Positions 1 to 64,000 of a DNA stretch of 64,000 bases are shown in pieces (positions within the stretch are counted from its first letter, which is position 1; every line of letters begins with the position of its first letter). The position numbers and the translations under genes are program-made. The DNA lies in NCBI GenBank assembly GCA_964360585.1, contig CAYHXC010000004.1, positions 15,366 through 79,365 of the forward strand. Reading direction: 5' to 3'. This stretch comes from an uncultured Candidatus Saccharibacteria bacterium. Its GTDB lineage: Bacteria; Patescibacteriota; Minisyncoccia; UBA6257; 2-01-FULL-56-20. The notes below the pieces were generated by a model, which did not search any database, was not told where the DNA came from, and saw only the letters and a program-made list of their open reading frames with translations.

Positions 1-10
1 GGCAGGCGCA

Positions 11-1744
11 ATGACAAGCGGAAAATTGTTAGAAAAGCCCTTTGGAACTACAATAAAAAGTATGGTTGTTCAGCCACGCGATCTGCAAACAAAAGTTTCC
101 CATATTCGCCGTGATGCCGAAGAGCGGGCCGCCCAAGCGCGCGCCAAACAGTCGGGAACTGGGTATATTGATATCCGAAAGGCGCCAACCTCACTCGATG
201 CCTTACGGCTTTTAACCGAAGAACAGGCCCGGAAAGCCCAGGTGGCGGTTATTCAAACAAAACCTGGAGAGGCGGCGCTGGCCGCCTATGATCCGCGGAA
301 TGAGGAAGTAAAAGCAGTGGAGAAGATTCTTAAAGAAAAAGGTTTGACGGTGAAGTTGTTTACCGTTTCCGAGGATGGACTTGAAGAGGTGTGGAAGATG
401 TACCGTTTCGTGCCGGAGGAGGTGAAGGAGATTACCGGAAATGTTGAGGTGAGTAAGGCTGATTTTGATGAGACAAAGGCCCGGCTCAAAGATTTTCATG
501 GCGTGGAGAAAGAATTTGTCGCGATGGATTTTGAGCATGTTGGCACCACGAAGTTTTTTGAGCTCATCTTGGTCGGCGCGATTACGAGCCGCGCTTCCGA
601 TATTCACTTGGAGGCCGAGGAGAAGGGCGCGCGCTTCCGCTATCGTATTGACGGTGTGTTGCATGATGTTTCGGCGGTGGTGCCAACACGGAATTTTGAA
701 AATATTGTGACGCGCGTGAAATTATTAGCCGGCTTAAAACTGAATATTAAATCAGAAACACAAGATGGCCGCTTTACTATTCGTCTTGCGGAGAAAGATA
801 TCGAGATGCGTGTTTCGATTATTCCTTCGCAGTACGGCGAGACGATCGTGATGCGTATTTTGGATCCGGCCGGAATTAATGTGACGTTGGAACAGCTTGG
901 TTTTCGGCCAGACGATCTTGAATTAGTAAGGCATGAGCTCAACCGTCCGAATGGTTTAATTCTGAATACCGGTCCGACTGGTTCCGGAAAAACGACGACG
1001 CTCTACACTTTCTTGCGATCGGTCAGTAGTCCTGAGATGAAGGTAATTACGATTGAAGATCCGGTGGAGTATCACTTGCCGGGGATTTCGCAAACACAGA
1101 CCGATGCCAAGGCTGGCTACACCTTTGCGAGTGGTCTGCGCGCTATCTTACGCCAGGATCCGGATATTATTCTCGTCGGTGAAATTCGTGATTTAGAAAC
1201 AGCGGAAATTGCGATGAACGCGTCTTTGACCGGCCACTTGGTTTTCTCGACGCTCCACACGAACGACGCTTTGGGCGCCGTGCCGCGATTTGTGGACTTG
1301 GGCGTAAAGCCGGCGATCTTGGGACCGGGCTTAAGTTTGGTTATCGCTCAGCGTCTGGTGCGGAAGCTGTGCGAGAAGTGTAAAAAGCCAGCCGAGATAA
1401 ATGACGATATGAAAGGAAAGATTCAGCACTTCCTCGACACACTGCCGAAGCGTATAGACCGAAAGCCATACGAGAACTATAAAATCTACGAACCGGTTGG
1501 CTGTGAGGTGTGTGGCAGCTTTGGTTTTAAGGGACGACTGGGTATGTACGAGTTTTTCCGCAACACCCCCGAGCTTCAGGAGATGATCGCGCAGGGCGTA
1601 ACGGTAGTGGCGCTCCGCAAAGAAGCCAAAAACCAAGAGATGATTTTCCTCCAACAAGACGGAATCTTAAAAGTTTTACAGGGAGTTACATCCTTCCCCG
1701 AAGTGGTAGATGTGACGGGAGAAATCGAGTGGGAAGAAAAGTAA
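11..1744 (+). CDS. pilB: Type II secretion / type IV pilus assembly ATPase (GspE/PilB family)
   Basis: Walker A GPTGSGKTTTL, Walker B DPDIILVGEIRD, His box, C-terminal tetracysteine CEKCKK...CEVCG; 577 aa. Confidence 0.8.
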   Translation: MTSGKLLEKPFGTTIKSMVVQPRDLQTKVSHIRRDAEERAAQARAKQSGTGYIDIRKAPTSLDALRLLTEEQARKAQVAVIQTKPGEAALAAYDPRNEEVKAVEKILKEKGLTVKLFTVSEDGLEEVWKMYRFVPEEVKEITGNVEVSKADFDETKARLKDFHGVEKEFVAMDFEHVGTTKFFELILVGAITSRASDIHLEAEEKGARFRYRIDGVLHDVSAVVPTRNFENIVTRVKLLAGLKLNIKSETQDGRFTIRLAEKDIEMRVSIIPSQYGETIVMRILDPAGINVTLEQLGFRPDDLELVRHELNRPNGLILNTGPTGSGKTTTLYTFLRSVSSPEMKVITIEDPVEYHLPGISQTQTDAKAGYTFASGLRAILRQDPDIILVGEIRDLETAEIAMNASLTGHLVFSTLHTNDALGAVPRFVDLGVKPAILGPGLSLVIAQRLVRKLCEKCKKPAEINDDMKGKIQHFLDTLPKRIDRKPYENYKIYEPVGCEVCGSFGFKGRLGMYEFFRNTPELQEMIAQGVTVVALRKEAKNQEMIFLQQDGILKVLQGVTSFPEVVDVTGEIEWEEK

Positions 1745-1790
1745 AAACTGTTGATTCTGGTAACTAAAGGTTGTAGAATCGGGGCACAAT

Positions 1791-2324
1791 ATGGACATCT
1801 ACACGGGGGCAGGAGTAGTCATTGGGATCATAGTCCTTTGTTTCATCGTCAAGGGGCTTATTGATGGAACATACCATATCTCAGAAGTGACTCTTGCCCC
1901 GCCCTTTCTGAAGTTTTCTAAAACCAGCAACATAGCGTCTTCGCGGAATATTATTGTAGAAACTAACACGGGGAATCATAATGATGACTTGAATATCACG
2001 CCTGCCATCATACATGATTTTCACAGCAATCTTGGGCCTCTGAAAAGTGATAGTGATGCAAAAAGATTTGAAGAGATTAAAGTTTCGTGGAAGGTTAAGC
2101 TATTTTCAGCTTGGGAGGATAAAGAAAATTATGTTTTATATATGACCTCCACAGATCAAAGAATGGGAGTTCCGCATCTATTTTCTATATACTGTAATGT
2201 CCCTATAAAAAAATACCCCAAGATTAAAGTTTTAGATAAAAATAAAGTTTTTACAGTAAATGGAATAGTAGCTACTACAGGAAGCTGGGAAGCTCGTCTA
2301 AGAGATTGCGATCTAATATTTTAA
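1791..2324 (+). CDS. hypothetical membrane-anchored protein
   Basis: N-terminal hydrophobic helix; AT-rich ORF, no motif recognised. Confidence 0.35.
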   Translation: MDIYTGAGVVIGIIVLCFIVKGLIDGTYHISEVTLAPPFLKFSKTSNIASSRNIIVETNTGNHNDDLNITPAIIHDFHSNLGPLKSDSDAKRFEEIKVSWKVKLFSAWEDKENYVLYMTSTDQRMGVPHLFSIYCNVPIKKYPKIKVLDKNKVFTVNGIVATTGSWEARLRDCDLIF

Positions 2325-2388
2325 TTCTATATTGATTGCTTCTAATAACCTTTCCAGATTTATAAGATGTTGTCAGAGGTTTCAATTT

Positions 2389-2880
2389 ATGTCCAAGTTC
2401 ACAATCGTAAACGAACAGGATGAGGTTATTGGTTATAAAGATTTGTCGATGATAACAGGAGGGGACATCAACCGTTCTGCTGCGCTTTGGATTACAAACG
2501 ACGAAGGGAAAATTCTTCTGGCCAAGCGGGCATTGATGAAAGAAAGAGAACCAGGAGTATGGGGACCAGCCGTTGCCGGAATGATTGAAGAAGGCGAGAC
2601 ATACTACTCCAATATCGTAAAAGAAGCGGAGGAAGAAATTGGGCTTAAAGGTATCCAGCCTACAGAAGGACCAAAAATCAGAGTTTCTCAGAAACATAAT
2701 TACTTTTGTCAGTGGTATCTTTTGGTTTTTAATGGAAGTCTTTCCGATTTAAAAATACAGGAGGAAGAAGTTTCTGAACTAAAATGGTTTTCTCCGGAAG
2801 AGTTAAAAAGGCAGCTCATAAACTCTCCAGAACAGTTTATTGATTCCGCGAACGGCTGGATCGAGTGGTTTCGGCTGTAA
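2389..2880 (+). CDS. Nudix hydrolase
   Basis: Nudix box GMIEEGETYYSNIVKEAEEEIGL (Gx5Ex7[RK]ExxEExGu); start taken at internal ATG 2389 (MSKFTIV) after AGAGG-like RBS. Confidence 0.65.
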   Translation: MSKFTIVNEQDEVIGYKDLSMITGGDINRSAALWITNDEGKILLAKRALMKEREPGVWGPAVAGMIEEGETYYSNIVKEAEEEIGLKGIQPTEGPKIRVSQKHNYFCQWYLLVFNGSLSDLKIQEEEVSELKWFSPEELKRQLINSPEQFIDSANGWIEWFRL

Positions 2881-2957
2881 AAAACCTTCCAGAATGGCGA
2901 AGAAAAATTGACTTTGGGAAGAGAGGGCTATATAAAGTCTATAGTGGAGGAAGGAAG

Positions 2958-3248
2958 ATGCTTTTAAAGAGTCTTGTTCAGGGGCTAGGATCTCTCGTTG
3001 TCGGATCTCGAGGCGAAGATGACGACTTCCAGGGGGAGTTGCAGATCAAGACTTCAGAAGAAGTTCCTATGTCTCGGATACGGGAGCTGTGTGAACAGCA
3101 CTATGCTACGCTTGAAGCGGAATTTCGGGACAAGCACGGGGGAGAGAATTTTTGCAGTTGGGGCATTTGGCGGAATGACGATCCCCGGGCCGTAATTGTT
3201 ATTACGAAGGCGGGAAGTTTGATTCTCATCACCCTCTATCCGTCGTAG
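2958..3248 (+). CDS. hypothetical protein
   Basis: ORF with GGAGGAAGG RBS 5 nt upstream of ATG 2958. Confidence 0.35.
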   Translation: MLLKSLVQGLGSLVVGSRGEDDDFQGELQIKTSEEVPMSRIRELCEQHYATLEAEFRDKHGGENFCSWGIWRNDDPRAVIVITKAGSLILITLYPS

Positions 3249-3335
3249 ACACAACCGTCTCAATGCAAGGCGGTTTTTTATTTGCAAAAAGATGGGCGGG
3301 ACGTTAGGATGATACGAGTTTTTTGAGGAGGCGAA

Positions 3336-3695
3336 ATGAAGGGAATAATAAAAAAGATCGACAAAGTACGGCAGGCATTCTCGGATGTGGTACGAAACTA
3401 TCCGATTGACGATGTGAAATGGAGAAGGATGATTGAAGCCTTTCGGGCAGTTACTTCTGACGAAGCATTTGATCGATGGCCTCAGTCTCTCCGATTCAGT
3501 ATCACATTTTTGTACGATGTCCTTATGTTCACGCCGCGCGAGCAAATCACCAAAGAAATGTTGGTGGTAGTGGCGAAAGAGTTACGTAGGATCAGTGCCT
3601 GGAAAGGTGACTGGAAAGAGTGCCACATCCAAGTCTATGAGGCTATTCGCGCCACTGATTTCGAAACCTTTCCCCAACCACTCGAAGAGCATTAA
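3336..3695 (+). CDS. hypothetical protein
   Basis: GAGGAGG RBS upstream; 119 aa, no motif. Confidence 0.4.
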   Translation: MKGIIKKIDKVRQAFSDVVRNYPIDDVKWRRMIEAFRAVTSDEAFDRWPQSLRFSITFLYDVLMFTPREQITKEMLVVVAKELRRISAWKGDWKECHIQVYEAIRATDFETFPQPLEEH

Positions 3696-3785
3696 ATCGT
3701 GAGTCCTTCGTGGATTCGCGATTTTTTATTTAGTTGCGCCAAGGCTTTGAAAATCGTAGAATAGGGAAAGTTTGAGGGAGGCTTA

Positions 3786-3998
3786 ATGAGAAAGCGCTTA
3801 AAAAAGAAGATCAGAGGACCAATTCCTTTGAGAAAGTGGAAAGGTCCTTCAAAAAGAGAAGTAGCTTCTCGACGAAGGATTCTGAAGAAACATCCTATCG
3901 CCTCAGTTCTCTTCGCTGTGGCGGATGGCTTCCGGAAGATGTCCGGAAGCAGAAAAGTACATATTACTATTGGTGGTCACGACGACAGCGATCTGTAG
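3786..3998 (+). CDS. small basic hypothetical protein
   Basis: GAGGGAGG RBS; K/R-rich N-terminus; 70 aa. Confidence 0.3.
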   Translation: MRKRLKKKIRGPIPLRKWKGPSKREVASRRRILKKHPIASVLFAVADGFRKMSGSRKVHITIGGHDDSDL

Positions 3999-4071
3999 CC
4001 GCTTGCCTTATCAATGAGGCGTGCGGTTTTTTATTACTCGCATAAAACTGCGGGCGGAAGCCCGTGGAGAG

Positions 4072-4821
4072 TCACTTTCGGTCGGGGATCATATCCCAGA
4101 ATGCTTCGAAAAGTGTTTTCTGTGTTTTAGCGAGCTCTACACTTTTAATAACCAGGATCATTCCTTCGGAAGCAGGGGAGATAAAAGCGACACGATCACC
4201 GAATATAATCGTAGTGCAAGAAACTTTATAGGTGTGCGGCAGAATTTTTGAAACGCGATTTTCTTTTTTATCTTTCGCAATAATTTCTTTAGCATACTCG
4301 GAGAAGGATAAGAGCTGACGGCTGTGAATTCCTTTTTTCACTTTTTTCTGAATAATTTGATTCGTAATATAGCCGTTCCGGACAAAGCCTAACATTTCTT
4401 TCGGATCGGTGATGATCATGTAGTCTTTGATGCCAGATTCCAAGACAAATTTCCAGGCTTTTTTAAATCCTTCACTGCCGCTTAAAAAATAAACGCGGGG
4501 TTTTTGATTCTGTTCGGTGTAGATTGGGGTAAACAAAGGAAGTGTTTTGGAAAACGATTCGACGTTCTCGCGAAGACTTTCAAGAATTGTTTCCGGCTTT
4601 TCGGCGACGTAGTACGTATGTTTTTTAACGGTGGTTTTAGAGACGAGGCCGCGCGCCTCAAGAACTTCCAAGATGGCGTACATGCTGGTTCGTTTAATTT
4701 TGGCTGTCTTGGCAATATCTTCGACGGTGCCATCGCCGAGCTCAAGAAGTGCTAAGTAGGTTTTAGCTTCGTTCTCGGAAAAGTTCGCTTTCTCGAGGGA
4801 CTGGAGTAGTTGCTTGTGCAT
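4072..4821 (-). CDS. TrmB-family transcriptional regulator
   Basis: N-terminal wHTH LSENEAKTYLALLELGDGTVEDIAKTAKIKRTSMYAILEVLEARGLV typical of TrmB; start at second Met. Confidence 0.6.
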   Translation of the reverse strand: MHKQLLQSLEKANFSENEAKTYLALLELGDGTVEDIAKTAKIKRTSMYAILEVLEARGLVSKTTVKKHTYYVAEKPETILESLRENVESFSKTLPLFTPIYTEQNQKPRVYFLSGSEGFKKAWKFVLESGIKDYMIITDPKEMLGFVRNGYITNQIIQKKVKKGIHSRQLLSFSEYAKEIIAKDKKENRVSKILPHTYKVSCTTIIFGDRVAFISPASEGMILVIKSVELAKTQKTLFEAFWDMIPDRK

Positions 4822-4949
4822 GCCTTGAATATAGCAAAACACCATGGAAAAGATAGCTGAAATGTTGTCGGAAATAAAAACATTTTCTATTTGAATTGGT
4901 CGAAAAAAATCTATAGTTCATCTCAGATCGTTTAAAAGGAGGACGACAG

Positions 4950-5312
4950 ATGGCCTTAACAGTGTTTGAAGCGTTGGTCTTAGCCCACTTGATCGGCGAC
5001 TGGCTCTTCCAGACCGAGTATGAGGCCATGAACAAGGCGAAGGGCAAGTTCTTGAACGGTGCGATCATAAAGCACTGCTTCACCTACACCCTGGCTTTCG
5101 TTCCTGTCTTCGCTTGGTTTGGAATTCCTCTGTGGGGCTTGGCGGTCATCTACGCCACGCACCACTTTCTCGATCGTCGTTGGCCGATCATCTGGTTCAT
5201 TCGGACCTGCAAGTTCACGGACCAGAAAACCATCGACGCTTTGTTCTGGCTGGTGATCGCGGTTGACCAGGTAGTTCATGTCCTGATCCTGGCCGCGATT
5301 GCGATTGCCTGA
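4950..5312 (+). CDS. DUF3307-like small membrane protein
   Basis: AAAGGAGG RBS; motif HLIGDWLFQT...HHFLD, 3-4 TM helices. Confidence 0.5.
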   Translation: MALTVFEALVLAHLIGDWLFQTEYEAMNKAKGKFLNGAIIKHCFTYTLAFVPVFAWFGIPLWGLAVIYATHHFLDRRWPIIWFIRTCKFTDQKTIDALFWLVIAVDQVVHVLILAAIAIA

Positions 5313-5320
5313 ATCGACCG

Positions 5321-5352
5321 CAACCCCTCGCTTTTCGAGGGGCTTTTTATTT
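5321..5352 (+). terminator. rho-independent terminator
   Basis: CCCCTCGCTTTTCGAGGGGC hairpin followed by TTTTTATTTT. Confidence 0.7.
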
Positions 5353-5404
5353 TACAATCCTTGCCGTTGAAGGGCGTGAGCCCGTGGTTCTTTACTTGCA
5401 GAAT

Positions 5405-5440
5405 AAAAAAGTCCTAGTGGATAAACCACTAGGACTATGC
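5405..5440 (-). terminator. rho-independent terminator for 5435..5896
   Basis: AGTCCTAGTGG-ATAAA-CCACTAGGACT hairpin, preceded on + by A6 (T-run on minus strand). Confidence 0.65.
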
Positions 5441-5896
5441 GGCTCGAGGCAGTATTTTTAAATGCGCGATTTTTTTCCTCTTGCTATTATCTTCGCGCTC
5501 GGCAGGTCGGAGATACAGAGTCTCGTTTCTATTGCCATAGGGTTTCATCCGAACGCGGCGCTTTGCCAGTTTTTCCGCCACTAACTGTTCAAGATATTCG
5601 GTGATTTGTTCCAGTGAGAATACCTTTCCCAAGGTGCTTTCAAGGGAAATTCCCTTTTCTTCGAAAAGCAGAGATCGGACCTCATCAGCCGTTCTCCACT
5701 TCGAGCGGCTAAGAGTTGCCTCAACGTCATCTTTTGTTATAGGAGACAGGGTCAACGCGCGATAGGCGGCGCCAAAAAGCGTTCCCACAAGACCGACAGC
5801 GAGAGCTTGTGAAATCGAATTCGTTGCCCATCCAGTGACAAGAAAAAAAAGAATTCCCGTGAGGAGTGCAGTCCTTAAAACAGTACCTTCTTTCAT
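5435..5896 (-). CDS. hypothetical membrane protein
   Basis: two N-terminal TM helices, charged C-terminus. Confidence 0.4.
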   Translation of the reverse strand: MKEGTVLRTALLTGILFFLVTGWATNSISQALAVGLVGTLFGAAYRALTLSPITKDDVEATLSRSKWRTADEVRSLLFEEKGISLESTLGKVFSLEQITEYLEQLVAEKLAKRRVRMKPYGNRNETLYLRPAEREDNSKRKKIAHLKILPRAA

Positions 5897-6028
5897 CGTA
5901 ATCCTCCCCGTGAGCTAATTAGGTTGTAGCAATTTTTTTTATTTTCTCCAAATTGGAGCGATGAAAAAAGAAGAGAAATTTGATCGGATCCTTGCTTTAT
6001 GGGATAGAAGAGTCTAGGGTGAGCATAT

Positions 6029-6580
6029 ATGGCTTTCTTTAAGAAACCAGGAGGGTTCGGCGGTGGTCGCCGAGAGGATAGAGGCGGGGATCGTGGCGGC
6101 AGTCGCTTCGGAGACAAACCGCGTTTTGGCGGCGGCAAACCCAGCTTTGGCAACAAGGGCGGATTTCGTGGTTCCGATGATCGCGGCGGTTTTGGCGGAC
6201 GTCCTCCAGTCCAACTTTTTAAAGCCACGTGCAGTAATTGCGGGAAAACCTGCGAAGTGCCTTTTCGACCGACAGGAGAAAAGCCGGTGTATTGCAATGA
6301 TTGTTTTGGCGCGACCAAGGGCCGCGAAGGCGGCGCCCGCAGTTTTGAGAAAAGAGATTTCAAACCACGTGAATCTTACCGACCGAGAGAGGTTGTTCCA
6401 GCGCCCGCTCCAGATAAGCGGATTGATGATCTCAAGAAACAACTCGACGCGATTCAAAGAAAGCTGGATGACGTAATGCAGCTTATTACCGCCACAAAAA
6501 TTAGCGCTGTTTTGACCAAAGTGGAATCAAAGAAAAAAGAAACCACTGCCAAAAAGAAAGTTGAGCCAAAAAAGAAGTAA
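6029..6580 (+). CDS. Gly/Arg-rich (RGG-like) protein with CxxC...CxxC zinc ribbon and Lys-rich coiled-coil tail
   Basis: GGFGGGRREDRGGDRGG repeats; CSNCGKTCEVPFRPTGEKPVYCNDC; C-terminal KKK tail. Confidence 0.5.
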   Translation: MAFFKKPGGFGGGRREDRGGDRGGSRFGDKPRFGGGKPSFGNKGGFRGSDDRGGFGGRPPVQLFKATCSNCGKTCEVPFRPTGEKPVYCNDCFGATKGREGGARSFEKRDFKPRESYRPREVVPAPAPDKRIDDLKKQLDAIQRKLDDVMQLITATKISAVLTKVESKKKETTAKKKVEPKKK

Positions 6581-6594
6581 GGAATTTCTAAGCC

Positions 6595-7101
6595 ATGCAG
6601 GTTCCTTGGCGCCGATCAGATAAATTCAAGAAAGTTGATGATGGTCCGGTGTATATAACAGAAGAAGGCCTCAAAAATTTAAAAGAGAAATTAGTTCATC
6701 TAAAAAAAATACTGCCCGGCTATATTGCCGAGGCTAAGCGTACAGCGGCCTACGGCGATCGCTCGGACAATGCCGAGTATAAACAGGCTAAGGGAATGTT
6801 GCGGCGGACGAACTATCAGATTTTGGAAATTGAAGGTCAATTAAAAAGAGTTTCAGTTATTTCTTCGAAGGAAAATACATCCGGCGTGGTGCAATTGGGT
6901 TCGACAGTTATTTTAAAAACTCAGGATGGGAAAGAAAAAACATTTCAACTTGTCGGACCAATGGAAACAAATCCTGGTGGCGGACGAATTTCTCACGAGT
7001 CGCCGTTAGGGAGCGCGCTTTTAAAAAAGAAAGCTGGAGAAAGGGTAGTAGTAAAAACTGCGAAGGGATCGGAGGAATATCTGGTTCTCGAGATCAAATA
7101 A
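6595..7101 (+). CDS. greA: transcription elongation factor GreA
   Basis: GreA N-terminal coiled coil and C-terminal FKBP-like domain, motifs AAYGDRSDNAEY and GSTVILKTQDGKEKTFQLVGP. Confidence 0.8.
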   Translation: MQVPWRRSDKFKKVDDGPVYITEEGLKNLKEKLVHLKKILPGYIAEAKRTAAYGDRSDNAEYKQAKGMLRRTNYQILEIEGQLKRVSVISSKENTSGVVQLGSTVILKTQDGKEKTFQLVGPMETNPGGGRISHESPLGSALLKKKAGERVVVKTAKGSEEYLVLEIK

Positions 7102-7102
7102 A

Positions 7103-7138
7103 AAAGCCCTGATCGATCGAAATCGATAGGGCTTATGC
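7103..7138. terminator. bidirectional terminator hairpin
   Basis: AAAAAAGCCCTGATCGATCGAAATCGATAGGGCTT between convergent genes. Confidence 0.6.
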
Positions 7139-7594
7139 TGCTTTTTTTCTGGCGTTTCGCGCCCGGATCATTTCCTGAATGTTACGAGCGATACTTTCGG
7201 GTACGATGCAGTACTGCCGCTGATTGAGAGGAGTTGGTTTCCCCTTCGCTCTCCACACGAGCGGCGGGCGGCGAACAAATACCACCACCGAGGAACTTTC
7301 CTCCAGCTTGGAGAGATATCTCTCGACTCGTTCAACGAGCCTTCTCTTTGTTGCCGCGTCTTCAATGAAGACACTTCTGTGCGAGAGAATTTCAACGCAT
7401 ACTTCGAGGGCGGTTTTTCCCACGCCGCGATTGTTCCCTAGAATTTTGGCGCACGCCGCCACGGCTGTTTTTTCTTCGACTCGATTCAGAACAGAGAGCA
7501 CATCTTCCTGTCGAATGAGAGGTGCAAGCCATTCAGATAGCCTCGTGATACTCACGGATGTTTTCCGGAAAAGTCTGCGCCCCCAATTTTTCAT
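7133..7594 (-). CDS. hypothetical protein
   Basis: 153 aa ORF, slightly GC-rich, no motif recognised. Confidence 0.35.
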   Translation of the reverse strand: MKNWGRRLFRKTSVSITRLSEWLAPLIRQEDVLSVLNRVEEKTAVAACAKILGNNRGVGKTALEVCVEILSHRSVFIEDAATKRRLVERVERYLSKLEESSSVVVFVRRPPLVWRAKGKPTPLNQRQYCIVPESIARNIQEMIRARNARKKAA

Positions 7595-7773
7595 TGTATT
7601 CCTCCCTCGTGAACTGCCCCCTTTATAACAAACTCCCAGCTTTTCTTCAACTAGGCGGCATATTCCTCCATATTGTTTTCGTATTTCAAGCGTATGAAAA
7701 TCAGAGTGAAGATTAAGTGAACAATAAAAAAATCGCCGAGGGGAGCGATTTTGAAAATGTTCTAAAAAATAAG

Positions 7774-8952
7774 TTACTGTCTGATACGGATGTTAATTAG
7801 TTCTTCACTATTCTTTTTTTCTACGGCCACAGTTGTTGTTCCCTTTAAAAGATCGCTGTGTACTTCGACGCCAATCGTTCCGGAAACACTGCCGCCATGC
7901 TCGCTTGAACTTCCAGTCTCCAAGGGGAGGGCTTCGTCGCGATCAGCATCATTTTTCTCGTCAGTTTGCATCTCACTTCTCACATCTACTGCCGTCTTGG
8001 ATTCGTGGGCGATCCGAATAGCATCATTTGCCAGGTTGAATGCTTCGCCGTACAGACCAGCTTCATTTTTTACTTTGGCTTGGATCAAAAGTTCGTCGGA
8101 CAGCGTAAGAAGAGCTTCGATTTCCGAGGCATTCTCGAGACGTAGTTTATTCTCTTTTTTTGCCACGTATTTTTTTGTTTCGAGCAGTATCTTCCCAGCC
8201 GCCTTAATCTTAGCGTTCGCGGCGTGTTCGGTGCTTGAGCTGTTATCGGACTTAATTTTTTTCTCTAGTCGAACCCGGGTTTCGGTGGCGGATGAGAGCG
8301 CCTTACTGATTTTTGTTTCCAGTCGAGAGGGAGGGGGCGCGGCTTCAGGGAGGGCGATTTTTGCGCTCATCATCATTGTTGCTCCGGTGTCGCTTTGTGC
8401 GGTGCGAGCAGCAATTTTCTCATGACCCTGAAGTGTGCCCTCAAATCGCGCCGCTAAACTCGCGGCCTCACGTTCCTTGCCATTTTCCTCAAGTTTTGCC
8501 ATATGCTCCAGTGTTTTTTCCTCATGCGTTTCAAACTCGTCCGAGAGTTCGGTTTCAGTTTTCGCGTCAAGTTTCCCTTGTAGCGCGAGGCGCGATGCTT
8601 CTTCGAGACGACGACTGGCCAGTTCAGCCTCCCAATCGCCTTTAGCCTCTACGCCAAACGAGAGAGCGCCCACGACTGGTTCGTTCACCTGTTTTTTGAC
8701 AATATAGAGCAGATCGCCGGGCAATGTTTTCTCGGCTGCCAGCGAAGTTCCTCCGCCGATCAAAAAGATAATCACAAAAATGATAGCGGGCACTTTGGTA
8801 AGTTGGTACAAGAAATGACGACCGACAGGTTTTTTGATAGCGAGATCAGCCTCAATGAGACGGCTTAAATTGCCGCGAATGATATTTTTGCGTTCAAGGT
8901 CGAGACGGATCTCGTTCCGGGCTTTTTTCAGTTGTTCAAAAAGTGGTTCCAT
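7774..8952 (-). CDS. putative anti-sigma factor (single-pass membrane protein)
   Basis: located immediately downstream of the ECF sigma gene; cytoplasmic N-domain, TM helix VPAIIFVIIFLIGGGTSLAA, extracytoplasmic coiled-coil domain. Confidence 0.5.
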   Translation of the reverse strand: MEPLFEQLKKARNEIRLDLERKNIIRGNLSRLIEADLAIKKPVGRHFLYQLTKVPAIIFVIIFLIGGGTSLAAEKTLPGDLLYIVKKQVNEPVVGALSFGVEAKGDWEAELASRRLEEASRLALQGKLDAKTETELSDEFETHEEKTLEHMAKLEENGKEREAASLAARFEGTLQGHEKIAARTAQSDTGATMMMSAKIALPEAAPPPSRLETKISKALSSATETRVRLEKKIKSDNSSSTEHAANAKIKAAGKILLETKKYVAKKENKLRLENASEIEALLTLSDELLIQAKVKNEAGLYGEAFNLANDAIRIAHESKTAVDVRSEMQTDEKNDADRDEALPLETGSSSEHGGSVSGTIGVEVHSDLLKGTTTVAVEKKNSEELINIRIRQ

Positions 8953-8957
8953 GGATT

Positions 8958-9455
8958 TTAAAGTAACTTCTTTAAGGATTGCATTGCCCGATTGAGTTTT
9001 ACGGAAACGTTATTGGCCGTGATATTCATTATTTCGGCAATTTCCTTAGGGTCAAGGTCGTCAAAATAGCGAAGAGTGAGAAGCGTTCGTTCGTCTTCTT
9101 CGAGATCAGCCATCTGTTCTTTGATGTTTGCAAGAAGGGTGTTCCGTTCGATGTCTTTATGTCCGGCATACGACGGTTCGGCAATCTGATCATTCTCGAG
9201 CATCGCATCAAGTTCCGCCTCTTTTTTCTTTCGCGATTCGTCGATGATCAAGTTTGTGGCAATTTTATAAAGCAGAGCGCGGATGTTTTCTATCTCTTTT
9301 CCGTCGGACATATAAACCCAGAGTTTAGTAAAGGCTTCCTGCATTAGATCCTCGGCGCGAGCCTTGGAGTAGACGCGAAAGTAGCAGTGGCGGTAGATCG
9401 CCTCGGCATGGTCATCATATGCTTGGAGAAAAATATTTTTCGGATTTCTTGCCAT
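8958..9455 (-). CDS. ECF-type RNA polymerase sigma-70 factor
   Basis: region 2 (EDLMQEAFTKLW) and region 4 HTH (EIAEIMNITANNVSVKLNRAMQSL); 165 aa. Confidence 0.8.
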   Translation of the reverse strand: MARNPKNIFLQAYDDHAEAIYRHCYFRVYSKARAEDLMQEAFTKLWVYMSDGKEIENIRALLYKIATNLIIDESRKKKEAELDAMLENDQIAEPSYAGHKDIERNTLLANIKEQMADLEEDERTLLTLRYFDDLDPKEIAEIMNITANNVSVKLNRAMQSLKKLL

Positions 9456-9588
9456 AGTCTGTGACGTTGAGATTGGGTCCTTCTTTCATATTATATACCA
9501 CTACTCGTGGTCAAGGAGGTAAGAGGGAAGTTCATGATCCGTCGTACATACAAAGGTCGCGTATTATGAACCTTTTACATTTAACTCT

Positions 9589-10521
9589 ATGAACAAAAAA
9601 ACATTTATCGTTTCGTTACTCGCAGTAGCCGTCCTCGTCGGATCTCAGGCTGTCCTTGCGAAAGAGCAAGTAGCGCACAAAGAAAATAAAAAAAGTGAAT
9701 CACATCAAGAAGTGAAAGCGCATACTTCTGTTGCGCCTTCAATTCCCTCCAATACTTCCTTAGAAATTGGACAAAATGGTCGAGTCAACATATCCGATGC
9801 ACGCGTCATGAACATTTCTGGATCAGTCATAACAGCCACGACCAGTTGGGGTGGATTCACCATGGTCTGGACGATCAACGTGAATGGCAATACAAACTTC
9901 AACGCTCGCTATGGCGGAGTCTTGAATCTCGAGAATATTGCTCCCGGCGATCACATTAGTGTCAAGGCGACGATTACCGGAAACGGCCCGACAGTGCTCG
10001 CCTCGGCCATCACCGATCTCTCGATGCAACGTCGAAACGCTACCTTCTTGGGAACCATTACGAGTATTAATTCGGGAGCACAGAGTTTTGTGGTGAATAC
10101 GAAAGAGCGTGGTTCGCAAACAATTCTTGTTTCCTCGTCGACTAAGTTTTTGGGAACGCTCAACAACTTTTCTGCTCTGACTATCGGAGCCAAGGTGCAG
10201 ACGAGTGGTATCTGGAACTCAGATCAGAACTCGCTTCAAGCCGCTCATGTTTTGATCTCCAAAGAGAAACAGAACGAAGAGCGTGTTTTCCAGGGAACGA
10301 TCAAATCAGTGAATGCCTCCACGACACCGCAAACAGTTGTGGTGCACATTGAAAACAGTGATCAGACAGTTACGCTTGCCGCTGACACGGTGATTCTCAA
10401 TTTCTCCTGGCAGCATGTACCGCTTACTGCCTTCAAAGTAGGGGATATACTTCGTGTCTATGGTATCGGCCAGGATCTTTCGATCGGCGCCACCGTGGTT
10501 CGAGATATTAGTCTGAAATAG
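9589..10521 (+). CDS. secreted protein with repeated beta-rich domains
   Basis: signal peptide MNKKTFIVSLLAVAVLVGSQAVLA; internal repeats (ISGSVITAT / ITSINSGAQ / IKSVNAST). Confidence 0.5.
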   Translation: MNKKTFIVSLLAVAVLVGSQAVLAKEQVAHKENKKSESHQEVKAHTSVAPSIPSNTSLEIGQNGRVNISDARVMNISGSVITATTSWGGFTMVWTINVNGNTNFNARYGGVLNLENIAPGDHISVKATITGNGPTVLASAITDLSMQRRNATFLGTITSINSGAQSFVVNTKERGSQTILVSSSTKFLGTLNNFSALTIGAKVQTSGIWNSDQNSLQAAHVLISKEKQNEERVFQGTIKSVNASTTPQTVVVHIENSDQTVTLAADTVILNFSWQHVPLTAFKVGDILRVYGIGQDLSIGATVVRDISLK

Positions 10522-10532
10522 GAGAAAGTGTG

Positions 10533-10562
10533 AATCAAAAAACGGCCTTCGGGCCGTTTTTG
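10533..10562 (+). terminator. rho-independent terminator
   Basis: AAAAACGGCCTTCGGGCCGTTTTTGC. Confidence 0.75.
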
Positions 10563-10589
10563 CTTTTTACATCAAAAGGGTAGATCGAC

Positions 10590-10717
10590 AAATTCGAAGT
10601 CCTAAATACGAAACTCGAAACAATAATCAATGCTCAAGTTTTCAAATATTTTTAAACTTTTAGAATTTTCTTTCAAGCGAATTGTTTCGGATTTCGAAAT
10701 TCGATTTTCGTGTTTCA
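10590..10717. repeat. MITE-like TCGAAA-rich element, copy 1
   Basis: inverted ends CGAAACTCGAAACA ... TGTTTCGGATTTCGA; related copies at 39305-39432 and 51202-51247. Confidence 0.55.
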
Positions 10718-10845
10718 GTAAACAAAATAGCCTTTTATCTGGGGGCAATCCCGCAAGCGGGAGATCTTTTGCAAAATAAAATTGTTGCAAAAGGATAGAA
10801 TTACTTCGAGGAGAGATCTCGCCGAAGCCAGACCGTCCTAAGACT

Positions 10846-10985
10846 AAAAGGAATTCCCGCCTCCTTATATGAGGAAGGGGTTAGGGTTTAGGGAATAGGG
10901 GTTAGTAAATGCAAGATTGCATCCACTCTACCCCAAACCCTATCCGCTATACCCTTGTCTCATATAAGGAGGCCACCCCCAGATG
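10846..10985. repeat. long imperfect palindrome with telomere-like G-tracts
   Basis: outer inverted repeat CCTCCTTATATGAG...CTCATATAAGGAGG; core GGGGTTAGGGTTTAGGGAATAGGGG (four G-tracts) and central ATGCAAGATTGCAT palindrome. Confidence 0.55.
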
Positions 10986-11228
10986 AAAAGCTACTATTCA
11001 ATTGATGCCCTATTATATGCGATAAGTCAGCATTTGTCAAGTGCCGGTTCCTCCCCAGTTTTGAGGAGAAACGACCTGTCCCGCCATAGCTTTAGCGGCG
11101 GCGGACAAGAATCAATAATGCCTTAGGTCAAAAAAGGAGTCAAGGCAAGTTCGGGATAACCTCTGTATAGGCAGTGGATAAGGCGTTTTCCGGTTATTTA
11201 TGAAAAGCGCATGTTAGAATGACATACT

Positions 11229-11795
11229 ATGGGATTTGATTCATTACCAAAGAATGAAGGAGATATTTCAGAGGCTGATTTAGAAGCACTGAGACAGGAA
11301 CTGGTTCCCATTTTTGATCCGCGATTTTCCACGGCTGGGCATGGGACGAATTTGGAGGCGGCTGAACAGGCCATTCAGGAAGGTTTGTATGCTCGGCAAG
11401 CTCCGAGTTTGGAAACAACTGCTCTGGGACTTGAGGATAATGATAAAGATTTAAAAAAGATTCTTGCATGGCCGCACGGAAAGCCGCAAGCCATTGTCAT
11501 CATTATGCTTCCACGAGACATGGAACGAACTTACGGTGGAGTGGGCCCCGAGGAACACTTGTGGGAAAGTTCTAATAACGAGTTGAATCCCTACCGCCTA
11601 CCGAAAAAATATATTAAGGGGTACATAAACATAGAAGAAAGAAAGTTAGTTCTCAATCCTGCCTTTGAAGAAAACCCAACGATGCCCCCTCCCATCCTCC
11701 ATAATGCTGACATTTCAAAAATAGGAAGAACCTCAGATACGCCAGTAGAAATTCCTAAGGCTAATTCAGGTGATTCTGGTGAGGACGTTTGGTAG
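11229..11795 (+). CDS. hypothetical protein
   Basis: 188 aa ORF, acidic, no motif. Confidence 0.4.
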   Translation: MGFDSLPKNEGDISEADLEALRQELVPIFDPRFSTAGHGTNLEAAEQAIQEGLYARQAPSLETTALGLEDNDKDLKKILAWPHGKPQAIVIIMLPRDMERTYGGVGPEEHLWESSNNELNPYRLPKKYIKGYINIEERKLVLNPAFEENPTMPPPILHNADISKIGRTSDTPVEIPKANSGDSGEDVW

Positions 11796-11808
11796 GCTTT
11801 TTTGTAAT

Positions 11809-12234
11809 TTAGCCCTCAGGGTTTATAGAAAGGAGTTGAGAAGACTTTTCAATCTCTTCTTGTGATAAATCTTCCCAAAGGTCGCTAATCTGTGTTTTTT
11901 TGTGGAGGGGGTCGTTCGCCTCTCGAGGATGGAGATGGAAGTGGAGATGGCTTACCTTTACACGTCCTTGCGGAATAAAAGGCCGATAGTTCTGCCGGAT
12001 ATCGCAACCAGGGGCTATGTGCTTCAAAGTTTTCTCTTCGAATTCAATTAATAACTCCATGATCTCTTTCCGTTCCGCTTCGGTGGTTTCTGATAATTTT
12101 TCCAGGTGTCGTTTGGGGATTACGAGTAGATGCCCGGACATGAGTCGGGGATTTGAAAGACAAACATAGGCCAGTGCGCCTTCTTTTAAAATCCGGGTTC
12201 TGGTGAGATCGAGATCACAGAATGGGCAGTCCAT
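11809..12234 (-). CDS. HIT-family (histidine triad) hydrolase
   Basis: HIT motif HLHFHLHPR; 141 aa. Confidence 0.75.
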   Translation of the reverse strand: MDCPFCDLDLTRTRILKEGALAYVCLSNPRLMSGHLLVIPKRHLEKLSETTEAERKEIMELLIEFEEKTLKHIAPGCDIRQNYRPFIPQGRVKVSHLHFHLHPREANDPLHKKTQISDLWEDLSQEEIEKSSQLLSINPEG

Positions 12235-12317
12235 TTTTGGATGATACCATAAAGCCGATCCAAGTTTACAAAGACAGGAGAGAGTGTTATTTCTTGGAGT
12301 AGTAGGAAGGGATAGTC

Positions 12318-12638
12318 ATGGGAAAACAAGAACGTGTCTGTGGTAGTTGCACTGCCTGTTGTAAAACTCATCCTGTTTTCGAACTGTTCAAGCTTTGGAA
12401 CGCATGGTGCACAGAATGCCAGGTTGGCAGGGGCTGTCGTATTTACTCCAATCGTCCGAAAGGGTGTCAAGATTTTCAGTGCCAGTGGCTTATGGGATGG
12501 GGCAAGGATGATGAGCGGCCCGATCGGACAAAGTTAGTTCCCGACTTCATTGAGCTTGGAGAACTTGGGTTAACTCTTATGCTCCATGAAGTTACAGAAG
12601 GATCTCTCTTAAATGGCTTTGCGAGGAGATGCTGGTAA
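12318..12638 (+). CDS. Cys-rich YkgJ/UPF0153-like zinc/iron-chelating domain protein (possibly frameshifted)
   Basis: CGSCTACCKTHP (CxxCxxCC) plus additional Cys pairs; ORF stops 10 nt after an overlapping ATG of the next ORF. Confidence 0.5.
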   Translation: MGKQERVCGSCTACCKTHPVFELFKLWNAWCTECQVGRGCRIYSNRPKGCQDFQCQWLMGWGKDDERPDRTKLVPDFIELGELGLTLMLHEVTEGSLLNGFARRCW

Positions 12639-12844
12639 TGACCTGCCGTGGCGAGAACTGTTCGGTGCTACACCTCTTTGAAGAGAGAATCCCGCAGCCA
12701 TACTTGAGTATTGGGGATTGGAATGCCTTCTTGGGCAAGCGTGTCCAGAGTAGTTGGAAGCTACCGATGCTTGACCGGGTTTTCACTGACTACCAAGAGG
12801 CGCTCCTTGCAGTGTTCAAGGGGATTTATGCTGGTCGTGCTTAG
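12629..12844 (+). CDS. hypothetical ORF, possibly the frameshifted C-terminal part of the YkgJ-like gene
   Basis: overlaps the upstream ORF by 10 nt in the +1 frame; ends at the island boundary. Confidence 0.25.
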   Translation: MLVMTCRGENCSVLHLFEERIPQPYLSIGDWNAFLGKRVQSSWKLPMLDRVFTDYQEALLAVFKGIYAGRA

Positions 12845-12848
12845 CCAA

Positions 12849-13520
12849 TCAAATCTCCACCCAATCTCGGAACTGCCCGATTGTCTTGGCGCCAAGGGTG
12901 TAGTGCCGCACTAGCGGGCAGCGGACCCAGTCGGCTTTTAACGGAAAGCGGGCATGGATATTGTGATAGACCGTCAGTCCGAGTTGGGGAGCGTCACCGT
13001 CCCAGAGGACGCCAATAGCACTAAGAGAGGTATTGGCGCTTGGTGTCACTCTCTTTTTGCCGCGTGGTGCGAAGTCGCGCTCCAGTACCGTTGGCGTCTG
13101 GCAGTTGGTAGCTATCGTAAAGGCCTCAAGACCGTACATAGCCGTCTTGATCGCGTAGGGGTCAGTATGGCGACATGTGAGCTTTGCCACGTTGTTGTAG
13201 AGAACGAGCAGCGTGGGCGATACTCCTTTTGCAAGAGTTCGCAGCTGGCGGGCTCCTTTATCAATTTTCTTTCGAGCGCGGTCGCCGGGTTCACCGCCAA
13301 AGACACCAGTTGACCCTCTTAGCTCCAGTTCCTCAATCAGCCGTTGCTCCTCGACTGTAGGATCGAACTGCTTGACCTCAGCGATCACTCGTTCGCCAGA
13401 CAAAACAAGTTCGTAGTCAGGACGCTCCTCTCCCTCATCTTCCGCGGTCTCAATGCGTCTCCAACGGACGTTGTTGCGGTCACAGAACTCCTCGAAGAGT
13501 TGTTCAGATTTGGTTGGCAT
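12849..13520 (-). CDS. PD-(D/E)xK nuclease-like protein (restriction endonuclease fold)
   Basis: RPDYELVLSGERVIAEVKQFD matches the PD...(E)xK core; last gene of a 3-gene overlapping operon. Confidence 0.4.
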   Translation of the reverse strand: MPTKSEQLFEEFCDRNNVRWRRIETAEDEGEERPDYELVLSGERVIAEVKQFDPTVEEQRLIEELELRGSTGVFGGEPGDRARKKIDKGARQLRTLAKGVSPTLLVLYNNVAKLTCRHTDPYAIKTAMYGLEAFTIATNCQTPTVLERDFAPRGKKRVTPSANTSLSAIGVLWDGDAPQLGLTVYHNIHARFPLKADWVRCPLVRHYTLGAKTIGQFRDWVEI

Positions 13521-14355
13521 GTTGACCGTGTGGCGCGGCGCCCCGCGAGTCTTTCGTGACCGCGAGAAACACTAGGCGTTCGTAGAATGCGAGTACCCAG
13601 GCCATGTGGTGAGGATGAGCTGGGTCAAATGTGTAGAATGCATACAGGAAGGCGGAGTCTCCGATGAAACGAGACTGCCCGTCGTTTAGGACCTGCTGCG
13701 TTATGGCCGCCACGCGATGGACGGTTTCTTCGCTGCGGATCGCTGGCGGATGAAAATGCACGATTTTCACCGAGATATCCTGCGGCAGGATCGTTCGCGT
13801 TTCATGGAAAAACAGCCCTCTGATTATTCTCTCCATAACGCGGTTCACACGCACATAGTCGACCTTATAGCCGACCTCCGTGCCCAGCAGGATGCCCGAG
13901 CGTGTCCATTGATCCACAAAGCGCAGACTCCCACTGAATGCCTTCCTAAAACCTGCCTTCCGCGCGTTACTCAAAGCCGAAAGGACGCTCTCGCGTGCAC
14001 GGAGCGCGACGGGATGTTCCCCCGCTTCTCGACTCAGGGTGAGAATCAGACAGAGGTACTCATCGTCCTTGGACGCGTTGCCATTGCACGTCCGGCACGC
14101 TGGCACACAGACCAAATCTCGTTGTGCGACCTTAGGCAGTGTGCACTGAGGCGGCAGATGATCGGCCGTCAACTGCGTGTTACCACCGCAGTAAACGCAC
14201 TGGTCGCTCAGCCAGCGCCGCCTGTAGTGCCTCCTCTTCCCCACGACCACCTCGTTGGTTAGAGAATACCATCCTCGAGAAGTCCAGCAAAGATCATCGG
14301 CCTTCTGGCGTGAGCGAGACCAGTCAGTCGGCCTTGCCAGACTTTCTGCGGTCAC
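13504..14355 (-). CDS. HNH endonuclease domain protein with extended C-terminal domain
   Basis: CVYCGG...TADHLPP...CRTCNGN (CxxC-DH-CxxCN HNH signature); overlaps neighbours by 17 and 32 nt. Confidence 0.55.
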   Translation of the reverse strand: MTAESLARPTDWSRSRQKADDLCWTSRGWYSLTNEVVVGKRRHYRRRWLSDQCVYCGGNTQLTADHLPPQCTLPKVAQRDLVCVPACRTCNGNASKDDEYLCLILTLSREAGEHPVALRARESVLSALSNARKAGFRKAFSGSLRFVDQWTRSGILLGTEVGYKVDYVRVNRVMERIIRGLFFHETRTILPQDISVKIVHFHPPAIRSEETVHRVAAITQQVLNDGQSRFIGDSAFLYAFYTFDPAHPHHMAWVLAFYERLVFLAVTKDSRGAAPHGQHANQI

Positions 14356-15556
14356 GCGCCTCTACTGCCTGAATCAGTGAACGAAGATGTTCGTGCAACC
14401 GCTGCCTTTCCCCAGGAGACATGCTCGCTTCGTCTGCCGAACGTGGCCGCATGTGCCGCTCCCATAGTTTGCACGTGATCGAGTCCTCTTGGGGCGGCGG
14501 GTACCAACCATATTCCCCTTGTCGCTGCCGCCTTTGCTCGTCGCTTAGGCTCTGCCACTCAGCCGCCATCGCGCGGAGGTCCCGCTTTAGCTCTGTCGCT
14601 TGGACAAACTCTTGGTCCTCACGAAGGAAGAGCTTGGCTAGGTCGGCGTGCAGCTTGTCGCCAGAGACGAATGCCATGCAGAAGGGAAGGTAGAAGCAGT
14701 ACTCCAGATCGAGGCGGTTTGTCCGTCTGGTTCCGATCAGTCGGTCGCGGAGGGCGATGATGAAGGACAGCTCGACACGGAGGCAGTACGCTGCGTACGG
14801 TGCAAAGCGATCAAGGTAGGTAGCGCCTGACTCAACCCACCGCATCTTGATGGCATCCCGTGCGCTCGCCGGTAGGTCGTGCTCTTCGAGCAGCCATTCC
14901 AGCAAGGCCTGCTGGATGGTCAATTGCGCAAGGAGGTTATCCAAGGCCTCACGAACCTGGGTGAGGGAGGAACAGGACGGAATGACTAGGTACGCCCGTT
15001 TGAGGCGATCACGATGCACAGTAAGATCTATTTCCGCAGTCGTGCGTCGCCAACGACTTGCCAATGCCTCCTCTGCTTCCTCGAACATTCCATCCTGCCA
15101 TCGCATGATGGCCCAGCGCTCCGGTGGGGTATCGATGAAGACGCCTGCTTGACCGTCCGCGGTGTGAATAGGTTCGCCCCCGCCAACCACACAGCTCCCC
15201 TGCATTGGCACAAGATTGCCCAGTAACGACCCAGCGCAGAGGGTACGGTAGTCCGCATTGATGCCGGAGTCTCCCTCGCGGAGCTTCCGAGCGAGACGCA
15301 CTACTTCACCGGCCGAGAGCAACTGTGAACGTTCAATCTTCTTTAGGTCCGCGAGGATCTCCATGATTAGAATCGGGACGACGTTCACGTAGTAGTGCTT
15401 CTGAAGGAAGTCGATTTCCTCTCCAGAAAGCCCCTGCAGCGCTGACTTGTCCAGGATTACGATGGGACCCATGGGCAGCGCCATGATAGCGCGCGGTGAC
15501 GCACATGGCAGCCCGTCACCGGCACCATGCATTTTGACTTTCGTCGAAGAAGCCAC
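14324..15556 (-). CDS. hypothetical 410-aa protein (first gene of HNH/PD-(D/E)xK operon)
   Basis: long GC-rich ORF, no recognisable motif; likely start at MGPIVILDK. Confidence 0.4.
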   Translation of the reverse strand: MASSTKVKMHGAGDGLPCASPRAIMALPMGPIVILDKSALQGLSGEEIDFLQKHYYVNVVPILIMEILADLKKIERSQLLSAGEVVRLARKLREGDSGINADYRTLCAGSLLGNLVPMQGSCVVGGGEPIHTADGQAGVFIDTPPERWAIMRWQDGMFEEAEEALASRWRRTTAEIDLTVHRDRLKRAYLVIPSCSSLTQVREALDNLLAQLTIQQALLEWLLEEHDLPASARDAIKMRWVESGATYLDRFAPYAAYCLRVELSFIIALRDRLIGTRRTNRLDLEYCFYLPFCMAFVSGDKLHADLAKLFLREDQEFVQATELKRDLRAMAAEWQSLSDEQRRQRQGEYGWYPPPQEDSITCKLWERHMRPRSADEASMSPGERQRLHEHLRSLIQAVEARDRRKSGKAD

Positions 15557-15636
15557 GGAGCTGAGACCTCGTCAGCGAACCGGAGATCGGCGCCGACAGT
15601 TGCCGGCGACGCGGCTTTCGCCGATGATGCTCTGCT

Positions 15637-16599
15637 ATGCGCGGCCACCAAACTAACAAGGCGCTGGAAAGAGAGCGCCAAGCCATCGTGGACTACATGG
15701 CAATGTCAGCCCCCGACGAACGCGCCGAAAGCTTGGAGAAGATTAAGTCCGAACTGGTTCTCGGTCGACAGATTGACGCGTGGGACGTCCACACCGACCG
15801 CGAGCGATGGTGGGTCCTGACGGCGCCGATCAACTTGTACAATCAGAAGCAGTTTCCAAGTCTCGACGTCGCCTTCTCGTTCCATGTTGGATTGATGGCT
15901 CGCGTGATGGAGCACGGCGATCGGACAGCCCGACCCGAGCAGGCCGCACGGTTCACGCGTGCGTGGCGCACTTGGGAGGGCGCTGCCAATGCTCTCGATG
16001 AGGCGGATGCGACAGAGGAGTTTCAGGCGATCGGGATGCGGTGCCGAGAGAGTCTTCTTGCGTTCGTGCGGGAAGTGGCAAAGGTTGCGCACATCGATGG
16101 CACGCCGCCCAAGGCGGCCGACTTCGTCGGCTGGTCTGACGTGTTGGCCAACACGATTGCCCCAAGCGACGGCGCCGAACGACGGCGTGGCTATTTGAAA
16201 GCGATCGCCAAATCGACCTGGGAGCTCGTGAACTGGCTCACTCACTCTTCGAGCGCTACCCGATACGACGCCCACTTCTGCATCGAGGCGACGGAGCACG
16301 CTCTTCGCACGTGGTCTCTGGCGATCCTGCGGCACGAAGTGGGGGTTCCCGAGCGTTGCCCGAACTGTAGCTCCTATCGACTGACCTCATGTTCTCACCC
16401 AATCGGAAAGGGAGTTGTCCAGCACTTCACTTCCTGCGACGTGTGCGACTGGCAAAGCGATCCTGAACACCGGCGTGCACACGGAGGCAAGGAAGAGTCG
16501 CACCACCGCCGAAAACGCAAGCCGACGACACCGTGCGTGTTCGTCGATGTCCCATTGGTAGGCAACCCACCGCCGCCTCCGACGAGGACACGTAGGTAG
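15637..16599 (+). CDS. hypothetical protein with C-terminal Cys4 zinc ribbon
   Basis: CPNCSSYRL...CDVCDW; divergent from the nuclease operon. Confidence 0.4.
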   Translation: MRGHQTNKALERERQAIVDYMAMSAPDERAESLEKIKSELVLGRQIDAWDVHTDRERWWVLTAPINLYNQKQFPSLDVAFSFHVGLMARVMEHGDRTARPEQAARFTRAWRTWEGAANALDEADATEEFQAIGMRCRESLLAFVREVAKVAHIDGTPPKAADFVGWSDVLANTIAPSDGAERRRGYLKAIAKSTWELVNWLTHSSSATRYDAHFCIEATEHALRTWSLAILRHEVGVPERCPNCSSYRLTSCSHPIGKGVVQHFTSCDVCDWQSDPEHRRAHGGKEESHHRRKRKPTTPCVFVDVPLVGNPPPPPTRTRR

Positions 16600-16964
16600 C
16601 GCAGTCAAACATTGCTCGACAAGCTCCCCCACCGGAATGAAACCCGTTCCCATTAGTCAGCGCGGCAAGCTCGGTAACGCCGGCCGTGGATTCGGCCGCC
16701 GCGCGTACATTGCGCGGCTCCGCAAAGAGCTCAGGGACGGTTATCTCCGCGAGAATGAGACCAATCTTCAGCTTGCCAGCGAGTGGTTTCACCTCGATGA
16801 CGGGGCTGAACAAGACGTTGGACTGGGGATGAGCCCAGCATAGCCCAGGCGATCCACTCTTCCGAGCCGCAACGGTTGCCGTTTTTGCCTCGCGGCGTGC
16901 GGCCATGGCCGGGGCGGTGACGCTCAGGATTTGACGAATTGCGGTCAGTGAGTAGACTGAATTC

Positions 16965-17204
16965 ATGCCTCTCAATGTCACCAAGCAAACCGAGCAGGAG
17001 ATCGAAGAAAAGGTCCGTTCCGGCGGCTACCAGTCGGCCGATGAGCTCATCCAGGAAGGCCTGGCGCTGATCGAAGCGCGGGAAGCGTTCCGCCGAGCGG
17101 TCGCCGAAGGCCAGGCGGAGCTGGACCGCGGTGAGTACGTCACACGGGAAGAGTCGCGCCGGCGCATGGCCGAGCTCGCTGACCGTTACCGTCAGCGAGG
17201 ATGA
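16965..17204 (+). CDS. parD: ParD-family RHH antitoxin
   Basis: 79 aa, GGYQSADELIQEGLALIE motif of COG3609-type antitoxins; ATGA overlap with downstream toxin. Confidence 0.7.
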   Translation: MPLNVTKQTEQEIEEKVRSGGYQSADELIQEGLALIEAREAFRRAVAEGQAELDRGEYVTREESRRRMAELADRYRQRG

Positions 17205-17497
17205 GCCAGGCGTATCGGCTCGCCCCCCGCGCCCAGGCCGACGTCGAAGACATCTTCCGCAAAATCGCTGACGACGACTTCGAGGCTGCTCTCCGCGTTG
17301 ACCGAGAAATCGACGAAGCCTGTCTCCTGCTCTCCACGCACCCCCAGATGGGTCACACGCGAGAAGATCTCGGCATTGGCGCGACGTATCGCGTCTGGCC
17401 GATCTACTCCTACTTGATCATCTACCGCCCCGACTCTGATCCCCTCGAGATCGTCCGCGTCTGGCACGGCGCCCAGAAGAAGCCGAGCCTATTCTAG
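17201..17497 (+). CDS. parE: ParE/RelE-family toxin
   Basis: 98 aa, YRLAPRAQADVEDIF...YLIIYR...LEIVRVWHGA typical ParE. Confidence 0.75.
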   Translation: MSQAYRLAPRAQADVEDIFRKIADDDFEAALRVDREIDEACLLLSTHPQMGHTREDLGIGATYRVWPIYSYLIIYRPDSDPLEIVRVWHGAQKKPSLF

Positions 17498-17761
17498 AGC
17501 ATCGTATCATCGCGACGGCCGTCGTTTCCGAACTGCAACGGTTGCGGTTTTCGCGGGATCATCAGGGAAAATCCGGGACTTTTGGGGACTCCGCTTCTTC
17601 GGCGGCGACCCCTCTGGAACCGTTGAACCACAAGACTTTCCAGCGTTTTCTTCGCTCTCGATACCTTTGCACCCATCAACGCGGCTGCATACCAGATCGC
17701 TGGCTGGGGGTTATCGACCACACGTGGTCTCTTCTATACGCGCTCGATCATTCGAGGGATC

Positions 17762-18595
17762 TTGGTTCAATCTAATATTGTCACGCCGGAAGGTGATGGT
17801 ACCGTTATTGTCACGAGCGCGGAGGCAATGAAGGGCGCGACCAAGACGTATTACTTTGATATTTTTAGCTATAACCGCGCTGTGGATGAAAGAATTGATC
17901 ACGGTACGATCCTTAGTGCAAAGCACGTACAGGATCAGATTGTGGCACTTCTGAAAGGAAACGAGGCTCCTACTCACACGACGATTACGAGGCTCAAGCC
18001 GACACGACAATCTGTTACCCGCAAGGTAACAGCGCAGTCCCCAGTCTTACTGCATCTCTTTGACAGTTCAGGTCGCCATACTGGGCCACTGGGTGCACTG
18101 GGCGCGGAGGAGCAGATTCCCAACAGTCGATACGATCGCGGAACCGGGATCCAAACACTCTATTTCGACGATGCGGACACCTACAGCGTACAAATCGTAG
18201 GGACAGGAAGTGGGGTGGTTCACTTGACAGTCGAAGAATTGCTTGGCGAGGCTCTCGTCGAGACGGTAACGTATTCCGGCATTCCGGTGACTCCGGTATC
18301 GACCGCTCAATTTGATTTTGCGACGATGGCGGACTCCCACCGAGTCCACGTGGACGCGAACGGTGACGGCCGTGTGGACTTCGTGAGCCGACCGGATTCA
18401 GAGATGCTGCGAGGAGACCTCGATGGAGATCGAGACGTTGATCTTGTCGACCTCGGGTACGTTTTGGCGGTCCGGAATACGTCCGCGGTGGGGACGCGAG
18501 ATCCTCGGGATTTAGACAGTGACGGCAGGATAACAACCCTCGACGGGCGAAAACTGCAATTGCTTTGCACACGAGCAAGGTGTGCTGCGAACTAG
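17762..18595 (+). CDS. dockerin-domain surface protein
   Basis: C-terminal duplicated Ca-binding dockerin-type repeats DLDGDRDVDLVDLGYVLA and DLDSDGRITTLDGRKL. Confidence 0.5.
   Translation: MVQSNIVTPEGDGTVIVTSAEAMKGATKTYYFDIFSYNRAVDERIDHGTILSAKHVQDQIVALLKGNEAPTHTTITRLKPTRQSVTRKVTAQSPVLLHLFDSSGRHTGPLGALGAEEQIPNSRYDRGTGIQTLYFDDADTYSVQIVGTGSGVVHLTVEELLGEALVETVTYSGIPVTPVSTAQFDFATMADSHRVHVDANGDGRVDFVSRPDSEMLRGDLDGDRDVDLVDLGYVLAVRNTSAVGTRDPRDLDSDGRITTLDGRKLQLLCTRARCAAN
18036..18213. repeat. 178-bp exact direct repeat (copy 1; copy 2 at 18894-19071)
   Basis: identical nucleotide stretch inside two adjacent paralogous genes. Confidence 0.8.
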
Positions 18596-18613
18596 TATGC
18601 TATAATCCAATAC

Positions 18614-19300
18614 ATGAGAGTCAGTGCATCTCCAGAGAGGAGACGGACAGGCGTCGTTGTACTTGCAACGGGCTTGCTGTTCGCGGGATTGCTGATTTGG
18701 AAAGGCACCCACCTAGTTGCTGGTTGGATGAACGTGCCAAGCGAGCAAGAGTCGAGTCATTTCTCTGAGGATGTATCACAAGAGAACAGTGTGAGACCGA
18801 AGGGGCAGGAGAACATTCGACACTCTGATGCTGAAGGGCGTTACCACTACGTGATTGTTGAGAGTAGCGTGCTAGAGCGGGACAACTTATCAGAGTCCCC
18901 AGTCTTACTGCATCTCTTTGACAGTTCAGGTCGCCATACTGGGCCACTGGGTGCACTGGGCGCGGAGGAGCAGATTCCCAACAGTCGATACGATCGCGGA
19001 ACCGGGATCCAAACACTCTATTTCGACGATGCGGACACCTACAGCGTACAAATCGTAGGGACAGGAAGTGGCGAGTTTGCGGTACGGATAGGAGCCTTTG
19101 TCGTGAGTGGATCGGAAGAGAGGTTGGTCGCTCCTTTGATATTTCCGGTTCCAATAGTTAGCACAGCGGACCTACGCGCACAGATGACTATCATCGAACG
19201 CATTGATCAACGAACGAAACTTGAGATTGACGTTGATGGAGACGGAGTGGTGGATGAGAGGCTGCAAAGTCGTCCTGATGCAAACAGGGAGAACATTTGA
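18614..19300 (+). CDS. membrane-anchored paralog sharing a 59-aa identical segment with upstream gene
   Basis: N-terminal TM VVVLATGLLFAGLLIW; segment SPVLLHLFDSSGRHTGPLGALGAEEQIPNSRYDRGTGIQTLYFDDADTYSVQIVGTGSG identical to 17762..18595. Confidence 0.45.
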   Translation: MRVSASPERRRTGVVVLATGLLFAGLLIWKGTHLVAGWMNVPSEQESSHFSEDVSQENSVRPKGQENIRHSDAEGRYHYVIVESSVLERDNLSESPVLLHLFDSSGRHTGPLGALGAEEQIPNSRYDRGTGIQTLYFDDADTYSVQIVGTGSGEFAVRIGAFVVSGSEERLVAPLIFPVPIVSTADLRAQMTIIERIDQRTKLEIDVDGDGVVDERLQSRPDANRENI

Positions 19301-19302
19301 CC

Positions 19303-19902
19303 TCACTTGGTGCCGCCTTGAATTTTTCGTGCAACTCCAAGGCAAAGAAGGGCTGCCAGAAGCAGTTGTAGCGTATCCGGAAGTGGGACAGCCCTTACGG
19401 ACCCGTTCGACACGGTGGCTGTTAAGGGATCTCCGAACGAATCTCCCAGCGCATTGACCGACAGGTCCAACGAACTCTTCCCGGGCGACCCGGAGAGGAA
19501 CGTGATTGTCGCTAGCGTGAAGCTGCCCGCTTGCAGCTCGTCAAGATCGAGCGGATCGTCAAACGAAAGCTCGAACAGGTTCAGCAGTCCAGGAACACTG
19601 CCATCAAAGGATGTAAGGCTACCCAACCCGAAGAGGTCTAGCTGATCGCCGAGCAGCGAATCCCCAAAGATAACGTTCGCGAAGGTCACGACGGTGGGAT
19701 CAAAAAATATGTCGACGTCGAAGGTGCTCAAAGAAGGCGCCACAGCATCGCCGAGACCGGATATCGTCAAGTCGACGCTAACCATGGCCCCTGAGCTGAC
19801 CACTTGCACAGAAGGATTAAGCCCGAGGATTGGAGTGCCGTTGGCACGTGTGGCCAACAGGACGATGGCCACAATTGTGCGCACAAAGACGCGGTGCATC
19901 AT
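19303..19902 (-). CDS. cohesin-like secreted protein with C-terminal hydrophobic anchor
   Basis: signal peptide MHRVFVRTIVAIVLLATRA; beta-rich VSVDLTISGL...FDVDIFFDP; C-terminal LPDTLQLLLAALLCLGVARK (PEP-CTERM-like/sortase-like tail). Confidence 0.35.
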   Translation of the reverse strand: MMHRVFVRTIVAIVLLATRANGTPILGLNPSVQVVSSGAMVSVDLTISGLGDAVAPSLSTFDVDIFFDPTVVTFANVIFGDSLLGDQLDLFGLGSLTSFDGSVPGLLNLFELSFDDPLDLDELQAGSFTLATITFLSGSPGKSSLDLSVNALGDSFGDPLTATVSNGSVRAVPLPDTLQLLLAALLCLGVARKIQGGTK

Positions 19903-20069
19903 TATCCCCCCTGCCGATGCGTTACAGCCGTGTTGATTTGCTATCAATGACAGCCTCACCCACTCCAAGCATTTTTGTCAAACGATGAAATTGCGTCCGG
20001 CTCAGGCCGGATTTTCGCTTTACTTTCGTTTATCCGGTGGTATCATGAATCTCGAACCTAATCGCCCTT

Positions 20070-21083
20070 ATGTTCGGAATAACGGGGTGGTGTGGTGCTG
20101 TGGACATGGACAACAGGGGCCTCATTCTCGGGAATAATCCCGAACATAACGTTCCGGCCATCCTCGGGGGGGCCAACCAGAGCCTGCGATCACTCGCCAA
20201 GGCGTACTTCGTAACCGAAGTAGCCGGGCAGGCTAAGGGGACGATCGAGGCCAAGCACCACGACCTCACCCGGTTCATCGCGTTCTACGAGACGCTCCTG
20301 GGTCACGACGATCCGCGCGAGTGGTACCGATCCGTTACGCGCGAGTTTCTGAAGCAGCTCGCTCACGGCGAACTGTCTCAGGCGACCATCGTCCGCACCT
20401 ACGCCAGCGTCCGGCACTTCGCGCGGTGGATCCACTTCAAAGTGAGGCCCTTCCCGCTCGGCTGCCCGTGCGATGACGTGAAGCCTCCGGCCGAACCTGA
20501 ATCCGAATGGAAAGGACTCAGCCGGGCCGACGAGCTCCGACTCCTCGGAGCGGCGCAGACGCTTCGCATCCGTCCCGGTCGCGGCACGAACCAGGGACTT
20601 CGCGATCACGCCGCGATCGCCGTCTTACTCGGATCAGGACTGCGAGTCTCGGAGTTGTTGTCGCTGAAGCGAGAACAGTACACCGGCCGCGGTTTCCGGA
20701 ACGTCCTCGTGAAAGGCGGTCGCATCCGCGACTCCGTCCCAGTGCAGAAGGAAGCCCGGGACGTACTCGAACAATGGCTCGCCGCCTGCGGCACGGATCC
20801 CGGACCGATCTTCACCACGCGTAGCGGCAGGTCGCTCACGCGCCACCAGCTCTTCGAGATTCTCCAGCGTGTCGCCGACCAAGCCAACGCCCACCGGAAG
20901 GATGGCGAGCCGATCCACGTCTCCCCACACGTGTTGAGACACACCTTCCTCCGAAAGCTCGCTGAGGAGAAGGGCGTCCACTACGCTAAGGAAGCAAGCG
21001 GACACAAAAGCGACTGCTACATCTGGCGGTACGTGAAACCAAGTCAGCAGACACTCGCCGACGCGATCGACGGCTTGGCGTAG
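20070..21083 (+). CDS. tyrosine site-specific recombinase/integrase (XerD-like)
   Basis: catalytic R...HxxR...Y: RVSELLSL, HVLRHTFLRKL, GHKSDCYIWRY. Confidence 0.8.
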   Translation: MFGITGWCGAVDMDNRGLILGNNPEHNVPAILGGANQSLRSLAKAYFVTEVAGQAKGTIEAKHHDLTRFIAFYETLLGHDDPREWYRSVTREFLKQLAHGELSQATIVRTYASVRHFARWIHFKVRPFPLGCPCDDVKPPAEPESEWKGLSRADELRLLGAAQTLRIRPGRGTNQGLRDHAAIAVLLGSGLRVSELLSLKREQYTGRGFRNVLVKGGRIRDSVPVQKEARDVLEQWLAACGTDPGPIFTTRSGRSLTRHQLFEILQRVADQANAHRKDGEPIHVSPHVLRHTFLRKLAEEKGVHYAKEASGHKSDCYIWRYVKPSQQTLADAIDGLA

Positions 21084-21104
21084 CAACACCCGAATGCTAA
21101 CAAG

Positions 21105-22601
21105 TTGCCCCGCTCAGCATCATTCGCCTTGCTCGGGCAACGGCGGTCAGCAAATCGCGCTAAGTGCATTAGTTGTGAAACACCGATGCCCACCTCGGCA
21201 AAACCAAGCGGCGCAGTGGTCGCCAAATTGCGGGCTCTTGCCCTCCAAGAGGAACTGGAAAATCGCCTCAAGCGCCACCATCCCGATGACCTGATTCCAC
21301 ACTTGGCGAGGCGTCTTGCGAATGTCCTCAAGGAACCTCGCCTCATGGCATCTTGGCCACCGCATTTTCTGGCTCACGCTATTGCAGCGAACTGTGCCTT
21401 TCACCGCCCTTGCTACCGCGATGCCATCACCGATGATCGAATCCGACGTCTGGTGAATGTATACCACCAACATCCAGATCCGGTCCCGGACTATTTTCTC
21501 GAGCAGGAGCAGCGCATCGACCTGTTCTTGATCAACACTGCACGTCAGCAGTTCTACCTTCAGCACGGCGAAGCGCAACCCGACATTGCACGTGCCATAC
21601 TTCTCTTCGACGAGAGCGCGTACGGAAAGACGCTCGTCAACATCCGCGCCCACCTTGGCTTCGGCTTTTCCGACTGGATCAAGTTCCTCTTCATACTAAG
21701 CGCGGCGGTGATGAGGCGCCCTGGCATGATCATTGAGCCCAGTTATTTTCACGACATGCCCCCGAGCATTCTCCCCGCTAGCACGATTCGTGCATTGGTC
21801 AGCGCCATCTCCCAATCTGCTCCCGACGTCGCCGCGGCATATCTAAAGCTTCGCTCGACGCTTCAAGGCTTGATATTCAATCTGTACGTCCCCAGTGTGT
21901 TTCTTAAGCGGCCCCTGTTTTGCATGACGGACGGCCATTACGTGGCAGTTCATAAACTATTTCTCCGAGGACTCATCACAGGTGGGCTATTTGATCTCGC
22001 GCGGGAGCATTCGCCAGTGACGTTCGGCGAAGAATTTGGGGACGCCTTTGAACGTTATACAGGTTCCATCTTGGCCGCTATTCCTGAAGCTCGCGTCTTC
22101 ACAGAAAAAAACTTGCAGAAGTACACAGGCAAGAAGGTGTGCGATTTCGCCGTAGTTGGCGATGCGTACGTTCTGTTTGTCGAGGCGAAGGGTACGGAGT
22201 ATCGTTCCTTATTCGCTTCGGACGGTGCCCTCCGCGGTGATAATTCGACCACAAAGCTCGGCGAGGCTGTCGACCAGGTTACATCAACAGCTCGCCTGAC
22301 GAGGAGTGGCGAGTTTCAAGAGCTCTTCGGCGATACCAGCGGGAAAAAGCTAATCGCGGGCATTGTAACGTTCCGCCATATCTATTTCGCGAATGGCGAC
22401 CCCTATTGGACAGATTTTATACTTCCGCGGGTCAAAACGGTCGATGAGGTCGCACTCGGATCCCTGTTTGCTTTTAGGCCGCAGGTCTTTGATATTCGGT
22501 CCTTGGAGATGCACTTTGGAGGCTCTGCGAGGTGGCTTCCCAGTTTTTCATTTGCCGATAAGGGGAGAGAAGAACACCCTCTATGTTCCTCGGAAGATTA
22601 A
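21105..22601 (+). CDS. hypothetical 498-aa protein, possible C-terminal PD-(D/E)xK-like motif
   Basis: KKVCDFAVVGDAYVLFVEAKG resembles a D...ExK nuclease core; otherwise no motif. Confidence 0.35.
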   Translation: MPRSASFALLGQRRSANRAKCISCETPMPTSAKPSGAVVAKLRALALQEELENRLKRHHPDDLIPHLARRLANVLKEPRLMASWPPHFLAHAIAANCAFHRPCYRDAITDDRIRRLVNVYHQHPDPVPDYFLEQEQRIDLFLINTARQQFYLQHGEAQPDIARAILLFDESAYGKTLVNIRAHLGFGFSDWIKFLFILSAAVMRRPGMIIEPSYFHDMPPSILPASTIRALVSAISQSAPDVAAAYLKLRSTLQGLIFNLYVPSVFLKRPLFCMTDGHYVAVHKLFLRGLITGGLFDLAREHSPVTFGEEFGDAFERYTGSILAAIPEARVFTEKNLQKYTGKKVCDFAVVGDAYVLFVEAKGTEYRSLFASDGALRGDNSTTKLGEAVDQVTSTARLTRSGEFQELFGDTSGKKLIAGIVTFRHIYFANGDPYWTDFILPRVKTVDEVALGSLFAFRPQVFDIRSLEMHFGGSARWLPSFSFADKGREEHPLCSSED

Positions 22602-22735
22602 ATTGCCTCCTGATTTTTGGTTTATCATTAATGGTAGAAGCTCTATCATTCTATCTGCCAGTGCTTATCCACCTCGGAAAACGTAGGTGGTTTTTTATTT
22701 TGCCAATAAAAAACCGTTGTCCAAGGGGACGGCGG

Positions 22736-23014
22736 TTAACGGATGGGGAACCAGAGGTAGCCTAAAAGAACGAAAAGAAGCATATGAGCAGAGAGGCCAA
22801 GAAGTCTAGGAAGGCCGTCTCCTACTTGAGGTTTCCAGGGAAGAAAGTTTGCCCAGATTGTTGCCAGGTACACAACAACTGGATTTCTCTTCTCCCATTC
22901 ACGCTGTCCTTCTAAGATCCATTCTCGAGGAGCCCAGCTCCAGAAGAAGAGAGCGAGATAAACAAGTAGTACGATCATGCGCCAGACAAGTTGCGATGGC
23001 TCTTGAGGATGCAT
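22736..23014 (-). CDS. small hypothetical membrane protein
   Basis: two TM helices. Confidence 0.3.
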   Translation of the reverse strand: MHPQEPSQLVWRMIVLLVYLALFFWSWAPREWILEGQREWEKRNPVVVYLATIWANFLPWKPQVGDGLPRLLGLSAHMLLFVLLGYLWFPIR

Positions 23015-23114
23015 GAATGTTTCCTCCTCCTCTATTTTTAGGATTCTCTATTTAATCTGTCAATGTATATACAAAGTAGCTAGTTTTCGGGGAGTGGTTT
23101 AGAATCTGGGGTAT

Positions 23115-24113
23115 ATGACCCAGCCAGTACCCGAGGAGACAATTGATGCCAGTGTTGACCAGGCGCTTCGGCCGCAGAAGTGGGCGGAGTATGTTGGCCA
23201 GGAGAAGATCAAGGAGAACTTGCGGATTATGATCGCGGCGGCCAAGCAGCGCGGCGAGATGACCGACCACATGCTTTTTTCCGGCCAGGCGGGCTTGGGG
23301 AAGACGACCTTGGCGAACTTGGTGGCGATGGAGTTGGGGAGCGGCATTCGGATTACGTCCGGGCCGGCTTTGGAAAAGATGGGCGATTTGGCGGCGATTT
23401 TGACCAATCTTGAAAACGGCGACGTGCTCTTTATAGATGAAGCGCACCGGATGAACCGGATGATCGAAGAGGTGTTGTATCCGGCGATGGAGAGTCGGAA
23501 GTTGCACCTGATGATTGGCAAAGGCCCGGCGGCGCGAAGTATTACGTTGGACCTGCCGGCGTTTACGTTGATCGCGGCGACGACGCGCGAGAGTTTGTTG
23601 TCCGGGCCATTGCGATCGCGGTTCGGCGCGACTTTTCGTTTGGAGTATTACGACCACGACGATATCTCTACTATTATTTCTCGCTCGGCCACGATTTTGA
23701 GAACACCGATTAATGAGGAAGGAATTGGAATCTTAGCGAAGGCCTCGCGTGGCACGCCTCGATTGGCCAATCGTTTGCTCCGTCGCGCGCGCGATTCGAT
23801 GCAAGTGCAAGGCGTGGCGCAGATTACCGAAGCGGTGGCCAGAGAAACCCTGCGGCTTTTGGAGATCGACGAGATTGGTCTTGAGCCGCACGACCGGAAG
23901 ATATTGGAAACGATTATTAAAAAGTTTGCTGGCGGGCCGGTCGGATTAGGAACGCTCGCCGCCGCCTTAACCGAAGATCGCGGCACGCTCGAAGAAATCT
24001 TTGAACCGTACTTGATGAAGATCGGATTTTTACAACGCACCCCAGCCGGCCGTGTGGCGCTTTCTCCGGCATACGATCACCTTAAAATCCGTCGATCAGG
24101 AGAATTGCTTTGA
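23115..24113 (+). CDS. ruvB: Holliday junction branch-migration helicase RuvB
   Basis: Walker A GQAGLGKTTLA, Walker B LFIDEAHR, sensor motifs, C-terminal winged helix. Confidence 0.9.
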   Translation: MTQPVPEETIDASVDQALRPQKWAEYVGQEKIKENLRIMIAAAKQRGEMTDHMLFSGQAGLGKTTLANLVAMELGSGIRITSGPALEKMGDLAAILTNLENGDVLFIDEAHRMNRMIEEVLYPAMESRKLHLMIGKGPAARSITLDLPAFTLIAATTRESLLSGPLRSRFGATFRLEYYDHDDISTIISRSATILRTPINEEGIGILAKASRGTPRLANRLLRRARDSMQVQGVAQITEAVARETLRLLEIDEIGLEPHDRKILETIIKKFAGGPVGLGTLAAALTEDRGTLEEIFEPYLMKIGFLQRTPAGRVALSPAYDHLKIRRSGELL

Positions 24114-24120
24114 AGTAAAA

Positions 24121-24876
24121 ATGATTAAACCATCCGATTATTTTAACGAGTTGCTTGAAAAGGCGAAGCAGGACGACAACATTATTGGCTTCTTTGCAGT
24201 GGGTTCACGAGGCAAGGGGTACGAAAATGAATCTTCTGACTACGATCTCTGTCTTATTGTGAAAAATGAGACCCTCGAAGAGTATAAGAAAAAGTTTGGA
24301 GACAAAGTGCCAGAAGTTTATCTGTCAGTCATGTCTCTCGCGGAGCTTTCGGATTATGCGAACTGGCAGAGCGATTTTCATTGGGATCGGTACGACTTTG
24401 CTCACGTTAAGGCCTTGGTGGATAAAACTGGAGAAGTCCAAAAGATCATTGATGAGAAAGGTTCTTTGCCAAAAGAGAGGCAGGAAGAATTTATAAACGC
24501 ACAGATCGATGCTTATATGAATGGTTTATTTCGGTCAGTGAAGTCGTACAGAAAGAATGATCGGGTAGGAATACGACTCGAATCTGCCGCTTCAATTCCG
24601 CATCTACTCAATATGCTTTTTGCTCTTGAGGGACGAATCGCTCCTTTTCCCGATTACCTTTCCCGAGAACTCAAGAGCCGCCCACTCAAAAAGCTCCCCT
24701 GGCCTTCTGAGAAGTTATTAGAAGCTTTGCTTCGTATTTTGGAAGATGGCGATCTAAAAACTCAACAGGAGCTAGCAAAAACCGTAGAGAAAGTTTGTCG
24801 TGAAGAGGGCTACGGCAAGGCCTTTGATGGATGGGAAGGAAAAGATAAGTGGGCAATGGAATATGCGCGAGATTGA
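24121..24876 (+). CDS. nucleotidyltransferase (Pol-beta superfamily) domain protein
   Basis: GS-X-DXD motif FFAVGSRGKGYENESSDYDLCLIV. Confidence 0.55.
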   Translation: MIKPSDYFNELLEKAKQDDNIIGFFAVGSRGKGYENESSDYDLCLIVKNETLEEYKKKFGDKVPEVYLSVMSLAELSDYANWQSDFHWDRYDFAHVKALVDKTGEVQKIIDEKGSLPKERQEEFINAQIDAYMNGLFRSVKSYRKNDRVGIRLESAASIPHLLNMLFALEGRIAPFPDYLSRELKSRPLKKLPWPSEKLLEALLRILEDGDLKTQQELAKTVEKVCREEGYGKAFDGWEGKDKWAMEYARD

Positions 24877-25441
24877 AGTTAAGGCAAAAGTTGATAGTTT
24901 CGACGAGATCAAAAAGAAACTCGAAGATATGGGGTGTGTATTTTCTGAACCGCTCGTACAGCACGATATTATCTACGCTGAAGAGGGGAAAGAGTTTTTG
25001 GTGGAGGCAAAAGTTGGACATCGGGTGGTGCGGTTACGGCGGGAAAATGGCCCGCTTCGCCAAGGCGTGAGCGAGGCGAGCCGGGCGATTTTTAATATGA
25101 AGCAGCAGCAGTCAAATGAGCTGGATAGTATCGAAAAGGAAACAGAGGTCGGCGATCTGGATGCGATGCATGCGATTCTTCTGGCCTTGGGATTTCGGCC
25201 GGAAGTGGAGGTGAAGAAGAAGCGTTTGAAGACCCATTATCAAGAGTACGAAATCTGTCTCGACGAAGTTGAAAAGTTAGGAACGTTTATCGAAGTGGAA
25301 AAAATGACCGCTGATGAGATTGATGCCGCCAGTGTGCAGGAAGAATTATTCACGTTTCTAGAATCGTTGGGCGTGAAGCGAGATCAAGAACAGAAACGCG
25401 GATACGACACGCAAATCTATAAATTAGAACATCAAACATGA
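24863..25441 (+). CDS. CYTH-domain protein (class IV adenylyl cyclase / triphosphatase fold)
   Basis: N-terminal EIEVKAKV signature of CYTH; overlaps upstream gene by 14 nt. Confidence 0.55.
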   Translation: MREIEVKAKVDSFDEIKKKLEDMGCVFSEPLVQHDIIYAEEGKEFLVEAKVGHRVVRLRRENGPLRQGVSEASRAIFNMKQQQSNELDSIEKETEVGDLDAMHAILLALGFRPEVEVKKKRLKTHYQEYEICLDEVEKLGTFIEVEKMTADEIDAASVQEELFTFLESLGVKRDQEQKRGYDTQIYKLEHQT

Positions 25442-26004
25442 AACGGGCGATTATTGTTCATTGTTGGGGTGGGAGTCCAGAGTATTGTTGGTATCCTTCC
25501 GTTAAAAAGGAATTGGAGGGTAAAGGATTTCAGGTTGAGGTTCCGGCTATGCCCGATACGGACAAGCCCAATTTGCATACTTGGTTGCCGAAACTGAAGG
25601 AGACGGTTGGTCGGGCTGACAAAGATACGTTTCTCATTGGTCATAGCGCGGGGTGTATTACGATACTGCGTTATTTAGAATCGCTGCCTGATGGGGAAGA
25701 GATTGGTGGAGCTGTGCTTGTCGCCGGATTTTTGGACGACCTGGGATTTGCGGAGCTCAAGAATTTTTTTGAAACGCCGATTGATTTCGAAAAAATAAAA
25801 GCGAAGTGTAAAAACTTTGTGGCGATTATGTCTGACAACGATCCCTATGTGCCCCTTGATCGTGCCGCTACTCTCAAAGAAAAACTGGGAGCCGAGGTTA
25901 TCATCAAGCACGGCATGAATCATTTTTCTGGTCCCGTCGATAAGGAAGAGTCGTGCGTTGAACTGCCAGATGTTGTGAGTGTCATAGAAAATTTAATCCT
26001 GTGA
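25438..26004 (+). CDS. alpha/beta serine hydrolase (RBBP9/YdeN family)
   Basis: IVHCWGGSPE N-terminus, nucleophile elbow GHSAGC. Confidence 0.6.
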   Translation: MKRAIIVHCWGGSPEYCWYPSVKKELEGKGFQVEVPAMPDTDKPNLHTWLPKLKETVGRADKDTFLIGHSAGCITILRYLESLPDGEEIGGAVLVAGFLDDLGFAELKNFFETPIDFEKIKAKCKNFVAIMSDNDPYVPLDRAATLKEKLGAEVIIKHGMNHFSGPVDKEESCVELPDVVSVIENLIL

Positions 26005-26061
26005 GAAATTAGAAAAAGGGGATGCGTACCAAGATTTGTTGCCTATGATATAATCAGCTTC

Positions 26062-26849
26062 ATGAAGACCTTGCGGCAGTGCGGAATGATTGTATTTCTT
26101 TTTGGAGGGATTTTATTTTTCGATTCCATAACAGCTTATGCTGCTAATCAAGTATGCCTTGATACTAATAAAATATATGCTGGTTTGACTGAGTGTCGAC
26201 GTGAGTGTGACTGGGCTCAGTGTAAAGGATATGTCGGAAATGTTCAGCCTGGGAATTCAGATCCGCGAGTAGGTTCCCAGCCTTACGGGCCCGCGACTGG
26301 GAAGTGGCAATGTCCAGATAATATTGGATCTAACTTCGCAGTTTTCTATGGAACCGCCGGTGAGTGTCGTGATAATTGCTCTGAGTCTTGCATAAATGTT
26401 TCTAAAGCACCTTCAATGTCCCCTCCTTCTTCCCCTCCGGCTACTACTGAAGATGACGATATTCCCCCTCCCCCAAGAAGAGATGATGTTCCTCCTGCAC
26501 CGCCTCAAACAGAGAATCCTTATTATCCCGAAGAATACGAAACACCCCCTTCTCGTCCTTATCCGACCTTTACCCGGCCGCCAGGTAGTGAAGCTCCTGT
26601 TACTACCGTAGGGGGTTTTTAGGAATTATTGTAGGTGTAATTGATCTTGCACAAGTAGTATTCTGGATTCTAGCGGCTGGTTTCGGTCTTTGGGGCGCCT
26701 ACCTATATCTTTTTTCTCAGGGCAACACTGAGTCGCTGACTCAAGCTAAGAAAATGATGATCTATACAGTAGTAGCGATTTTGCTCGCCATTCTGGCCTA
26801 CGGAATTCCAGCGATTGTGTCCAATTTTGTTTCCATAGGAACAATCTAG
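26062..26849 (+). pseudogene. T4SS-pilin-like (TrbC/VirB2-like) paralog interrupted by +1 frameshift at G5T5 run
   Basis: 26062..26622 encodes signal peptide + Cys-rich + Pro-rich part; 26622..26849 (other frame, no ATG) encodes conserved C-terminal VIDLAQVVFWILAAGFGLWGAYLYLF...AYGIP domain; junction at GGGGGTTTTT 26611-26620. Confidence 0.5.
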
Positions 26850-26890
26850 AGGGTCTTTCTCTGGCCTAATTTTAATAATATAATTTCCTT

Positions 26891-27514
26891 ATGAATAAAT
26901 TTGAAAGAGCTGAAGAGGGAGGGTCTCCAACCCAGGAGGCTGTCGAACGTCGTCTTCCTCGAGAGGCCGCGCTACAACACGAGGAGGGAGTTATGGACCG
27001 GTTTCGTGGAAGAGCAAAAACATTTGCTCGGGCAATGATTATTATGTCCGCTATTTCTTTTGGCGCTATGGCAAGAGAAGCTTCTGCCGGGGAAGGGTTA
27101 CGAGTGGATCAAGGGGAGTCTGTCGAAGAATTCGAAGATAGAGAGGCAGCGGAAGAACGAGCGGTTGCATTTTTAGATACTCTGAGAGGTGCTAAAGCTC
27201 CAGATCGTATCACTCATCCTGGACAGAAGCGTCTCATGGCCGAGGAAGATGGGCGCACCAAGATTCAGATCTTTGCTGCTCAGGAAAAGAATGGTGGCCG
27301 TCCGGTAGGAGAAGGAGAAACAGTCAAGGTAAGTTTTCAGGAACTGTGTGGGACGTTAGATGTTCTGAACCAGGCCAGCGGTGAATTTGCCGATCGTTAC
27401 CTTGGGAATAAAGACGGAAAAGTTGACGGAAGCGACGTAACTGAAATGCAAAAGGCCAGCGTCACGAACCCTGGGTTTAAAGCTCTTGTCGAGTTGACTG
27501 CTCAGTGTCGATAA
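26891..27514 (+). CDS. hypothetical protein
   Basis: 207 aa ORF, acidic, possible internal signal-like segment MIIMSAISFGAMA. Confidence 0.35.
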   Translation: MNKFERAEEGGSPTQEAVERRLPREAALQHEEGVMDRFRGRAKTFARAMIIMSAISFGAMAREASAGEGLRVDQGESVEEFEDREAAEERAVAFLDTLRGAKAPDRITHPGQKRLMAEEDGRTKIQIFAAQEKNGGRPVGEGETVKVSFQELCGTLDVLNQASGEFADRYLGNKDGKVDGSDVTEMQKASVTNPGFKALVELTAQCR

Positions 27515-27518
27515 AAAC

Positions 27519-27791
27519 ATGGAAACACATTTTCGAAAAATTAAACTGCTTCTCGAATCATCTTCGCTTTCAGATTTGGATCGGGACGAGCTACTCGTAG
27601 CACTCCTTCTTGTTACCGATGAACAATTAGGACCCATACACGAGCTTCTTAAAGAGGATATTTCCTGGGCAGATAAGCTATTCGAGAACTATCGAAGCAA
27701 GAAAGGGGCTATCAGACACGATGACAAAGATTTCTGGGAGATGATTATGAAAGAAGAAGAATCGGAGGCTACAAAGCTAGAGAGCAACTGA
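27519..27791 (+). CDS. hypothetical protein
   Basis: 90 aa ORF directly after upstream gene. Confidence 0.3.
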   Translation: METHFRKIKLLLESSSLSDLDRDELLVALLLVTDEQLGPIHELLKEDISWADKLFENYRSKKGAIRHDDKDFWEMIMKEEESEATKLESN

Positions 27792-27960
27792 TCCTTAGAG
27801 GCGTTGGTATCAAAAAGATAATTATTACTAGGCAGAAGAGAGGATGCTATGGGCCTGAAAAAGGGGTCATTTTTGCCAAGCCGCTAGGCTAGGAAAAAGC
27901 GACGATTACTGGAATATTGCCTATTTTCAAGATCTTTGAAGTAACTATAATCAGGGAATC

Positions 27961-28647
27961 ATGCTTCAAATCAGCGAGTGGGTACCAAATCCAAAAGGGG
28001 TGGATACGCAGAGCGAGTGGATTGAGTTCCAGAATACGGGGACGGCTTCTCTAAATACCGCCGGTTGGTTTTTGAAAAACGAAAAAGGTGCGCGGATAAG
28101 TTTGCCGGCGAAGACGCTGGGTCCGGGAGAGTTTTTAACGATCGGGCGGCCGCAGTATAAAGTGGCGTTTCGGAATACGAACGGTGGTGTGGCTCTTTAT
28201 AATCCCGCGGGACAGAAAGTAGATGAAGCTAGTTTCTTAGGGACAGCGCCGGAAGGAAAAGCTTTTGCCGCGCCACGCCGTAGCTTTAGCGAAGGCGGGA
28301 TAGCCAACGACAACACAAACAAGCGTTTCTCCTGGATCCAGCCGACGAAAGACGCGACGAACACCGAAGCAGTTGTCCTTGCCCAAAGTAATTTCCCCAT
28401 CGGAATCCCTTTAAATCCGCCGCAACTTCCCTTCGCCTCGCTCGCCCTTTTCCCTATTCTCATAACCGGCTTCGTTCTCTATACTGTTAAGCAAGATGAA
28501 GTCCTATCGAACCTCCTCTTTGGCGGAAACCAAGACATTCGCGAAAACGAAGCTCTTGCCTATACTCTTATCGAAGAAACCCCTCCAGACGACTTCGTCT
28601 CGTCGGGGCAAGCCGAAAATGGCTACAATTCTCGCTCTAACCGGTGA
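27961..28647 (+). CDS. lamin tail domain (LTD) protein with C-terminal TM helix
   Basis: ISEWVPNPKGVDTQSEWIEFQN...AGWFL matches LTD N-terminal signature. Confidence 0.55.
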   Translation: MLQISEWVPNPKGVDTQSEWIEFQNTGTASLNTAGWFLKNEKGARISLPAKTLGPGEFLTIGRPQYKVAFRNTNGGVALYNPAGQKVDEASFLGTAPEGKAFAAPRRSFSEGGIANDNTNKRFSWIQPTKDATNTEAVVLAQSNFPIGIPLNPPQLPFASLALFPILITGFVLYTVKQDEVLSNLLFGGNQDIRENEALAYTLIEETPPDDFVSSGQAENGYNSRSNR

Positions 28648-29008
28648 GTTGGGGAGTGGGAAGACTGAACTGACACGCAGTTTGCTTCGCGTTTTGGGCG
28701 TGAAAGGACGGGTGACGAGTCCGACATTTACGCTGATCCGGAAATATAAGTTGTCCGCGCGGACGCCTTTTAAGTTGGCTTTTCATATTGACTGCTATCG
28801 TTTAAAAAAACCGGAAGAACTACTGATGCTGGGTTTTCGCGAGATTATCGAAAATCCCGAGCATCTCGTCATCATCGAGTGGCCCGAGCTGATGAAGAAA
28901 TATATTCCGTCGCGATCAACGGTTAAAATTTCTTTGTCGCACGGCTCGCCTCGCTCACGCTTTGGCGAAGCGGGCAAAAAACAAAACGAGCGGATAATTA
29001 GATTCTAA
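28496..29008 (+). CDS. tsaE: tRNA t6A biosynthesis ATPase TsaE (YjeE)
   Basis: P-loop [18 protein letters not shown] motif; true start may be internal ATG 28619 because of 150-nt overlap with upstream gene. Confidence 0.65.
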
Positions 29009-29010
29009 TC

Positions 29011-29736
29011 ATGAAAAAAGTTGACGCCTACGGTGAAGAGCTTTGGGATTTGTATAAGGGGAATATCAAATTAGAAATTGTCGAACGCGACGATAATTTT
29101 ATTGCTACCGGAAATTACGGCCAGGTATATTTTTATGATTTTAAAGATTGGCCAGCGATTGAGAAGAAGGCTATGAAGTTTGCAAAAGGAAAAGTTCTTG
29201 ATGTTGGTTGTGGCGCAGGAAGACATTCTATCTACTTGCAGAAAAAGGGTTTTGATGTGATTGGAATTGATGATTCTCCTCTGGCTATAAAAGTTTCTCG
29301 ATTGAGAGGATTGAAGCAGGCGAGGATTTTGCCCATCGAGAAGATCGATATTCTTAAGAAAAAGTCTTTCGATACAATTTTAATGCTTGGGAATAACTTC
29401 GGACTTTTTGGTAGCAGAACGAAAACAAAACAGCTTCTCAATAAAATGCATCAAATTACTTCTGATAAAGCATTAATCATTGCTCAAACTAGAGATCCTT
29501 ATAATACCAAGAACAAAGACCACCTCGGTTATCTAAAATGGAATCGACAAAGGGGGAGGATGTCTGGCCAGCTTCGTCTGCGAATTCGTCATCGAAAATT
29601 TGTTGGAGACTGGTTCGATTATCTGATGGTTTCTCAGGAGGAAATGAAAGATTTGGTGAAAGGAACAGGTTGGAAAATTGATAGATTTATTTCTTCAAAA
29701 GATTCGCAGTACGTCGCGGTAATTAAGAAAGTTTAA
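29011..29736 (+). CDS. class I SAM-dependent methyltransferase
   Basis: motif [13 protein letters not shown], motif [10 protein letters not shown]. Confidence 0.7.
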
Positions 29737-29742
29737 TTAGCC

Positions 29743-30321
29743 ATGAGAAAAATCGTACTTGCGTCATCATCGCCACGAAGGAAAGAAATCTTTAGCAAAA
29801 CGAAACTGCCTTTTATTGTTGATCTGGGCGATTACGAAGAAGATATGACTTTAAAGATGAAGCCAATAGAACTGGCCAAGTTTTTGTCGCGAGGGAAAGC
29901 TGAGTCGGTGGCCAAAAGACACAAGAATGCGATTGTGATTGGCGCCGATACGTTCATTGCTCACAAAGATATAGTTTTAGGAAAGCCCCATATTTCAAGA
30001 AAAGCGAAAGAAATGTTGAAGATGTTAAGTGGCAAAACACACTCAGTTGTTACTGGGTACACCATCATCGACACGAAAACAGGAAAAAGTATTTCTCGGA
30101 CCAATGAGAGTAAAATTCATTTCAGAAAGATTAGTGATCGAGAAATTGATGCCTATGTTAAAACAGGAGAACCATTAGACAAAGCTGGAGCGTACGCCGT
30201 CCAAGAGCGTGGCGCCGTATTCATAAAAAAGATCGAAGGAGATTTTATGAATGTTATGGGATTGCCTTTGTATGAGATCATGGAAGAGCTCAAGAAATTT
30301 GGAATAAAGCCATTTATGTAA
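29743..30321 (+). CDS. maf: Maf-like nucleoside triphosphate pyrophosphatase
   Basis: N-terminal LASSSPRRKEI, GADT and K..D motifs of Maf/Ham1 fold. Confidence 0.8.
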   Translation: MRKIVLASSSPRRKEIFSKTKLPFIVDLGDYEEDMTLKMKPIELAKFLSRGKAESVAKRHKNAIVIGADTFIAHKDIVLGKPHISRKAKEMLKMLSGKTHSVVTGYTIIDTKTGKSISRTNESKIHFRKISDREIDAYVKTGEPLDKAGAYAVQERGAVFIKKIEGDFMNVMGLPLYEIMEELKKFGIKPFM

Positions 30322-30322
30322 G

Positions 30323-31204
30323 ATGAATAAATCAAAATCGCTGACTTTTATACTTTCCTGTGTTGTTCTTTGGAGTTTTATTCCTGTTGTCTCTAGGCTT
30401 GGTCAACAAGGTCTGGATAACTACCAATTTCTTTTTTGGTCTAGTCTCCTTTCGTTTATTGTTCTCTTTCTCAGCACTTTCATCGTTGGCAAGACAGCCG
30501 ATTTTAAGAATTACTCAACAAGGAAGATCTTAATTGCTTTTGGATTAGGTTTTTTGGGCACATTTCTTTATTATCTTCTTCTCTATTTTGCCTACGCTCA
30601 CATAAGCGGTCTTGAGGTATTAGTGATCCAGTATACTTGGCCAATCTTCATTGTTCTATTTTCCAGCTTCCTTCTTAAAGAAAAACTAACTCCGAAAACT
30701 ATCCTTTCTGTTATTCTAGGCTTTCTTGGTGTGATTTTAGTGCTTACAAGAGGTAATTTGGGTCAACTTTATTTGAGTAATATTTCCATGGACCTTCTTG
30801 TGTTGTTGGCTGCTTCGGTGTTCGGCCTTTTCTCTGTGCTGAGTAAAAAAGCCGACCTTGAACCGTTTACGGGTACGACTCTTTTCTTTTTGGCAGCAAC
30901 CATATTTTCTTTTATTTCGATGCTCGTTCTTTCGAATTTTGTTATGCCAACCAAAGAATCGTTAATTCCCATTCTAGGGAATGGTATTCTCATAAACGGC
31001 TTCTCGTATGTCTTATGGCTGAAGGGTCTGAAGTATGCCGATGCTTCATTTGCGGCTCCATTTGTCTTTCTTACTCCCATACTGGCCGCTATTCTCGTTG
31101 TCATATTTTTTAACGAAGTCTTTTTGCCCGTGTATTTTGTTGGACTTTTGTTGGTAATCGGTGCTGGCTTAATTACTTTGCAGTCAAAACCACGTTCGTC
31201 ATGA
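30323..31204 (+). CDS. EamA/DMT-superfamily transporter
   Basis: 10 predicted TM helices in two repeats. Confidence 0.65.
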   Translation: MNKSKSLTFILSCVVLWSFIPVVSRLGQQGLDNYQFLFWSSLLSFIVLFLSTFIVGKTADFKNYSTRKILIAFGLGFLGTFLYYLLLYFAYAHISGLEVLVIQYTWPIFIVLFSSFLLKEKLTPKTILSVILGFLGVILVLTRGNLGQLYLSNISMDLLVLLAASVFGLFSVLSKKADLEPFTGTTLFFLAATIFSFISMLVLSNFVMPTKESLIPILGNGILINGFSYVLWLKGLKYADASFAAPFVFLTPILAAILVVIFFNEVFLPVYFVGLLLVIGAGLITLQSKPRSS

Positions 31205-31746
31205 AACTCTACAGATTTAGTCCAATTGAAAATCGGGAGCAGTTGATAGAGGCAATTCAGCACACGCATTTTGCTTGTTATCAGTTGTGCAAGCAGGCGC
31301 TCGGATACTATTTACCGAATGCAGGGAACATCGGGATATTTTGTCATTACGATGAGGAGTACGCGCGACTTACGGAGATACGAAAGGAACTGACCGAAGC
31401 ATCGGATAATCTCGATCAGAAATACTATCGGCTACATAATCCCATTGTTGTTTCGGCCAAAGACGATGTGCCAGAAACTACCTACACCCATCTTTATATC
31501 CGTCGACCAGATCCGTATCGACATCAGGTGGGGGACGTGGATTTCTATTTAGAATCCGAGAAGTATGCCGAACTGAAACAATCTTTGTTGGACGGTAAGC
31601 AGATAAAAGGCGCGCGAGTGTTTGACCGACCCGATCTCGACATGATCGAGCTCTACGACCCAGACGTCGATGCCTTGGGGTATATTAGTACGAAGACTAT
31701 GACCGAAAAGGTGCGGGCGAAACTTTCAGACGCAACGAAGCTGTAG
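31201..31746 (+). CDS. hypothetical protein
   Basis: 181 aa, 4-nt overlap with upstream gene. Confidence 0.4.
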   Translation: MKLYRFSPIENREQLIEAIQHTHFACYQLCKQALGYYLPNAGNIGIFCHYDEEYARLTEIRKELTEASDNLDQKYYRLHNPIVVSAKDDVPETTYTHLYIRRPDPYRHQVGDVDFYLESEKYAELKQSLLDGKQIKGARVFDRPDLDMIELYDPDVDALGYISTKTMTEKVRAKLSDATKL

Positions 31747-31765
31747 AATTATAGCCCAATAGTAA

Positions 31766-32695
31766 ATGAGTAAATCGTTCAGATCAGAAAAAAAGAGACG
31801 GGCTACACTTACCAGAAAAGAACGGCGAGCTGTTTTATCTAGTGATTCTTCTTTCGAGTCAGTTATACGAGCGACTTACTTTGATAATTACGATCTTCCC
31901 TGTCCCGTGCGGGTCGATATAGCCACAAAGGGTAAGAAGATTAGATCAGTAGTTCTTCGCCGAAGTCGTCATGGTTCTATAAAAAAAGAAGCGCAGATAT
32001 TTAAAGCTCTCAGTGAATTTGGTCTGCCAGTGCCAGAAGTTCTCAAAGAACCGTTTAAGAACGAGAAAGGAGAGTGGGTGGCTGTATACTCGTTATTGCC
32101 TGGAGAGAATCTCCAAAAACTCAGCATGGGCTCCAAGAAAGATTTAGCTTTGGCAAAACGTCTTGTTGTAGAAGCTGTATTAAAACTAAGCAAGGCCACT
32201 CGTTTTATTAACAAGCACAAAGTATCAAGATTACTCCCTCGCCATACCTTAGTCTCTGAACTGAAGGCAGTAAGTGAACCCGATAATCCATGGATAAGTG
32301 AAGAGATATTCAAATCGACAAAGAAGTATTTGGACGGAGTTATTCCAAAGATCAAAACTCCCCTTATTCTATCTAACGGAGATTACCAGCCTGGAAACTT
32401 CCTCGAACAAAACGGCAAATTAACAGGCTTTCTTGATTTCGAATCACCGTCATTTTCGGATCCGTTAATGGGGTTTGTAAAATATCCTATTTATGATCTT
32501 TATCCTTTGGGACGGACGAATATCGTAGAAGTGTTTCTTAAAAAAGCAGGATTCTCGAAAAAGGATTTTAAAATACGCTTAGCATTAGGTTGTTTGAAAG
32601 TGCTCAAGAAAGAGATACCTATTAGCGGTGGCAATACAGAAATGAAAAAGTACCGCAATAGAGTTTTGAGGTTAATAAAGGAAATAGTTTACTGA
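31766..32695 (+). CDS. phosphotransferase-family (APH/kinase-like) protein
   Basis: Brenner motif ILSNGDYQPGNFL and DFE. Confidence 0.55.
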   Translation: MSKSFRSEKKRRATLTRKERRAVLSSDSSFESVIRATYFDNYDLPCPVRVDIATKGKKIRSVVLRRSRHGSIKKEAQIFKALSEFGLPVPEVLKEPFKNEKGEWVAVYSLLPGENLQKLSMGSKKDLALAKRLVVEAVLKLSKATRFINKHKVSRLLPRHTLVSELKAVSEPDNPWISEEIFKSTKKYLDGVIPKIKTPLILSNGDYQPGNFLEQNGKLTGFLDFESPSFSDPLMGFVKYPIYDLYPLGRTNIVEVFLKKAGFSKKDFKIRLALGCLKVLKKEIPISGGNTEMKKYRNRVLRLIKEIVY

Positions 32696-32697
32696 TT

Positions 32698-33280
32698 ATG
32701 ACCAAGTTTATTTTTTGTTGGTGGATATCCGCAAAGAGCTTCTGATGGTGGCAAGGGTTTAGCTGAAGAGCTGACTAAGGGATTTGAAGAGCCGATTAAA
32801 TTACTTATTTGTTACTTTGCCAGGCCTCGTCTTGGGTGGGAGGAGGATATGCGTGCTGATGAGCTCGTTATTTCGCAACACCTTCAAGGGAAAAAGGTAG
32901 AGTATCAGATAGCTCATCCAGAATCTTTTATTGATCAACTAAAATGGATGAACGCCATGTATATTCGGGGCGGAGAAACGAAAAAACTGATTGAGTTATT
33001 ATCTCAGTCTCCAGGGTGGGAGAAGGAGCTCGAAGGGAAAACAGTGGCCGGAGGTTCGGCTGGCGCCATTGCTTTAGGGAAGTATAGCTATGATTTAGAT
33101 AATCTCGGCCTGGAAGAGGGGCTGGGTCTGGTGCCTGTCAAAGTACTGGTACATTATCGCTCTAATTACAACGCGCCGAATATTGATTGGGACAAAGCGG
33201 AGGTAGAACTGAAAAACTATAAAGAAGATTTGCCCCTCCTCAAATTAGCGGAAGGGGAATTTAGAGTAATTGAACAATAA
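32698..33280 (+). pseudogene. peptidase S51 (dipeptidase E-like) with frameshift at T6 run
   Basis: GGSAGAIALG nucleophile motif; N-terminal exon MTKFIF (32698..) and the main ORF join if one T of TTTTTT (32711-32716) is removed, giving MTKFIFVGGYPQRASDGG... Confidence 0.5.
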
Positions 33281-33346
33281 AAAAGAGCCAACGCAGGGGT
33301 TGGCTCGGGTGGCGGTGGCTGTCGCGTTGTTATTCTCCAAGATCCT

Positions 33347-33706
33347 TCAGAGAAGGTCAGAGAGGAGGTCGCGCAACATTTGTTTGTACGCGTATGGTGA
33401 GTGCCTCAACCGTTTATCGGGTTTGTCGACGAAGAGGTCGTTGTTGAGCAGCTTTTCGTGAAGCTCGTTGATGAGGGAGGCAACCTCAGCAACCTCTGGA
33501 CGCTCACGCATGACGTTGCGAGCTTCTCCGGTTACATGGGTTGACTCGGCTTCCTTGCTTTCCCAGCCCTCGACCGGTGGTTTTTCATTCATACCTTCAT
33601 TTTCAGGGCCGGCGGAAAAATTGTCAAATAGAATGAGGGGTCCTATATTGGGGTATACTGTAGAGGGATTTAGGGGTACGGAAGCGGATATACATGAGAT
33701 TGCCAC
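33347..33706 (-). CDS. hypothetical protein
   Basis: 119 aa ORF on minus strand upstream of polA. Confidence 0.3.
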   Translation of the reverse strand: MAISCISASVPLNPSTVYPNIGPLILFDNFSAGPENEGMNEKPPVEGWESKEAESTHVTGEARNVMRERPEVAEVASLINELHEKLLNNDLFVDKPDKRLRHSPYAYKQMLRDLLSDLL

Positions 33707-33759
33707 GCTCCTGCTGGAGCTCGCAATGACATTTCCTATCTACTAATTACTAACGACTC

Positions 33760-36267
33760 ATGAAAACTCTTCTTCTTATTGATTCACACTCGCTCATTCA
33801 TCGGGCGTATCATGCCTTGCCGCCACTCACGTCGCCGGATGGGAAGCCGGCTCAGGCGCTCTATGGCTTGGGGAGTATTCTTCTGAAGATTACGGGCGAG
33901 GATAAGCCGGACTATATTGCGGCGCTTTTTGATCGGCCGGAGCCGACGTTTCGGGAGAAGAAGTATGAAGCCTATAAAGCCCAGCGACCAAAAGCAGCGG
34001 ACGAACTAGTTAGCCAGTTGATCGAAGCCCGAAATCTTTTTTCTGCTTTCGGCATTCCAGTTTTTGAACTGCCTGGATATGAAGCCGATGATCTGATTGC
34101 TACCTTCGCCCTCCACTACTCGAAAGAAAAAGATGTGTGTGCGGTTATTTTAACGGGCGATATGGATACGATGCAGTTGGTCACGGATAAAAAAATTATG
34201 GTTAGGGTTTTGAAAAAAGGAGTTTCAGAGACGATGCTCTATGACGAAGCGGCGGTCAAAGAACGGTATGGGTTACCGCCAGAAAAACTGATCGACTATA
34301 AAGCTCTTGTGGGGGATAGCTCCGACAATATTAAAGGAGTGGTTGGTGTGGGACCGAAGACGGCAGCTGACCTTATTCAGCGATACGGAAGTTTGGACAA
34401 GATTTTAAAGAGTAAGGATAAGGATAAGAAAGTCCTCCATATCCAAGAGAATAAAAAAGATGCACTTTTGTCGCGAGAGTTGGTGGAGTTGCTGGGAGGG
34501 GCACCCATCAAGATGCCGCCGCTCCAGAAATTACACTGCGAGTCTGATCCAGAAATGATTAAGGCTTATTTCGAGAAGTTTGGATTTGGGAGTTTATTGC
34601 GGCGGATGGGGTTCCAGGAAGCCGCTGTCCAAAAGAAAAAAGAAAAGGAGCCGGTCAAAGCAACCTATCAAAATCTTTTCTCGAATATTGCTCAGCCTCA
34701 AAGTGCGCATACTATTCATGACGAAGTGGTTGTTTTCCGAGGAGGGGTTTTGCCGAAATCTTCCGAGTTGTCTTCCAAGAAAACCAAACTGGGATTTAAT
34801 CTGAAACCGGCCGTGCGGGAAGTGCGGAAGATGGGCGGAATTTTGCGGCCACCGTTTTTTGATCTTGGCGTTGGATTCTGGCTGACTGATTCTGTTCGAA
34901 AAGAATACGATCCGGAAGCTTTCTTCCAGGAGTTTTTTAAGCGGTTGTTTAAAGACTCAGATGAGGATATTTTGGCGGCGCAGAAGTTTTTGAAAAAGAA
35001 ACTGACCGACGATGGATTGATGTATGTGTTCTCGGAAATCGAGATGCCGGTTTTGGATATACTGGCCGATATGGAGCAGTGGGGGATCACGACGAATAAA
35101 GCGGTTTTGAAGAAGGTGGAGAAGAAGATGACTGACGCGATCGCCATTTTGGAGAAGAGTATATATAAGAAGGCTGGTCGTGAGTTCAATATAAATTCTT
35201 CGGGCCAGCTCGGGGAAATTTTGTTTGATAAGCTCGGTTTGGTTTTGCCGCGGAATATAAAGACACCGGGCGGGGCGCGATCGACGCGAGCGGAGGTTTT
35301 GGAGATTTTGAAGGACACGCATCCGATCGTGCCGATGATTTTGGAGTATCGCGAGTTGTTTAAGTTGAACAGCACCTACGTTTCCACACTGCCTGACTAT
35401 ATTGAAAAGGATGGTCGGATGCGGACGGAATATTTGCAGATGGGTACGGCTACGGGGCGGATCGGCTCGGCTTCACCGAACTTGCAGAACATCCCGCGCG
35501 AGTCGTCCTGGTCGCCGGAGATTCGGAAGGCGTTTGAGGCGACCAAGGGATATTCGTTGGTCGCTTTTGACTACTCGCAGATTGAGTTGCGGTTGCTCGC
35601 GGCGGTATCTGGCGATGGCGCTCTGATCCAGGCGTTTCAGCGCGGCGATGATATTCATAGATTGACTGCTTCAAAAGTTTTGAAGATAAAACCGGAGCAG
35701 GTGAAGCCCGAGATGCGTCGCATGGCCAAAGTACTGAATTTTGGTTTGATCTACGGCATGGGCGCGCGGGCGTTTAGTAAGACGAGTGGTTTTTCTCAGG
35801 CAGACTCGGCGGCGTTTATCAAAACCTATTATGAAGAGTTTCCTCGGGTGAAGGAGTTCCAGGAAAAGGTGAAGGCTGAAGCACGGAAGTTTGGCTATGT
35901 GAAGACGCTAACAGGCCGGCGACGGTACTTCCCTGAGATTGTCTCGGGCGCGCCGCAGTTTGTGGCGGCGGCCGAACGCGAAGCGATGAATCATCCGCTT
36001 CAGGGCTTGGATGCGGATATTAATAAGCTCGCGATGATCAAAGTGGCGGAGTGGCTGAAGGATAAGGGCTACTGGGGGAAGGAGGTGAAGTTACTTTTAA
36101 CGATTCATGATGAATTGCTGTTCGAGATTCGCGATGATAAGATTGAGGAGACAGCCCCCAAAATCCGCGATCTCATGGAAGGTGCGTATCAACTTTCCGT
36201 GCCGCTAACGGTACAGATTTCGGTTGGCAAAAACTGGGGATCTCTTGTGTCTCGAAATAAAAAATGA
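33760..36267 (+). CDS. polA: DNA polymerase I
   Basis: 5'-3' exonuclease domain, motif A DYSQIELR, motif B RRMAKVLNFGLIYGM, motif C HDE. Confidence 0.9.
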   Translation: MKTLLLIDSHSLIHRAYHALPPLTSPDGKPAQALYGLGSILLKITGEDKPDYIAALFDRPEPTFREKKYEAYKAQRPKAADELVSQLIEARNLFSAFGIPVFELPGYEADDLIATFALHYSKEKDVCAVILTGDMDTMQLVTDKKIMVRVLKKGVSETMLYDEAAVKERYGLPPEKLIDYKALVGDSSDNIKGVVGVGPKTAADLIQRYGSLDKILKSKDKDKKVLHIQENKKDALLSRELVELLGGAPIKMPPLQKLHCESDPEMIKAYFEKFGFGSLLRRMGFQEAAVQKKKEKEPVKATYQNLFSNIAQPQSAHTIHDEVVVFRGGVLPKSSELSSKKTKLGFNLKPAVREVRKMGGILRPPFFDLGVGFWLTDSVRKEYDPEAFFQEFFKRLFKDSDEDILAAQKFLKKKLTDDGLMYVFSEIEMPVLDILADMEQWGITTNKAVLKKVEKKMTDAIAILEKSIYKKAGREFNINSSGQLGEILFDKLGLVLPRNIKTPGGARSTRAEVLEILKDTHPIVPMILEYRELFKLNSTYVSTLPDYIEKDGRMRTEYLQMGTATGRIGSASPNLQNIPRESSWSPEIRKAFEATKGYSLVAFDYSQIELRLLAAVSGDGALIQAFQRGDDIHRLTASKVLKIKPEQVKPEMRRMAKVLNFGLIYGMGARAFSKTSGFSQADSAAFIKTYYEEFPRVKEFQEKVKAEARKFGYVKTLTGRRRYFPEIVSGAPQFVAAAEREAMNHPLQGLDADINKLAMIKVAEWLKDKGYWGKEVKLLLTIHDELLFEIRDDKIEETAPKIRDLMEGAYQLSVPLTVQISVGKNWGSLVSRNKK

Positions 36268-36362
36268 CCATCTACTGCGTTACAACCATACGCTTCGCCC
36301 TCACTGTACCATCTAAGTACAGTTCGGTTGCGATGCTTGGTTAAGCCTTGTATCTGGCCCTT
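36268..36362. repeat. 'tctactgcgttac...gttgcgatgct' repeat family, copy after polA
   Basis: shares ~60 bp with two copies after gyrA (53735-53935). Confidence 0.5.
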
Positions 36363-36394
36363 TTTTATTTCAATCCACTCACTTACCGCTCTTT

Positions 36395-37744
36395 ATGAAT
36401 CAACTTTTTTCTCGATTTTTGAGCGCTTTTCGTTCCGAGACGATAAACCGTCCGGAAGGACGACTGGTTATTTTTACGCTCATTCTCTTTTTTGCTTTCC
36501 TCGTCTTTTCTTTTTTTTACCTGCCGCTTTCCTTGATTCTTTCGGCGATCGTTCTTTTTCTCTTATCGCTTTTCACACTCTTTCTTCTCCTCGCACAGTT
36601 CACAGTGGTAAAACAGGATACACAGGTTGAGCGGAGCGAGCTCAAGGAAATTTTAGTGAATCTTGAGGATGCACTCGTTGTTTACGATAAAGATTTTCGA
36701 GTTATCTTTTTTAATCCGGCGGCAGAAAAATTATTCCACATCCGGAAAGACGAAGTGGTAGGGAAAATTTTAACGCCGCAAAGCGTGAGTAATGAGTCTT
36801 TGAAATTGCTAACCCAAGTCATTTTTACTTCGCTTGCTCCAGTCATGATCAGTCGCTCGGAGGCGGGTATGTATCCGCAAGTGACGGATCTTTCTTGGGA
36901 GAATCCATTTCTCAATTTTCGGACATCAACCATGCCGCTTCGCGATGAGCTTGGCGAGGTGATCGGGTTTATGAAAATTGTCCGCGATCGGACACATGAG
37001 ATATCTCTTATCAAATCAAAAAACGAATTTATCGCCGTGGCTTCCCATCAACTTCGCACGCCGGTTACGAATCTCAAATGGTCACTCGAGTCATTAGCGA
37101 ATGAAGGGGGATTGTCCGAGGCGGCTCAAGGATATTTAACCAGTGCTATGGAAGGACAAAAACTGCTTTTGGCCGTTATTGAAGATCTTTTGTCGACAAG
37201 CAAGATTGAAGAAGGGCGTTTTGGCTATGAAATAAAAGAAGCAGATCTCGTTGACTTTATTGGCGAAATTTTGCCCTATGCAAAAACAGAAGCGGAAAAA
37301 ATTGGCGTGAAACTGTACTTTGATCGGCCGACCAATCCGTTACCAAAAGTCTTTATGGACACGCAAAAAATTACGATGGTTCTAGAAAATCTTTTGGATA
37401 ATGCTTTGCGGTACAACGTCAAAGACGGCGAGGTGACAGTACGGCTTGTGCCCGTCGAAGGTCAGCCCTTTATTGACGTGCAGGTAAAAGATACCGGCGT
37501 GGGTATTCCGAAGTCAGCGACCGAGAAGTTGTTCACCAAGTTCTTCCGCGCCGAGAACGTTATGAAGTCACAAACGACTGGAACCGGTTTGGGTTTGTAT
37601 ATCGCCCGAAATATTATTCAGGCGCACGGCGGCAGAGTCTGGGCCGAGTCGGAGGAGAATCGAGGAACGACTATGCATTTCACACTCTCAACCGATCGGG
37701 CGTTAGTGCCGACGCATGAGTTGCCGTTGGACCTCATTGCGTAA
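36395..37744 (+). CDS. sensor histidine kinase (TM + PAS + HisKA + HATPase)
   Basis: H-box HQLRTPVTNL, N box, G2 box GTGLGLYIARNII. Confidence 0.8.
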   Translation: MNQLFSRFLSAFRSETINRPEGRLVIFTLILFFAFLVFSFFYLPLSLILSAIVLFLLSLFTLFLLLAQFTVVKQDTQVERSELKEILVNLEDALVVYDKDFRVIFFNPAAEKLFHIRKDEVVGKILTPQSVSNESLKLLTQVIFTSLAPVMISRSEAGMYPQVTDLSWENPFLNFRTSTMPLRDELGEVIGFMKIVRDRTHEISLIKSKNEFIAVASHQLRTPVTNLKWSLESLANEGGLSEAAQGYLTSAMEGQKLLLAVIEDLLSTSKIEEGRFGYEIKEADLVDFIGEILPYAKTEAEKIGVKLYFDRPTNPLPKVFMDTQKITMVLENLLDNALRYNVKDGEVTVRLVPVEGQPFIDVQVKDTGVGIPKSATEKLFTKFFRAENVMKSQTTGTGLGLYIARNIIQAHGGRVWAESEENRGTTMHFTLSTDRALVPTHELPLDLIA

Positions 37745-37779
37745 CTAACAACTAAAAACTTAATACTTATAACGACTTG

Positions 37780-37900
37780 GTGTCATTGCGCCTGCCCATC
37801 CGTAGCCTTCTTGTCCGTCGAAGCTTTAGCGAAGTCGGAGGCGAAGGAGGGAGGAACGTAGTGACAAAGCTGAGCTTAGCTCTGCGTGGCAATCTTAAGA
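37780..37900. repeat. GTCATTGCG structured repeat family, copy 1 (degenerate)
   Basis: TGTCATTGCGCC ... GCGTGGCAATCTTAAGA; interior matches window end 63941-64000. Confidence 0.5.
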
Positions 37901-37937
37901 TACAGACTCTCTTAAGACTAGTCACAGAGGAGAAGCG

Positions 37938-38249
37938 TTGACGGCACGCAGTACTCACGAGATACTAGTAATTATGAATGTATCACATAAGCATCCAGAA
38001 GCGAGGGAGTCTGAGATTTTCGTTCGGAATATGAGCGAGGCGCACTATCTTCTTTTTAGTGATTGGTCTTCACGACGACGCGGACGGGTCGCATATGATG
38101 GTGATGGCAACGCTCTCAACTTTTCCGACTGGCTTCCGGTTTTTATTGAGGTATGGGAACTTGAGGAGCGGCACATTTCCATTTCTGAACTTAGACGAAA
38201 TCTTCTTACTAAAGAACAGGAGGCTTATGGAGTAACTAAGTCGGATTGA
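37938..38249 (+). CDS. hypothetical protein
   Basis: 103 aa ORF. Confidence 0.3.
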   Translation: MTARSTHEILVIMNVSHKHPEARESEIFVRNMSEAHYLLFSDWSSRRRGRVAYDGDGNALNFSDWLPVFIEVWELEERHISISELRRNLLTKEQEAYGVTKSD

Positions 38250-38367
38250 TCTATGTAGTATTTAGGAGCTCGCGGAAAAGATTGTATCGCTTCGTCTTGG
38301 AGAGACTTCGCTTGTTTAAACGTTCGAACGACTAGAACAATTACAACATTTAGAACATAATGGTTCC

Positions 38368-39264
38368 ATGCCGGAACTGCCAGAAGTAGAAACGATCAAG
38401 CGTGATTTAGAGAAGAAGATTATAGGGCACACCATTCGCGAAGCGGCAATTTCAGTGCCGAAGATGGTGAGTCCGAAAGATTTACCGAAGCGATTAAAAG
38501 GTTTCCGTGTTCTTGGTGTTTCTCGCCGGGCAAAATTGCTCATTCTCGAAGGAAAATCTGATTTTCTATTATTCCATTTGAAGATGACGGGGCAGATTGT
38601 CTTACGACCCGCCCAAGATTTTTCTATTAAGGATGGCGAGGCTCGCCAAAGGCGGCAGCAAAAACAGATTATTTTCGGCGGCCATCCGATTATTGGACTC
38701 AAGGAATTGCCGAATAAATATACACGGGCGATTTTTTGTTTTACGAATGGGGATATTTTATATTTCAACGATCTACGGAAATTTGGATACATAAAACTTG
38801 TTTCTAAAACCGAGGGAGAAAAGATTTTTGGAAAGTATGGAGTTGAGCCACTCGAGAAAAGTTTTACGCTCGAACATTTTATCGAGCTTATTAAAAAGGC
38901 AAAAACTGCTCGATTGAAACCGTTTCTTTTGAATCAAGAAAAAATTAGTGGTCTCGGGAATATCTACGTCGACGAAGCCTGTTTCTTGGCTGGAGTTCGT
39001 CCGATGCGGAAAGCGAACACCCTCACGCGCAGAGAACAGGAAAAACTGTGGCGAGCAATTAAAACCATTCTAGCCCTCTCCATAAAACATCGTGGAACCT
39101 CATTTAATACCTATATTGATGCCGATGGTTTAACTGGACGATTCTGGAAATATCGCAAAATCTACGGCCGTCGAGGCGAGTTGTGCTTGGTTTGCAAAAC
39201 CCCTATTGTATACACAAAGCTAGTCGGGAGAGGAACGCATTATTGTCCAAAGTGTCAGAAGTAA
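38368..39264 (+). CDS. mutM: formamidopyrimidine-DNA glycosylase
   Basis: N-terminal MPELPEVE, H2TH domain, C-terminal zinc finger CLVCKTPI...CPKCQ. Confidence 0.85.
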   Translation: MPELPEVETIKRDLEKKIIGHTIREAAISVPKMVSPKDLPKRLKGFRVLGVSRRAKLLILEGKSDFLLFHLKMTGQIVLRPAQDFSIKDGEARQRRQQKQIIFGGHPIIGLKELPNKYTRAIFCFTNGDILYFNDLRKFGYIKLVSKTEGEKIFGKYGVEPLEKSFTLEHFIELIKKAKTARLKPFLLNQEKISGLGNIYVDEACFLAGVRPMRKANTLTRREQEKLWRAIKTILALSIKHRGTSFNTYIDADGLTGRFWKYRKIYGRRGELCLVCKTPIVYTKLVGRGTHYCPKCQK

Positions 39265-39304
39265 ACTGATAACTAAAGACTGATAACTTATAACCCATGA
39301 CGAT

Positions 39305-39432
39305 AAATCCGAAATTCGAATATCGAAACTCGAAACAAACACGGAAATGTTCAAATCCTACAAGTTTAAAATTTTGTGTTTTGGGGCTTCGGTCATTGTT
39401 TCGGATTTCGAGCTTAGGATTTCGTGTTTTAC
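39305..39432. repeat. MITE-like TCGAAA-rich element, copy 2
   Basis: ATCCGAAATTCGAATATCGAAACTCGAAACAA ... TTGTTTCGGATTTCGAGCTTAGGATTTCGTG. Confidence 0.55.
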
Positions 39433-39471
39433 GACCAGTCACTATCCACTAACCCCTAATCACCATTCGCT

Positions 39472-40248
39472 ATGATCCTCTTTCTCAATGGTCCTGATGA
39501 TTATCGTCGCGAAGAGCGCAAGCGATTTTTGATCGACCAGTTTCTTAAAAAATATCCAGGGAGTAGTATCGAGCGATTTTCAGCCGATTCCAAAGAGGGA
39601 AGGGAGAAATTCCATGAGTTTACAATTTCACCTTCGCTTTTTGGAGATAAGCGTTTAGCCTTATTAGATGATCTTTTTGAAACTGATGATGCGGCACTAA
39701 TGAAAGATTTAAAGAACGTTTTAGAGAATCCGCTCATTTGGGTTTTTATTTCGGAACGAGAAAAGATTCCGGCGGCCTATAAATTTCTCCTCAAAAAACC
39801 AGTGACTGCGGAAGAGTATCCGTTTCTTGAAGAGGGGAAGTGGCGTGAGTTTATATCGACGGAATCGAAAAAACGTGGACTTACTCTAAATTCCGAGGCT
39901 ATGAATATTTTCCTTTCCTACTATAAAGATGACACCTGGCGACTCATTACTGAACTGGATCGGTTGTCTTCAAAAAAAGGAGCTATTCAAAAACAGGATG
40001 CTCAGCTGGAGAAGGGAAAAGGTTTCAATCTTTGGGGGATGCTGAATCAATTGAAGGGATCTTCTCGCCCACAGCGTCTGGCGGCTTTGGAAAGGATTCT
40101 CGGGAATGGTGAGCCGGCGGCGAAGATTTTCAATATTCTTGCGACCCAGGCAGGGAGTAGGGTGCAGGAGTTCGCTGATTGGGATGTGCAGATAAAATCG
40201 GGAAAGTTGGAGTACGAAGAAGTATTGTTGGAGTTTGTTTTAAAATAA
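39472..40248 (+). CDS. holA: DNA polymerase III delta subunit-like (HolA)
   Basis: N-terminal LFLNGPDDY, clamp-loader delta architecture, W...L...ELDRL motif. Confidence 0.5.
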   Translation: MILFLNGPDDYRREERKRFLIDQFLKKYPGSSIERFSADSKEGREKFHEFTISPSLFGDKRLALLDDLFETDDAALMKDLKNVLENPLIWVFISEREKIPAAYKFLLKKPVTAEEYPFLEEGKWREFISTESKKRGLTLNSEAMNIFLSYYKDDTWRLITELDRLSSKKGAIQKQDAQLEKGKGFNLWGMLNQLKGSSRPQRLAALERILGNGEPAAKIFNILATQAGSRVQEFADWDVQIKSGKLEYEEVLLEFVLK

Positions 40249-40266
40249 GGATGAGCTATTTGTTTT

Positions 40267-40361
40267 GTCATTGCGAGCGAAGTCGAGTTTAACTCGAAGA
40301 AGCGCGGCAATCTAAGAATATATTCAAGAGATTGCCACGTCACTCCGCTCCTCGCAATGAC
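40267..40361. repeat. GTCATTGCGAG...CTCGCAATGAC structured repeat, copy 2
   Basis: perfect 11-bp terminal inverted repeats; internal hairpins CGAGTTTAACTCGA and GGCAATCT...AGATTGCC. Confidence 0.7.
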
Positions 40362-40422
40362 AATAATACGTAGCGATCAAAAAACGGCCATAGGCCGTTC
40401 TGTGTTTTCTATTCCCTAACCA

Positions 40423-40683
40423 CTAAACCCTAGCCACTGCCCGAGACAGTCTGGATTTCAGGCGACTGGCAGTATTTTTGGTAATCGTATTCCGCTTGGC
40501 GGCTTTGTCGAGAATCTGGAAAACTCCCGGCAGTTTTTCTTTGGCTTTGGTAAAGTCTTTGGCGGTGACGAGCTTACGATATTCCTTAACCGCCTTCTTA
40601 TAGGCTTCTTTGGTTTTAACGTTGCGCGCCTTGTTTGTCTTATTTTGACGGAGGGCTTTTTTAGCCGATGATGTTCTTGGCAT
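40423..40683 (-). CDS. rpsT: 30S ribosomal protein S20
   Basis: 86 aa, SAKKALRQNKTNKARN signature. Confidence 0.85.
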   Translation of the reverse strand: MPRTSSAKKALRQNKTNKARNVKTKEAYKKAVKEYRKLVTAKDFTKAKEKLPGVFQILDKAAKRNTITKNTASRLKSRLSRAVARV

Positions 40684-40838
40684 TGAGGGTAGGGGTTAGT
40701 GATTAGTGGATAGGGTATAGGGAAATGCGATTCCTAATGGGAAATAGTGTATGGGAAATCAAGGAAAGAGTCAATCCTTCGGTGAAGCTCAGGACAGGCT
40801 GGATTATAGAAATAAAAAAGCCACACCGTGAAGTGTGA

Positions 40839-41222
40839 CTAAGGGGATGCTTTGCGGCAGACGAGGGCGAAAATATCTTCGCCGGCGGTTAAGGAGCTCT
40901 CTTTAAGGATGACGACTCCTTTACTTTTTTCAACGAGTTTTTTTCTGGCCAGGGCGACTGCGTGGATACGGGGTTTGTATTTGGCGACAAGTTCTTCGGC
41001 CTCAGTCAGTAGGAGGAGTGATAGAAAAAGAACAGTCATAAGTCCCGCTTCTTTTTCCGCTTCAGCCACGGCCTCTTCGGTAGTCGCAACCACTCTCACT
41101 TCCGAAAAACACGTTTGTCCTAAAGGGAGGGAGTCGAAGAGACTTTTGATGTCACTGGCCATCACCTCGCCTAAACCAAGCGATTTTCGATCTGTAATTA
41201 TAATGAGTGGCTCTTGAGTCAT
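40839..41222 (-). CDS. hypothetical protein
   Basis: 127 aa; terminator hairpin CACACCGTGAAGTGTG downstream at 40810-40838. Confidence 0.4.
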   Translation of the reverse strand: MTQEPLIIITDRKSLGLGEVMASDIKSLFDSLPLGQTCFSEVRVVATTEEAVAEAEKEAGLMTVLFLSLLLLTEAEELVAKYKPRIHAVALARKKLVEKSKGVVILKESSLTAGEDIFALVCRKASP

Positions 41223-41407
41223 GCCACCTCCTTATCGAGATACTACTCATTTTGTACTATGGCTGTCCTGAAGCGTCAATGAATCCTTCGGCCACCTCGA
41301 CGGTTTTGACAAACTCGCCGCTCGGGACAAGCAAGTTCCCTGGCCGGGCAGGCAGGACAAGTAGTTAGTGAATAAAAAAGCCGAGCTCGGGTGAGCTCAG
41401 CTTGGAT

Positions 41408-41782
41408 TTAGTGACGACGGATGAGGTCGAAGGACAGTGCTCCTTCTGGAGCGGGGATCACGACCACTCCAGGAATGCGTTTCAATGGCGGGCGACTGAC
41501 GAGCACGATCCGAACACGAGACGAGGAAACGAGACGCGCAAGAATCTCCGCCTGATGTGCGAACGAATTTGGTAAAAAAAGGACGGTGATTTGCCTCGGT
41601 TCATGCCAGACCATCTCTAAGATGTTTCCCGGTGTTGAGCGAACCCAAACGACTTCGGAGAATCCCGTCGCGATTTGTTCCTCGGGCGAAAGATCAGAAA
41701 ATCGGTCGACTAGTTCCGTTGCGGTATTGTCGGCTGCCCCGTGAAGGTCATTGTTTGCGACAATGAGCAGATCTCCATTCAT
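41408..41782 (-). CDS. hypothetical protein
   Basis: 124 aa; hairpin GAGCTCGGGTGAGCTC downstream. Confidence 0.4.
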   Translation of the reverse strand: MNGDLLIVANNDLHGAADNTATELVDRFSDLSPEEQIATGFSEVVWVRSTPGNILEMVWHEPRQITVLFLPNSFAHQAEILARLVSSSRVRIVLVSRPPLKRIPGVVVIPAPEGALSFDLIRRH

Positions 41783-41815
41783 ATAGTGGCCTCCTTATCG
41801 GTTTCGACTGACTTA

Positions 41816-42241
41816 CTAGTCTGGAAGTGTGATGCCGTTGTGGGCTAGTACCTGGGCCATGGCCTCTATGGTTCTGTGCCCAATCCTGTTATTGCGGATC
41901 TTTCGGAGACCATCTTTTCTTAACAGCAGCAAATCGCGTATGGTTGGAATGCTGGGAACACGTTTCTCAAATGGACTCCAAAGACTTGAGATCGCGGAGA
42001 ACCTTCTTCTTACGGGTACTCCCGCATCAATAAAACGCCCTTTGGTGAAAAAATCTTGCAGAGACATGTCCAGGAAATGTGTGGAAGCAACCTCCTGTAT
42101 GACCGTGGATATGTTCCGAATTGCAAGTGTGAAGACGACCTGCTCTTGAGGTCCAAGGATCCTTTCGGTCTCAGCCCATCGTTCGAGATCCGCTTGAATT
42201 TGGGTAGCCTTACTTTGGAGGAACTCATCCCTGTTAGGCAT
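41816..42241 (-). CDS. hypothetical protein with HhH-like segment
   Basis: IRDLLLLRKDGLRKIRNNRIGHRTIEAMAQVLAHNGITL resembles RNAP alpha-CTD-type helix-hairpin-helix. Confidence 0.3.
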   Translation of the reverse strand: MPNRDEFLQSKATQIQADLERWAETERILGPQEQVVFTLAIRNISTVIQEVASTHFLDMSLQDFFTKGRFIDAGVPVRRRFSAISSLWSPFEKRVPSIPTIRDLLLLRKDGLRKIRNNRIGHRTIEAMAQVLAHNGITLPD

Positions 42242-42333
42242 TAGATTCCTTTCTTTGCTAACTATTGAATACTATATTTGCAATTTTCTGTCAATGAAGT
42301 GGGAACCTTTCGACTCTCTGGTATAATAAGCCG

Positions 42334-42924
42334 GTGATATATAGTCTCTCGGGAAAAATTAAAAGCAAAGAAGGAAACGTGGTGGTTTTAGAGACGGGCG
42401 GCGTGGGATTCAAATTTCTCGCTAGTCATCAGACGATCAAGGCATTGCCAGCGGTGGGGCATGATGCCTTTGTTTATTCGCGACTCTATGTTCGGGATGA
42501 TAGTTTGGAGCTCTATGGTTTTGCGACGGCTGAAGAAATGGAGTTTTTCGAAATGCTTATTTCTGTTTCCGGTGTCGGACCAAAGTCTGCCATCGCGATC
42601 TTGGGTGTTTCCGATATGAGTTCGCTGGCGGCGGCGATCAAAGAAGGTCGGCCGGATTTGTTAACGCGGGTATCGGGCGTCGGGCGAAAAACTGCCGAAC
42701 GGATCATTGTGGAACTGAAGTCGAAAGTGAAGGCCGAACACGCGACGAAAGTTGTCGAAGGAATGGATTCCGATTCTGATGTGGTGGAGATGCTGGTTGG
42801 TTTGGGATATCGAAAAGAGCAGGTGGTGAACGTTTTGCGGGCGTTACCTGAAACGGTGACGAGCGTGGAGATGAAAGTGAAACAAGCGTTAAAGATTTTA
42901 GGTAATAAATCATCAAATGGATAA
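42334..42924 (+). CDS. ruvA: Holliday junction DNA helicase RuvA
   Basis: OB fold N-terminus, tandem HhH motifs LISVSGVGPKSAIAIL / VSGVGRKTAERII. Confidence 0.85.
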   Translation: MIYSLSGKIKSKEGNVVVLETGGVGFKFLASHQTIKALPAVGHDAFVYSRLYVRDDSLELYGFATAEEMEFFEMLISVSGVGPKSAIAILGVSDMSSLAAAIKEGRPDLLTRVSGVGRKTAERIIVELKSKVKAEHATKVVEGMDSDSDVVEMLVGLGYRKEQVVNVLRALPETVTSVEMKVKQALKILGNKSSNG

Positions 42925-43019
42925 AAAACACTGGTGGTTAGTAGTACTGGTTTTTGTTTCATTGGGTATAATTCTCATAGTAAAGTTGCTCTATGGATTT
43001 TGGTTAACTGGATAAAATT

Positions 43020-44366
43020 ATGAAACTAACATTTTGTGGCGGAGCGCAGGTGGTGACGGGTGCAAACTATTTATTGGAGTCAGAGGGCAAAAAAATATTA
43101 ATTGACTGTGGCCTGGAGCAGGGAGGATCATTTGTCGAAGGCAGAAACTTTAATCCATTTCCCTATAATCCGGCCGAGATCGAAGCAGTTTTTATTACGC
43201 ACGCCCATATTGATCACACCGGACTTCTGCCAAAACTCTATCGCGATGGATTTCGAGGGAAAGTGTATTCTACAGAACCGACACGAGAGTTTGCCGAACT
43301 GCTTCTCCTTGATTCGGAACATATCTTAACCGCGGAGGCGGAGCGACATGGTAAAGCCCCTTTGTATGAAACGCAGGATATTGAAGGAATAGTAAAGCTG
43401 TGGGAAGGCCTGAAATATCATCACAAAACCACCGTCGGTCCTTTTGTTATAGAATTTTTTGATGCCGGCCATATCTTGGGTTCGGCATTTATTCGCGTGA
43501 CGGCCGAAGGAAAAAAGGTAGTATTCTCGGGCGATCTCGGAAATTTTCCGGCGCCGATTATCCGGCCCACAGAATTTATTGATGACGCGGATTATTGTCT
43601 CATCGAGTCTACTTATGGTGGACGTGTCCACGAATCATCGGATCAGCGAAAGGTATCTCTCGAGCGAGCGATTGAGGATACAGTCAGAGCTGGTGGTGTA
43701 CTTTTGATTCCGGCCTTTGCCATGGAACGGACACAGGACCTTATCTATCAATTAAACGATTTAGTAGAAGCTGGCCGGGTGCCACGAATTCCGATCTATA
43801 TCGATAGTCCGTTGGCGATTAAACTCACCCTCGTCTACAAAAAATATGAGAACTACTTTAATGAAGAGGCCAGAGAGCAGATCCACGATGGCGATGATAT
43901 TTTAAATTTCCCCGGACTCCATTTTACGCTCACGACCGAAGAATCAAAAGCAATCAACTTTGCGCCAGCGCCGAAGATGGTGGTGGCTGGTTCGGGTATG
44001 TCGCATGGCGGCCGCATCTTGCATCACGAGATTCGCTACCTATCGGATCCTAAGAATATGCTTTTGATTATTGGATATCAGGCAAGTGGTTCAATGGGTC
44101 GGCGAGTGCTTGATGGGGCGAAATCGGTCAGGATTTTTGGAGAAGAGGTGCCGGTGCGCTGTCAGGTGCGATCAGCGACTGCATTTTCTGCTCACGCCGA
44201 TCAACCGCGACTGTTAGCTTGGCTTGAACCAATGAAAGCGAAACTGAAAAAGGTGTTTATTGTGCAGGGCGAGGAAGATCAGGCCAAAGCCTTAGAGACA
44301 AAAGTACGCGAGGAGTTGAAGCTTGAGGCGACTGTTCCGAAGATGGGGGATACAGTGGAACTTTAG
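43020..44366 (+). CDS. MBL-fold beta-CASP family ribonuclease
   Basis: HxHxDH motif HAHIDHTG, beta-CASP and RNA-metabolising MBL C-terminal domain; 448 aa. Confidence 0.7.
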   Translation: MKLTFCGGAQVVTGANYLLESEGKKILIDCGLEQGGSFVEGRNFNPFPYNPAEIEAVFITHAHIDHTGLLPKLYRDGFRGKVYSTEPTREFAELLLLDSEHILTAEAERHGKAPLYETQDIEGIVKLWEGLKYHHKTTVGPFVIEFFDAGHILGSAFIRVTAEGKKVVFSGDLGNFPAPIIRPTEFIDDADYCLIESTYGGRVHESSDQRKVSLERAIEDTVRAGGVLLIPAFAMERTQDLIYQLNDLVEAGRVPRIPIYIDSPLAIKLTLVYKKYENYFNEEAREQIHDGDDILNFPGLHFTLTTEESKAINFAPAPKMVVAGSGMSHGGRILHHEIRYLSDPKNMLLIIGYQASGSMGRRVLDGAKSVRIFGEEVPVRCQVRSATAFSAHADQPRLLAWLEPMKAKLKKVFIVQGEEDQAKALETKVREELKLEATVPKMGDTVEL

Positions 44367-44399
44367 TCCTCGTCCACTTCCCGAGTATACTTATTATAT

Positions 44400-45509
44400 A
44401 TGCCTGCTCTTTACTCGCCTTTTTTCTTTCGCGGCGCGGCCATGGTTATTGCGGCCACGATGGGCGTGGGAATTTTTGCTTTACCCTATGTCGTCGCGGA
44501 AGCTGGCTGGCTCACCAGCTTTTGCTATCTCGTTTTCGTAATTGCGATCACGGTTCAGACGCACAACTGGTACTGGCGCGTGCTTCAAAAAGCGGAAGGA
44601 CAGCGGCTTTTAGGTTTGATTGGGCGACACGGTGGGCGCGTTTTATTTTTCATTGCGTTCCTTTCTATTGTTGTCGGTTTACTTTTAGTCTTGGCGACGT
44701 ATCTCGTTTTAGCCGGATCGTTTTTCAATTTACTTTTCCCCGGACAAGAAAAAATTATCGGCGTGATGATTATTTGGCTTCTGGGATCGTTGCCGCTTTT
44801 AGCCGGCGTGCGACGACTGACGATCCTCGAATCCCTGGGAGCGTTGGCTACATTTTTTATACTTCTCGGACTCTTCTCTCACGCGTTGTGGCAGGGCGGG
44901 CAGTTTCCGGCAGTTCCGGCCGCGACCGCTAATTTTTTCCTGCCATTCGGACCGCTCCTTTTTGCGCTCGCAGGTTGGACGGCGCTTGAACCGATTTACG
45001 ATACCGAGGAGCGGAAAAAAGCGGGCGATGGTTTTCGGGGAGTGGCCTGGGGAACGGTTCTCGCCGGATTTTTCTATGTTGTTTTCGTGACTTCCATATT
45101 TCTTCTGACCTCCGAAATTTCTTCAGACACCATCTCGAGTCTTTCACTTTGGCCTGGCTGGGAGCGCATTCTTTTAAGTTTCTTTGGACTTCTCTTGATC
45201 ACGAACGCCTATATTCCCATCGCCTGGGAAGTGCATACGGCTCTCGAAAAAGATTTATATCTCGGCCGATGGGCGTTTGTCGTGCCGATGGTTGTGCCGC
45301 TCGGTTTGTTTTTAATGGGGTTGAATAGTTTTTTCTTACTCGTCAGTTTGGTCGGTGGATTGTTCTTGAGTCTACAGTATTTAGGAATCGTTTTTGTTTC
45401 TTCGCGAGTACTGGTCTTTTCTAAAAAAGAAAAGATTCTAGCCACTATTATCGCCTTCGTTTTCGCCCTCGCCGCTTTCTATGAGGCGTTGTCGTTCTTG
45501 CTGCGTTAA
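44400..45509 (+). CDS. amino acid permease-like membrane protein
   Basis: ~11 TM helices; N-terminal motif ATMGVGIFALPYVVAEAGW similar to Aa_trans/tyrosine-tryptophan permeases. Confidence 0.5.
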   Translation: MPALYSPFFFRGAAMVIAATMGVGIFALPYVVAEAGWLTSFCYLVFVIAITVQTHNWYWRVLQKAEGQRLLGLIGRHGGRVLFFIAFLSIVVGLLLVLATYLVLAGSFFNLLFPGQEKIIGVMIIWLLGSLPLLAGVRRLTILESLGALATFFILLGLFSHALWQGGQFPAVPAATANFFLPFGPLLFALAGWTALEPIYDTEERKKAGDGFRGVAWGTVLAGFFYVVFVTSIFLLTSEISSDTISSLSLWPGWERILLSFFGLLLITNAYIPIAWEVHTALEKDLYLGRWAFVVPMVVPLGLFLMGLNSFFLLVSLVGGLFLSLQYLGIVFVSSRVLVFSKKEKILATIIAFVFALAAFYEALSFLLR

Positions 45510-46435
45510 AGGTTGTCACTAGGATTTGATTGGGCGATCAGCTCATCTACGGAAAGAGGGTACATAGAGTCAATCATTTTTACTACTTCTTGTATTTGAT
45601 AATCAGTGAGTGAAGTGTTTTTAGTGGGAGAAAATTTGAATACGATTACGGTATTTTCTATCGCAGTTGCTAAATTAGGCGTCCGAACAAAGGTTGAAGA
45701 ATAACGATATGTCGGGTATGCTTTCTTTTCATACTGATACACCGAGAAACCCTTGTCTGTTTTGGCAACCAATGCGCATTGATCTCGGCCTAAATCAAAA
45801 TTCCCTTCCAAATATACATAAGGGCAGTCGCCATCTTTTCTAAGTACGCCTTCACGAATTTCCATTCCCATATTGCTATTGCTTGGATCCAAAATCAGAG
45901 CTGAGATTTCGGGTGTCTCATCTGTGAAAAAATAATCTCGAATCGTATACGACAGAGACTCAGTTTCGGGTGGCGCGTAGATGGCTCGATATACTGTAAA
46001 GGGTAGCTGGCGCAGTGTTGCTTCTACCTGAGCTTGATGTTTCTTCTTGCCAATCTCCTCGTCTGCTTTCGCCGAAGTATCTAACTGGCGTAACAGAAGC
46101 GAGCTTGAGATAACAGTGACCACAATGGTGAGAATAAAAACAACAATGTCCAAAATAAGATCATTTTGAATACGTAGTACTTTGGGAGCGATAAATTGGC
46201 GCAGAAATATATATAGAAAAATACTAACTATAGTGCCAGCAGAGAAGATAAAAATACCTATAAAGGCGGCAAATCCTCCGACTTTGCAAAAAGTGTCACT
46301 CCAGCCTTCTCCTAAACAGGACAGAGATCTTAGAAAGAAAAAAATATAGAACACTACTAGTGTACCACCGATTACTCCCATAAGAGATACAGGCCACCAG
46401 AATGGCCGGAACATCTTTTTAAGCGTTTCTTTCAT
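45506..46435 (-). CDS. hypothetical membrane protein
   Basis: 4 N-terminal TM helices then soluble domain. Confidence 0.4.
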   Translation of the reverse strand: MKETLKKMFRPFWWPVSLMGVIGGTLVVFYIFFFLRSLSCLGEGWSDTFCKVGGFAAFIGIFIFSAGTIVSIFLYIFLRQFIAPKVLRIQNDLILDIVVFILTIVVTVISSSLLLRQLDTSAKADEEIGKKKHQAQVEATLRQLPFTVYRAIYAPPETESLSYTIRDYFFTDETPEISALILDPSNSNMGMEIREGVLRKDGDCPYVYLEGNFDLGRDQCALVAKTDKGFSVYQYEKKAYPTYRYSSTFVRTPNLATAIENTVIVFKFSPTKNTSLTDYQIQEVVKMIDSMYPLSVDELIAQSNPSDNL

Positions 46436-46628
46436 CTTTATATAATACTATAAAAAACGAGGACTTGTTTTCTGTACCCGCTCCACTTTAAAATGCTAGT
46501 TTTTTGTTTCTGTATAAACATAAAGTCTGCGCCTTTCTTTTTTTCTCCGTGCCCTCGGCAGGAATCCCCGCCTGCGCCAAGGCTTCGGCGGGCAGGGAAC
46601 CTGCATCTCAAACTCCCTCCCATGAATG

Positions 46629-46702
46629 TGTCTCCGGGCCGACTTGAACGGCCAGTCTTTGGCTTCGGAGGCCAACGTGTTATCCAATTACACTACGGAG
46701 AC
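46629..46702 (-). tRNA. tRNA-Arg (anticodon CCG)
   Basis: manual cloverleaf: acceptor GTCTCCG/CGGAGAC, D stem GTGT/ACAC, anticodon loop CUCCGAA, T arm GGCCG-TTCAAGT-CGGCC. Confidence 0.75.
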
Positions 46703-46905
46703 ATTTCAGAATCCTAGCCATTGCCTGTCCGTCCGAAGTTCCGTTTTGGCGGAATGAAGGAGGAAACGACGAGGGCGTTCCTTCGCGTAAAGCTTCGGGT
46801 GGGCAAGCGATGACTCACAAACTATACCCATCTTCTTCTGTTTTCTCAAATAAAAAACCGCGTACCTCGGGTGAGGTCGCGGCGGTTTGCGATGCGGAAA
46901 GAACT

Positions 46906-47229
46906 TCAGTCGTTGTCGGGCGACCAGGGGATCTCGGATCCGTCCGGTTGGATGAAGATCGTTGTCCCCGGAATGAGCCGGCAGGCTTTCTCGAAATCAA
47001 CGTTGTAACGATGTTTCATCGTACGACGTGTCTCGGGACCACAGCTGCCGTCGGTGTCGATTCCGTTCCTTGCTTGGAGTTGGGACATAGCACCGGCAGT
47101 GACGTCTCCATAGTTGCCGTCGAACACGATGTCCTTTCCGTAGCCTGCTCCGCAGGCTACGAGTTGGGGAATCAGAGTGTGAGGACCTTTCGATCCTTTT
47201 TCCATGAATGGCGGAATCGGTTGCGCCAT
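46906..47229 (-). CDS. peptidoglycan-binding domain (PG_binding_1) protein
   Basis: FDGNYGDVTAGAMSQLQARNGIDTDGSCGPETRRTM; GC-rich; the longer ORF start lies inside repeat 47303-47401, so internal Met chosen. Confidence 0.45.
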   Translation of the reverse strand: MAQPIPPFMEKGSKGPHTLIPQLVACGAGYGKDIVFDGNYGDVTAGAMSQLQARNGIDTDGSCGPETRRTMKHRYNVDFEKACRLIPGTTIFIQPDGSEIPWSPDND

Positions 47230-47302
47230 ACTTTCGAATCCTCCTGGCACGTTTTTAGCATATTCATTATTCCTTTGTCCAGAAAATGAAAAAGCAATGG
47301 AT

Positions 47303-47401
47303 GTCATTGCGAGGAGCTCCGGCAACCGCCGGAGCGACGTGGCAATCTTTTTTAGATCGCCACGCTACGTCGAGTTGAACTCGACTACGCTCGCGATGAC
47401 A
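47303..47401. repeat. GTCATTGCGAG...CTCGCGATGAC structured repeat, copy 3
   Basis: inverted termini plus internal hairpins GTGGCAATCT...AGATCGCCAC and CGAGTTGAACTCGA. Confidence 0.7.
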
Positions 47402-47413
47402 TATGGAAAGTAA

Positions 47414-47449
47414 AGGGGAGAAAAACCGCCACTGGCGGTTTTTCTCCCC
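47414..47449. terminator. strong bidirectional rho-independent terminator after rpsA
   Basis: GGGGAGAAAAACCGCCACTGGCGGTTTTTCTCCCC. Confidence 0.8.
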
Positions 47450-47454
47450 TTTAC

Positions 47455-48576
47455 TTACTTCTTCAATTTCAAAGCAATACGTTTCTCTTCGGGTTTTACT
47501 GAATCAATAACGAAGGAGTGCTTCTCGTCTAAGACCAATTTCTTTTTCATGTCTTCGATACTGCCAAACTCAGAGACGTGGATCATGCCCTGGAGGCCAT
47601 GGTTCAAATTGATGATGGCGCCGAACTGGTTGAACTGATAAACCGAACCGGAAACATCCTCTCCAGCTTTGAACAGCTCACCGGCATTTTTCCACGGATC
47701 ATCCTGCAAGGCTTTCAAGGACAAGAAGAGGCGATCTTCCTTAATATCAATAATTTTTGCTTCGGCCACTTCGCCCACCTGGATAACTTCCTTCGGGTTG
47801 GCGACGATGCGGTAGCTCAACTCTGAGATGTGGATTAAGCCTTCAACTTGTGGATTGTCGACGAAGCGAACAAAGACACCGAAATTGGCGAGGCTCGTCA
47901 CTAACACTTTCACGAGCTGGCCAACGGTGTACTGGGAGACGAGCTCCTTCACGTTCGAAGCTAACGTTTCGCGCTCGGAGATAATCAATTTGTTCAAGCG
48001 GGGATTGATGTCGATGATTTTCACACTCAACTCCTGGCCGATAAATTTCTTCAGCTCCTCTCCAATTTTTTGTTTATCACCATCGTCAACTTTCGGGTAG
48101 TTTTCCTGCGAGAGCTGGGAGACAGGGAGGAAGGCCTTCAGATCGAAGAGGTCGGCGGTCAGTCCTCCAGTATTCGAACCGCTCACTTTTACCTTGAGAA
48201 CCACACCTTCGTCCTGCGCATCCTTCACTTTTTGCCAGAGTTGCTGCTTGCCGGCTTCGGTCAGGGAGATTTCGATATAGCCAGCTTTGTTTTCCAAAGA
48301 GATAATCTTGGCCGGCAGTTTTTCGCCAGGGGCCATTTTCTTCAGAAGCTCGCGGGCGTTGGCCATCTCCACACCGGAGACGATACCGGTACCAAAGCGG
48401 CCAAGGTCAAAAAACACGCCACGGGAGTTCTTACTCATGAGTTCAGCATCAACTACGTCGCCTTCCTTTATATACTTCACCGTCTGGAGCTGATTCTTCA
48501 AAACCTGCGACAGGGTCTGAGGCAGGTTCTTGCTCTCATCGGTCACTTCGTTCGTTTTTATTTCGTCGGTTTTCAT
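47455..48576 (-). CDS. rpsA: 30S ribosomal protein S1 (four S1 domains)
   Basis: repeated S1 OB-fold motifs (GDVVDAELMS..., GQLVKVLV..., GEVAEAKIID...); 373 aa. Confidence 0.75.
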   Translation of the reverse strand: MKTDEIKTNEVTDESKNLPQTLSQVLKNQLQTVKYIKEGDVVDAELMSKNSRGVFFDLGRFGTGIVSGVEMANARELLKKMAPGEKLPAKIISLENKAGYIEISLTEAGKQQLWQKVKDAQDEGVVLKVKVSGSNTGGLTADLFDLKAFLPVSQLSQENYPKVDDGDKQKIGEELKKFIGQELSVKIIDINPRLNKLIISERETLASNVKELVSQYTVGQLVKVLVTSLANFGVFVRFVDNPQVEGLIHISELSYRIVANPKEVIQVGEVAEAKIIDIKEDRLFLSLKALQDDPWKNAGELFKAGEDVSGSVYQFNQFGAIINLNHGLQGMIHVSEFGSIEDMKKKLVLDEKHSFVIDSVKPEEKRIALKLKK

Positions 48577-48718
48577 ATCGGATAATAGAAATGAGACTGT
48601 CTTGATCTAGTCTCTGTGCTTTACATTAATAATGTATCTTAAATTCAAGATTTTAAGATGCGTTCCAGTATAGGGGACCCCCTTCGGGAAAGCAAGGGTT
48701 CGTTGTAGCTAGTAAAAA

Positions 48719-49960
48719 AGGTTACCGTAATCACCTCGGGTAGATAGTAATTCGGTTACCGTAGTCTCTATGACTATGACAACCAAGAAAAACATACTGC
48801 GAGAACACCTGGCTACGTGGCTGGCAGCCAGAGGAGACAAGAAGAAAAGAGGCGAACTACTGAAGCATATCTGCTTTGTAACCGGGATCAGTCCCAAGTC
48901 AGTACCTCGCTCCTTCCGGCGAGTCCAGCTCCATGATCCTGGGGTCGGTGAGCACCGGGGAAGAAAGACCTACTACACCCCCGATGTCATCCTGGCACTT
49001 CGGGATGTCTCGGAGGTAGCGAACCATCCCTGCGGAGAGAATCTTCATGCCCTGATCGGAGAGTATGTCCGCGTGATGATCCGGGACAAGCACTGGCGTC
49101 ATGATCCGGAGGTAACCAGAAAACTGCTTGAGATGAGCGAGGGAACGGTCAAGGTATATGCTGGTCGGTTTGTCCATCTCCGACAGATGATCCGAGGCAA
49201 GAGCCTAACTAAGGCAGGCAGTATCCGCTCGGCTATCCCTATCCGGATGGGCCCGTGGGAGAGAGCGGGAGTGGGAACGCTACAGGTTGATACGGTAGCC
49301 CACTGTGGGGATACTGTATCCGGAGACTTTGTCTATACCGTAAACGCCACGGATGTCCCCACTCTCTGGGGTGAGCGTCGAAGTCAGTGGCAGAAGGGAC
49401 AGGAAGCCACCGTGAGAAGTATGACAATAATCAACGACCGTGTTCCCTTTCCTGTCATCGAGTGGCATCCTGACTCAGGGAGTGAGTTCGTAAACTGGCA
49501 CTCTAAAGCTTGGTGCGAAGCGCGGGGACAGAAGCTGACTCGGTCTCGGCCAAACCATAAGAACGACAACTGCTATGTAGAAGAGCGCAATGGCCATGTG
49601 GTCCGGAAGTATGTGGGGTATACCCGGCTTGATGTGCGAGAGGTGGTTCTCATTCTGAACCAGTGCTACGATGTCCTCACTCCCTACCTCAACCACTTCA
49701 TTCCCTCACGCCGAATTATAAAAAAGGAACGAGTCGGGGCTCGCTGGAAGATTACGCGAGAGAAGAAGTCCTTGACGCCCTATGCCCGAATGCTTCTTCG
49801 CGCTGATGTGTCGCTCGAGATCAAACACCGATTGCGAGAGGAGCACGAGCGGTTGAATCCGCTCGTGCTGAAGCAGGAGATTGACCGACGACTTGCGAGG
49901 GTGTTTGATGTATGTAAACGCTACGGCAAACCGAAACTACCAGGGGGATTACGGTAACCG
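48719..49960. mobile_element. insertion sequence (DDE transposase, rve/integrase-core type)
   Basis: 13-bp terminal inverted repeats GGTTACCGTAATC (48719-48731) and GATTACGGTAACC (49948-49960); transposase stop codon lies inside the right IR; GC-rich. Confidence 0.65.
48770..49957 (+). CDS. DDE transposase (integrase catalytic core)
   Basis: N-terminal HTH, DDE triad within LQVDTVAHCG / HPDSGSEFVN / YVEERNGHV. Confidence 0.75.
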   Translation: MTMTTKKNILREHLATWLAARGDKKKRGELLKHICFVTGISPKSVPRSFRRVQLHDPGVGEHRGRKTYYTPDVILALRDVSEVANHPCGENLHALIGEYVRVMIRDKHWRHDPEVTRKLLEMSEGTVKVYAGRFVHLRQMIRGKSLTKAGSIRSAIPIRMGPWERAGVGTLQVDTVAHCGDTVSGDFVYTVNATDVPTLWGERRSQWQKGQEATVRSMTIINDRVPFPVIEWHPDSGSEFVNWHSKAWCEARGQKLTRSRPNHKNDNCYVEERNGHVVRKYVGYTRLDVREVVLILNQCYDVLTPYLNHFIPSRRIIKKERVGARWKITREKKSLTPYARMLLRADVSLEIKHRLREEHERLNPLVLKQEIDRRLARVFDVCKRYGKPKLPGGLR

Positions 49961-50012
49961 TTTATTTCTATCTACTGCGGGGTTTATGAATACGAAATAA
50001 AAAAAGCAGAAG

Positions 50013-50225
50013 TTATTCCTCCTGCCTTCCGAGAATTATTTTAGCGAGTAGCCGCTCGGTTGCGTCGCCGGTACGGGTTTTCTCATCCAGAAAATCGTGG
50101 ATTCCGATGAGTCGTCTCACTACTTCTGCAACAGGAATTTTCAGCTGAGTTGCGATTTCTTGCAGGCGTTGTTTAGCCAGCGGTGTTAATTCAGTTGGCT
50201 TGTCGGCCATTTCTATTCCTCCCAC
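50013..50225 (-). CDS. small hypothetical protein
   Basis: 70 aa ORF next to the IS element. Confidence 0.3.
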   Translation of the reverse strand: MGGIEMADKPTELTPLAKQRLQEIATQLKIPVAEVVRRLIGIHDFLDEKTRTGDATERLLAKIILGRQEE

Positions 50226-50293
50226 CCGTTTGTTCTAGTAGTTTTATACCGTACATACGATCTTCGGTCAACCCAATTAATGACTAAAATGGG

Positions 50294-50893
50294 TTGAAAA
50301 TCGATCCGGTTTCGAGTACACTCTTAGGCGTGATAATTACCTATTTTGGCGACCAGTGCTTCCGGGTGGAGAGCGGTTCGACCAGCATTTTAGTGGATCC
50401 CACGAGTAATCGCCTGAAGGGCGACATCATTTTGCGGACCTCGGTTTCGCCTAATGAGATACCAGCCGAGAAGGCGGAGATAACCTTTGCCGGCGAGTAC
50501 GAGATTGGCGGGATTGAGATCCAGGGCTGGCAGTTGGAACAATCAAACGCCAAGCATTTGGCGACCGTTTACGCGGTGACCTGGGAAGGCATTCGGTTAG
50601 TTTTTTTGGATAGCGCCAAAGGGCCTATTCCCACGGAAATTCTTGACCAGTTTGGCGAAGTGGATGTTTTATTTGTGCCGACTGGCGGTGATTTTCTTTC
50701 AGTTGAGGACGCCGTTGCGCTTACCAAAAAAATCGAACCGAAATTTATTATTCCCTATGGACCGAAAGCGGGGAGTGACTTTTTGAAAAAAATTGGACAG
50801 TCAGCTGAGCCACAGGAGAAGATTGTGTTTAAGAAAAAAGAGTTGGAAGCAGTTGATCAAAAAGTTGTGCTCTTAGCCCCGTATAATTCATAA
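50294..50893 (+). CDS. MBL-fold metal-dependent hydrolase (UPF0173-like)
   Basis: ITYFGDQCFRVESGSTSILVDP resembles MKITWLGHS...ILIDP N-terminus; VLFVPTGG. Confidence 0.55.
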   Translation: MKIDPVSSTLLGVIITYFGDQCFRVESGSTSILVDPTSNRLKGDIILRTSVSPNEIPAEKAEITFAGEYEIGGIEIQGWQLEQSNAKHLATVYAVTWEGIRLVFLDSAKGPIPTEILDQFGEVDVLFVPTGGDFLSVEDAVALTKKIEPKFIIPYGPKAGSDFLKKIGQSAEPQEKIVFKKKELEAVDQKVVLLAPYNS

Positions 50894-50896
50894 ACT

Positions 50897-51241
50897 ATGT
50901 CGCCCTTGGGACAATCATTTCTTCATAAGCTCCAGGATTCCGATCACGGTCGCAAGCGGTATATTTTGATTCTGGGGAGTGGATGTACCATGATCGTTAT
51001 TTTGGGAATTTTGTTTTCAACAACATCGCTTTTTCGAGTGGCAGGTGAAAAGCAAACAGCATTAGTTCGTCCGGATTTTTCTCTCTGGAAAAGCATGAAA
51101 GGAGCAAGTATAGTGATAGCCCAATCAGCTGTTGAGCGAGTGAGTTCAGCGGGCAGTGTTTTTAGCCAGAAGAAAAATATTGTTATAAAGCCAACCAATG
51201 AAATCCGAAATTCGAATATCGAAATCCGAAACAATGATTAA
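50897..51241 (+). CDS. hypothetical small membrane protein
   Basis: 114 aa; last 13 codons lie in MITE-like repeat copy 3. Confidence 0.3.
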   Translation: MSPLGQSFLHKLQDSDHGRKRYILILGSGCTMIVILGILFSTTSLFRVAGEKQTALVRPDFSLWKSMKGASIVIAQSAVERVSSAGSVFSQKKNIVIKPTNEIRNSNIEIRNND

Positions 51242-51247
51242 TTTCCT
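51202..51247. repeat. MITE-like TCGAAA-rich element, partial copy 3
   Basis: AAATCCGAAATTCGAATATCGAAATCCGAAACAATGA. Confidence 0.5.
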
Positions 51248-51292
51248 AATTTCAAATTTAGCAGTCCCAGTTTTTAGTTATTAGTTATTATT

Positions 51293-53734
51293 ATGTCCAA
51301 GATTGAAAGACGGGAAATAACTGATGAGCTGAAGGAGTCCTACCTCAATTATTCGATGTCGGTTATCGTGACGCGCGCCTTGCCGGACGTGCGTGACGGT
51401 TTGAAGCCGGTGCATCGTCGCATTTTGTGGGACATGTGGGACAGCGGTTTGACGTTCCAAGCAAAGACCAGAAAGTCCGCGAACATCGTTGGTCAGGTTT
51501 TGGGACGTTACCATCCGCATGGCGACTCTTCGGTCTACGACGCCATGGTACGTATGGCCCAGGATTTCTCGCTCCGCTATCCATTAGTGCACGGCCAGGG
51601 AAACTTCGGTTCGATTGATGGTGATGGCGCGGCGGCCTATCGATATACCGAAACAAAACTTTCAAAGATTGCCGGTGAAATTTTAACCGATATTGATAAA
51701 GAAACCGTTGATTGGCGGCCGAACTACGATGGCACGCGCGACGAGCCAACGGTTTTACCCGGGCGTCTTCCCAATCTTCTTTTAAACGGCAGTGTTGGTA
51801 TTGCTGTGGGTATGGCTACGAACATTCCGCCGCACAACCTGGGCGAAGTGTGCGATGCCACGCTCCACTTGGCTGATAATCCGGAAGCGAGCGGCGAAGA
51901 GCTGATGAAGTTTGTACAAGGCCCGGACTTTCCAACCGGCGGTATTATTTTTGATAAAAAAGTTATTCGCGAAGCGTACTTAACCGGTCGCGGCGGTATT
52001 ACCACGCGGGCTAAGGCCGAGATCGAAGAACGAAAAGGGAAAGGCTTCGATATTATCATCACGGAAATTCCGTATCAGGTGAACAAGTCTGATCTGATTC
52101 AGAAAATGGCTGCGCTTGTGACCGAGAAAAAAATTGAAGGTGTTCGCGATTTGCGCGATGAGTCCGACAAAGACGGTTTGCGAATTGTGGTGGAACTCAA
52201 GAATGACGCGCCGCCGCAGAAAATTTTAAACCAGCTCTATCAGCATACCGACCTTCAAAAAGATTTCCATTTGAATATGATTGCTCTCCAGAAGGGAATT
52301 GAGCCGCGAGTTTTCTCTTTGAAGGAGATTCTCGAGGCCTACCTGGAGCACCGGAAGGAGGTGGTCAAGCGCCGAACACAGTTTGATCTCCGTAAAGCCG
52401 AGGAGCGGGCGCATATATTGGAAGGTTTGGCCAAGGCGCTGAGTTCGATCGATAAGGTGATTGCTTTGATTCGCAAGTCGAAAGACCGCGACGAAGCTTT
52501 TCAGGGTTTGAAGAAAACATTCAAGTTTTCTGATATTCAGGCCAATGCCATTTTGGAAATTCGACTACACACCCTGGCTCGTCTTGAGCGAGAGAAAATT
52601 GAGGAGGAGTTGAAGGAGAAGCGCGATTTGATCAAAGAATTGAATTTAATTTTGAAGAGTCCGGCCAGGATTTTGAAAATTATTAAAGACGAGCTGGCGG
52701 ACATCAAAGGAAAGTATGGCGACGAGCGCCGAACAAAGGTGGTGGCGGGCGGACTCTCGGCCTTCAACGAAGAGGATCTTATTCCAGAAGAGCAGACGAT
52801 TATTACGCTTTCATCGGGTGGATATATTAAGCGTGTGCCACCGGATACGTTTAAGGCCCAGCGTCGCGGCGGCAAAGGCTTGATTGGTTCTGATGTGGCC
52901 GACGAAGATTTTCTGTCGCATTTTGTTACGGCCAGCACGCACGCTTACATTTTATTCTTTACCGATCGCGGCCGCGTGTTCCAAACGAAGGTCTACGATA
53001 TTCCCGTTGGCAGTCGCATTTCGAAGGGGCGAGCCATCCATAATTTTCTGGAACTGTCATCGGACGAAAAAGTGAGCGCCATCGTGACCTATCGAGGAGG
53101 AAATGGAAAACAAACGGACGACGATCCGAAATATCTGGTTATGGCCACGAAGAGCGGTCTCATTAAACGAACGATGCTTGAGGATTTCAAAAATATTCGC
53201 CGCACCGGCATTATCGCGATCTCGCTCCAGAAGGGAGACGCGTTGCGGTGGGTTCGTTCATCCTGCGGCACGGACGAGGTGATTATGGTGACCGGTCAGG
53301 GACAGTCCATTCGATTTAAAGAGAATCAGGTTCGTTCGATGGGACGAACAGCCGCCGGTGTGCGCGGTATCCGCTTGAAGAGCAAGGACGAGGTGGTTGG
53401 TTTTGACATTATCGCGGGCGCGAAAGGAAAATCTGAAGGAAATTTCTTGGTGGTCATGGAGCATGGTTTTGCGAAACAAACACCAATCTCCGATTACCGA
53501 CTCCAGAATCGCGGCGGCGGCGGAATTAAGACGGCCAAGATCACGCCAAAAACTGGCGCGCTCGTCGCCGGTCAGATTGTGGGAAATGCCACAGAACTTT
53601 TAGCGCTCTCGAAGCAAGGACAGATTATTCGAACACCGCTCGAAGGAGTGCGAACGGCCAGTCGGGGAACACAGGGGGTGCGGATTATGAATGTAGGTGA
53701 AAAAGACCGTGTCGCCGGCATAGTATTGATTTAG
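51293..53734 (+). CDS. gyrA: DNA gyrase subunit A
   Basis: active-site AAAMRYTE-equivalent (AAAYRYTE), HPHGD, GyrA box QRRGGKG, C-terminal beta-pinwheel repeats. Confidence 0.9.
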
Positions 53735-53935
53735 CTTTCGTTACAAACTTCGATCTACTGCGTTACGGCCTCCGTTCCGTTCTCAACGTACCATCAAAGT
53801 ACGTCTCGATACGGTACTCGGCCAAGCCTTGTAGCTCATTGTTTGTAAGCGAAAGTAGTTTTCTTTGTTTCTATAAGTTGGTACCGCTCGGTTGCGATGC
53901 TCGATCAAGCCTTGCTCTTCACTCTTTTCCCTTTC
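53735..53935. repeat. 'tctactgcgttac...gttgcgatgct' repeat family, two tandem partial copies after gyrA
   Basis: matches 36268-36362 after polA. Confidence 0.5.
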
Positions 53936-54044
53936 AAATTTTATTGGTCTTTTGTGGGTTCGCACGCTATCGTTTTTAGCGTAAATTGGATCATTTGTTA
54001 TCAGTTTTTAGTTACACGTTTTTGGTTTATACTATAGAGGAACC

Positions 54045-55331
54045 ATGCAACTCTCTCAAAGACAGATTCTTTTTATCGGCATCGTTGTTGTTGCGATCGG
54101 GGCCACTGTCTTTTTTATCTTTTCCAGCTTGAAATCAGGATCGAGTGGCGGGATTGATGATCTGCAGACTCAAAAAAGCAAAAAGCTTTCTGTTTGGGGC
54201 ATTGATGATCCGAGGGCCTTTGCTACGATAAAGAAAAATTTTGAGGGGATAAATAAAACAGTTGTCGTGAACTACTCCCAGATTGACGAGAGTATCATCC
54301 AGGATCAGCTCGTGAACGCTCTTGCTTTGAACCAGGGACCCGATGTGGTCATGATAAAAAATAGGACGCTCGCGGCCAAGAAAAGTTTATTTTTACCGGC
54401 GCCGGCCGCCAAGATGAGTTTTTCAAAACTGCAAAGTCTTTTTCCGACTGTTGTGGAGCAAGACTTTACGGACAAGACGCGACAGGTATACGCCCTGCCG
54501 CTTTCTATTGATACCCTCGCTCTGGTCTACAATAAAGATTTTTTCGATCAGGCGAGAATCATCACGCCGCCCAAAACCTGGAGCGATCTAATCGACATCA
54601 TCCCTAATCTTGTCGAGAAAGGGGATGGAGGTCGGATCGAACGGGCGGCAATCGGACTTGGCGGTTCAACGAAGTCAGTCACGAATGCCGGTGATATTTT
54701 GGCGCTTCTCTACATGCAGAATGGTGTGAACTTGTCTCTCGGGAAACTGGAGCGGAGTACAGTTGGACGGCGAGTCTTCGATTTCTATCTCCAGTTTTCA
54801 AATCCGCGATCGCTCTCCTACACCTGGAGCGATCTCCAGTTGAACGATATTGATAGTTTGGCCACTTTGCGATCAGCGATGGCGCTCATGTACGCCCGAC
54901 AGCTCGAGAATTTGAAAGTCCAAAGTCCGTATCTGCACTATGGCATTGCCGCTATGCCTCAGTTCGGCTCGGCAGTTGACTATGCTGACTACTGGGGTTT
55001 GGCCGTGACACGCGACAGTAAAAACGCGGCGATCGCCTGGGATTTTGTGACGTATGCGACGACGGTAAGTGAGAATGCCTTATCGTATATGAAAGCAACA
55101 AAGCAGCCGCCGGCCTTGCGGAATTTGCTCCAGAGTAACTATGACAGTCCGGAGTTTGGTGTTTTTGCCAAGCAGGCTTTGACGGCGCGCTCCTGGGCGG
55201 TTTTAAATGACGATGAGAGTCGAATAATTTTTTCAGATATGATAAGTTCCTATCTCACTGGCCAGATGGATCAGGATGCCGCTCTCGGTCGCGCCGAAAA
55301 TCTTTTGTCCAGAATTATTGTGAAAAAATAA
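54045..55331 (+). CDS. extracellular solute-binding protein (family 1-like), membrane anchored
   Basis: N-terminal TM, periplasmic-binding-protein type sequence; no adjacent permease. Confidence 0.55.
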   Translation: MQLSQRQILFIGIVVVAIGATVFFIFSSLKSGSSGGIDDLQTQKSKKLSVWGIDDPRAFATIKKNFEGINKTVVVNYSQIDESIIQDQLVNALALNQGPDVVMIKNRTLAAKKSLFLPAPAAKMSFSKLQSLFPTVVEQDFTDKTRQVYALPLSIDTLALVYNKDFFDQARIITPPKTWSDLIDIIPNLVEKGDGGRIERAAIGLGGSTKSVTNAGDILALLYMQNGVNLSLGKLERSTVGRRVFDFYLQFSNPRSLSYTWSDLQLNDIDSLATLRSAMALMYARQLENLKVQSPYLHYGIAAMPQFGSAVDYADYWGLAVTRDSKNAAIAWDFVTYATTVSENALSYMKATKQPPALRNLLQSNYDSPEFGVFAKQALTARSWAVLNDDESRIIFSDMISSYLTGQMDQDAALGRAENLLSRIIVKK

Positions 55332-55335
55332 GGAG

Positions 55336-55830
55336 ATGGTAAAAAAAATTCTTATCTTTTTTGGTTTACTGCTTCTCGTCGGAGTACCCTCGCTTCTTTT
55401 AGCGCAAAGTTCGGTGCCGACAGTTCAAAATGCCTGTACCGTCGAAACGCCAGGTTTTCCGTACTGGGGAACAGGTCCTTCGCTTCTCCCCTGCGGAACG
55501 AATGGCGTAAACTGTCTCGAGTGCGGTTTGTGCGGCTTGCTGATGTTGGGGCAAAGGATCATCTACCTGATACTTTCCTTCCTGATTTTTATTATTGCGC
55601 CACTTCGGTTTATCTGGGGCGGCTTCCAGATTTTTATTTCCCGCGGCTCGTCAGAGATGGTGTCGCACGGCAAGAAGATAATTTACCAGACAGCGACCGC
55701 GCTCGTGATCGCCCTTCTGGCATTCGTGCTCATCCAGACGTTTTTGTGGCTTTTGGGAGGCGTGAACTTAACACAAGATCAGCGTCTTGGCTGGCCCAAC
55801 ATCAACTGTACGCGTAATCTCCGGCCATGA
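55336..55830 (+). CDS. T4SS-pilin-like (TrbC/VirB2-like) small membrane protein, paralog 1
   Basis: signal peptide, Cys-rich segment, two C-terminal TM helices with conserved A..K...Y motif. Confidence 0.5.
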   Translation: MVKKILIFFGLLLLVGVPSLLLAQSSVPTVQNACTVETPGFPYWGTGPSLLPCGTNGVNCLECGLCGLLMLGQRIIYLILSFLIFIIAPLRFIWGGFQIFISRGSSEMVSHGKKIIYQTATALVIALLAFVLIQTFLWLLGGVNLTQDQRLGWPNINCTRNLRP

Positions 55831-56297
55831 TTTCTTCTCTCATATCAGGTAAAATGAAAAAGATGAAGACAATAGTCGCCATCGCTCTCTTACTGTTATT
55901 CCTCACGCTACCACTTCCTTCTTTTGCTCAAGGAACTCCAAGTCTGGGAACAGGCACTCAAAGTCCTGGGACAGGTACTCAAACCCCCGGTATTCCCACT
56001 CCCAGTCCCGCCTTACCACTTCCCAATCTTCTCAACTGCCCCCCTCCTACCGGCCCAAATACTCCGCCGTGCTTTCTCCAGATTTTCCAGGATGTAATCG
56101 GCCGACTGCTCCTTGTTATCTATCCGCTTCTGGCCGGGATGGTATTCTATGGCGGCATGCAGATGATGTTCGCGCGGGGAAATACGGAAAAGTATAAGGC
56201 TGGTCTCAAAACCATCCAGTATGCGGTCATTGGATTTGTCGTTATAGTGCTCTCTCAAGGGCTTGGCCTTATCATAAAAAGTATCCTTGGTCTCTAG
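55827..56297 (+). CDS. T4SS-pilin-like protein, paralog 2
   Basis: signal peptide, Pro/Thr-rich linker, conserved C-terminal two-helix domain. Confidence 0.55.
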   Translation: MISSLISGKMKKMKTIVAIALLLLFLTLPLPSFAQGTPSLGTGTQSPGTGTQTPGIPTPSPALPLPNLLNCPPPTGPNTPPCFLQIFQDVIGRLLLVIYPLLAGMVFYGGMQMMFARGNTEKYKAGLKTIQYAVIGFVVIVLSQGLGLIIKSILGL

Positions 56298-56377
56298 GTT
56301 GCTATTTTGCCCGTCCCTATGGAGTGTGCTACAATAATCCAACATGGAAAGGTCGGTACATTAGTTACTGTAATGTT

Positions 56378-56761
56378 ATGAAGAATCATAAACTAATTTC
56401 CGGAGCTCTCACGTTAGTTACAGTTCTCGTTTCCCCAATGGCTGCGTTTGCTCTGCCGGAGGTGGAACCCATTGTGACCATCAATCCTGTTCCACCGCCG
56501 GAAAGTGATGCAGGTATCACAGATCTTAACGTTGTTCTCCAACTCCTTGTTAATCTCCTGGGCTATGTTCAGGCTTTGTTCTGGATTGCCGCGGTTTTCT
56601 TTGGTCTCTATGCTGCTTTTCTCTACCTCACCGCTCAAGGCGATGGTGAGAAGGTTTCAAAGGCCAACCATATGCTTATCTATGTTGTTGTGGCGGTAGT
56701 AGTGGCTGTTATTGCCTACTCCATTCCGCAGTTCGTCACTACGACGATCACCCAGCCGTAA
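56378..56761 (+). CDS. T4SS-pilin-like protein, paralog 3
   Basis: LLGYVQALFWIAAVFFGLYAAFLYLTAQGD...AYSIP; start verified at MKNHK. Confidence 0.6.
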   Translation: MKNHKLISGALTLVTVLVSPMAAFALPEVEPIVTINPVPPPESDAGITDLNVVLQLLVNLLGYVQALFWIAAVFFGLYAAFLYLTAQGDGEKVSKANHMLIYVVVAVVVAVIAYSIPQFVTTTITQP

Positions 56762-56782
56762 GTTTTTAGATACGTTCTTAAA

Positions 56783-56808
56783 AAGCCCCTTCGCGGGGCT
56801 TTTTTGGT
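56783..56808 (+). terminator. rho-independent terminator
   Basis: AGCCCCTTCGCGGGGCTTTTTT. Confidence 0.8.
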
Positions 56809-56924
56809 TGAGGCCCCCTCTTAAAAATCCTTTCTTTTTTCACGAAAGAGATTCTTGAGAGAGGTTCTTAAGGGGTGGGGAAAAGTCTTGTTCACGAGAA
56901 AACTTCGCGGTATAATCGCTAGTA

Positions 56925-57302
56925 ATGCAGATGCGCCAATTTCTCCTCGGAAGCCTCTTAATCCTTGCGACTTTGTTTTCTGTCATTCCTGTAGTCTTGG
57001 CCGTGCCCCCTGCCACACCTGGTACTGTTCCACCCTGCGTCGGTTGCCCTTTAACGAACGTGAGTCAGGTTGTGAGTTTGATAACTGGCATCGTAAATCA
57101 GATGCAGATTGTGTTCTGGACGGTGGCGGCTGGCTCGGGACTTTATGCCGCCTTTCTTTTTATTCGCGGCGGCAGTAATACCGAATCCTTGAAGCAGGCC
57201 AAGAATCAGATCCTCTACACCGTGATCGCGGTTATTTTAGGAGTGCTGGCTTATGGTATTCCGGGAATTGTGACTGATTTTCTGAAAAACGTACGCGGAT
57301 GA
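56925..57302 (+). CDS. T4SS-pilin-like protein, paralog 4
   Basis: VNQMQIVFWTVAAGSGLYAAFLFIRGG...AYGIPGIV. Confidence 0.6.
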   Translation: MQMRQFLLGSLLILATLFSVIPVVLAVPPATPGTVPPCVGCPLTNVSQVVSLITGIVNQMQIVFWTVAAGSGLYAAFLFIRGGSNTESLKQAKNQILYTVIAVILGVLAYGIPGIVTDFLKNVRG

Positions 57303-57652
57303 TTATACATTTCTTGAGTTCCATCGTAAGTAGGTTAACCGAGAAGGCTTATGCGTATCCGCGCTTCACCGGTCCGCCGGCAGATGCCGGAGGGGCGCCC
57401 ATCAAAACCGTAAACGAGGCTCTCGGCATCATTGTCGCGGTGATTGACTTGGCGCAAGTGGTGTTCTGGATTTTGGCCGCCGGTTTTGGTCTTTATGCCG
57501 CCTATCTCTATCTTTTCGCGCGGGGGGATAAAGAGTCAGTCACCACTGCTCGGCGGATGTTGGTGTATACCGCCGTCTCAATCTTAGTTGCCTTGATCGC
57601 CTACGGTATACCGTCAATTATCGTAAATTTCGTAAATCTTGGAACACCATGA
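57299..57652 (+). CDS. T4SS-pilin-like protein, paralog 5
   Basis: VIDLAQVVFWILAAGFGLYAAYLYLFARGD...AYGIPSII. Confidence 0.6.
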   Translation: MIIHFLSSIVSRLTEKAYAYPRFTGPPADAGGAPIKTVNEALGIIVAVIDLAQVVFWILAAGFGLYAAYLYLFARGDKESVTTARRMLVYTAVSILVALIAYGIPSIIVNFVNLGTP

Positions 57653-58161
57653 TCAAGGGCTACCAGTTTCGCGTGATTTTTTTCCTCGCCACTCTTCTCG
57701 GTGTGTTGCTCATTTTCTCGCCAGCGTTTGCGGCACAGTGGGAATGTCGGTCAACCGGTCTTTCATTCTCAGACGCGGGTTTCTGTCGCTCGCAGTGCGG
57801 CGGCGTGAGCTGTGTTTGTTCCGGGTCGGCTTCGGAGTGCGGTGGCGGTAATAATCCTTTTGCGACGGATCAAACACCGTATCCCCACACCGTTGTTCCG
57901 CCGAATCCCGGTCCGGTGAATGATGTTTTCACGATGCTTGGTGTTTTAACTTCAGTGATCGAGTTGGCCCAAATTATATTTTGGATTCTGACTGTTGGCT
58001 TCGGTCTCTATGGTTCCTATCTCTATCTTTTCGCGGCGGGCAATGCGGAGAAGGCAATACAAGCGAGAAAGGTATTTCTCTACGCCGTAATTGCTGGCGT
58101 GCTGGCTATACTTTCCTACAGTATTCCGGGAATCGTCGAAAGTTTTGTTTTAGGATACTAA
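57649..58161 (+). CDS. T4SS-pilin-like protein, paralog 6 (with Cys-rich N-domain)
   Basis: signal peptide, CRSTG...CGGVSCVCSG Cys-rich, then VIELAQIIFWILTVGFGLYGSYLYLFAAGN. Confidence 0.6.
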   Translation: MIKGYQFRVIFFLATLLGVLLIFSPAFAAQWECRSTGLSFSDAGFCRSQCGGVSCVCSGSASECGGGNNPFATDQTPYPHTVVPPNPGPVNDVFTMLGVLTSVIELAQIIFWILTVGFGLYGSYLYLFAAGNAEKAIQARKVFLYAVIAGVLAILSYSIPGIVESFVLGY

Positions 58162-58166
58162 ATCAT

Positions 58167-58676
58167 ATGAAAACATTTAAAAAAATTAGCCTCGTCGCAT
58201 TTTTGCTCGTTGTGGTGGTTTTCGGATTTTTCCCGCATTTTGCCGATGCCCGTCGAGATGAGAGTAACATTTGTTTTGGAGTCGGGGATGTTGTTATCGA
58301 CCTAAATCTCCCTTGTCTTTTTGGTGGTAAGGTATGCCTCGATGCGGATCTCGCAAACGAATGTCAGCGCCTTGGTGGACGGTGGAGCGCGGTCATGCCC
58401 CAGTATATTGGTCCCGGCGATACGAATGGGCCAGTTGAGGATGTTGAAACTTTCTTAGATCTTCTGGTGTGGTTTATTAAATTCTTCCAGATTGTCTTCT
58501 GGGTTTTGACCGTTGGCTTTGGCCTCTACGCCGCCTATCTCTATCTTTTTGCGGCGGGGAGTTCGGAAAAAGCGGCCCAGGCGCGTCGGGTTTTAGGATA
58601 CACGGTTATCGCGGCGGTCGTCTCGGTTATCGCTTACTCTATTCCGAGCGTCATTGATAGTTTCTTAGCCGGGTAG
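58167..58676 (+). CDS. T4SS-pilin-like protein, paralog 7
   Basis: signal peptide, Cys-containing domain, IKFFQIVFWVLTVGFGLYAAYLYLFAAGS...AYSIP. Confidence 0.6.
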   Translation: MKTFKKISLVAFLLVVVVFGFFPHFADARRDESNICFGVGDVVIDLNLPCLFGGKVCLDADLANECQRLGGRWSAVMPQYIGPGDTNGPVEDVETFLDLLVWFIKFFQIVFWVLTVGFGLYAAYLYLFAAGSSEKAAQARRVLGYTVIAAVVSVIAYSIPSVIDSFLAG

Positions 58677-58682
58677 ATTGTT

Positions 58683-58740
58683 GTCATTGCGATCCGCCAT
58701 CCGCCAACTGGCTGGAGGCGGAGAAGCAATCTTAAATTGT
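58683..58740. repeat. GTCATTGCGA structured repeat, partial copy 4
   Basis: TGTCATTGCGATCC...GAAGCAATCTTAAATTG. Confidence 0.5.
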
Positions 58741-58870
58741 ATTAAGCAGGTTCATTTTCCCAAAAGAAAAAGGCCCTTGAGATGTCTCGCGGGCCTTTTG
58801 GATTTTCGCCTTGCAAATTCTTCAGCGAAACGGTCGGCGTAGTTACCGTTCCACTTATTCACTCACCCGC

Positions 58871-59458
58871 CTACTCGATCCACGGCTCCATCAGAACCGT
58901 CACGGTTTCTGTGGCGTGTCTCTTGAAGCGGAATTCTGCAACGCCTCCTTTCGGAAGCGAGAGAGGTCCGCCTTCGACATACTCGTCTGGTGAGATGCTT
59001 GGATCTCCGTAGATCCGTTGCACCGTGACAGGGATGTCTGAAGACACGGTCGCGCCTTTCCGCCTGCCACTCGCAGTCACGGAGAGGACGGCATCCGTCC
59101 AACACTCGCTCGGATCAGGAGCGATGACAATACTCCCTCCTCCTGCCATCCGAATGTCGGAGAACTTCCTCCCACTTCCGCAGTCGGAGAGTGTGAGTGT
59201 CTTGGGGGGCAAGGCTACTACGACAGGCTGTATTGGTGCTGCCGTGAGGGAAGAGGTGGTCGTTCCCAGTTGTGACTGGGAGTGGTCTTGGTTCCAGGCC
59301 CAGACGAGCAGCTGAATGAGTAGGGCAATAGCCAACACTACCCCCAGGCCAATCCGAACCCACTTGTTGGAGAGGAGGGTCTTGGCATACTTGTCCTCTA
59401 CCGCTACCTCAGCCTTTGCGGGTTTTTCTTTCGGTGCTGGTTTCGTTGTTTTTTCCAT
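58871..59458 (-). CDS. hypothetical single-pass membrane protein
   Basis: Lys/Ala-rich N-terminus, TM helix, extracytoplasmic domain; GC-rich. Confidence 0.4.
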   Translation of the reverse strand: MEKTTKPAPKEKPAKAEVAVEDKYAKTLLSNKWVRIGLGVVLAIALLIQLLVWAWNQDHSQSQLGTTTSSLTAAPIQPVVVALPPKTLTLSDCGSGRKFSDIRMAGGGSIVIAPDPSECWTDAVLSVTASGRRKGATVSSDIPVTVQRIYGDPSISPDEYVEGGPLSLPKGGVAEFRFKRHATETVTVLMEPWIE

Positions 59459-59461
59459 GAC

Positions 59462-60505
59462 CTACTTTTCCTTTTCGGTTTTGAGGAATTCTTCCAGGCG
59501 AGGGATCAGTGTTCCCAGGAGCCCAAAATTTCCTTGAGTGGAGATGACAGCTTTTCTCACAGCCGCGTCCAGAACGATGTCTGCTTGATCTGCGGCCTCC
59601 TTGGGGCTGAGTCCTTCCGCCTTGAACTTCTTGAGAAGATCAATTCGGATGACTCCGGCTTGTGCCCGGAATTCCGCCTGCTTCTCCTCCTCCAAAGCCT
59701 TTTTGGTCTCGGCGGAGAAGTCGACTTTCGGTGTGGCAAAATAGACGATCGCTATGCCATACCGACGCTCGATGTCCGAGGCCTGGCGATTGATGACTGA
59801 GTCCGGTCGTCCGTCCTCGACGAGAGGACGGATCTCCTGCCAGTGCCGTTCATAGAACTCGATCAGATGATCGGTGTCGATCATGGACTGACCTCGGAAG
59901 TTAGGCTCTTCCGGAACAGGCGTCCAGTCTCTACAGATCTCGCAGTCAAGTTCGTGTCTCATGTGGGGCGGAACTTCCATCCGTAACACACAGTTCACCA
60001 GATCTGCGAGAATGCGTCGCTTCTGGATGAAAACGTCGTGTTCGTGGGTGCCACCAAGCGCTCCAAGAACTGACTCGATTGCTTCGGCGATGCCTTGCTC
60101 GATGATCTCATCCGAGATCGAGACGAAAACATTCAAGCCATTAGCGTCTGGAATGTACGGGTCTGCTCGGTACTGAAGATCTCCGGTAACGATCAAACCG
60201 AGGAGATCTTTCGTTGTTAGTTCTGCTGAAACTTTGGTTTTCACCAGTTCCAGCGAGAAGACAGAGATGCGCTCGATGAAGGGGAGCTTGAGTCGGAATC
60301 CTTCCAGGACTATCCGGCCAGTTCGCCCTTTGAACCTCTCAACCACGCCAAACGCGACCTTTTCGATTGTGACGGGCGTGTCGAGGATCGCGGCTATCGC
60401 GATCACGGTCAACACAATTACCATGAATGTGAACATAGCTTTTCCTTCTTTCTCTAATGAGTGAATTATTCTTATTTCGAAGACATCCCGGACCATCCGG
60501 GGCAT
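59462..60505 (-). CDS. SPFH/band-7 (stomatin/prohibitin-like) domain protein
   Basis: N-terminal TM then SPFH core VVERFKGRTGRIVLEGFRLKLPFIERISVF...TKDLLGLIVTGDLQYR; GC-rich. Confidence 0.5.
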   Translation of the reverse strand: MPRMVRDVFEIRIIHSLEKEGKAMFTFMVIVLTVIAIAAILDTPVTIEKVAFGVVERFKGRTGRIVLEGFRLKLPFIERISVFSLELVKTKVSAELTTKDLLGLIVTGDLQYRADPYIPDANGLNVFVSISDEIIEQGIAEAIESVLGALGGTHEHDVFIQKRRILADLVNCVLRMEVPPHMRHELDCEICRDWTPVPEEPNFRGQSMIDTDHLIEFYERHWQEIRPLVEDGRPDSVINRQASDIERRYGIAIVYFATPKVDFSAETKKALEEEKQAEFRAQAGVIRIDLLKKFKAEGLSPKEAADQADIVLDAAVRKAVISTQGNFGLLGTLIPRLEEFLKTEKEK

Positions 60506-60678
60506 CTTTATGCCCCTGGAACTACTCCAGGATTTCTGGATACATTATACCACCAAAAAACGAGATAGTCAATAGTTGTAAAGCCCCGAAAAATGAGGCA
60601 AAATCTGGCGATTTTAGAGTAAATGCCTAGTCCTCATTGGATGTATGCCGAGGAGTTTCATTTATAACCCTAGGTTTT

Positions 60679-60770
60679 TGTCATTGCGAATCGAGTGTAA
60701 CTCGATGCGGCAATCTTTTGGAATTACATGAGATTGCTTCGCCCCGGTCATAGTCGAGGCTCGCAATGAC
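60679..60770. repeat. GTCATTGCGA...CTCGCAATGAC structured repeat, copy 5
   Basis: same architecture as 40267-40361 (CGAGTGTAACTCGA hairpin, GGCAATCT...AGATTGC hairpin). Confidence 0.7.
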
Positions 60771-60847
60771 GAAATTTAATTTCCCAACTATTATTCAGGA
60801 GTTGAGGAATATCTCGAACGAAAGTATGCTTTAGCCAAGCCTTATCT

Positions 60848-60931
60848 GCGGGTGTAGCCGAACTGGTATAGGCGCATGGCTTAGAACCATGTGGGAGCAA
60901 TCCCGTGGAGGTTCGAGTCCTCCCATCCGCA
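60848..60931 (+). tRNA. tRNA-Leu (anticodon UAG), class II with long variable arm
   Basis: acceptor GCGGGTG/CATCCGC, anticodon stem CATGG/CCATG with loop CUUAGAA, 16-nt variable arm, T arm GGAGG-TTCGAGT-CCTCC. Confidence 0.8.
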
Positions 60932-60938
60932 CCTTTGT

Positions 60939-61979
60939 ATGAAAAAACACGTCCACCCATTCCGCGTTATTGTTGCGGTTTCCTGTATTGGTTCAGGCAT
61001 CGTCGCATCGCTTCTGGCCTTAATCGGACCGATTGCTCAAGAATCGAATTTTTTCTCGTATTACATCAATTTGGCCGTAGGTCCGATCAGTGATGCCTTT
61101 TCCTTCCTCTTTGTTTTTTGTTTTGCGGCCATTTTTTCTTTCCTCGCCTTTTCTCTTTTTGCCAATGCTTTTTATCACAAGCGTGATCCGCATGAATTTT
61201 TTTCCTGGGATTTTTTAAAAAAGAATATTCGGTTGCTCGGTCGGGGATTGGGAGAGCTTATGCTCGAGGCCGGGCCGGTCATACTCACCTTTGTTTTCGT
61301 GAGTCTCGCGATGGCTTCTATCAATCCGGTGAACGCGACACACCTTATTGACGACCGTGTTGTCGAATGGGATCGAGCCCTTTTAAACAGCTATCCTTTC
61401 ATCTCATTCACAAACATTTCCTGGCCAGGCTGGTTTATCAGGATCGTTGCATTCTCGTTTATGGATCTGCCGGTTTTTATCATTGCGTTTTCGCTGTATG
61501 TCTTTGCGTTCCAGCGGAAGATTTTTAGAGAAATGGCTGCGGTTTTCTGTTTCTCGCTCGTTCTCATGCTTTTTTTGTGGCAGATTTTTCCGGTCTTGAG
61601 TCCGCACGATCGCTATCTTGATAACGTCTACAATCTGCCGAACTCGCCGAGCATGAACGAAGCGTTAAAAAAGTACGAACCGCAACCGCTTATTGAGAAG
61701 TTCTTGAGCGAGATGCGGGAGAGGAAAAATCAAAGTCTTGGCGGAACGATGCCGACTTCAACCTTGCCGAGCGCGCACGTGGCCTGGGCGACACTTCTTG
61801 TCTATTACGTTTGGCGAGTTAAAAAGCAATTACTGCTCCTCTTCTTTCCGATCGCTTTTTTATCGACAATCGGGACGTTTCTTTTTGCTCAACATTATTT
61901 TGTTGATGTGCCCGCCGGAATTGCGGTAATGATGTTTGCGATCTACCTTGTGCGTTTCACGAATAGGAAACATAAATAA
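60939..61979 (+). CDS. PAP2-superfamily membrane phosphatase
   Basis: PSAH and HYFVDVPAG motifs (PAP2 PSGH / SRx5Hx3D-like); start placed after the tRNA at ATG 60939. Confidence 0.5.
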   Translation: MKKHVHPFRVIVAVSCIGSGIVASLLALIGPIAQESNFFSYYINLAVGPISDAFSFLFVFCFAAIFSFLAFSLFANAFYHKRDPHEFFSWDFLKKNIRLLGRGLGELMLEAGPVILTFVFVSLAMASINPVNATHLIDDRVVEWDRALLNSYPFISFTNISWPGWFIRIVAFSFMDLPVFIIAFSLYVFAFQRKIFREMAAVFCFSLVLMLFLWQIFPVLSPHDRYLDNVYNLPNSPSMNEALKKYEPQPLIEKFLSEMRERKNQSLGGTMPTSTLPSAHVAWATLLVYYVWRVKKQLLLLFFPIAFLSTIGTFLFAQHYFVDVPAGIAVMMFAIYLVRFTNRKHK

Positions 61980-62032
61980 CTGTATATTGTTGATCCCGGC
62001 TCTACTTCTCGTTTTCGGTTATAAGTTTTTAG

Positions 62033-62104
62033 TGCCGGACCCCAGAGTCGAACTGGGCACGCCTGCCTCTTCAGGGCAGCGCTCTACCGATGAGCTAGCC
62101 CGGC
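62033..62104 (-). tRNA. tRNA-Phe (anticodon GAA)
   Basis: acceptor GCCGGGC/GTCCGGC (one G-U), D stem GCTC/GAGC, anticodon loop CUGAAGA, T arm CCCAG-TTCGACT-CTGGG. Confidence 0.8.
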
Positions 62105-62219
62105 AATACTACATAATGTAATTGAATTTAGTTTTATATTCAATACAGGAATGATTTGACAGTTTTATAATAAGTGTTTTACGTTTAGTTCAGCCTAGCG
62201 CAGTCGTGGAGGAAAACTC

Positions 62220-62465
62220 ATGGATACAAAAAATACGATTCCTGTTCCACCAGAGCAGAAACCAGAAGAAGATTGGCCATCCCACATCATGGAGTTGCGG
62301 AGTCAGCTGGGTATGACCCAGGAGGAGTTCGCGCATACTCTCGGAATCACGGTTGGCACGGTGAGCCGTTGGGAAAATCGATGGTTCCGCCCGAGCAAGT
62401 TGGCTCGAGCCACCATTCTGGAATTTGCCCGACGCCACGGTATCCCCATCGGTCAGGCCAAGTAG
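62220..62465 (+). CDS. XRE-family helix-turn-helix transcriptional regulator
   Basis: HTH LRSQLGMTQEEFAHTLGITVGTVSRWE; GC-rich; between tRNAs. Confidence 0.6.
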   Translation: MDTKNTIPVPPEQKPEEDWPSHIMELRSQLGMTQEEFAHTLGITVGTVSRWENRWFRPSKLARATILEFARRHGIPIGQAK

Positions 62466-62500
62466 ATTTCTACTTGGCTTTTTTATTTGTGTCCCCATTA

Positions 62501-62668
62501 GGAAGGCTCAGCATTCCTAGCTCGACCCCTAAAAAGTAAAACCGAACATGGATGCTCGGTTTTGTTCTCTCGGCATTCCCACCAGGAAGGCTGCGCATTC
62601 CTGGCCCAACTCCTCAAAAACAAAACCGAACATACATGCTCGGTTTTGCTCTCTCGGCGTTCCCACCA
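62501..62668. repeat. two tandem ~84-bp units each ending in a tRNA 3'-end-like segment (TTCCCACCAGG)
   Basis: units 62501-62584 and 62585-62668 ~85% identical; each contains hairpin AAAACCGAACAT..ATGCTCGGTTTT and CCAGGAAGGCT..GCATTCCTGG; third unit continues into a truncated tRNA 3' half (T arm CCAGGTTCGATTCCTGG on minus strand). Confidence 0.6.
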
Positions 62669-62795
62669 GGAATCGAACCTGGGTCTACTCCTTACCTGCC
62701 CGCCATTGCCTGCGCCCTCGGTAGGAAGGACAATCATTCCTACCTTGCCATCTCAAAAGAAAAACGAAGCGTGCCGCTTGATTTCTCTCTCTCGG

Positions 62796-62867
62796 TGCCC
62801 TCGGTAGGAATCGAACCTACGTCTAGAGCTTAGAAGGCTCCTATTCTTTCCACTGAACTACGAGGGC
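62796..62867 (-). tRNA. tRNA-Arg (anticodon UCU)
   Basis: acceptor GCCCTCG/CGAGGGC, anticodon stem GGAGC/GCTCT loop CUUCUAA, T arm GTAGG-TTCGATT-CCTAC. Confidence 0.8.
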
Positions 62868-63089
62868 AATTCTGGCAGGCGGGGAAGGGAGTCGTTTTAT
62901 CCATTAAACTATGGGGACTAAATGGATTTCGATTGATTCTATCGCAGAAATCAGATAACTTAAAGGGGCGTTCGGATGGTTATTTCGAAAACACAGATAT
63001 AATTCTGACTGAATTATTCCTATGCTCGGACCGTCGTCCTCCGCAGTGTTTTCTCAATAAATCCTCACTAGGGTTTTACGTAAGGTAGG

Positions 63090-63160
63090 CGGGGTGTAGT
63101 ATACCGGTAGTACGCCTGCTTTGGGAGCAGGTAGACCGAGTTCAATTCTCGGCACCCCGA
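63090..63160 (+). tRNA. tRNA-Pro (anticodon UGG), C1-G72 type
   Basis: acceptor CGGGGTG/CACCCCG, anticodon stem CCTGC/GCAGG loop UUUGGGA, T arm CCGAG-TTCAATT-CTCGG. Confidence 0.75.
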
Positions 63161-63402
63161 CTGAACGAAGTGAAGGAGGGGATGAGCGCGCAAACTGCTT
63201 TGCGCGCGTCCGGAATCGAAGCCCGCAGAGATGTGATTCGCAGTAGCGGATCACCACGAGGGGCTAGCCTAATGCCGAGTCGAGTGACTGACGACCTGCC
63301 GGCAGGCAGGCAGGGAAGAGGATAGGAGGCGATTCCCGGCTGTGCCCTTCCGTAGTTTTAACAAAGGAGGGCAGTCCGACAAGTAGTGATAAGGAGAGGG
63401 TT

Positions 63403-63474
63403 GGACGGTTAGCTCAGTGGTAGAGCATCTGCTTTACACGCAGAGGGTCGCGGGTTCAAATCCTGCACCGTCCA
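63403..63474 (+). tRNA. tRNA-Val (anticodon UAC)
   Basis: acceptor GGACGGT/ACCGTCC, D stem GCTC/GAGC, anticodon loop UUUACAC, T arm GCGGG-TTCAAAT-CCTGC. Confidence 0.8.
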
Positions 63475-63516
63475 CAGATTAGAACACTTGAATATTTCGT
63501 ATGTTATAATCTTTCT

Positions 63517-63885
63517 ATGAGAGAAGAGGTGGAAAGAGGTTTTATTGAAGCTAAAATTAATCTGGGTCCAGATCAAGCGCCACATTTTCACGAAGGAGAA
63601 CTTGGCGAGGTCTTAAATGATATTCGAGAAAAGTGCCCGACATTAGCAGAAATTCTTGAAAACCTTTCTGATAAAGAAGTGGTATTGTTAGAATGGGCCT
63701 TTAATTACGAAAGCGTTGGATTTAGAGATTTGCGAAGAATCGAAGAGGGCGACCCACTGATCGACGAATTGAATAAATGGCATGCCATAACTGATAAAGA
63801 ATTGAAAAAGAAAGATGCTCGACAACTAGCAAGATACATTTACGATCCGCGGCTTTTGAAAACACAGTCTTTCAAAGACGAGTAG
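63517..63885 (+). CDS. hypothetical protein
   Basis: 122 aa acidic ORF downstream of tRNA-Val. Confidence 0.35.
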   Translation: MREEVERGFIEAKINLGPDQAPHFHEGELGEVLNDIREKCPTLAEILENLSDKEVVLLEWAFNYESVGFRDLRRIEEGDPLIDELNKWHAITDKELKKKDARQLARYIYDPRLLKTQSFKDE

Positions 63886-63940
63886 GCTCGGGGCTCCCTG
63901 CCCGCGCTCCGTCGGCCAAAGCCTTTGGCGGCGTGAGACC

Positions 63941-64000
63941 GAAACTTTACTTGTCCGGCGAAGCTTTAGCGAAGTTGGAGTGAAGGCGGGGATCCCTCGA
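63941..64000. repeat. partial copy of the 37820-37870 repeat segment (truncated by window end)
   Basis: CTTGTCCGGCGAAGCTTTAGCGAAGTTGGAG matches CTTGTCCGTCGAAGCTTTAGCGAAGTCGGAG. Confidence 0.45.

Follow-up and report, generated by a model that had tools for sequence, protein, structure and literature searches.

Elements that interrupt a gene and can be excised from it include skin in sigK of B. subtilis, phi10403S in comK of Listeria and the nifD element of Anabaena. The 9,880-bp island described here lies in a 64,000-nt stretch of DNA (the window, analysed in full) from an ultra-small Paceibacteria-type Patescibacterium (CPR) of Hainich groundwater. It resembles these elements in that a host gene is split by DNA carrying a site-specific recombinase and that precise excision would restore this gene. 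It differs from them in that one of the element's own genes is split as well, and its excision is predicted from sequence alone. With tyrosine-recombinase genomic and defence islands it shares foreign composition, the combination of an integrase, an addiction module and defence-type cargo, insertion into a gene, a short flanking direct repeat, and ends that join into a continuous attP. Unlike in these islands, the crossover lies in the element's own cargo gene, the 3′ end of the host gene is not regenerated, the core has only 8 bp and the host is a CPR bacterium with a reduced genome. Islands of groundwater Patescibacteria (Gios et al., mSystems 2025, PMC12455944) are similar in their groundwater CPR hosts, their GC and tetranucleotide deviation and the enrichment of the transferred DNA in defence genes. 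Those islands were predicted from composition, with mostly unmapped junctions and mostly intra-phylum donors, whereas the junctions of the present island are base-resolved and its nearest relatives are non-CPR. The kind of element is already known, and this example is a clean, precisely mapped, rare cross-phylum transfer. We consider it probable that the island is a circular mobile element from a high-GC non-CPR lineage, integrated in the Paceibacteria-type chromosome.

The GC content of the island (12633-22512) is 0.574 vs. 0.468 in the remainder of the window. It reaches a maximum of 0.62 in 1-kb windows, and the highest value among host chunks of 9.9 kb is 0.492. By GC, a two-change-point maximum-likelihood fit set the boundaries at 12620 and 22360. 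The first-pass annotation had proposed a GC-rich island at 12845-22600 in a CPR-like chromosome. The island itself is borne out (0.575 vs. 0.469 in the remainder of the window over these coordinates), as is the host type, since the relatives of its RuvB (n = 80) are all from Patescibacteria-type MAGs save a few low-identity records labelled otherwise; the true junctions, in turn, are 12632/12633 and 22512/22513. The k-mer signature is not uniform across them: tetranucleotide usage of the island correlates with that of the host at r = 0.65, whereas all host chunks of this size reach 0.889 or more. GC3 of the island genes is 0.52-0.80 vs. 0.32-0.52 for native neighbours, with RuvB as the sole native outlier. 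No housekeeping genes were found inside the island, as had been stated before, and in a comparison of synteny none of the island genes was present in the 80 CPR RuvB loci.

A compositional change this abrupt, at a coverage of only ~5x, might come from a high-GC contig of another organism misjoined into the CPR contig during assembly or binning, and an internal repeat does interrupt some assemblies:

18036-18220, forward strand: 185-nt internal direct repeat, copy 1 (98% identity; copy 2 at 18894-19078), the copies lying within i277 and i228

We attribute contig breaks in two assemblies to this repeat. Such a misjoin has, however, a negligible probability. Both junctions were recovered in six contigs assembled independently from three replicate samples taken at a single groundwater well, and two assembly pipelines agree on them, one supporting contig being 62 kb long. 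The supporting contigs (L001-L006, L092, L094; ENA assemblies of replicates R1, R2 and R3 and Logan assemblies of two runs, all of one population) have 99.9-100% identity; attL is spanned by L003, L004 and L005, attR by L001, L002, L092 and L094, and the island interior is covered as well. Contigs rich in island or in native DNA have a similar coverage (~5-6x). Moreover, two split genes can be rejoined in frame exactly at the junctions, and a misjoin at random would not have this result. Within the limits of sequence data, a chimeric assembly can be excluded.

The junctions and the two split genes are arranged as follows:

12318-12632, forward strand: host ykgJ-like (CxxCxxCC cysteine-cluster) gene, 5′ part, codons 1-105, ORF, GC 0.479
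12625-12632, forward strand: attL core GGAGATGC (crossover region), the 8-mer identical at both junctions
12633-12844, forward strand: GapS1-like gene, 3′ fragment, last 70 codons and stop, cut off from the 5′ part by integration
21105-22512, forward strand: GapS1-like PD-(D/E)xK gene, 5′ part, 468 ORF codons, likely ATG at 21186
22505-22512, forward strand: attR core GGAGATGC, second copy of the 8-bp direct repeat
22513-22686, forward strand: host ykgJ-like gene, 3′ part, 57 codons and stop, GC 0.443

The 5′ ORF of the ykgJ-like gene now stops at 12638, one codon into the island. When 12632 is joined to 22513, an in-frame ykgJ-like ORF of 162 aa results, with homologues of 151-188 aa and a coverage of up to 96%. 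The 3′ part carries the motifs PVxHLPIRG.KNTLYVP and INGR, which are kept in full-length homologues. The CxxCxxCC motif is present and invariant among the homologues, and the restored protein matches Pfam CxxCxxCC (PF03692) below threshold (12.7 bits vs. 23, E = 0.21). A homologue in L093 (contig GC 0.43) is uninterrupted; related genomes, including the 80 RuvB loci, yielded no empty site that is isogenic or syntenic. A split YkgJ-like gene had been annotated with both halves at the left junction. The split is real, and the halves flank the island. The 71-aa ORF at 12629-12844, taken as the second half of ykgJ, proved by L091 colinearity to be the C-terminus of the island's GapS1-like gene.

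The 5′ ORF of the latter gene today runs into host DNA, to 22601. When 22512 is joined to 12633, the sequence is gap-free relative to L091 and encodes an in-frame ORF of 538 aa, colinear with P0122-P0124. The gene order in L091 is an integrase (85% identity), a TIR/SEFIR gene, an intact GapS1-like gene (P0122; 70% identity to the 5′ part, with its C-terminus 52% identical to the 3′ fragment) and an i223 homologue (71%). Window positions 21221-22512 and 12674-13459 match adjoining L091 segments. In both L091 and L096 the homologue of the 3′ fragment directly follows that of the 5′ part, L096 giving independent support for the joined gene order.

Only with the crossover at the 8-mer GGAGATGC, which is bounded by mismatches on both sides, are both reading frames restored and the sequence colinear with L091 without gaps; the 8-mer also occurs at the homologous place of the intact L091 gene. 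By itself an 8-bp identity is weak (P ~0.05 for random 60-nt zones). No similarity between attP and attB was found past the core, arms included, and dyad-symmetric recombinase-binding arms were not seen at the att sites. A search for att repeats at the previously proposed ends finds an 8-bp repeat, lying 212 and 88 bp away from them. Since the ends of the island are halves of one island gene and its flanks are halves of the ykgJ-like gene, a circular element must have recombined into the host gene, splitting both. As read from the DNA, this arrangement shows that the island was once a circle, or a circularly permuted equivalent, which recombined with the chromosome at the 8-bp identity. The crossover took place between the 3′ part of the GapS1-like gene and codons 103-105 of the ykgJ-like gene, leaving the halves of both at opposite island ends.

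An insert flanked by 8-bp direct repeats, with PHROGs matches for HNH and integrase, also calls to mind a transposon with a target-site duplication of this size, or a degraded prophage. We give this reading practically no chance. It is refuted by L091 colinearity, as the 8-mer already exists in the intact L091 gene and a linear transposon could not produce circularly permuted gene halves. Terminal inverted repeats and a transposase are absent; so are phage structural and packaging genes (PHROGs: integrase and HNH only), and IMG/VR holds no relatives.

The GapS1-like gene recalls GAPS1, a single-protein anti-phage system in which D313 and K328 are essential (Mahata et al., bioRxiv 10.1101/2023.03.28.534373). 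The two proteins are of comparable size, both are cargo of mobile islands, and the protein matches NCBIfam NF047931 GapS1 (E = 5.9e-34). Its PD-(D/E)xK site (D347...E360-x-K362) lies towards the C-terminus and is invariant in the alignment, with the same D-to-K spacing of 15 residues. Unlike GAPS1, it scores 117.7 bits, far under the cutoff of 320, its island is not a GMT island, and the gene is interrupted, with the last 70 codons moved 9.9 kb away. A crossover within an element's own cargo gene is atypical of a dedicated attP.

The recombinase gene lies next to this locus, at the position given in the first-pass annotation:

20070-21083, forward strand: Xer-like tyrosine recombinase (integrase), Pfam Phage_integrase PF00589, 2.6e-19

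Its catalytic signature is intact (R, HxxR, H and Y are all there), and its scores with the XerC/XerD models (93-102 bits) are far short of the equivalog cutoffs. Encoded 1.4 kb upstream of the site, it may well have catalysed the crossover. Simple recombinases of the Xer/Cre type use a 6-8-bp overlap. The same geometry could have arisen with no integrase, by illegitimate, microhomology-mediated recombination of circularised or fragmentary foreign DNA, which would make the island a non-excising dead-end passenger. In line with this are the shortness of the identity, the dissimilar attP and attB arms and the damage done to the element's own gene and to the host gene. Likewise, no excisionase or mobilisation functions were identified in the island, and the assemblies contain integrated junctions only, with no excised circle. 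Against it stand the intact recombinase close to the junction, the position of its relatives at element edges, the fit of the core to the Xer/Cre overlap size and the continued identity of both cores. We regard the illegitimate route as possible but rather doubtful, and favour integrase-mediated integration, after which precise excision at the 8-bp cores would repair both genes.

The integrase has 518 homologues, the best with 77-85% identity. All relatives at 71-85% are in contexts of GC 0.55-0.63 (nine examined), which supports the earlier suggestion that the donor would have been a lineage of higher GC than the host. A handful of these MAG proteins, for one gene, bear taxon names, namely Binatia, Binataceae, 'Deltaproteobacteria' and Tectomicrobia. 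The nine contexts contain ParA/ParB, relaxase, TrwB, RadC, HicAB, ParE, Mrr and SLFN genes; the relatives occupy the edges of elements, where cargo separates int from the chromosome. Binatia-type plasmid- or ICE-like elements (L087, L088-L090, L097-L100) resemble the island in their integrase (71-77% identity), high GC and ParE-type toxin-antitoxin or defence genes beside int. Only they carry ParA/ParB, a Replic_Relax relaxase, a TrwB coupling protein and RadC/DUF2958, and they have no cargo gene in common with the island. Profile searches detected no relaxase, coupling protein or T4SS genes in the island; these are present around the relatives in L088-L090. The tetranucleotide signature of the island correlates with those of L087 (r = 0.89) and L091 (r = 0.87), and that of L088 (Binataceae) is no nearer to the island than to the host. 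These results suggest a recent arrival of the DNA, directly or via intermediates, from a non-CPR lineage with high GC, of the Binatia or 'Deltaproteobacteria' type. In that lineage this integrase family would border plasmid- or ICE-like elements, with variable toxin-antitoxin or defence cargo beside it.

A high-GC element that circulates among Patescibacteria, with no recent import from outside CPR, is an unlikely source. It would agree with the finding that 83% of inferred transfers into groundwater Patescibacteria have Patescibacteria donors (PMC12455944). In addition, the closest relative, L091 (GC 0.553, a 4.7-kb contig), is of unassigned host, and certain CPR relatives reach a GC of ~0.555 (L013). 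Yet no low-GC or CPR-like context occurs among the nine of the integrase family, the 80 CPR loci lack the island genes, and the PEP-CTERM-like and dockerin-like signals fit, weakly, didermic non-CPR donors.

Two more speculative readings can be put forward, to which we assign only a small chance: that integration and excision form a reversible two-gene switch, and that a Binatia-like donor is the physical host of the episymbiotic Paceibacterium. If the switch were true, the integrated state would truncate both the host cysteine-cluster gene and the GapS1-like defence gene. The excised circle would reassemble the full-length defence nuclease while the host gene is repaired, so that the defence gene would be complete only when excised. 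If the donor were the physical host, the island would hint, at the molecular level, at an otherwise unknown CPR-host pairing.

The remaining genes of the island are:

12849-13520, reverse strand: i223, conserved hypothetical, possible PD-(D/E)xK nuclease, D35...E48-x-K50
13504-14355, reverse strand: i283, HNH-motif protein (public calls begin at 14244, giving 246 aa)
14324-15556, reverse strand: i410, PIN-fold protein with a large helical insert, start probably M29 (15472)
15637-16599, forward strand: i320, hypothetical ORF with a C-terminal Cys-rich (zinc-ribbon-like) segment
16637-16843, forward strand: 68-aa hypothetical ORF, called in public annotations
16965-17204, forward strand: ParD-type antitoxin, Pfam ParD_antitoxin marginal (21.8 bits vs. 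cutoff of 21)
17201-17497, forward strand: ParE toxin, Pfam ParE_toxin 1e-18 (68.1 bits vs. cutoff of 23)
17762-18595, forward strand: i277, putative secreted or dockerin-like protein, paralogue of i228
18614-19300, forward strand: i228, membrane-anchored paralogue of i277, N-terminal hydrophobic segment
19303-19968, reverse strand: i221, putative secreted protein with a PEP-CTERM-like C-terminal anchor (weak matches)

Most of the cargo would consist of nuclease-type candidate defence genes, namely the GapS1-like gene, now truncated, and a string of PIN-fold, HNH and possible PD-(D/E)xK proteins. The count of two nuclease-fold proteins made at first is verified in part, for PIN by structure and for HNH by weak HMMs, and is an undercount, as the GapS1-like protein with its PD-(D/E)xK motif and i223 are also candidates. 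For i223 the nuclease assignment is by motif only. The motif is conserved in the alignment, the Pfam search gave only REase DpnII/MboI (E = 0.25), the AF2 single-sequence model has a pLDDT of 38, and the L091 homologue likewise lies beside the GapS1-like gene. Weak HMM matches of i283 are PADLOC PDC-M01B (4.4e-6), PtuB (2.9e-3), PHROG HNH endonuclease (2e-4) and Pfam HNH (E = 0.19). By structure, i410 has a PIN fold, and D8, E38, D255 and D272, invariant in 30 sequences, form a putative acidic active site; none of the 30 family members has a Pfam match to a PIN sequence family. The zinc-ribbon hints in i320 are sub-threshold only, and Pfam and PHROG profile searches gave no family match for the 68-aa ORF.

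The ParD/ParE module annotated earlier is confirmed, clearly for ParE and just at the Pfam threshold for ParD, which scores 33.8 bits with TIGR02606 (2.6e-8), under the cutoff of 46.2. With parD upstream, the two genes overlap by 4 nt (17201-17204), and the module may stabilise the island. Three genes for putative secreted proteins, possibly with donor-type sorting signals, would be further cargo. Of the surface-protein genes announced initially, only weak, sub-threshold dockerin and PEP-CTERM hints were recovered: i277 matches Dockerin_1 only at E = 0.5 and has no clear signal peptide, and i221 matches NCBIfam floc_PepA at 7.4e-4, far under the cutoff, and Pfam PEP-CTERM at E = 0.05.

As the first-pass annotation had claimed, the window contains an island of about 9.7 kb bounded by a rise and a fall in GC, and both the GC windows and a change-point fit agree with this. 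GC content amounts to 0.575 over positions 12845-22600 vs. 0.469 in the remaining window; in 1-kb windows it rises from approximately 0.45 to 0.55-0.62 and goes down again across the island, and the two-change-point likelihood fit placed the steps at 12620 and 22360. The tetranucleotide signature, which had been proposed as a check, is likewise not uniform: the usage-deviation profile of the island correlates with that of the rest of the window at r=0.65, whereas all native 9.9-kb chunks gave r≥0.889 with their own complement and never exceeded a GC of 0.492. The compositional island is real and its signal extends beyond GC alone. GC3 values are 0.52-0.80 for the island genes and 0.32-0.52 for native neighbours, with RuvB (0.67) as the sole native exception.

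The RuvB gene (23115-24113) has a GC of 0.557 within a 0.47 genome, and we examined whether this bump (23.1-24.0 kb) is part of the island. This was rejected, because the gene is GC-richer than its own locus in related CPR MAGs also; it is of CPR type (88% identical to a Patescibacteria MAG). When L094, a near-identical contig from replicate R2, was aligned with the window over 21 kb, three differences were seen, all within RuvB (23384, 23617 and 23637) and all C/G. Left of the island neighbourhood, a native cluster (7774-10521) carries an ECF-type sigma-70 factor between DUF5667 and DUF5666 proteins.

To locate the junctions we used L091, a 4.7-kb contig from an unrelated run (SRR27674925; GC 0.553) and the closest relative of the element. 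On it an integrase (85% identical) is followed by a TIR/SEFIR gene, then by a GapS1-like gene that is intact (515 AA, 70%), and by a homologue of i223, the 223-AA island ORF, in convergent orientation (71%). Judging by homology, the island is circularly permuted relative to L091, since neighbouring segments of this contig match the right (21221-22512) and the left (12674-13459) island ends, and a 71-AA ORF at 12629-12844 corresponds to the GapS1-like C-terminus (52% identical to L091). Colinearity with L091 and the reading frames mapped the junctions at 12633-22512 instead of the earlier 12845 and 22600, which gives an island of 9,880 bp with a GC of 0.574 between host gene halves of 0.479 and 0.443. 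An 8-bp core, GGAGATGC, is common to both junctions (12625-12632 and 22505-22512); a search for att direct repeats had been suggested as a check. No convincing boundary repeat had come out of a generic search over 11.5-24.2 kb, and the core surfaced only after the L091 homology had fixed the crossover.

Joining 22512 to 12633 (…CGGTCCTTGGAGATGC|TGGTAATGACCTGCC…, attP) gives a gap-free alignment with L091, with 13 identical bases over the join, and an in-frame 538-AA ORF colinear with three homologues over the junction; L096, a distant JGI relative, is continuous across this join as well. Joining 12632 to 22513 (…GGCTTTGCGAGGAGATGC|ACTTTGGAGGCTCTG…, attB) restores a 162-AA ORF of a host cysteine-cluster gene, which public annotations hold in a 106-AA truncated form. 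Its ykgJ-like homologues measure 151-188 AA, span up to 96% of this reconstruction and have in common the motifs PVxHLPIRG·KNTLYVP and INGR in the part to the right of the island; one of them lies uninterrupted on a contig with a GC of 0.43. The exact restored protein was not found in a collection of 15 billion proteins. The first-pass annotation had placed a split ykgJ-like gene at the left junction: that such a gene is split is borne out, but the ORF at 12629-12844 belongs to the GapS1-like gene of the island. Apart from these corrected boundaries and the identity of this split gene, the earlier description was largely right. Taken together, the two restored frames show that a circular (or circularly permuted) element and the chromosome recombined inside an 8-bp stretch of identity, splitting one gene of the element and one of the host.

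Other crossovers and targets were considered. A crossover (model A) in the 12-nt repeat GGCTYTGCGAGG (12615-12626 and 22521-22532) was rejected, as it would disrupt both frames and leave 26 nt too many vs. L091. Both junctions have a copy of this repeat on their host side; once the ykgJ-like gene is restored, the copies would be 26 nt apart, with the 8-bp core between them, and the repeat could be due to chance or be a recombinase-binding feature. A transposon with an 8-bp target duplication was excluded on two grounds: in L091 the 8-mer is part of the element's gene, and no linear transposon is able to permute a gene. A tRNA target was dropped because no tRNA lies near the island.

Exact-protein look-ups trace the window to groundwater of the Hainich, to the 0.1-µm fraction from well H51. 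H51 runs include ERR3858113 and ERR3858115, besides the reads underlying ERZ1292623, ERZ1292627 and ERZ1292643. The window is matched at 99.9-100% by contigs from ENA assemblies of replicates R1, R2 and R3 and from two runs assembled by Logan, and both junctions are read through by several of them:

Contigs across the island junctions
Left junction: L003, L004, L005
Right junction: L001, L002, L092, L094

L094 is a single 62-kb contig which starts inside the first gene of the island and continues through RuvB into the downstream native genes. Coverage values in the contig names are alike, approximately 5-6x, for mostly-island and mostly-native contigs. At the level of assembled contigs the island is not an artefact, and the supporting contigs all come from one population. 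A 185-nt direct repeat (98%; 18036-18220 and 18894-19078) lies inside the paralogous ORFs i277 and i228; contigs break at this repeat in the R3 assembly and about 0.6 kb upstream of it in that of R1. The repeat derives from a recent duplication or gene conversion, and i277, which has no signal peptide, may be a 5′-truncated copy. Another contig, L006 (window 11192-12579; Logan, run ERR3858115), stops 46 bp short of the attL core; its end may reflect either low coverage alone or a branching of the assembly graph at island-free variants in the sample.

The tyrosine recombinase that had been reported at 20070-21083 (+) is matched by Pfam and NCBIfam models; it is Xer-like, falls far under the XerC/XerD equivalog cutoffs and has an intact catalytic signature. 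Public ENA/Logan gene calls omit it and contain two opposite-strand ORFs instead (20190-20609 and 20634-21089, both -; 139 and 151 AA). Of these competing ORFs the one on the + strand is the real gene, as its Pfam and NCBIfam hits show; since the public calls miss it, the island seems integrase-less in existing annotations.

This recombinase would itself catalyse the crossover, a reading towards which we lean. The enzyme is intact and encoded 1.4 kb from the site, members of its family lie at element edges in relatives, where TA or defence cargo separates int from ordinary chromosomal genes, and the 8-bp overlap fits the 6-8 bp typical for simple tyrosine recombinases. Microhomology-mediated illegitimate recombination we regard as a rather doubtful alternative to integrase catalysis. 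Several points speak against catalysis by the integrase: 8 bp alone are not significant (P≈0.05), attP and attB share nothing beyond them, and binding-arm symmetry was not seen. The crossover also truncates the element's own defence gene, and neither an excisionase nor an excised form was found; the excised circle is missing from the assemblies, the short contig L092 being attR. Downstream of other integrases of the family, att-like sequence was seen only in L091. The DNA may have entered the cell by natural transformation, as eDNA or as a circle, which is plausible for CPR bacteria. A switch in which excision restores the defence gene of the element together with the split gene of the host, or a donor that identifies the host of the episymbiont, we consider quite improbable.

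The remaining cargo includes the proposed ParD/ParE module, for which ParE matched at 1e-18 and the overlapping ParD right at threshold. The 498-AA ORF following the integrase matched the NCBIfam GapS1 family (5.9e-34; 117.7 bits, under the cutoff of 320), and because it fails this curated score we call it GapS1-like and do not count it as a member. The anti-phage system GAPS1 consists of a single protein, in which the PD-(D/E)xK residues D313 and K328 are essential (bioRxiv 10.1101/2023.03.28.534373). In the GapS1-like lineage, an uncharacterised, deep-branching clade, D347…E360-x-K362 is invariant and the D-to-K spacing equals that of GAPS1. The i283 product has an HNH motif with weak PADLOC and PHROG support; for i223 a D…ExK motif alone was seen, its single-sequence model being unusable (pLDDT 38). 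A PIN fold interrupted by a helical insert of approximately 130 residues was confidently predicted for the i410 family. This widespread family (window 14324-15472, -) comprises 1,456 representative clusters at 50% identity and has no Pfam model. The string of i410, HNH and possible PD-(D/E)xK genes is a candidate uncharacterised defence module. The i277, i228 and i221 products look like putative secreted or anchored proteins, with dockerin and PEP-CTERM hints at sub-threshold level only. PDB sequence searches with i223 and the GapS1-like and i410 families returned nothing meaningful, and the island contains neither phage structural or conjugation genes nor a transposase, a tRNA or any Rfam family.

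We compared the locus with 80 RuvB-based loci, which, save for a few low-identity, differently labelled records, come from Patescibacteria-type MAGs (Paceibacteria, Liptonbacteria, Harrisonbacteria and similar); the best RuvB match was 88% identical, and the NCBI source name is 'Patescibacteria group bacterium'. In this synteny comparison with related genomes, which had been proposed as a check, the island genes were absent from all 80 loci. A conserved neighbourhood around RuvB was not found among these CPR genomes even at 88% RuvB identity, so a syntenic empty site was not obtained.

A high-GC, non-CPR origin of the island is well supported by sequence comparison, at this level rather than for a precise lineage, and agrees with the higher-GC donor that the first-pass annotation had suggested. 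Among 518 integrase homologues (E≤1e-10), many of them 60-77% identical, the named ones all come from Candidatus Binatia/Binataceae, 'Deltaproteobacteria' or Tectomicrobia MAGs. All nine integrase contexts examined have a GC of 0.55-0.63, and such contexts carry plasmid- or ICE-like genes (ParA/ParB, Replic_Relax relaxase, TrwB, RadC/DUF2958, HicAB, ParE, Mrr, SLFN). The island tetranucleotide signature is closest to those of L087, a contig with an integrase relative (r=0.89), and L091 (r=0.87). For the GapS1-like protein, the best relative with a name comes from an Acidobacteria bacterium (44%). Close relatives are missing from IMG/VR and from sequenced plasmids, where integrase relatives reach ≤37.5% identity, and a JGI metagenome scan with the GapS1-like profile gave just two distant loci (37-40%) without integrase. 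Passage through other CPR genomes is possible. The unameliorated composition, together with the lack of stops in both displaced gene fragments, suggests that the insertion is recent.

The genomes of CPR/Patescibacteria are tiny. Genomic islands of groundwater Patescibacteria, which often carry defence cargo, have been catalogued before; most of their inferred donors belong to the same phylum, and recent transfer from other bacteria is called rare and hard to capture (PMC12455944). In the Hainich aquifer, mobile elements were found to be depleted in CPR, and a few MGE modules linked CPR and other phyla (PMC12023590). As an integrative genomic or defence island, the element is of a familiar kind. 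An ICE was rejected since there are no transfer genes in the island, and neither a prophage nor a GMT island fits. Particular to it are base-resolved junctions, an integrase of a Binatia-type family, two genes split at once, one being the element's own, and a cargo with the GapS1-like clade and the unannotated PIN-fold family, both flagged here as uncharacterised. The locus offers a cross-phylum import at base-pair resolution, with insertion site, circular topology, recombinase family and likely donor type, and is a clean, rare case of moderate interest in a CPR genome. It shows that foreign DNA of about 10 kb, unameliorated and carrying an addiction module and a battery of nuclease-type candidate defence genes, can become fixed in such cells. 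Should the donor be traced to an organism that co-occurs, the island would offer a clue to whom the episymbiont lives on.

Cargo in the relatives varies around int. In L091 a SEFIR/TIR_2 gene (1011-2444) lies between the integrase and the GapS1-like gene, vs. 142 nt in the window, which suggests that cargo is swapped at a hotspot immediately downstream of int. L087 (1105-2297) and L097 (273-1387), unrelated contigs whose integrase relatives are 75-77% identical, have a DUF2958-RadC pair several kb upstream of int, and L098-L100 have in common int, antitoxin and ParE followed by an FGGY kinase. The DUF2958-RadC and int-antitoxin-ParE sets suggest that the element has a conserved backbone in hosts of high GC.

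Follow-up and report, generated by a model that had tools for sequence, protein, structure and literature searches.

The four genes at positions 12849-16599 of the window (the whole 64,000-nucleotide stretch of DNA that was analysed) are probably not one system but several single-gene modules, inherited independently of one another and stacked as the cargo of an island acquired by horizontal transfer. Each gene is found alone in other genomes, which argues for separate single-gene modules over one multi-gene system, and three of the four (A, PIN; B, HNH; C, PD-(D/E)xK) are predicted nucleases. The initial annotation had proposed a new defence-like operon. The nuclease folds of B and C, the defence or mobile setting and the lack of a match to any described system stood up to analysis, while the single multi-gene system did not, for lack of co-occurrence. 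Our verdict is a defence or mobile island with independent candidate nuclease effectors, whose features are as follows.

Gene C, 12849-13520, minus strand: stand-alone PD-(D/E)xK nuclease-fold protein, 223 aa
Gene B, 13504-14244, minus strand: N-terminal HNH (His-Me finger) motif and conserved ~170-aa C-terminal domain; longest open reading frame to 14355
Gene A, 14324-15472, minus strand: PIN-domain protein with a helical insert of ~190 aa; longest open reading frame to 15556
Gene D, 15637-16599, plus strand: divergent, 320 aa, conserved N-terminal domain and C-terminal Cys4 zinc ribbon
parD-parE type II toxin-antitoxin pair, 16965-17497, plus strand: Pfam ParD_antitoxin E 2.5e-4, ParE_toxin E 1e-18
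Tyrosine integrase, 20070-21083, plus strand: Pfam Phage_integrase E 2.6e-19
GapS1-like 498-aa gene, 21105-22601, plus strand: NCBIfam antiphage_GapS1 E 5.9e-34, 117.7 bits, below the 320-bit cut-off
GC-rich island, 12849-22700, unstranded: composition profile, mostly 55-62% GC versus 44-49% in left flanks

All of the open reading frames originally reported (14324-15556, 13504-14355 and 12849-13520 on the minus strand, 15637-16599 on the plus strand) are present in the sequence, and the 17-nt overlap between B and C is real. The 32-nt overlap reported for A and B hinges on the GTG at 14355 that opens the longest frame of B. Database gene calls and all homologues open near residue 38-50 of that frame, the database call is 246 aa long, and a GAGGTGG precedes the GTG at 14244. 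Gene B is probably 246 aa with this GTG as its start codon, which leaves 79 nt between the A stop codon and the B start, and the proposed translational coupling of A and B thereby loses its footing, as it assumed what is probably the wrong start codon. For gene A, a start at ATG 15472 (MGP) is matched by nearly all of 49 aligned homologues and is most likely the one used; it gives a protein of 382 aa and a divergent A/D spacer of 164 nt, not the 80 bp first described as a shared promoter region. No open reading frame lies in the 79-nt and 164-nt spacers flanking A in the window, and the minus strand showed no terminator-like site between A, B and C. A promoter scan yielded one site upstream of ATG 15472, a count no higher than expected by chance. 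Within the window a shared transcript of A, B and C may come about merely through their stacking on one strand.

The mobile-island setting was borne out, with the ParD/ParE pair and the tyrosine integrase beside the block and a GapS1-like anti-phage relative beginning 22 nt after the integrase. Housekeeping genes resume with ruvB at 23115-24113. Neither attachment-site repeats bounding the island nor a tRNA at its edges were found. The parD-parE pair is island cargo that lies outside the nuclease block. Type I restriction-modification (R-M), GmrSD and Gabija-like genes occur near members of the families studied here, as do integrases and transposases; the surroundings differ from locus to locus, with ordinary metabolic genes around many of the A, B and C loci.

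Gene A had been described as lacking any recognisable motif, which proved wrong: it encodes a PIN-domain protein, predicted to adopt the PIN alpha/beta/alpha fold, whose catalytic core is interrupted by an inserted helical region of about 190 aa. The acidic residues found where the core strands end are kept among the 50 sequences compared (D36 in 50, E66 in 48, D300 in 50 and D314 in 33), as is S298 in all 50. The helical insert most likely serves in sensing or autoinhibition, and some family members carry an additional C-terminal SEC-C motif. At least 329 relatives were found among GTDB species genomes, covering many bacterial phyla and one Asgard archaeon, and only six of 2.9 million viral contigs contained the family. 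Searches of A with Pfam, NCBIfam, PHROGs and PADLOC returned nothing usable, including no match to a Pfam PIN model; a sequence search against the PDB gave noise only, a BFVD structure search with the A model gave no significant match, and tblastn on plasmids and phages recovered essentially nothing.

Compared with VapC-type PIN ribonucleases, A is longer (~380 aa), has its PIN core split by the ~190-aa helical insertion, and lacks both a VapB-like partner and a Pfam PIN hit. An identity as part of a VapBC pair was rejected on the lack of an adjacent antitoxin and of any conserved neighbour cluster in 80 loci. Another likeness is one of position. In five Bacteroidota type I R-M operons A lies between hsdS and hsdR, beside DUF3800/PDC-M04A, and prrC holds the same placement in the EcoprrI locus, so that in these operons A resembles the latent nucleases of the PrrC/RloC type. 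The folds differ, as PrrC joins an ABC-ATPase to an anticodon-nuclease domain whereas A has a PIN domain, and most A loci lie outside R-M operons. MmeI, GmrSD, Mrr and integrases are also found directly beside A homologues. A scan of 145 such neighbours with PADLOC is used here for family names only, with redundant HsdS models swamping any enrichment figure. Genes embedded in defence operons often turn out to be defences (bioRxiv 10.1101/2024.01.29.577857).

The HNH signature ascribed to B (C53xxC56...D65H66...C87xxC90) is kept in every homologue covering those columns. Profile matches are confined to the HNH region, with PADLOC PDC-M01B (E 4e-6), the PHROG HNH family (E 2e-4) and, in a profile search against the PDB, 4h9d (E 0.004). 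Residues K96, D98, E99, R169, R176 and H184 are invariant among the homologues. N91, at the N/H metal-ligand position that follows the second CxxC, varies among them (R, N, Q, Y or H), and this lack of conservation leaves some doubt about the catalytic competence of B; the invariant K96-D97-D98-E99 stretch that comes next could replace it. One B homologue lies within a Gabija-like/ParE/TumE island, and the closest one adjoins a DUF262/GmrSD-like gene. The family is absent from the 2.9 million viral contigs, on which ground a phage homing endonuclease was rejected. Like Septu PtuB and PADLOC PDC-M01B, which are HNH proteins of ~220-280 aa, B has a non-HNH C-terminal part, but the matches to these two models span only ~50 residues, that of the PtuB profile at E 0.003 over the HNH region, and no PtuA-type ATPase or PDC-M01A partner lies near B; genes of the B family are solo. 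Septu was rejected on the absence of an ATPase from the block, the lack of a conserved partner at B loci and the weak, motif-only PtuB match. PDC-M01 was rejected as well, as its match is limited to B residues 49-100 and no PDC-M01A hit occurred among A, C and D.

For gene C the proposed PD-(D/E)xK nuclease fold was confirmed, with an alpha-beta-beta-beta-alpha-beta core carrying an intact D...ExK motif of the D...(D/E)xK type. Scans with Pfam, NCBIfam, PHROGs and PADLOC gave nothing usable, the sequence search against the PDB noise only, and tblastn on plasmids and phages essentially nothing. In the five loci from which the genomic context of the family was drawn, one C gene stands among GmrSD, BrnTA, type I R-M genes and transposases. 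In its PD-(D/E)xK fold C is like GAPS1 and other single-protein PD-(D/E)xK defences and HamA of Hachiman, and it occurs as a solo gene in defence or mobile islands. Its sequence resembles neither GAPS1 nor HamA nor any model in PADLOC, and there is not much space in 223 aa for a sensor domain of its own. A validated precedent for defence by one PD-(D/E)xK protein is GAPS1 (bioRxiv 10.1101/2023.03.28.534373).

The C-terminal Cys4 ribbon noted in the divergent protein D is likewise sound, as C241, C244, C267 and C270 are invariant in 52 of 52 family members. The family is large (906 cluster representatives match at E <= 1e-3), and its members stand alone on plasmids, including the 5.85-kb pAES4. 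Neither Pfam, NCBIfam, PHROGs nor PADLOC gave a usable hit to D, and the PDB sequence search returned noise only.

The earlier statement that the four proteins map to no described system therefore holds in Pfam, NCBIfam and PADLOC, where no match extends beyond the HNH motif. Gabija, Zorya, Lamassu, Druantia and other catalogued systems were set aside on this basis, PADLOC v2.0.0 and NCBIfam hitting none of A, C and D and only the HNH motif of B. A restriction-modification system was also rejected, as the locus contains no cognate DNA methyltransferase; no methyltransferase domain was present in the open reading frames tested between 11.2 and 26 kb.

To census co-occurrence, 80 genomic A loci (+/- 8 kb) were searched with profile HMMs for A, B and C and with tblastn for D. 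C and D were each found at none of the 80 loci and a distant B-like gene at one, where it lies 9 nt upstream of the A homologue in a Myxococcota MAG. At 80 metagenomic B loci, 46 of which had at least 1 kb upstream and 46 at least 600 nt downstream, A was found at none and C at one. Neighbour clustering of the A and of the B loci gave no conserved partner for either, a solo A locus was seen, and the closest A homologues (53-56% identity) lack B and C. Co-occurrence in other genomes, the test on which the one-operon claim had been staked, is thus essentially lacking. The B-C pair in one other contig and the A/B-like pair in the Myxococcota MAG mean that some functional linkage between these genes is possible.

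As separate modules, the proteins would each act alone in conflict or defence, silent until a cue from an invader sets the nuclease free. The target would be RNA for A and DNA for B and C, in a mode that may be analogous to known single-protein nuclease defences, and B and C may act as a two-gene cassette in this lineage. We tentatively suggest, as a possibility and not as the expected outcome, that the A family constitutes a single-protein anti-phage or abortive-infection system that is both new and widespread, with the PIN RNase silenced by the helical insert and, in some lineages, serving as a PrrC-like guard of type I R-M operons, and that B-C is, separately, a new two-nuclease cassette. 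Should the single genes prove active, the known one-protein nuclease defences would gain several uncharacterised families; the A, B, C and D families are currently in none of Pfam, NCBIfam and PADLOC. Foremost among the candidates is the split-PIN family, widespread and repeatedly found inside type I R-M operons.

A narrower grouping, with B and C forming a two-gene HNH and PD-(D/E)xK nuclease cassette of a small clade and A and D as unrelated neighbours, is doubtful. The stop and start codons of the pair overlap here (17 nt) and in its only close relatives (4 nt), whose proteins are 58% and 62% identical to the window pair, and the window B shares a clade-specific insertion with its C-partnered homologue. 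This adjacency recurs in only one independent contig, however, as the two contigs that carry it (L091 and L092) are 99.9% identical and the single C-positive B locus of the census is on the same contig as L091. More distant homologues of B and of C are solo genes.

A selfish or addiction role for these genes instead of anti-phage defence, for instance as homing-type HNH endonucleases or as toxin-like nucleases that stabilise the island, seems unlikely to us. Their patchy occurrence across phyla as solo genes, beside integrases, transposases and toxin-antitoxin pairs, and the presence of D on small plasmids are consistent with such a role, but B is missing from the viral contigs and A is in six only, neither introns, inteins nor a repeated target-site context turned up, and there is no conserved cognate antitoxin-like partner.

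Mis-assembly is quite improbable too. A chimeric contig, with the GC-rich block derived from another organism and its Patescibacteria position not real, would fit the composition shift between block and left flank, the best homologues in Deltaproteobacteria, Phycisphaerae and Nitrospira, and one open reading frame with a PEP-CTERM-like tail as read from sequence. Low-GC sequence nevertheless lies on both sides of the block within one contig, the island carries its own integrase, and the same proteins occur in several independent assemblies. The chimera question leaves the gene identities unchanged.

Finally, a single new anti-phage or abortive-infection system made up of A, B, C and the divergent D, with a shared promoter and two or three nucleases acting jointly, is very unlikely: the close same-strand spacing of A, B and C with no terminator-like site between them, the B/C overlap, the B-C pair kept in one other contig and the second A/B-like adjacency (L049) speak for it, but the apparent overlap of A and B stems from a probably misassigned start codon, a divergent GmrSD-like gene and not A lies upstream of B in L091, and the co-occurrence data, with no conserved partner cluster and the closest A homologues free of B and C, largely refute it. 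Nuclease genes of several folds can lie close together on one strand of an island without being a system, and here it was the co-occurrence census that told stacked solo genes from a true operon.

The initial annotation had read three minus-strand genes (A, B and C) and a divergent gene (D) as one undescribed multi-gene anti-phage system, and all four open reading frames were found exactly where it placed them. They lie in an island whose GC content, in the composition profile, is 55-62% at ~13-22 kb versus 44-49% in the flanks left of the block, and the TA module and integrase claimed for this island are both present as ParD/ParE and a tyrosine integrase. Features of the island and its right edge are as follows:

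12849-13520, minus strand, gene C (PD-(D/E)xK protein), as initially annotated
13504-14355, minus strand, gene B (HNH protein), as initially annotated
14324-15556, minus strand, gene A (split-PIN protein), coordinates as initially annotated
15637-16599, plus strand, gene D (Cys4 zinc-ribbon protein), as initially annotated
21105-22601, plus strand, GapS1-like gene of 498 aa, starting 22 nt past the integrase stop
23115-24113, ruvB, right edge of the island

The 17-nt overlap between B and C is real. The 32-nt overlap reported between A and B is insecure, with the start of B likely internal to the long open reading frame: public gene calls give B 246 aa, none of the 20 homologues compared begins before residue 38-50 of the long frame, and GAGGTGG lies immediately upstream of GTG 14244, a start that leaves an A-B spacer of 79 nt. 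Nearly all of 49 aligned A homologues start MGP..., corresponding to ATG 15472, so gene A is probably 382 aa long from this ATG, and the supposed 80-bp promoter region shared with D becomes a divergent spacer of 164 nt. As no terminator-like sites were found between A, B and C on the minus strand, the three may be co-transcribed in the window; such co-transcription would be an outcome of stacking and not proof of common function.

The co-occurrence in other genomes by which the initial annotation proposed to judge its system is mostly absent. Among the best 80 of at least 329 A loci, searched within 8 kb on either side with profile HMMs (B, C) and tblastn (D), there was no C or D and one distant B-like gene, and neighbour clustering yielded no conserved partner of A, only integrases, serine recombinases and type I R-M genes. 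Among the best 80 of at least 346 metagenomic B loci, A was found in none (46 with enough upstream sequence), C in one (46 with enough downstream sequence), and no neighbour was conserved. Individual look-ups found B and C alone, A is solo in its closest relatives, and D stands alone on plasmids, one of them a Paracoccus plasmid of 5.85 kb. There are two exceptions. The single C hit is on the same contig as L091, a soil contig that retains B-C with a 4-nt overlap (58% and 62% identity) and has a divergent DUF262/GmrSD-like gene upstream, not A; a second apparent B-C contig is the same sequence and not independent. In a Myxococcota MAG (L049, 390-4640), an A homologue has a full-length distant B-like HNH gene (hhalign probability 97%, 209 columns) 9 nt upstream of it, the reverse of the gene order in the window, and an RtcB RNA ligase ~1 kb downstream, so that 4.3 kb hold all three genes. 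The proximity of an RNA-repair ligase to a predicted RNase may be meaningful. The four-gene system thus fails the census. Each gene is autonomous, its placement among restriction, defence or mobile genes recurs, and the block said to hold two nuclease folds holds three with conserved catalytic residues.

Pfam, NCBIfam and PADLOC contain none of the four families, B matching the HNH motif only; the families are uncharacterised and built upon well-known catalytic folds. The split-PIN family is the most promising lead among them. In A, a ~190-aa helical region sits between two groups of PIN strands (residues 32-35, 56-59 and 97-99; 295-298 and 316-319); D36, S298 and D300 never vary, E66 is kept in 48/50 sequences and D314 in 33/50, and some members have an extra C-terminal SEC-C motif. 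The inserted helical domain would be an obvious candidate sensor or autoinhibitor of the predicted RNase. Relatives of A occur in species-representative genomes of many phyla. Type I R-M operons at five Bacteroidota loci (L020, L026, L035, L039 and L073; ~5200-14300 of each locus) carry A between hsdS and hsdR; their gene order is hsdM-hsdS-[A-family PIN]-DUF3800/PDC-M04A-small ORF-hsdR-YgjP peptidase, which nests two unrelated candidate modules, the PIN gene and DUF3800/PDC-M04A, within one R-M operon. By analogy, this embedding recalls PrrC, which is known from the EcoprrI locus. Immediate neighbours at other A loci include MmeI-type enzymes, GmrSD, Mrr and integrases.

The HNH signature described in B holds up: CxxC...DH...CxxC is conserved, followed by an invariant K-D-D-E, while the customary final N/H ligand varies among homologues and the C-terminal domain conserves RVxERIIRGLFFHE. 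Profile matches cover the motif region only (PDC-M01B, 4e-6; PHROG HNH, 2e-4; PtuB, 0.003; the B profile against 4h9d, 0.004). One B homologue lies within a Gabija-like/ParE/TumE island and another, carried by a Marinobacter plasmid, adjoins a SIR2 gene. Homologues of C are found with GmrSD, BrnTA, type I R-M and transposases, and elsewhere beside a VRR-NUC gene. The D family (906 cluster representatives) has an invariant Cys4 ribbon and an N-terminal domain of ~230 aa, and in some members AIG2/GGACT (gamma-glutamylcyclotransferase-like) or SEC-C replaces the plain C-terminal tail. On Rhizobium plasmid pRSpC104a, Shedu-related genes lie ~2.5 kb from a D homologue (L175, 3992-5509).

Many further loci of these families have ordinary-looking neighbourhoods. 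Among 2.9 million viral contigs none carries B and six carry A, which speaks against phage homing endonucleases. We infer that every protein would be a self-contained effector, as with one-protein nuclease defences such as GAPS1, which is validated (bioRxiv 10.1101/2023.03.28.534373); embedding in defence operons often predicts defence function (bioRxiv 10.1101/2024.01.29.577857). B and C may act jointly within their small clade. The 498-aa gene at 21105-22601 matches NCBIfam antiphage_GapS1 (E 5.9e-34, 118 bits against a cut-off of 320 bits) and is, by this profile match, a distant relative of the validated single-protein PD-(D/E)xK defence GapS1.

Elsewhere in the island, two imperfect direct repeats of 29 nt (16860-16888 and 17526-17554, 86% identity), which both contain a hairpin (GCAACGGTTGC), flank the parDE cassette and may represent terminators or else the termini of an inserted cassette. 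A 185-nt direct repeat (18036-18220 and 18894-19078, 98% identical) sits in two neighbouring paralogous ORFs without a Pfam match (17762-18595 and 18614-19300), which suggests recent duplication or gene conversion. A 221-aa ORF (19303-19968, minus strand) ends in a hydrophobic-then-basic tail resembling a PEP-CTERM anchor (VPLPDT...LLLAALLCLGVARK), without HMM confirmation of that identity; such a tail would be odd for a Patescibacteria genome and, judged from sequence, fits an island of foreign origin. Immediately right of ruvB (24052-25441, plus strand), an NTP_transf_2/Polbeta nucleotidyltransferase ORF and a CYTH-domain ORF share 77 nt, and this pair might form a module for signalling or conflict.

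Follow-up and report, generated by a model that had tools for sequence, protein, structure and literature searches.

The ~95-bp element that recurs in the window, the 64-kb stretch of a Patescibacteria chromosome analysed here (Hainich groundwater, well H51, 0.1-µm fraction), consists of two independent palindromic units of 35–50 nt placed face to face. The elements are likely to be CGTC-tagged REPs, mostly present as head-to-head, REPIN-like dimers, that are non-autonomous and copied in trans. Their anatomy fits the CGTC-tagged REP superfamily and its head-to-head dimers, so that the "REP-type" label of the original prediction is borne out, whereas its statement that there was no precedent is wrong, since CGTC-tagged REPs were described in 2013 (PMC3733652). 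The kind was therefore already known, and what is new is the placing of a type with an ATTGC stem (the ATTGC type) in Patescibacteria and in phage DNA.

The repeat family itself is real, as had been proposed. The terminus GTCATTGCGAG is matched eight times in the window at one mismatch or fewer as compared with 1.2 matches expected, and none of 100 shuffled sequences reached eight. An nhmmer profile built solely from the copies of other organisms and then run on the window recovered its sites with E values from 6.5e-8 to 0.24 (Table 1); the diverged right unit of the 47.3-kb dimer was not found by this profile. The inventory of the window comprises three head-to-head dimers, three single units and no tail-to-tail dimer, and every unit carries the tag TGTC. 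The three full copies, the half copy at 58.7 kb and the degenerate copy at 37.8 kb had been listed correctly, but the unit at 33696–33731 had been missed, and the "related fragment" at 63941–64000 has neither tag nor inner box and matches only a second small repeat, CTTGTCCGNCGAAGCTTTAGCGAAGTNGGAG. The first base of the element is one position before the start that had been drawn, and this position (−1) is C or T in 92–95% of copies. Perfect 11-mers, said to bound all full copies, are present at both ends of the 40266–40362 dimer only; the dimer at 47302–47401 has the right terminus CTCGCGATGAC, and that at 60679–60771 has the left terminus GTCATTGCGAA. The reported difference in hairpin order also disappears on alignment: the 47.3-kb copy is merely inverted, and its reverse complement aligns module by module with the 40.3-kb copy.

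Table 1. REP units of the window with their sequence features and the E value of the profile built from other organisms
Element	Unit	Position (strand)	Features	nhmmer E
Dimer A	Left	40266–40314 (+)	TGTC; ATTGC...GCAAT; nested hairpin TCGAGTTTAACTCGA; tail CTA	1e-4
Dimer A	Right	40328–40362 (−)	Canonical 12-nt module GAGCGGAGTGAC; inner box GTGGCAATCT	6.5e-8
Dimer B	Left	47302–47349 (+)	Nested hairpin GCTCCGGCAACCGCCGGAGC	3e-6
Dimer B	Right	47355–47401 (−)	Nested hairpin TCGAGTTCAACTCGA; stem ATCGC/GCGAT	From sequence
Dimer C	Left	60679–60717 (+)	Nested hairpin TCGAGTGTAACTCGA	0.013
Dimer C	Right	60730–60771 (−)	Inner box CGAAGCAATCT	3e-6
Single		58682–58733 (+)	Inner box AGCAATCT	0.24
Single		33696–33731 (−)	29 nt upstream of polA start codon (33760)	8.6e-6
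Single, disrupted		37781–37896 (+)	Tag and 5' stem 37781–37792; inner box and tail 37884–37896	

The genes of the window include polA, a histidine kinase gene, fpg, holA, rpsT, ruvA, rpsA, and gyrA. Dimer A begins 18 nt past the stop codon of holA (39472–40248) and lies ahead of a terminator hairpin (40375–40399) shared with rpsT. Dimer B is located between the 24-bp terminator hairpin that follows rpsA (47408–47456) and a PG-binding gene, and dimer C between the start of an SPFH gene (60505, minus strand) and tRNA-Leu (60848, plus strand). The single unit 58682–58733 begins 7 nt past the stop of ORF 57981–58676, and a terminator hairpin (~58771–58800) is found downstream. At three of the six window sites (after holA, after ORF 57981–58676 and beside the rpsA terminator), the copy is placed between a stop codon and a terminator. 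For the PG_binding_1 gene (46906–47307, minus strand; Pfam E = 2.9e-7), the ATG that is called as start coincides with the CAT in GTCAT (47303–47307), a REP terminus; either the start codon is supplied by the REP or the true start is farther downstream. Repeats of this type are a hazard to annotation because they yield spurious ORFs and peptides (VIASEAKQS, HCERSEAIQ, LLRFARNDG, DCFASLAMT) and misplaced start codons.

The two halves of the disrupted unit, the ends of which are detected separately by nhmmer, are parted by ~90 nt that hold a copy (37810–37840) of the second, unrelated small repeat CTTGTCCGNCGAAGCTTTAGCGAAGTNGGAG, nested inside the REP; this repeat recurs at 63950–63980 and, inverted and diverged, at 11076–11106. 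Several other repeats are present in the window. Intergenic repeats of the AAATCCGAAATTCGAATATCGAAACTCGAAACAA type are found at 10590–10623, 39305–39338, and 51201–51234 and in inverted orientation at 10681–10717 and 39393–39429, and runs of TTAGGG/TTAGTG-like heptamers occur on both sides of rpsT and elsewhere (10873–10909, 39442–39474, 40405–40441, and 40681–40732). A 39-nt inverted repeat (25050–25088 and 28937–28975; 95% complementary) spans 3.8 kb and could mark an invertible or mobile segment. In a cluster of five tRNA genes, beside tRNA-Arg(tct), direct repeats at 62494–62832 resemble the 3' halves of tRNAs (GGAATCGAACC...) and may be integration scars.

The anatomy of the unit was drawn from 427–606 distinct units of other organisms. 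It comprises, in order, the tag (C/T)GTC, ATTGC, GAG, a variable module, G(AA/TG/CG), GCAAT, and the tail C(C/T)N, and can be summarised as CGTCATTGCGAG...GCAATC. Among 427 distinct units, the tag is CGTC in 51% and TGTC in 41%, and the tail, which is unpaired in the folds, is CTC in 34%, CCA in 29% and CCC in 11%; the inner box G(AA/TG/CG)GCAATC is present in 560 of 606 units. When a unit stands alone, its fold shows the stem and the hairpin, with the tag and the tail both unpaired. Stem columns 5–9 pair with columns 28–32 in 98% of cells, and the stem consists of five Watson-Crick pairs; a GAG/GNN internal loop comes next, and then a nested module that measures from 4 to more than 40 nt. The same arrangement is seen in the window: in the DNA fold of unit 40266–40314, the tag is free and the ATTGC/GCAAT stem encloses the nested hairpin, and unit 58682–58733 has exactly the tag-stem-hairpin-tail scheme (z = −3.4).

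The two stems of the unit differ in how freely they vary, and both contain compensatory changes, so that the covariation put forward in the original prediction as a check on the hairpins was found. The nested hairpin is free in sequence and length and often has a GNA triloop or tandem G.A pairs. In a sample of 47 units with a 12-nt module, two-sided changes occur at all five pairs, and the covariation is 0.179 as compared with 0.058 after shuffling (a value reached in 0 of 500 shuffles) and with 0.095 or less in slid controls. Nested modules beat all 20 of their shuffles in folding in 72 of 226 cases, where ~11 were expected. Most common is the module G-GA-GC-GAA-GC-GA-C, in which a GNA triloop is combined with tandem G.A pairs; the latter are swapped for G-C and C-G pairs in other copies. 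This module contains GCGAAGC, a very stable DNA mini-hairpin. The outer stem is near-invariant, and when both sides have changed, the change is compensatory in five of six cases (ATCGC/GCGAT, GTTGC/GCAAC, and ACTGC/GCAGT). The first of these variants is that of the right unit of dimer B, where T-A is replaced by C-G inside the unit's own stem; it arose in unrelated loci and is also carried by two metagenome copies.

The window dimers also fold strongly as wholes (z = −6.2 for dimer A, −8.0 for dimer B, and −5.0 for dimer C). A long hairpin between the two halves was rejected as the selected structure, because left and right units are statistically independent in their AA/TG/CG variants (observed numbers close to expected) and compensatory changes stay within a half. 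The two units have identical modules in only 16 of 213 dimers. The independence of left and right variants, together with compensation inside each half, argues that selection acts on each unit's own hairpin. The inverted repeats that bound the element in the original prediction are the heads of these two independently varying units.

These features bear on the suggestion that the element is a classical MITE, derived by deletion from a DDE-transposase IS, with 11-bp terminal inverted repeats, that moves by cut-and-paste or copy-and-paste and leaves a target-site duplication. We consider this extremely unlikely. The elements are indeed small, dispersed, intergenic and present or absent between relatives, and their termini form a superficial 11-bp inverted repeat, but the halves of a dimer vary independently, compensation maintains the stem within a half rather than the pairing between termini, and single half units are common and fold by themselves. 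The target-site duplication that had been proposed as a check is not seen across 258 distinct dimers at any offset (0–3) or length (2–8), observed counts being close to shuffled ones. Neither a parent IS nor a longer, cargo-bearing autonomous version was found; inverted termini 250–3500 bp apart were seen in four cases, which share no cargo.

Tags on the outside are the dominant arrangement: of 317 plus-minus neighbours, 306 are within 130 nt of each other, in loci that had been chosen by a tags-outside pattern; because of this choice, only the dimer count of the window is unbiased. Spacers are mostly 22–34 nt and contain 2–4 further complementary pairs. The window dimers share one module (TCGAGTNNAACTCGA) and otherwise differ, and this module is not private to the window genome because it is present in three unrelated metagenome contigs. 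Sub-types are also common to unrelated genomes. Traces of recent transposition were not seen, the closest pairs of filled and empty sites being only 57–85% identical; one pair (L049 and L038) is consistent with the insertion of exactly TGTC...GACA with no duplication. Clustering of the genes around 111 viral and 120 genome loci gave no recurrent neighbour, only housekeeping or phage structural genes being found around the copies, and genes for GIY-YIG or 23S-IVS proteins, considered as partners, were rejected since they did not recur in this clustering. Searches with tblastn using 10 RAYT and TIRYT sequences gave no match in the window or in ~2 Mb of loci, and no RAYT was found in the plasmid records that carry the element.

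Comparison with related genomes indicates how the copies came to their places. In syntenic relatives (holA 57% identical), the spacers at these positions are 2–33 nt long, and there is no copy in ~20 kb; the orthologous spacer between the histidine kinase gene and fpg is 4–26 nt in the relatives, as compared with the disrupted 37.8-kb REP in the window. Because these relatives are without any copy, the copies were most likely gained in the lineage of the window. The original prediction had pointed to two copies that flank a GC-rich SPFH cassette. Mobilisation of such a cassette by the flanking copies was rejected because distant relatives keep the same gene order without the repeat; in one of them the order gyrA, SBP, pilin-like genes, partner gene, SPFH, tRNA is retained. 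The SPFH genes are ancestral and are not a cassette brought by the repeats. At 55336–58676 the window has six paralogous small ORFs with a weak T4SS_pilin match and an 86-nt conserved stretch in common, and the same array is also located beside the SPFH genes in a distant relative (L243).

The position of the copies raises the alternative that the element is primarily a cis-acting RNA (a 3'-UTR stabiliser, an RNase III site or a terminator helper) that is selected on the transcript and whose mobility is incidental. In addition to the three window copies between stop codon and intrinsic terminator, 82 of 88 classifiable dimers (93%) in loci at ≤55% G+C, as judged from crude ORF maps, are between tandem or convergent ORFs and downstream of a coding region. 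The hairpins covary, the folds are strong (z = −5 to −8), and the 2013 survey argues that many REPs are transcribed (PMC3733652). However, syntenic relatives manage without copies, some copies are upstream of genes (33.7 and 60.7 kb), in-frame within ORFs or in terminus-only tandem arrays, and a generic hairpin function leaves the identical boxes across phyla unexplained. The mismatches of the outer stem are divided about equally between G.T (13) and A.C (15) and therefore give no signature of a transcribed strand. The Rfam search that had been suggested put no family on the elements, even with the E value relaxed to 5, and only tRNAs reached gathering score. The "small structured RNA" of the original prediction gains no support from the Rfam and mismatch results, but the copies are located in likely 3' UTRs; a primary RNA function is in our judgement improbable.

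The distribution of the element was examined with the pattern GTCATTGCGAG-N60-90-CTCGCAATGAC, which matches 111 stretches in viral contigs and at least 120 stretches in species-representative genomes from more than 10 phyla. Among the matches listed, the genomes belong to Alphaproteobacteria, Gammaproteobacteria, Bacteroidota, Patescibacteria, Chloroflexota, Planctomycetota, Desulfobacterota, Ignavibacteriota, Zixibacteria, Margulisbacteria, and Clostridia. Across these more than 10 phyla, ~20 identical bases are kept by the ATTGC type. Plasmid matches were found in Novosphingobium, Methylosinus, Methylocystis, and Methylobacterium. The neighbours in viral contigs are genes for portal, major head, head-tail adaptor, and major tail proteins; a part of the contigs may represent prophages or GTA-like regions, and cultured phage records gave no match to the pattern. 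In one viral contig (L097, 1146–1220), a REP dimer is located inside the portal gene and is read through in-frame (…LYSGVIASEAKQSQGIATSPRFIGAPRNDRKGAARNN…), and this insert is missing at the same position in ten related contigs. A second viral contig of 13.7 kb (L111) contains 27 termini in a very dense arrangement (e.g. 13217–13531 and 8576–9313), including tandem terminus-only units with a ~24-nt period (CGCAATGAC plus a 13-nt spacer); a tandem array of this type is absent from the description of CGTC REPs.

Arrays with such a period would suit a DNA site for a host or phage protein, either a recombination or integration target or a binding site of the nucleoid, gyrase or IHF type. The 11-mer and 9-mer boxes are conserved beyond the needs of pairing, and there are analogues in Neisseria dRS3, used by filamentous prophages, and in the REPs used by IS110-family elements; CGTC-1 corresponds to dRS3 in the family descriptions of the survey (PMC3733652). 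This explanation is nevertheless very improbable: no integrase or IS recurs beside the copies, those in the window are not at the borders of prophages or islands (the flanking SPFH genes being ancestral), and a binding role leaves the multiplication of copies unexplained.

We therefore return to the reading of the elements as CGTC-tagged REPs. They would be non-autonomous selfish DNA that is copied in trans through hairpins of single-stranded DNA. The copying enzyme would recognise the tag together with the hairpin in single-stranded form, in the way in which RAYT acts on GTAG REPs; the likeliest candidate is a RAYT-like Y1 HUH nuclease, the gene for which may be at another place in the genome or come from another element. 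Because of its purine-rich loops and G.A pairs, the tag strand folds better, which fits the recognition of one strand. After insertion between a stop codon and a terminator, a copy would be transcribed and might take on a secondary role as a 3'-UTR hairpin, and effects on mRNA 3' ends are plausible. A broader proposal, possible but doubtful, is that the ATTGC-type CGTC REP is one family that spreads horizontally over most bacterial phyla, including ~1-Mb Patescibacteria and phage genomes, without a RAYT of its own, and that it is copied by a nuclease, possibly phage-borne, that has been widely transferred or by a host enzyme of near-universal occurrence that acts on single-stranded DNA hairpins stabilised by G.A pairs and GNA loops. 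If this is true, the small gene sets of Patescibacteria would allow presence/absence profiling to reveal the enzyme. No mobilising enzyme has been known for the CGTC branch from its definition in 2013 onwards, and REPs as a whole rank with the longest-standing puzzles of bacterial genomes. The conservation of ~20 bases over more than 10 phyla, the colonisation of a minimal Patescibacteria genome, the syntenic relatives of which are without copies, and the presence among phage structural genes, with in-frame reading through a portal gene, together sharpen the question of the copying enzyme and offer small genomes for an analysis of co-occurrence.

The division of REPs into GTAG- and CGTC-tagged superfamilies was made by Di Nocera, De Gregorio & Rocco (2013, BMC Genomics 14:522, PMC3733652). 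In that survey, CGTC REPs have an unpaired CGTC tag (TGTC and CCTC being allowed), a stem that begins with AT and a CCA-like tail. They occur mostly as head-to-head dimers, frequently heterodimers, with spacers of 20–100 bp and often complementary ends, and are located near the 3' ends of ORFs, with some intragenic copies and no linked transposase. The hosts named are Proteobacteria, Chlorobi, Bacteroidetes, Spirochaetes, and Thermotogae; Neisseria dRS3 and Rickettsia RPE-6 are included in CGTC-1 and RPE-4 in CGTC-4. All of these listed features are found in the window type, the exception being stem and loop size. The four CGTC families are given a stem of 8–9 bp and a loop of 4–5 nt, with "loops of different length" in Bradyrhizobium CGTC-1, whereas in the ATTGC type a stem of 5 bp is followed by a purine-rich internal loop, which is conserved, and by a nested hairpin. 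ATTGC-type units with a 4-nt module have the 8+4+8 layout of CGTC-1, but three of the eight "stem" positions are non-complementary. Occasional in-frame intragenic copies and a position downstream of ORFs are common to CGTC-1 to CGTC-4 and the ATTGC type, as are hosts among Alphaproteobacteria, Bacteroidota, Rickettsiales, Coxiellaceae, and Micavibrio. Relative to the hosts of CGTC-1 to CGTC-4, the range of the ATTGC type is wider and takes in Patescibacteria, Chloroflexota, Planctomycetota, Desulfobacterota, Ignavibacteriota, Zixibacteria, Margulisbacteria, Clostridia, and viral contigs.

Among the peptides encoded by the CGTC families are VIPAKAGI, RHSELVSGS, VIAGLDPAI, and VIPWLDHGI (PMC3733652, Additional file 3), which differ from VIASEAKQS and LLRFARNDG of the ATTGC type. 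The stems that they imply are ATTCCCGC for CGTC-1, ATTCTGAAC for CGTC-2, ATGGCCGGG for CGTC-3, and ATTCCGTGG for CGTC-4, and none of these four is identical to ATTGCGAG. We place the ATTGC type in the CGTC-tagged superfamily, where it is probably a further family or an unlisted variant. A literal search of the literature for the element sequence and its peptides gave only unrelated primer matches.

The dimers of the window resemble the REPINs of Pseudomonas and Neisseria (Bertels & Rainey 2011; bioRxiv 10.1101/2021.07.10.451892) in that inverted REPs are less than 130 bp apart and can form one long hairpin, and also in being non-autonomous, in the lack of target-site duplications and in the presence of single-unit remnants. 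The master sequence of the Neisseria REPINs is itself a REP of CGTC-1 type. REPINs, however, have a cognate RAYT in the genome, usually with their REPs at its flanks, whereas none was found within the 64-kb window, and they form a near-identical cloud around a master sequence, whereas the window copies are diverged heterodimers. REPIN-RAYT pairs are described as lineage-specific, vertically inherited and absent from mobile vectors (bioRxiv 10.1101/2021.07.10.451892); the spread of the ATTGC type over more than 10 phyla and in phage DNA is unlike this and leaves room for another enzyme. Support for a RAYT comes from Neisseria, in which REPINs of CGTC-1 type (ATTCCCGCGCAGGCGGGAATC) decay where the Group 2 RAYT is frameshifted (bioRxiv 10.1101/2021.07.10.451892). 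In N. gonorrhoeae NZ_CP119142.1 (L245; 927–1100 and 1690–1720), however, GTAG-type REPs (GTAGGTCGGAT...ATCCGAC) stand directly on both sides of the frameshifted Group 2 RAYT, and a CGTC-1 head-to-head dimer is located ~140 nt upstream, an arrangement of relevance to the question of which type of REP this RAYT serves. The link between RAYT and CGTC REPs is thus one of correlation, because the flanking REPs are of the GTAG type. The REP/BIME elements of Escherichia coli (GTAG-3 family) are similar to the window type in being imperfect palindromes in 3' UTRs with alternating orientation, and secondary effects of theirs, on the stability of mRNA and on the binding of proteins, are known. They differ in their GTAG tag, in the absence of sequence similarity, in having a known RAYT (rayT/yafM) and in being confined to enterobacteria.

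Follow-up and report, generated by a model that had tools for sequence, protein, structure and literature searches.

A tandem array of probable VirB2-like pilin genes follows an orphan solute-binding protein gene in a Patescibacteria genome

[quoted passage not shown] They lie in a 64-kb stretch of DNA (the window) of a Saccharimonadia-like Patescibacteria (CPR) genome assembled from a Hainich groundwater metagenome. The array lies apart from VirB4/PrgI/VirB6-like genes and is placed after an orphan solute-binding protein (SBP) gene. A preliminary description of this DNA had read the genes as a TrbC/VirB2-like (T4SS-pilin-like) array of the CPR type, and our results support that reading. Since arrays of VirB2-like pilin genes were already described in Patescibacteria in 2018, 2023 and 2025 (10.1101/258137; PMC10633639; PMC12102498), the class itself is not new. 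With seven tandem genes, the locus is an array as defined previously, that is, at least two pilin genes in tandem or one non-pilin gene apart (PMC12102498).

The seven genes, here called p1 to p7, follow one another on the plus strand from 55336 to 58676 and encode proteins of 117–170 aa, exactly as previously outlined. The most divergent copy, p1 (55336–55830; 164 aa), has a signal peptide, 6 Cys and a C-terminal tail, and overlaps p2 by 4 nt (ATGA). The N-region of p2 (55827–56297; 156 aa) is rich in Pro/Thr/Gly and contains 2 Cys, while p3 (56378–56761; 127 aa from its ATG or 145 aa from an upstream GTG) is Cys-free and ends the upstream unit. The N-region of p4 (56925–57302; 125 aa) carries a CxxC motif, and p5 (57299–57652; 117 aa) is again Cys-free and alone lacks a hydrophobic signal segment at its N-terminus. 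In p6 (57649–58161; 170 aa), a Pro-rich linker comes after an N-terminal module with 6 Cys, and p7 (58167–58676; 169 aa) has a 4-Cys N-terminal module kept by all its orthologues. The junctions measure, in order, −4, 80, 163, −4, −4 and 5 nt; the tight packing expected for these genes (often 0–4 nt apart or overlapping) is seen at four of the six, and the other two are the gaps of 80 and 163 nt.

The copies are built on a common plan, with a cleavable-looking signal peptide (not in p5), a variable N-region and a conserved hairpin in which a short G-x-x-E loop connects two hydrophobic helices. A hydropathy scan detected the N-terminal segment in all copies but p5, so that, contrary to what had been proposed, not every copy has a signal peptide. 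The scan also detected two C-terminal segments in all copies, except that in p4 the threshold is reached by the second one alone. The variable N-regions either contain an even number of Cys or are Pro-rich; the Cys- or Pro-rich segment ascribed to every copy must be qualified for p3 and p5, which have no cysteine at all. In the AlphaFold2 model of p5 (pLDDT 82), the helices span residues 38–72 and 78–114, at pLDDT ~90 or above. Taken together, hydropathy and AlphaFold2 give a signal peptide and a two-helix hairpin of ~70 aa, as in the PF18895 architecture.

All copies align with the consensus previously proposed for the C-terminal two-helix domain. Using our own HMM of this domain against the six-frame translation of the window, we recovered the eight copies at E values from 3e-27 (p1) to 5e-38 (1.5e-37 for p5), each tied to p2 at E ≤ 3e-27, whereas the best non-copy stretch scored only E 1.2. 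The window therefore holds exactly eight copies, with a similarity far above chance. Core identity among them ranges from 14 to 68%. Recent duplication or gene conversion is ruled out by a DNA identity between paralogues of only 52–65%. No recombination cassettes, gene-conversion tracts, silent cassettes or invertible/inverted repeats were found in the array, and the lack of inverted repeats also rules out a shufflon-like inversion. Rfam and tRNA scans returned tRNAs only, none of them inside the array.

The check with the Pfam T4SS_pilin and TrbC models came out as the preliminary description had predicted, PF18895 (T4SS_pilin) being the best or near-best match over the two-helix domain for all seven array proteins. 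For p2 the score (34.7 bits) exceeds the gathering score of 26.6, while p1 and p3–p7 match over the right region at 14.9–21.5 bits, below that score (E values of 2.5e-4 for p1, 7e-4 for p3, 4e-4 for p4, 0.029 for p5, 1.4e-3 for p6 and 5.8e-4 for p7). Relatives were found in a genome scan with an alignment of four closer copies as query. Of the 83 members of the wider family, 66 match PF18895 (E ≤ 1e-3). PF04956 (TrbC/VirB2) is matched by 21 of the 83 (best E 3.3e-8). No array protein matches this model over the pilin domain, the lone match in the window being to the signal-peptide region of p2 (E 0.0021); the tie of the window proteins to PF04956 is thus indirect, through these relatives. Moreover, 70 of the 83 relatives match NF045849, the Mbov_0395 pilin-like family (best E 1.1e-12). 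Here p2, p3, p4 and p8 score 22.2, 27.9 (E 1.4e-6), 27.1 and 15.8 bits against a curated cut-off of 40 bits, which places the window copies, as judged from these profiles, as homologues of the NF045849 proteins yet outside that equivalog. By the same profile evidence, the family is homologous to T4SS_pilin, to TrbC/VirB2 and to the pilin-like protein of Mycoplasma conjugative elements. Searching the PDB sequences with the domain profile gave nothing relevant and no match to any solved pilin.

The locus is split by a structurally conserved terminator into two units, SBP-p1-p2-p3 and p4-p7. This intrinsic terminator (56780–56805, plus strand), which we found by reading the sequence of the p3/p4 gap directly, consists of an A-tract, a GC stem and a T-tract and folds at −15.6 kcal/mol. 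A hairpin with a T-tract occupies the same position in three related loci (L007, L008 and L017), where the stem sequences differ. A TATAAT −10 box, also read from the sequence, lies at 56911–56916 (plus strand), 8 nt upstream of the p4 ATG, and a similar box precedes the p4 orthologues in the same three loci. This box may act as a promoter, and its position suggests that the p4-p7 transcript is leaderless or near-leaderless. A second promoter-like element, TTGCCC-17-TACAAT (56307–56335, plus strand), is located upstream of p3. It should be noted that the consensus scan for promoters and terminators found no more sites than in shuffled sequence, this element included, and missed the terminator after p3. 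Beyond p7, a terminator-like hairpin with T-runs after the stem (58767–58806; −19.5 kcal/mol) lies between p7 (plus strand) and a convergent gene for a 195-aa protein (minus strand), and in L007 and L008, too, a comparable hairpin comes after the final pilin gene.

The upstream unit begins with a gene (54045–55331, plus strand) for a membrane-anchored orphan SBP of 428 aa (SBP_bac_1; Pfam E 5e-23), and the stop codon of this gene sits 4 nt ahead of the p1 start. Among proteins of solved structure, the SBP is closest to sugar/maltose-binding proteins, and the 64-kb window encodes neither an ABC permease nor an ABC ATPase. The gyrA-SBP-array block is kept in seven related loci (L007, L008, L014, L015, L017, L018 and L020), none of which has T4SS core genes within 10 kb. 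Direct, often translational, coupling of the SBP gene to the array is seen in eight loci, down to 56% GyrA identity; an insertion has separated gyrA from the SBP gene, but the junction of SBP gene and pilins is never interrupted. In the window, too, no VirB4, VirB6, PrgI or VirD4 genes were found, and 55 kb or more separate the array from any T4SS core gene. Distant family members are placed differently: in L019 and L021, genes for VirB4-like, PrgI and TrbL_3 (TrbL/VirB6-like) proteins adjoin 5–6 pilin genes. In a published survey, a pilin gene lies near virB4 in 1,135 of the 1,948 assemblies with both (PMC12102498).

For six of the seven array copies (p1-p4, p6 and p7), related genomes contain one-to-one orthologues at the equivalent position, indicating that the array is old and stable. 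One of these relatives, L008, is labelled 'Candidatus Saccharibacteria' by NCBI, and the source of the window is labelled 'Patescibacteria group bacterium'. Domain identity to the p1 orthologues (L7_1 and L8_1) is 68–69%. The p2 orthologues are 53–62% identical and those of p4 56–74%, and p3 is the best-conserved copy (78–86%). For p6, identity is 70–72% in the domain and 40–55% in the N-region, and the Cys counts of p7 are 4/4/4 across three genomes. In these syntenic arrays GyrA is 87–88% identical, compared with 53–86% for the pilin domains, and the order p1-p2-p3 holds down to 62% GyrA identity. N-regions of orthologues are 35–62% identical over aligned positions, against 53–85% for the domain; we compared these amino-acid identities, as synonymous sites are likely saturated at 87% GyrA identity. 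Cys counts are even and mostly equal between orthologues. Since every paralogue has been preserved as an orthologue in its own right, the copies are probably non-redundant, and they are probably different subunits or decorations of one structure.

The frameshifted eighth copy that had been noted is real. This copy, p8 (26062–26849, plus strand; TATAAT box at 26049–26054), is split by a −1 frameshift. Its N-part (26062–26622), of 186 aa and ending in TAG, comprises a signal peptide, an 8-Cys domain and a Pro-rich linker, and the pilin domain is read in the −1 frame (26619–26849). The shift site is G GGT TTT TAG (26613–26622), where the gene was most likely broken by mutation; p8 is most likely a recently inactivated copy. 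An intact p8-like gene lies within the array of L008, and in P0002 an N-domain of the p8 type runs in frame into a pilin domain; a metagenome scan found no relatives of the N-domain of p8.

Alternatively, p8 could be decoded through programmed −1 frameshifting of the ribosome at G GGU UUU UAG, which would yield a secreted Cys-rich protein, with an adhesin-like domain, in the 0 frame and a pilin-anchored form of it in the −1 frame. The shift does coincide with an X XXY YYZ heptamer with the stop codon directly after it, and the 76 downstream codons are open, keep all family motifs and are 68% identical to p5. This C-part has no start codon of its own. The 788 nt of p8 are also identical in two further independent assemblies, but all come from one aquifer well and therefore sample one population. 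We consider frameshifting improbable: no stimulatory structure stands out from shuffles downstream of the site (RNA fold, z = 0.09), the p8-like gene of L008 and P0002, P0003 and P0004 are all uninterrupted, and mutations that insert one base into a G5T5 run are common.

If the copies are VirB2-like pilins, Sec would insert them so that both termini face outward and the loop faces the cytoplasm, and they would form a membrane pool from which a T4SS encoded elsewhere could draw to build a pilus-like filament or conduit. By analogy with F and T pili, the loop would line the lumen and the N-terminus would lie on the outside, so the variable disulphide- or proline-rich N-modules may be displayed on the surface and contact the host bacterium. 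Such pilus formation and host attachment are inferred. The VirB2-like reading as a whole is supported by the PF18895, PF04956 and NF045849 matches of the array proteins and their relatives, the distant relatives embedded among T4SS genes in L019 and L021, the stable positional orthology with N-regions diverging more than the domain, the age of the paralogues, the operon anatomy, and reports that pilin arrays are widespread (PMC12102498) and that the array of Southlakia epibionticum is essential (PMC10633639). Against this stand the absence of T4SS core genes from the window, the six of seven array proteins under the Pfam gathering threshold and the fact that no Patescibacteria T4SS pilus has been seen, reviews treating it as a possibility (PMC12857230). 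Moreover, the conserved SBP coupling and the family members with 3–8 domains per chain ('polypilins') would also suit a membrane-embedded role.

It is possible, though doubtful, that the proteins are two-helix integral membrane proteins working with the co-transcribed SBP rather than filament subunits. They might, for instance, form an oligomeric channel or receptor that takes up host-derived molecules, independently of a T4SS pilus. The coupling in eight loci, the insertion confined to the gyrA-SBP interval, a window with neither T4SS gene nor ABC permease or ATPase, the suitability of polypilins for a membrane oligomer and the pilus never observed (PMC12857230) all favour this. However, homology ties the domain to T4SS pilin families, VirB4 loci contain other members of the family, and the best fold match in the PDB is a conjugative pilin. 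A Foldseek search of the PDB gave no significant match. In addition, the SBP-linked loci all share one ancestral gyrA context, so that the linkage may be mere inherited synteny. Speculative, and rather improbable, is the idea that SBP-p1-p2-p3, a conserved unit with translational coupling to which p4-p8 are added here, is a virB4-detached module in its own right: an orphan SBP and a fixed set of non-redundant VirB2-like pilins would assemble a heteromeric surface conduit for capturing host-derived molecules. If true, this module would provide a concrete handle on the essential function of Patescibacteria T4SS and pilins.

We also regard it as unlikely that the copies are variant forms of a single major pilin, exchangeable for one another and serving antigenic or host-range variation, as proposed for the VirB2 paralogues of Bartonella and Anaplasma and suggested for Patescibacteria (PMC12102498). 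The highly variable N-terminal regions would fit such a role, and two separately terminated units would make differential expression possible. Nevertheless, the one-to-one orthologues, the conserved p1-p2-p3 order, the age of the paralogues without conversion tracts, silent cassettes or invertible repeats, and the divergence of the conserved domain itself, not just of the exposed regions, speak against it. That the copies are type IV pili (T4P) pilins is extremely improbable. The preliminary description correctly placed a PilB/GspE ATPase at the window start (11–1744; T2SSE, E 4e-114), but this ATPase is part of another machine, the type IV pilus, and lies 53 kb from the array. Moreover, the Pfam matches are to T4SS and not T4P pilins, and T4P-pilin identity is refuted by the absence of the class III prepilin motif (G-F/M-T-L-x-E) from all eight copies and by their C-terminal helical hairpin, instead of an N-terminal hydrophobic helix with a globular head.

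Compared with the TrbC/VirB2 and TraA pilins (PF04956) of T-pilus and F-pilus, the VirB2-like proteins described here are alike in signal peptide, two hydrophobic helices, short polar loop and domain size (~70 aa). They differ in their long variable N-terminal extensions, show no evidence of cyclisation or acetylation, and occur in a monoderm host without outer membrane, unlike the Gram-negative T4SS. In the comparison with conjugative (Ced/Ted) pilins of the archaea Aeropyrum pernix and Pyrobaculum calidifontis (PDB 8dfu, 8dft), sequence identity is 8%, and a hairpin fold is common to many unrelated proteins. For the Mbov_0395 pilin-like protein of Mycoplasma integrative conjugative elements, p2, p3, p4 and p8, like the 70 matching relatives, cover nearly the whole 80-residue model, and both families come from wall-less or monoderm lineages with MPF-FATA-type T4SS; the Mycoplasma protein is however a single gene in a mobile element, and the window holds a chromosomal array. 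Among monoderm T4SS, only those of Patescibacteria have any pilins, and these links bear on whether the pilins stem from an MPF-FATA ancestor or from later co-option. Bartonella and Anaplasma phagocytophilum also have several divergent tandem virB2 copies in a host-dependent bacterium, but within or beside the virB operon and read as antigenic variants, whereas the window copies are stable positional orthologues.

The nearest known counterparts are the Patescibacteria arrays, which are essential in the one species tested and include those of Southlakia epibionticum ML1, the 'array of small signal-peptide proteins' of TM7x and 441 arrays of 2–11 genes (PMC12102498). They share the PF18895 domain family and the phylum, with relatives labelled Saccharibacteria, and are likewise tandem sets of sequence-divergent, structurally alike small signal-peptide proteins; the 7–8 copies of the window fall within the published range. 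The window array differs in that it is not in or near a virB4 cluster but comes after an orphan SBP gene, itself downstream of gyrA, that it consists of two units with a terminator between them, and that one member is dispersed and frameshifted. Its N-terminal modules are also larger (up to ~150 aa in p8), and its domain identity reaches 68%, against a published maximum of 54% for whole proteins. The locus leaves the general picture as it is, while adding a second genomic setting, that of SBP-coupled, gyrA-linked arrays, a two-operon layout and evidence for stable, non-redundant orthologues over variable cassettes.

Seven consecutive open reading frames on the + strand make up the array, namely p1 (55336-55830, 164 aa), p2 (55827-56297, 156 aa), p3 (56378-56761, 127 aa), p4 (56925-57302, 125 aa), p5 (57299-57652, 117 aa), p6 (57649-58161, 170 aa) and p7 (58167-58676, 169 aa). 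Their six junctions measure, from p1 to p7, -4, 80, 163, -4, -4 and 5 nt. The encoded proteins are alignable over a C-terminal domain of ~75 residues, a two-helix hairpin, and the alignment of the copies agrees with the consensus given in the preliminary description. Core identity between copies ranges from 14 to 68%, with p1 and p2 as outliers and p3-p8 as a tighter group. When a domain HMM was run against all six-frame stop-to-stop ORFs of the window, exactly eight matches were obtained (E 3e-27 to 5e-38), the eighth being the frameshifted copy at 26 kb, p8; there was no ninth copy among these ORFs, the best remaining stretch having an E-value of 1.2. The ORFs and the HMM thus confirm the initial observation of seven consecutive paralogous genes at 55336-58676 and a distant, frameshifted eighth.

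Automated gene calling in one ENA assembly (L001:8365-9113, corresponding to window ~56013-56761) missed p2 and p3, placing two other ORFs there, one of 110 aa running antisense to the array and one of 107 aa on the + strand; a precomputed PF18895 match exists for p2 only. Given these missed genes, pipeline copy counts per pilin array are likely too low.

As had been proposed from the sequence, the domain is that of type IV secretion system (T4SS) pilins: over the hairpin, each of the seven array proteins has a match to Pfam PF18895 (T4SS_pilin), and that of p2 alone passes the gathering score. Among 83 homologous relatives, all Patescibacteria pilin-like proteins (alignment A3), PF18895 was found in 66, PF04956 (TrbC/VirB2) in 21 and NCBIfam NF045849 in 70 (best E 1.1e-12). 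NF045849 models Mbov_0395, a pilin-like conjugal transfer protein found in conjugative elements of Mycoplasma; p2, p3, p4 and p8 match it, each under the model cut-off. These NF045849 matches are relevant to a statement in the literature according to which pilins are missing from MPF-FATA systems. This is a large family: with an E-value cut-off of 1e-3 the profile detects 35,761 cluster representatives, and with one of 1e-10 it detects 1,949. Moreover, distant members at two further loci (L019 and L021) adjoin VirB4-like (DUF87/P-loop_TraG/AAA_10), PrgI and TrbL_3 genes, a direct link between this domain family and T4SS loci. The T4SS-pilin reading is thus supported by the PF18895 matches and by these T4SS-linked relatives, and the family membership of the array proteins is secure.

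Many top-scoring family members are single chains in which 2-8 pilin domains follow one another in tandem, with short linkers between them and no internal signal peptides (e.g., P0005, 606 aa; P0016, 820 aa; P0013, 333 aa). These "polypilins" constrain the possible packing of subunits. The type IV pilus prepilin motif occurs in none of the eight copies, so PilB, encoded at 11-1744, belongs to another machine.

A signal peptide had been ascribed to each copy. This holds for all except p5, since the N-terminus of every other copy shows a hydrophobic stretch with an A-x-A-like site. The variable segments had been described as Cys- or Pro-rich; after the signal peptide, each N-region carries 0, 2, 4, 6 or 8 cysteines (the 6 of p1 taking in one Cys of the C-terminal tail) or is otherwise proline-rich. 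Most of the signal peptide of p5 (57299-57652) has been lost, and is kept by its orthologues in two related loci (L007 and L008); p5 may be inserted without Sec-type cleavage, or be impaired.

Proteins identical to those of the window lie on contigs from the 0.1-um fraction of Hainich groundwater well H51, and p5 is recorded at NCBI under "Patescibacteria group bacterium" (locus tag AAB691_02205). Upstream of the array, a gene for a membrane-anchored SBP_bac_1 protein (SBP, 54045-55331), whose closest solved relatives are sugar-binding proteins, ends 4 nt before p1, and is itself preceded by gyrA. A genome scan gave two syntenic loci, L007 (Hainich H41-bin141_1) and L008 (the complete 808-kb chromosome OZ246418.1, labelled "Ca. 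Saccharibacteria"), and further homologue look-ups added L014, L015, L017, L018 and L020. The common order is S1, MBL-fold, small ORF, gyrA, SBP and pilin genes, except that a methyltransferase gene lies between gyrA and SBP in L015 and that the separate small ORF was not seen in L020. The downstream flank is not the same between loci. Array sizes are 7 (L007, L017 and L018), 8 (L008), 5 (L014), 3 (L020) and three domains in two genes (L015), where a two-domain gene (L015:8981-9889, 302 aa) occupies the SBP-linked position. In the window and the seven related loci, the orphan SBP gene is always directly upstream of the array, often translationally coupled to it (gaps of -4 to ~25 nt; 144 nt in L015 alone). 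GyrA identity to the window falls from 88% to 56% across these loci, and the adjacency is kept even where it is just 56-62%. No ABC permease or ATPase gene was found near these SBP genes, nor did Pfam reveal one in the window, where nearly all ORFs of at least 110 aa were scanned.

In L007, L008, L017 and L018, identity to the window is 87-88% for GyrA and 80-87% for S1, against 59-64% for SBP and 45-70% for the pilins, indicating that housekeeping proteins evolve much more slowly here than those of the surface. The N-regions of orthologous copies contain indels and are identical at 35-62% of aligned positions, compared to 53-85% for the domain, and the number of cysteines is mostly retained. 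In a neighbour-joining tree of the domain, p1, p2, p3, p4, p6 and p7 pair cleanly, one to one, with orthologues at matching array positions, and the p5/p8 clade is mixed; in L008, a p8-like gene that is intact lies between the orthologues of p4 and p5. L014 keeps the order p1-like, p2-like, p3-like, its extra copies resembling p3, and in L020 gene 1 is p1-like, gene 3 p3-like and gene 2 ambiguous. Given this retained order, complete in L014 and partial in L020, SBP-p1-p2-p3 looks like an old core and p4-p8 like a later expansion. Paralogues share 52-65% DNA identity, and no exact or inverted repeats suggesting conversion or inversion were found among them.

Transcription elements were read off the sequence and their function inferred from it. 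An A-tract/GC-stem/T-tract hairpin follows p3 (56780-56805, -15.6 kcal/mol), and L007, L008 and L017 have one in the same position with different stem sequences. A TATAAT box (56911-56916) lies 8 nt before the p4 ATG, which suggests a leaderless p4-p7 transcript; similar boxes are also present in relatives. Together with a hairpin terminator after p7 (58767-58806), these elements indicate that the array probably consists of two units, SBP-p1-p2-p3 and p4-p7.

The ORF of p8 (26062-26622) stops at TAG, and its domain goes on in the -1 frame to 26849. The frame changes at G GGT TTT TAG (26613-26622), a canonical X XXY YYZ slippery heptamer followed by the stop, the C-terminal part, which lacks a separate start codon, retains every family motif, and two other, independent assemblies carry the same 788 nt without a difference. 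Programmed -1 frameshifting at this heptamer is nevertheless of low probability, as downstream RNA structure is absent (z = 0.09) and no relative found carries the frameshift. Most likely, p8 has undergone a recent inactivating one-base insertion. Its 8-Cys N-domain (26062-26400; VCLDTNKIY...GTAGEC) is found again, at high identity, in the family protein P0002, where it continues in frame into a pilin domain quite unlike that of p8 and far more divergent, which suggests that N-terminal heads may be exchanged as modules between pilin scaffolds. A metagenome scan for this N-domain gave no further copies.

Regarding the surroundings, dnaA and dnaN (L009:65-2170) precede the window by ~6.7 kb, which places its start near the replication origin; dnaA is ~62 kb from the array. 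A GC-rich island (~12800-22600; GC 0.52-0.60 vs ~0.45-0.48 elsewhere), whose ORFs have no Pfam match except a tyrosine recombinase (20070-21083), is probably an integrated mobile element. Genes for a DUF5667 protein (7774-8952, -), an ECF sigma factor (8958-9455, -) and a DUF5666 protein (9589-10521, +) cluster in what may be a sigma/anti-sigma surface-signalling module. Downstream of the array are five tRNA genes (60848-63475; Leu-tag, Phe-gaa, Arg-tct, Pro-tgg and Val-tac), and, just past the window end, another tyrosine recombinase (L001:17518-18468).

The preliminary description had named VirB4/VirB6-like genes as something to look for elsewhere in the genome; within the 64-kb window, Pfam scans of ORFs of at least 110 aa found no VirB4, VirB6, PrgI, VirD4 or TrsD. 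A T4SS-dependent filament mechanism for the array proteins, which had been proposed to build surface or host-attachment filaments, is plausible but unproven. In the parts of the literature drawn on here, a 2025 review, the sole return of our search on pilin-like proteins of Mycoplasma conjugative elements, treats a pilus as a possibility (PMC12857230), and Wang et al. report as essential a pilin series inside the Southlakia T4SS cluster (PMC10633639). Quinonero-Coronel et al. count 441 arrays, each with 2-11 genes, at a mean identity of 25%, find a pilin gene near virB4 in 1,135/1,948 assemblies and suggest host-range versatility as the explanation for multiple copies; by term search, their main text mentions neither gyrA, nor a solute- or substrate-binding protein, nor fused pilin domains (PMC12102498). 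McLean et al. had reported Saccharibacteria arrays of 4-6 small, VirB2-related signal-peptide proteins (10.1101/258137). Such arrays are already described, and that of the window adds another example.
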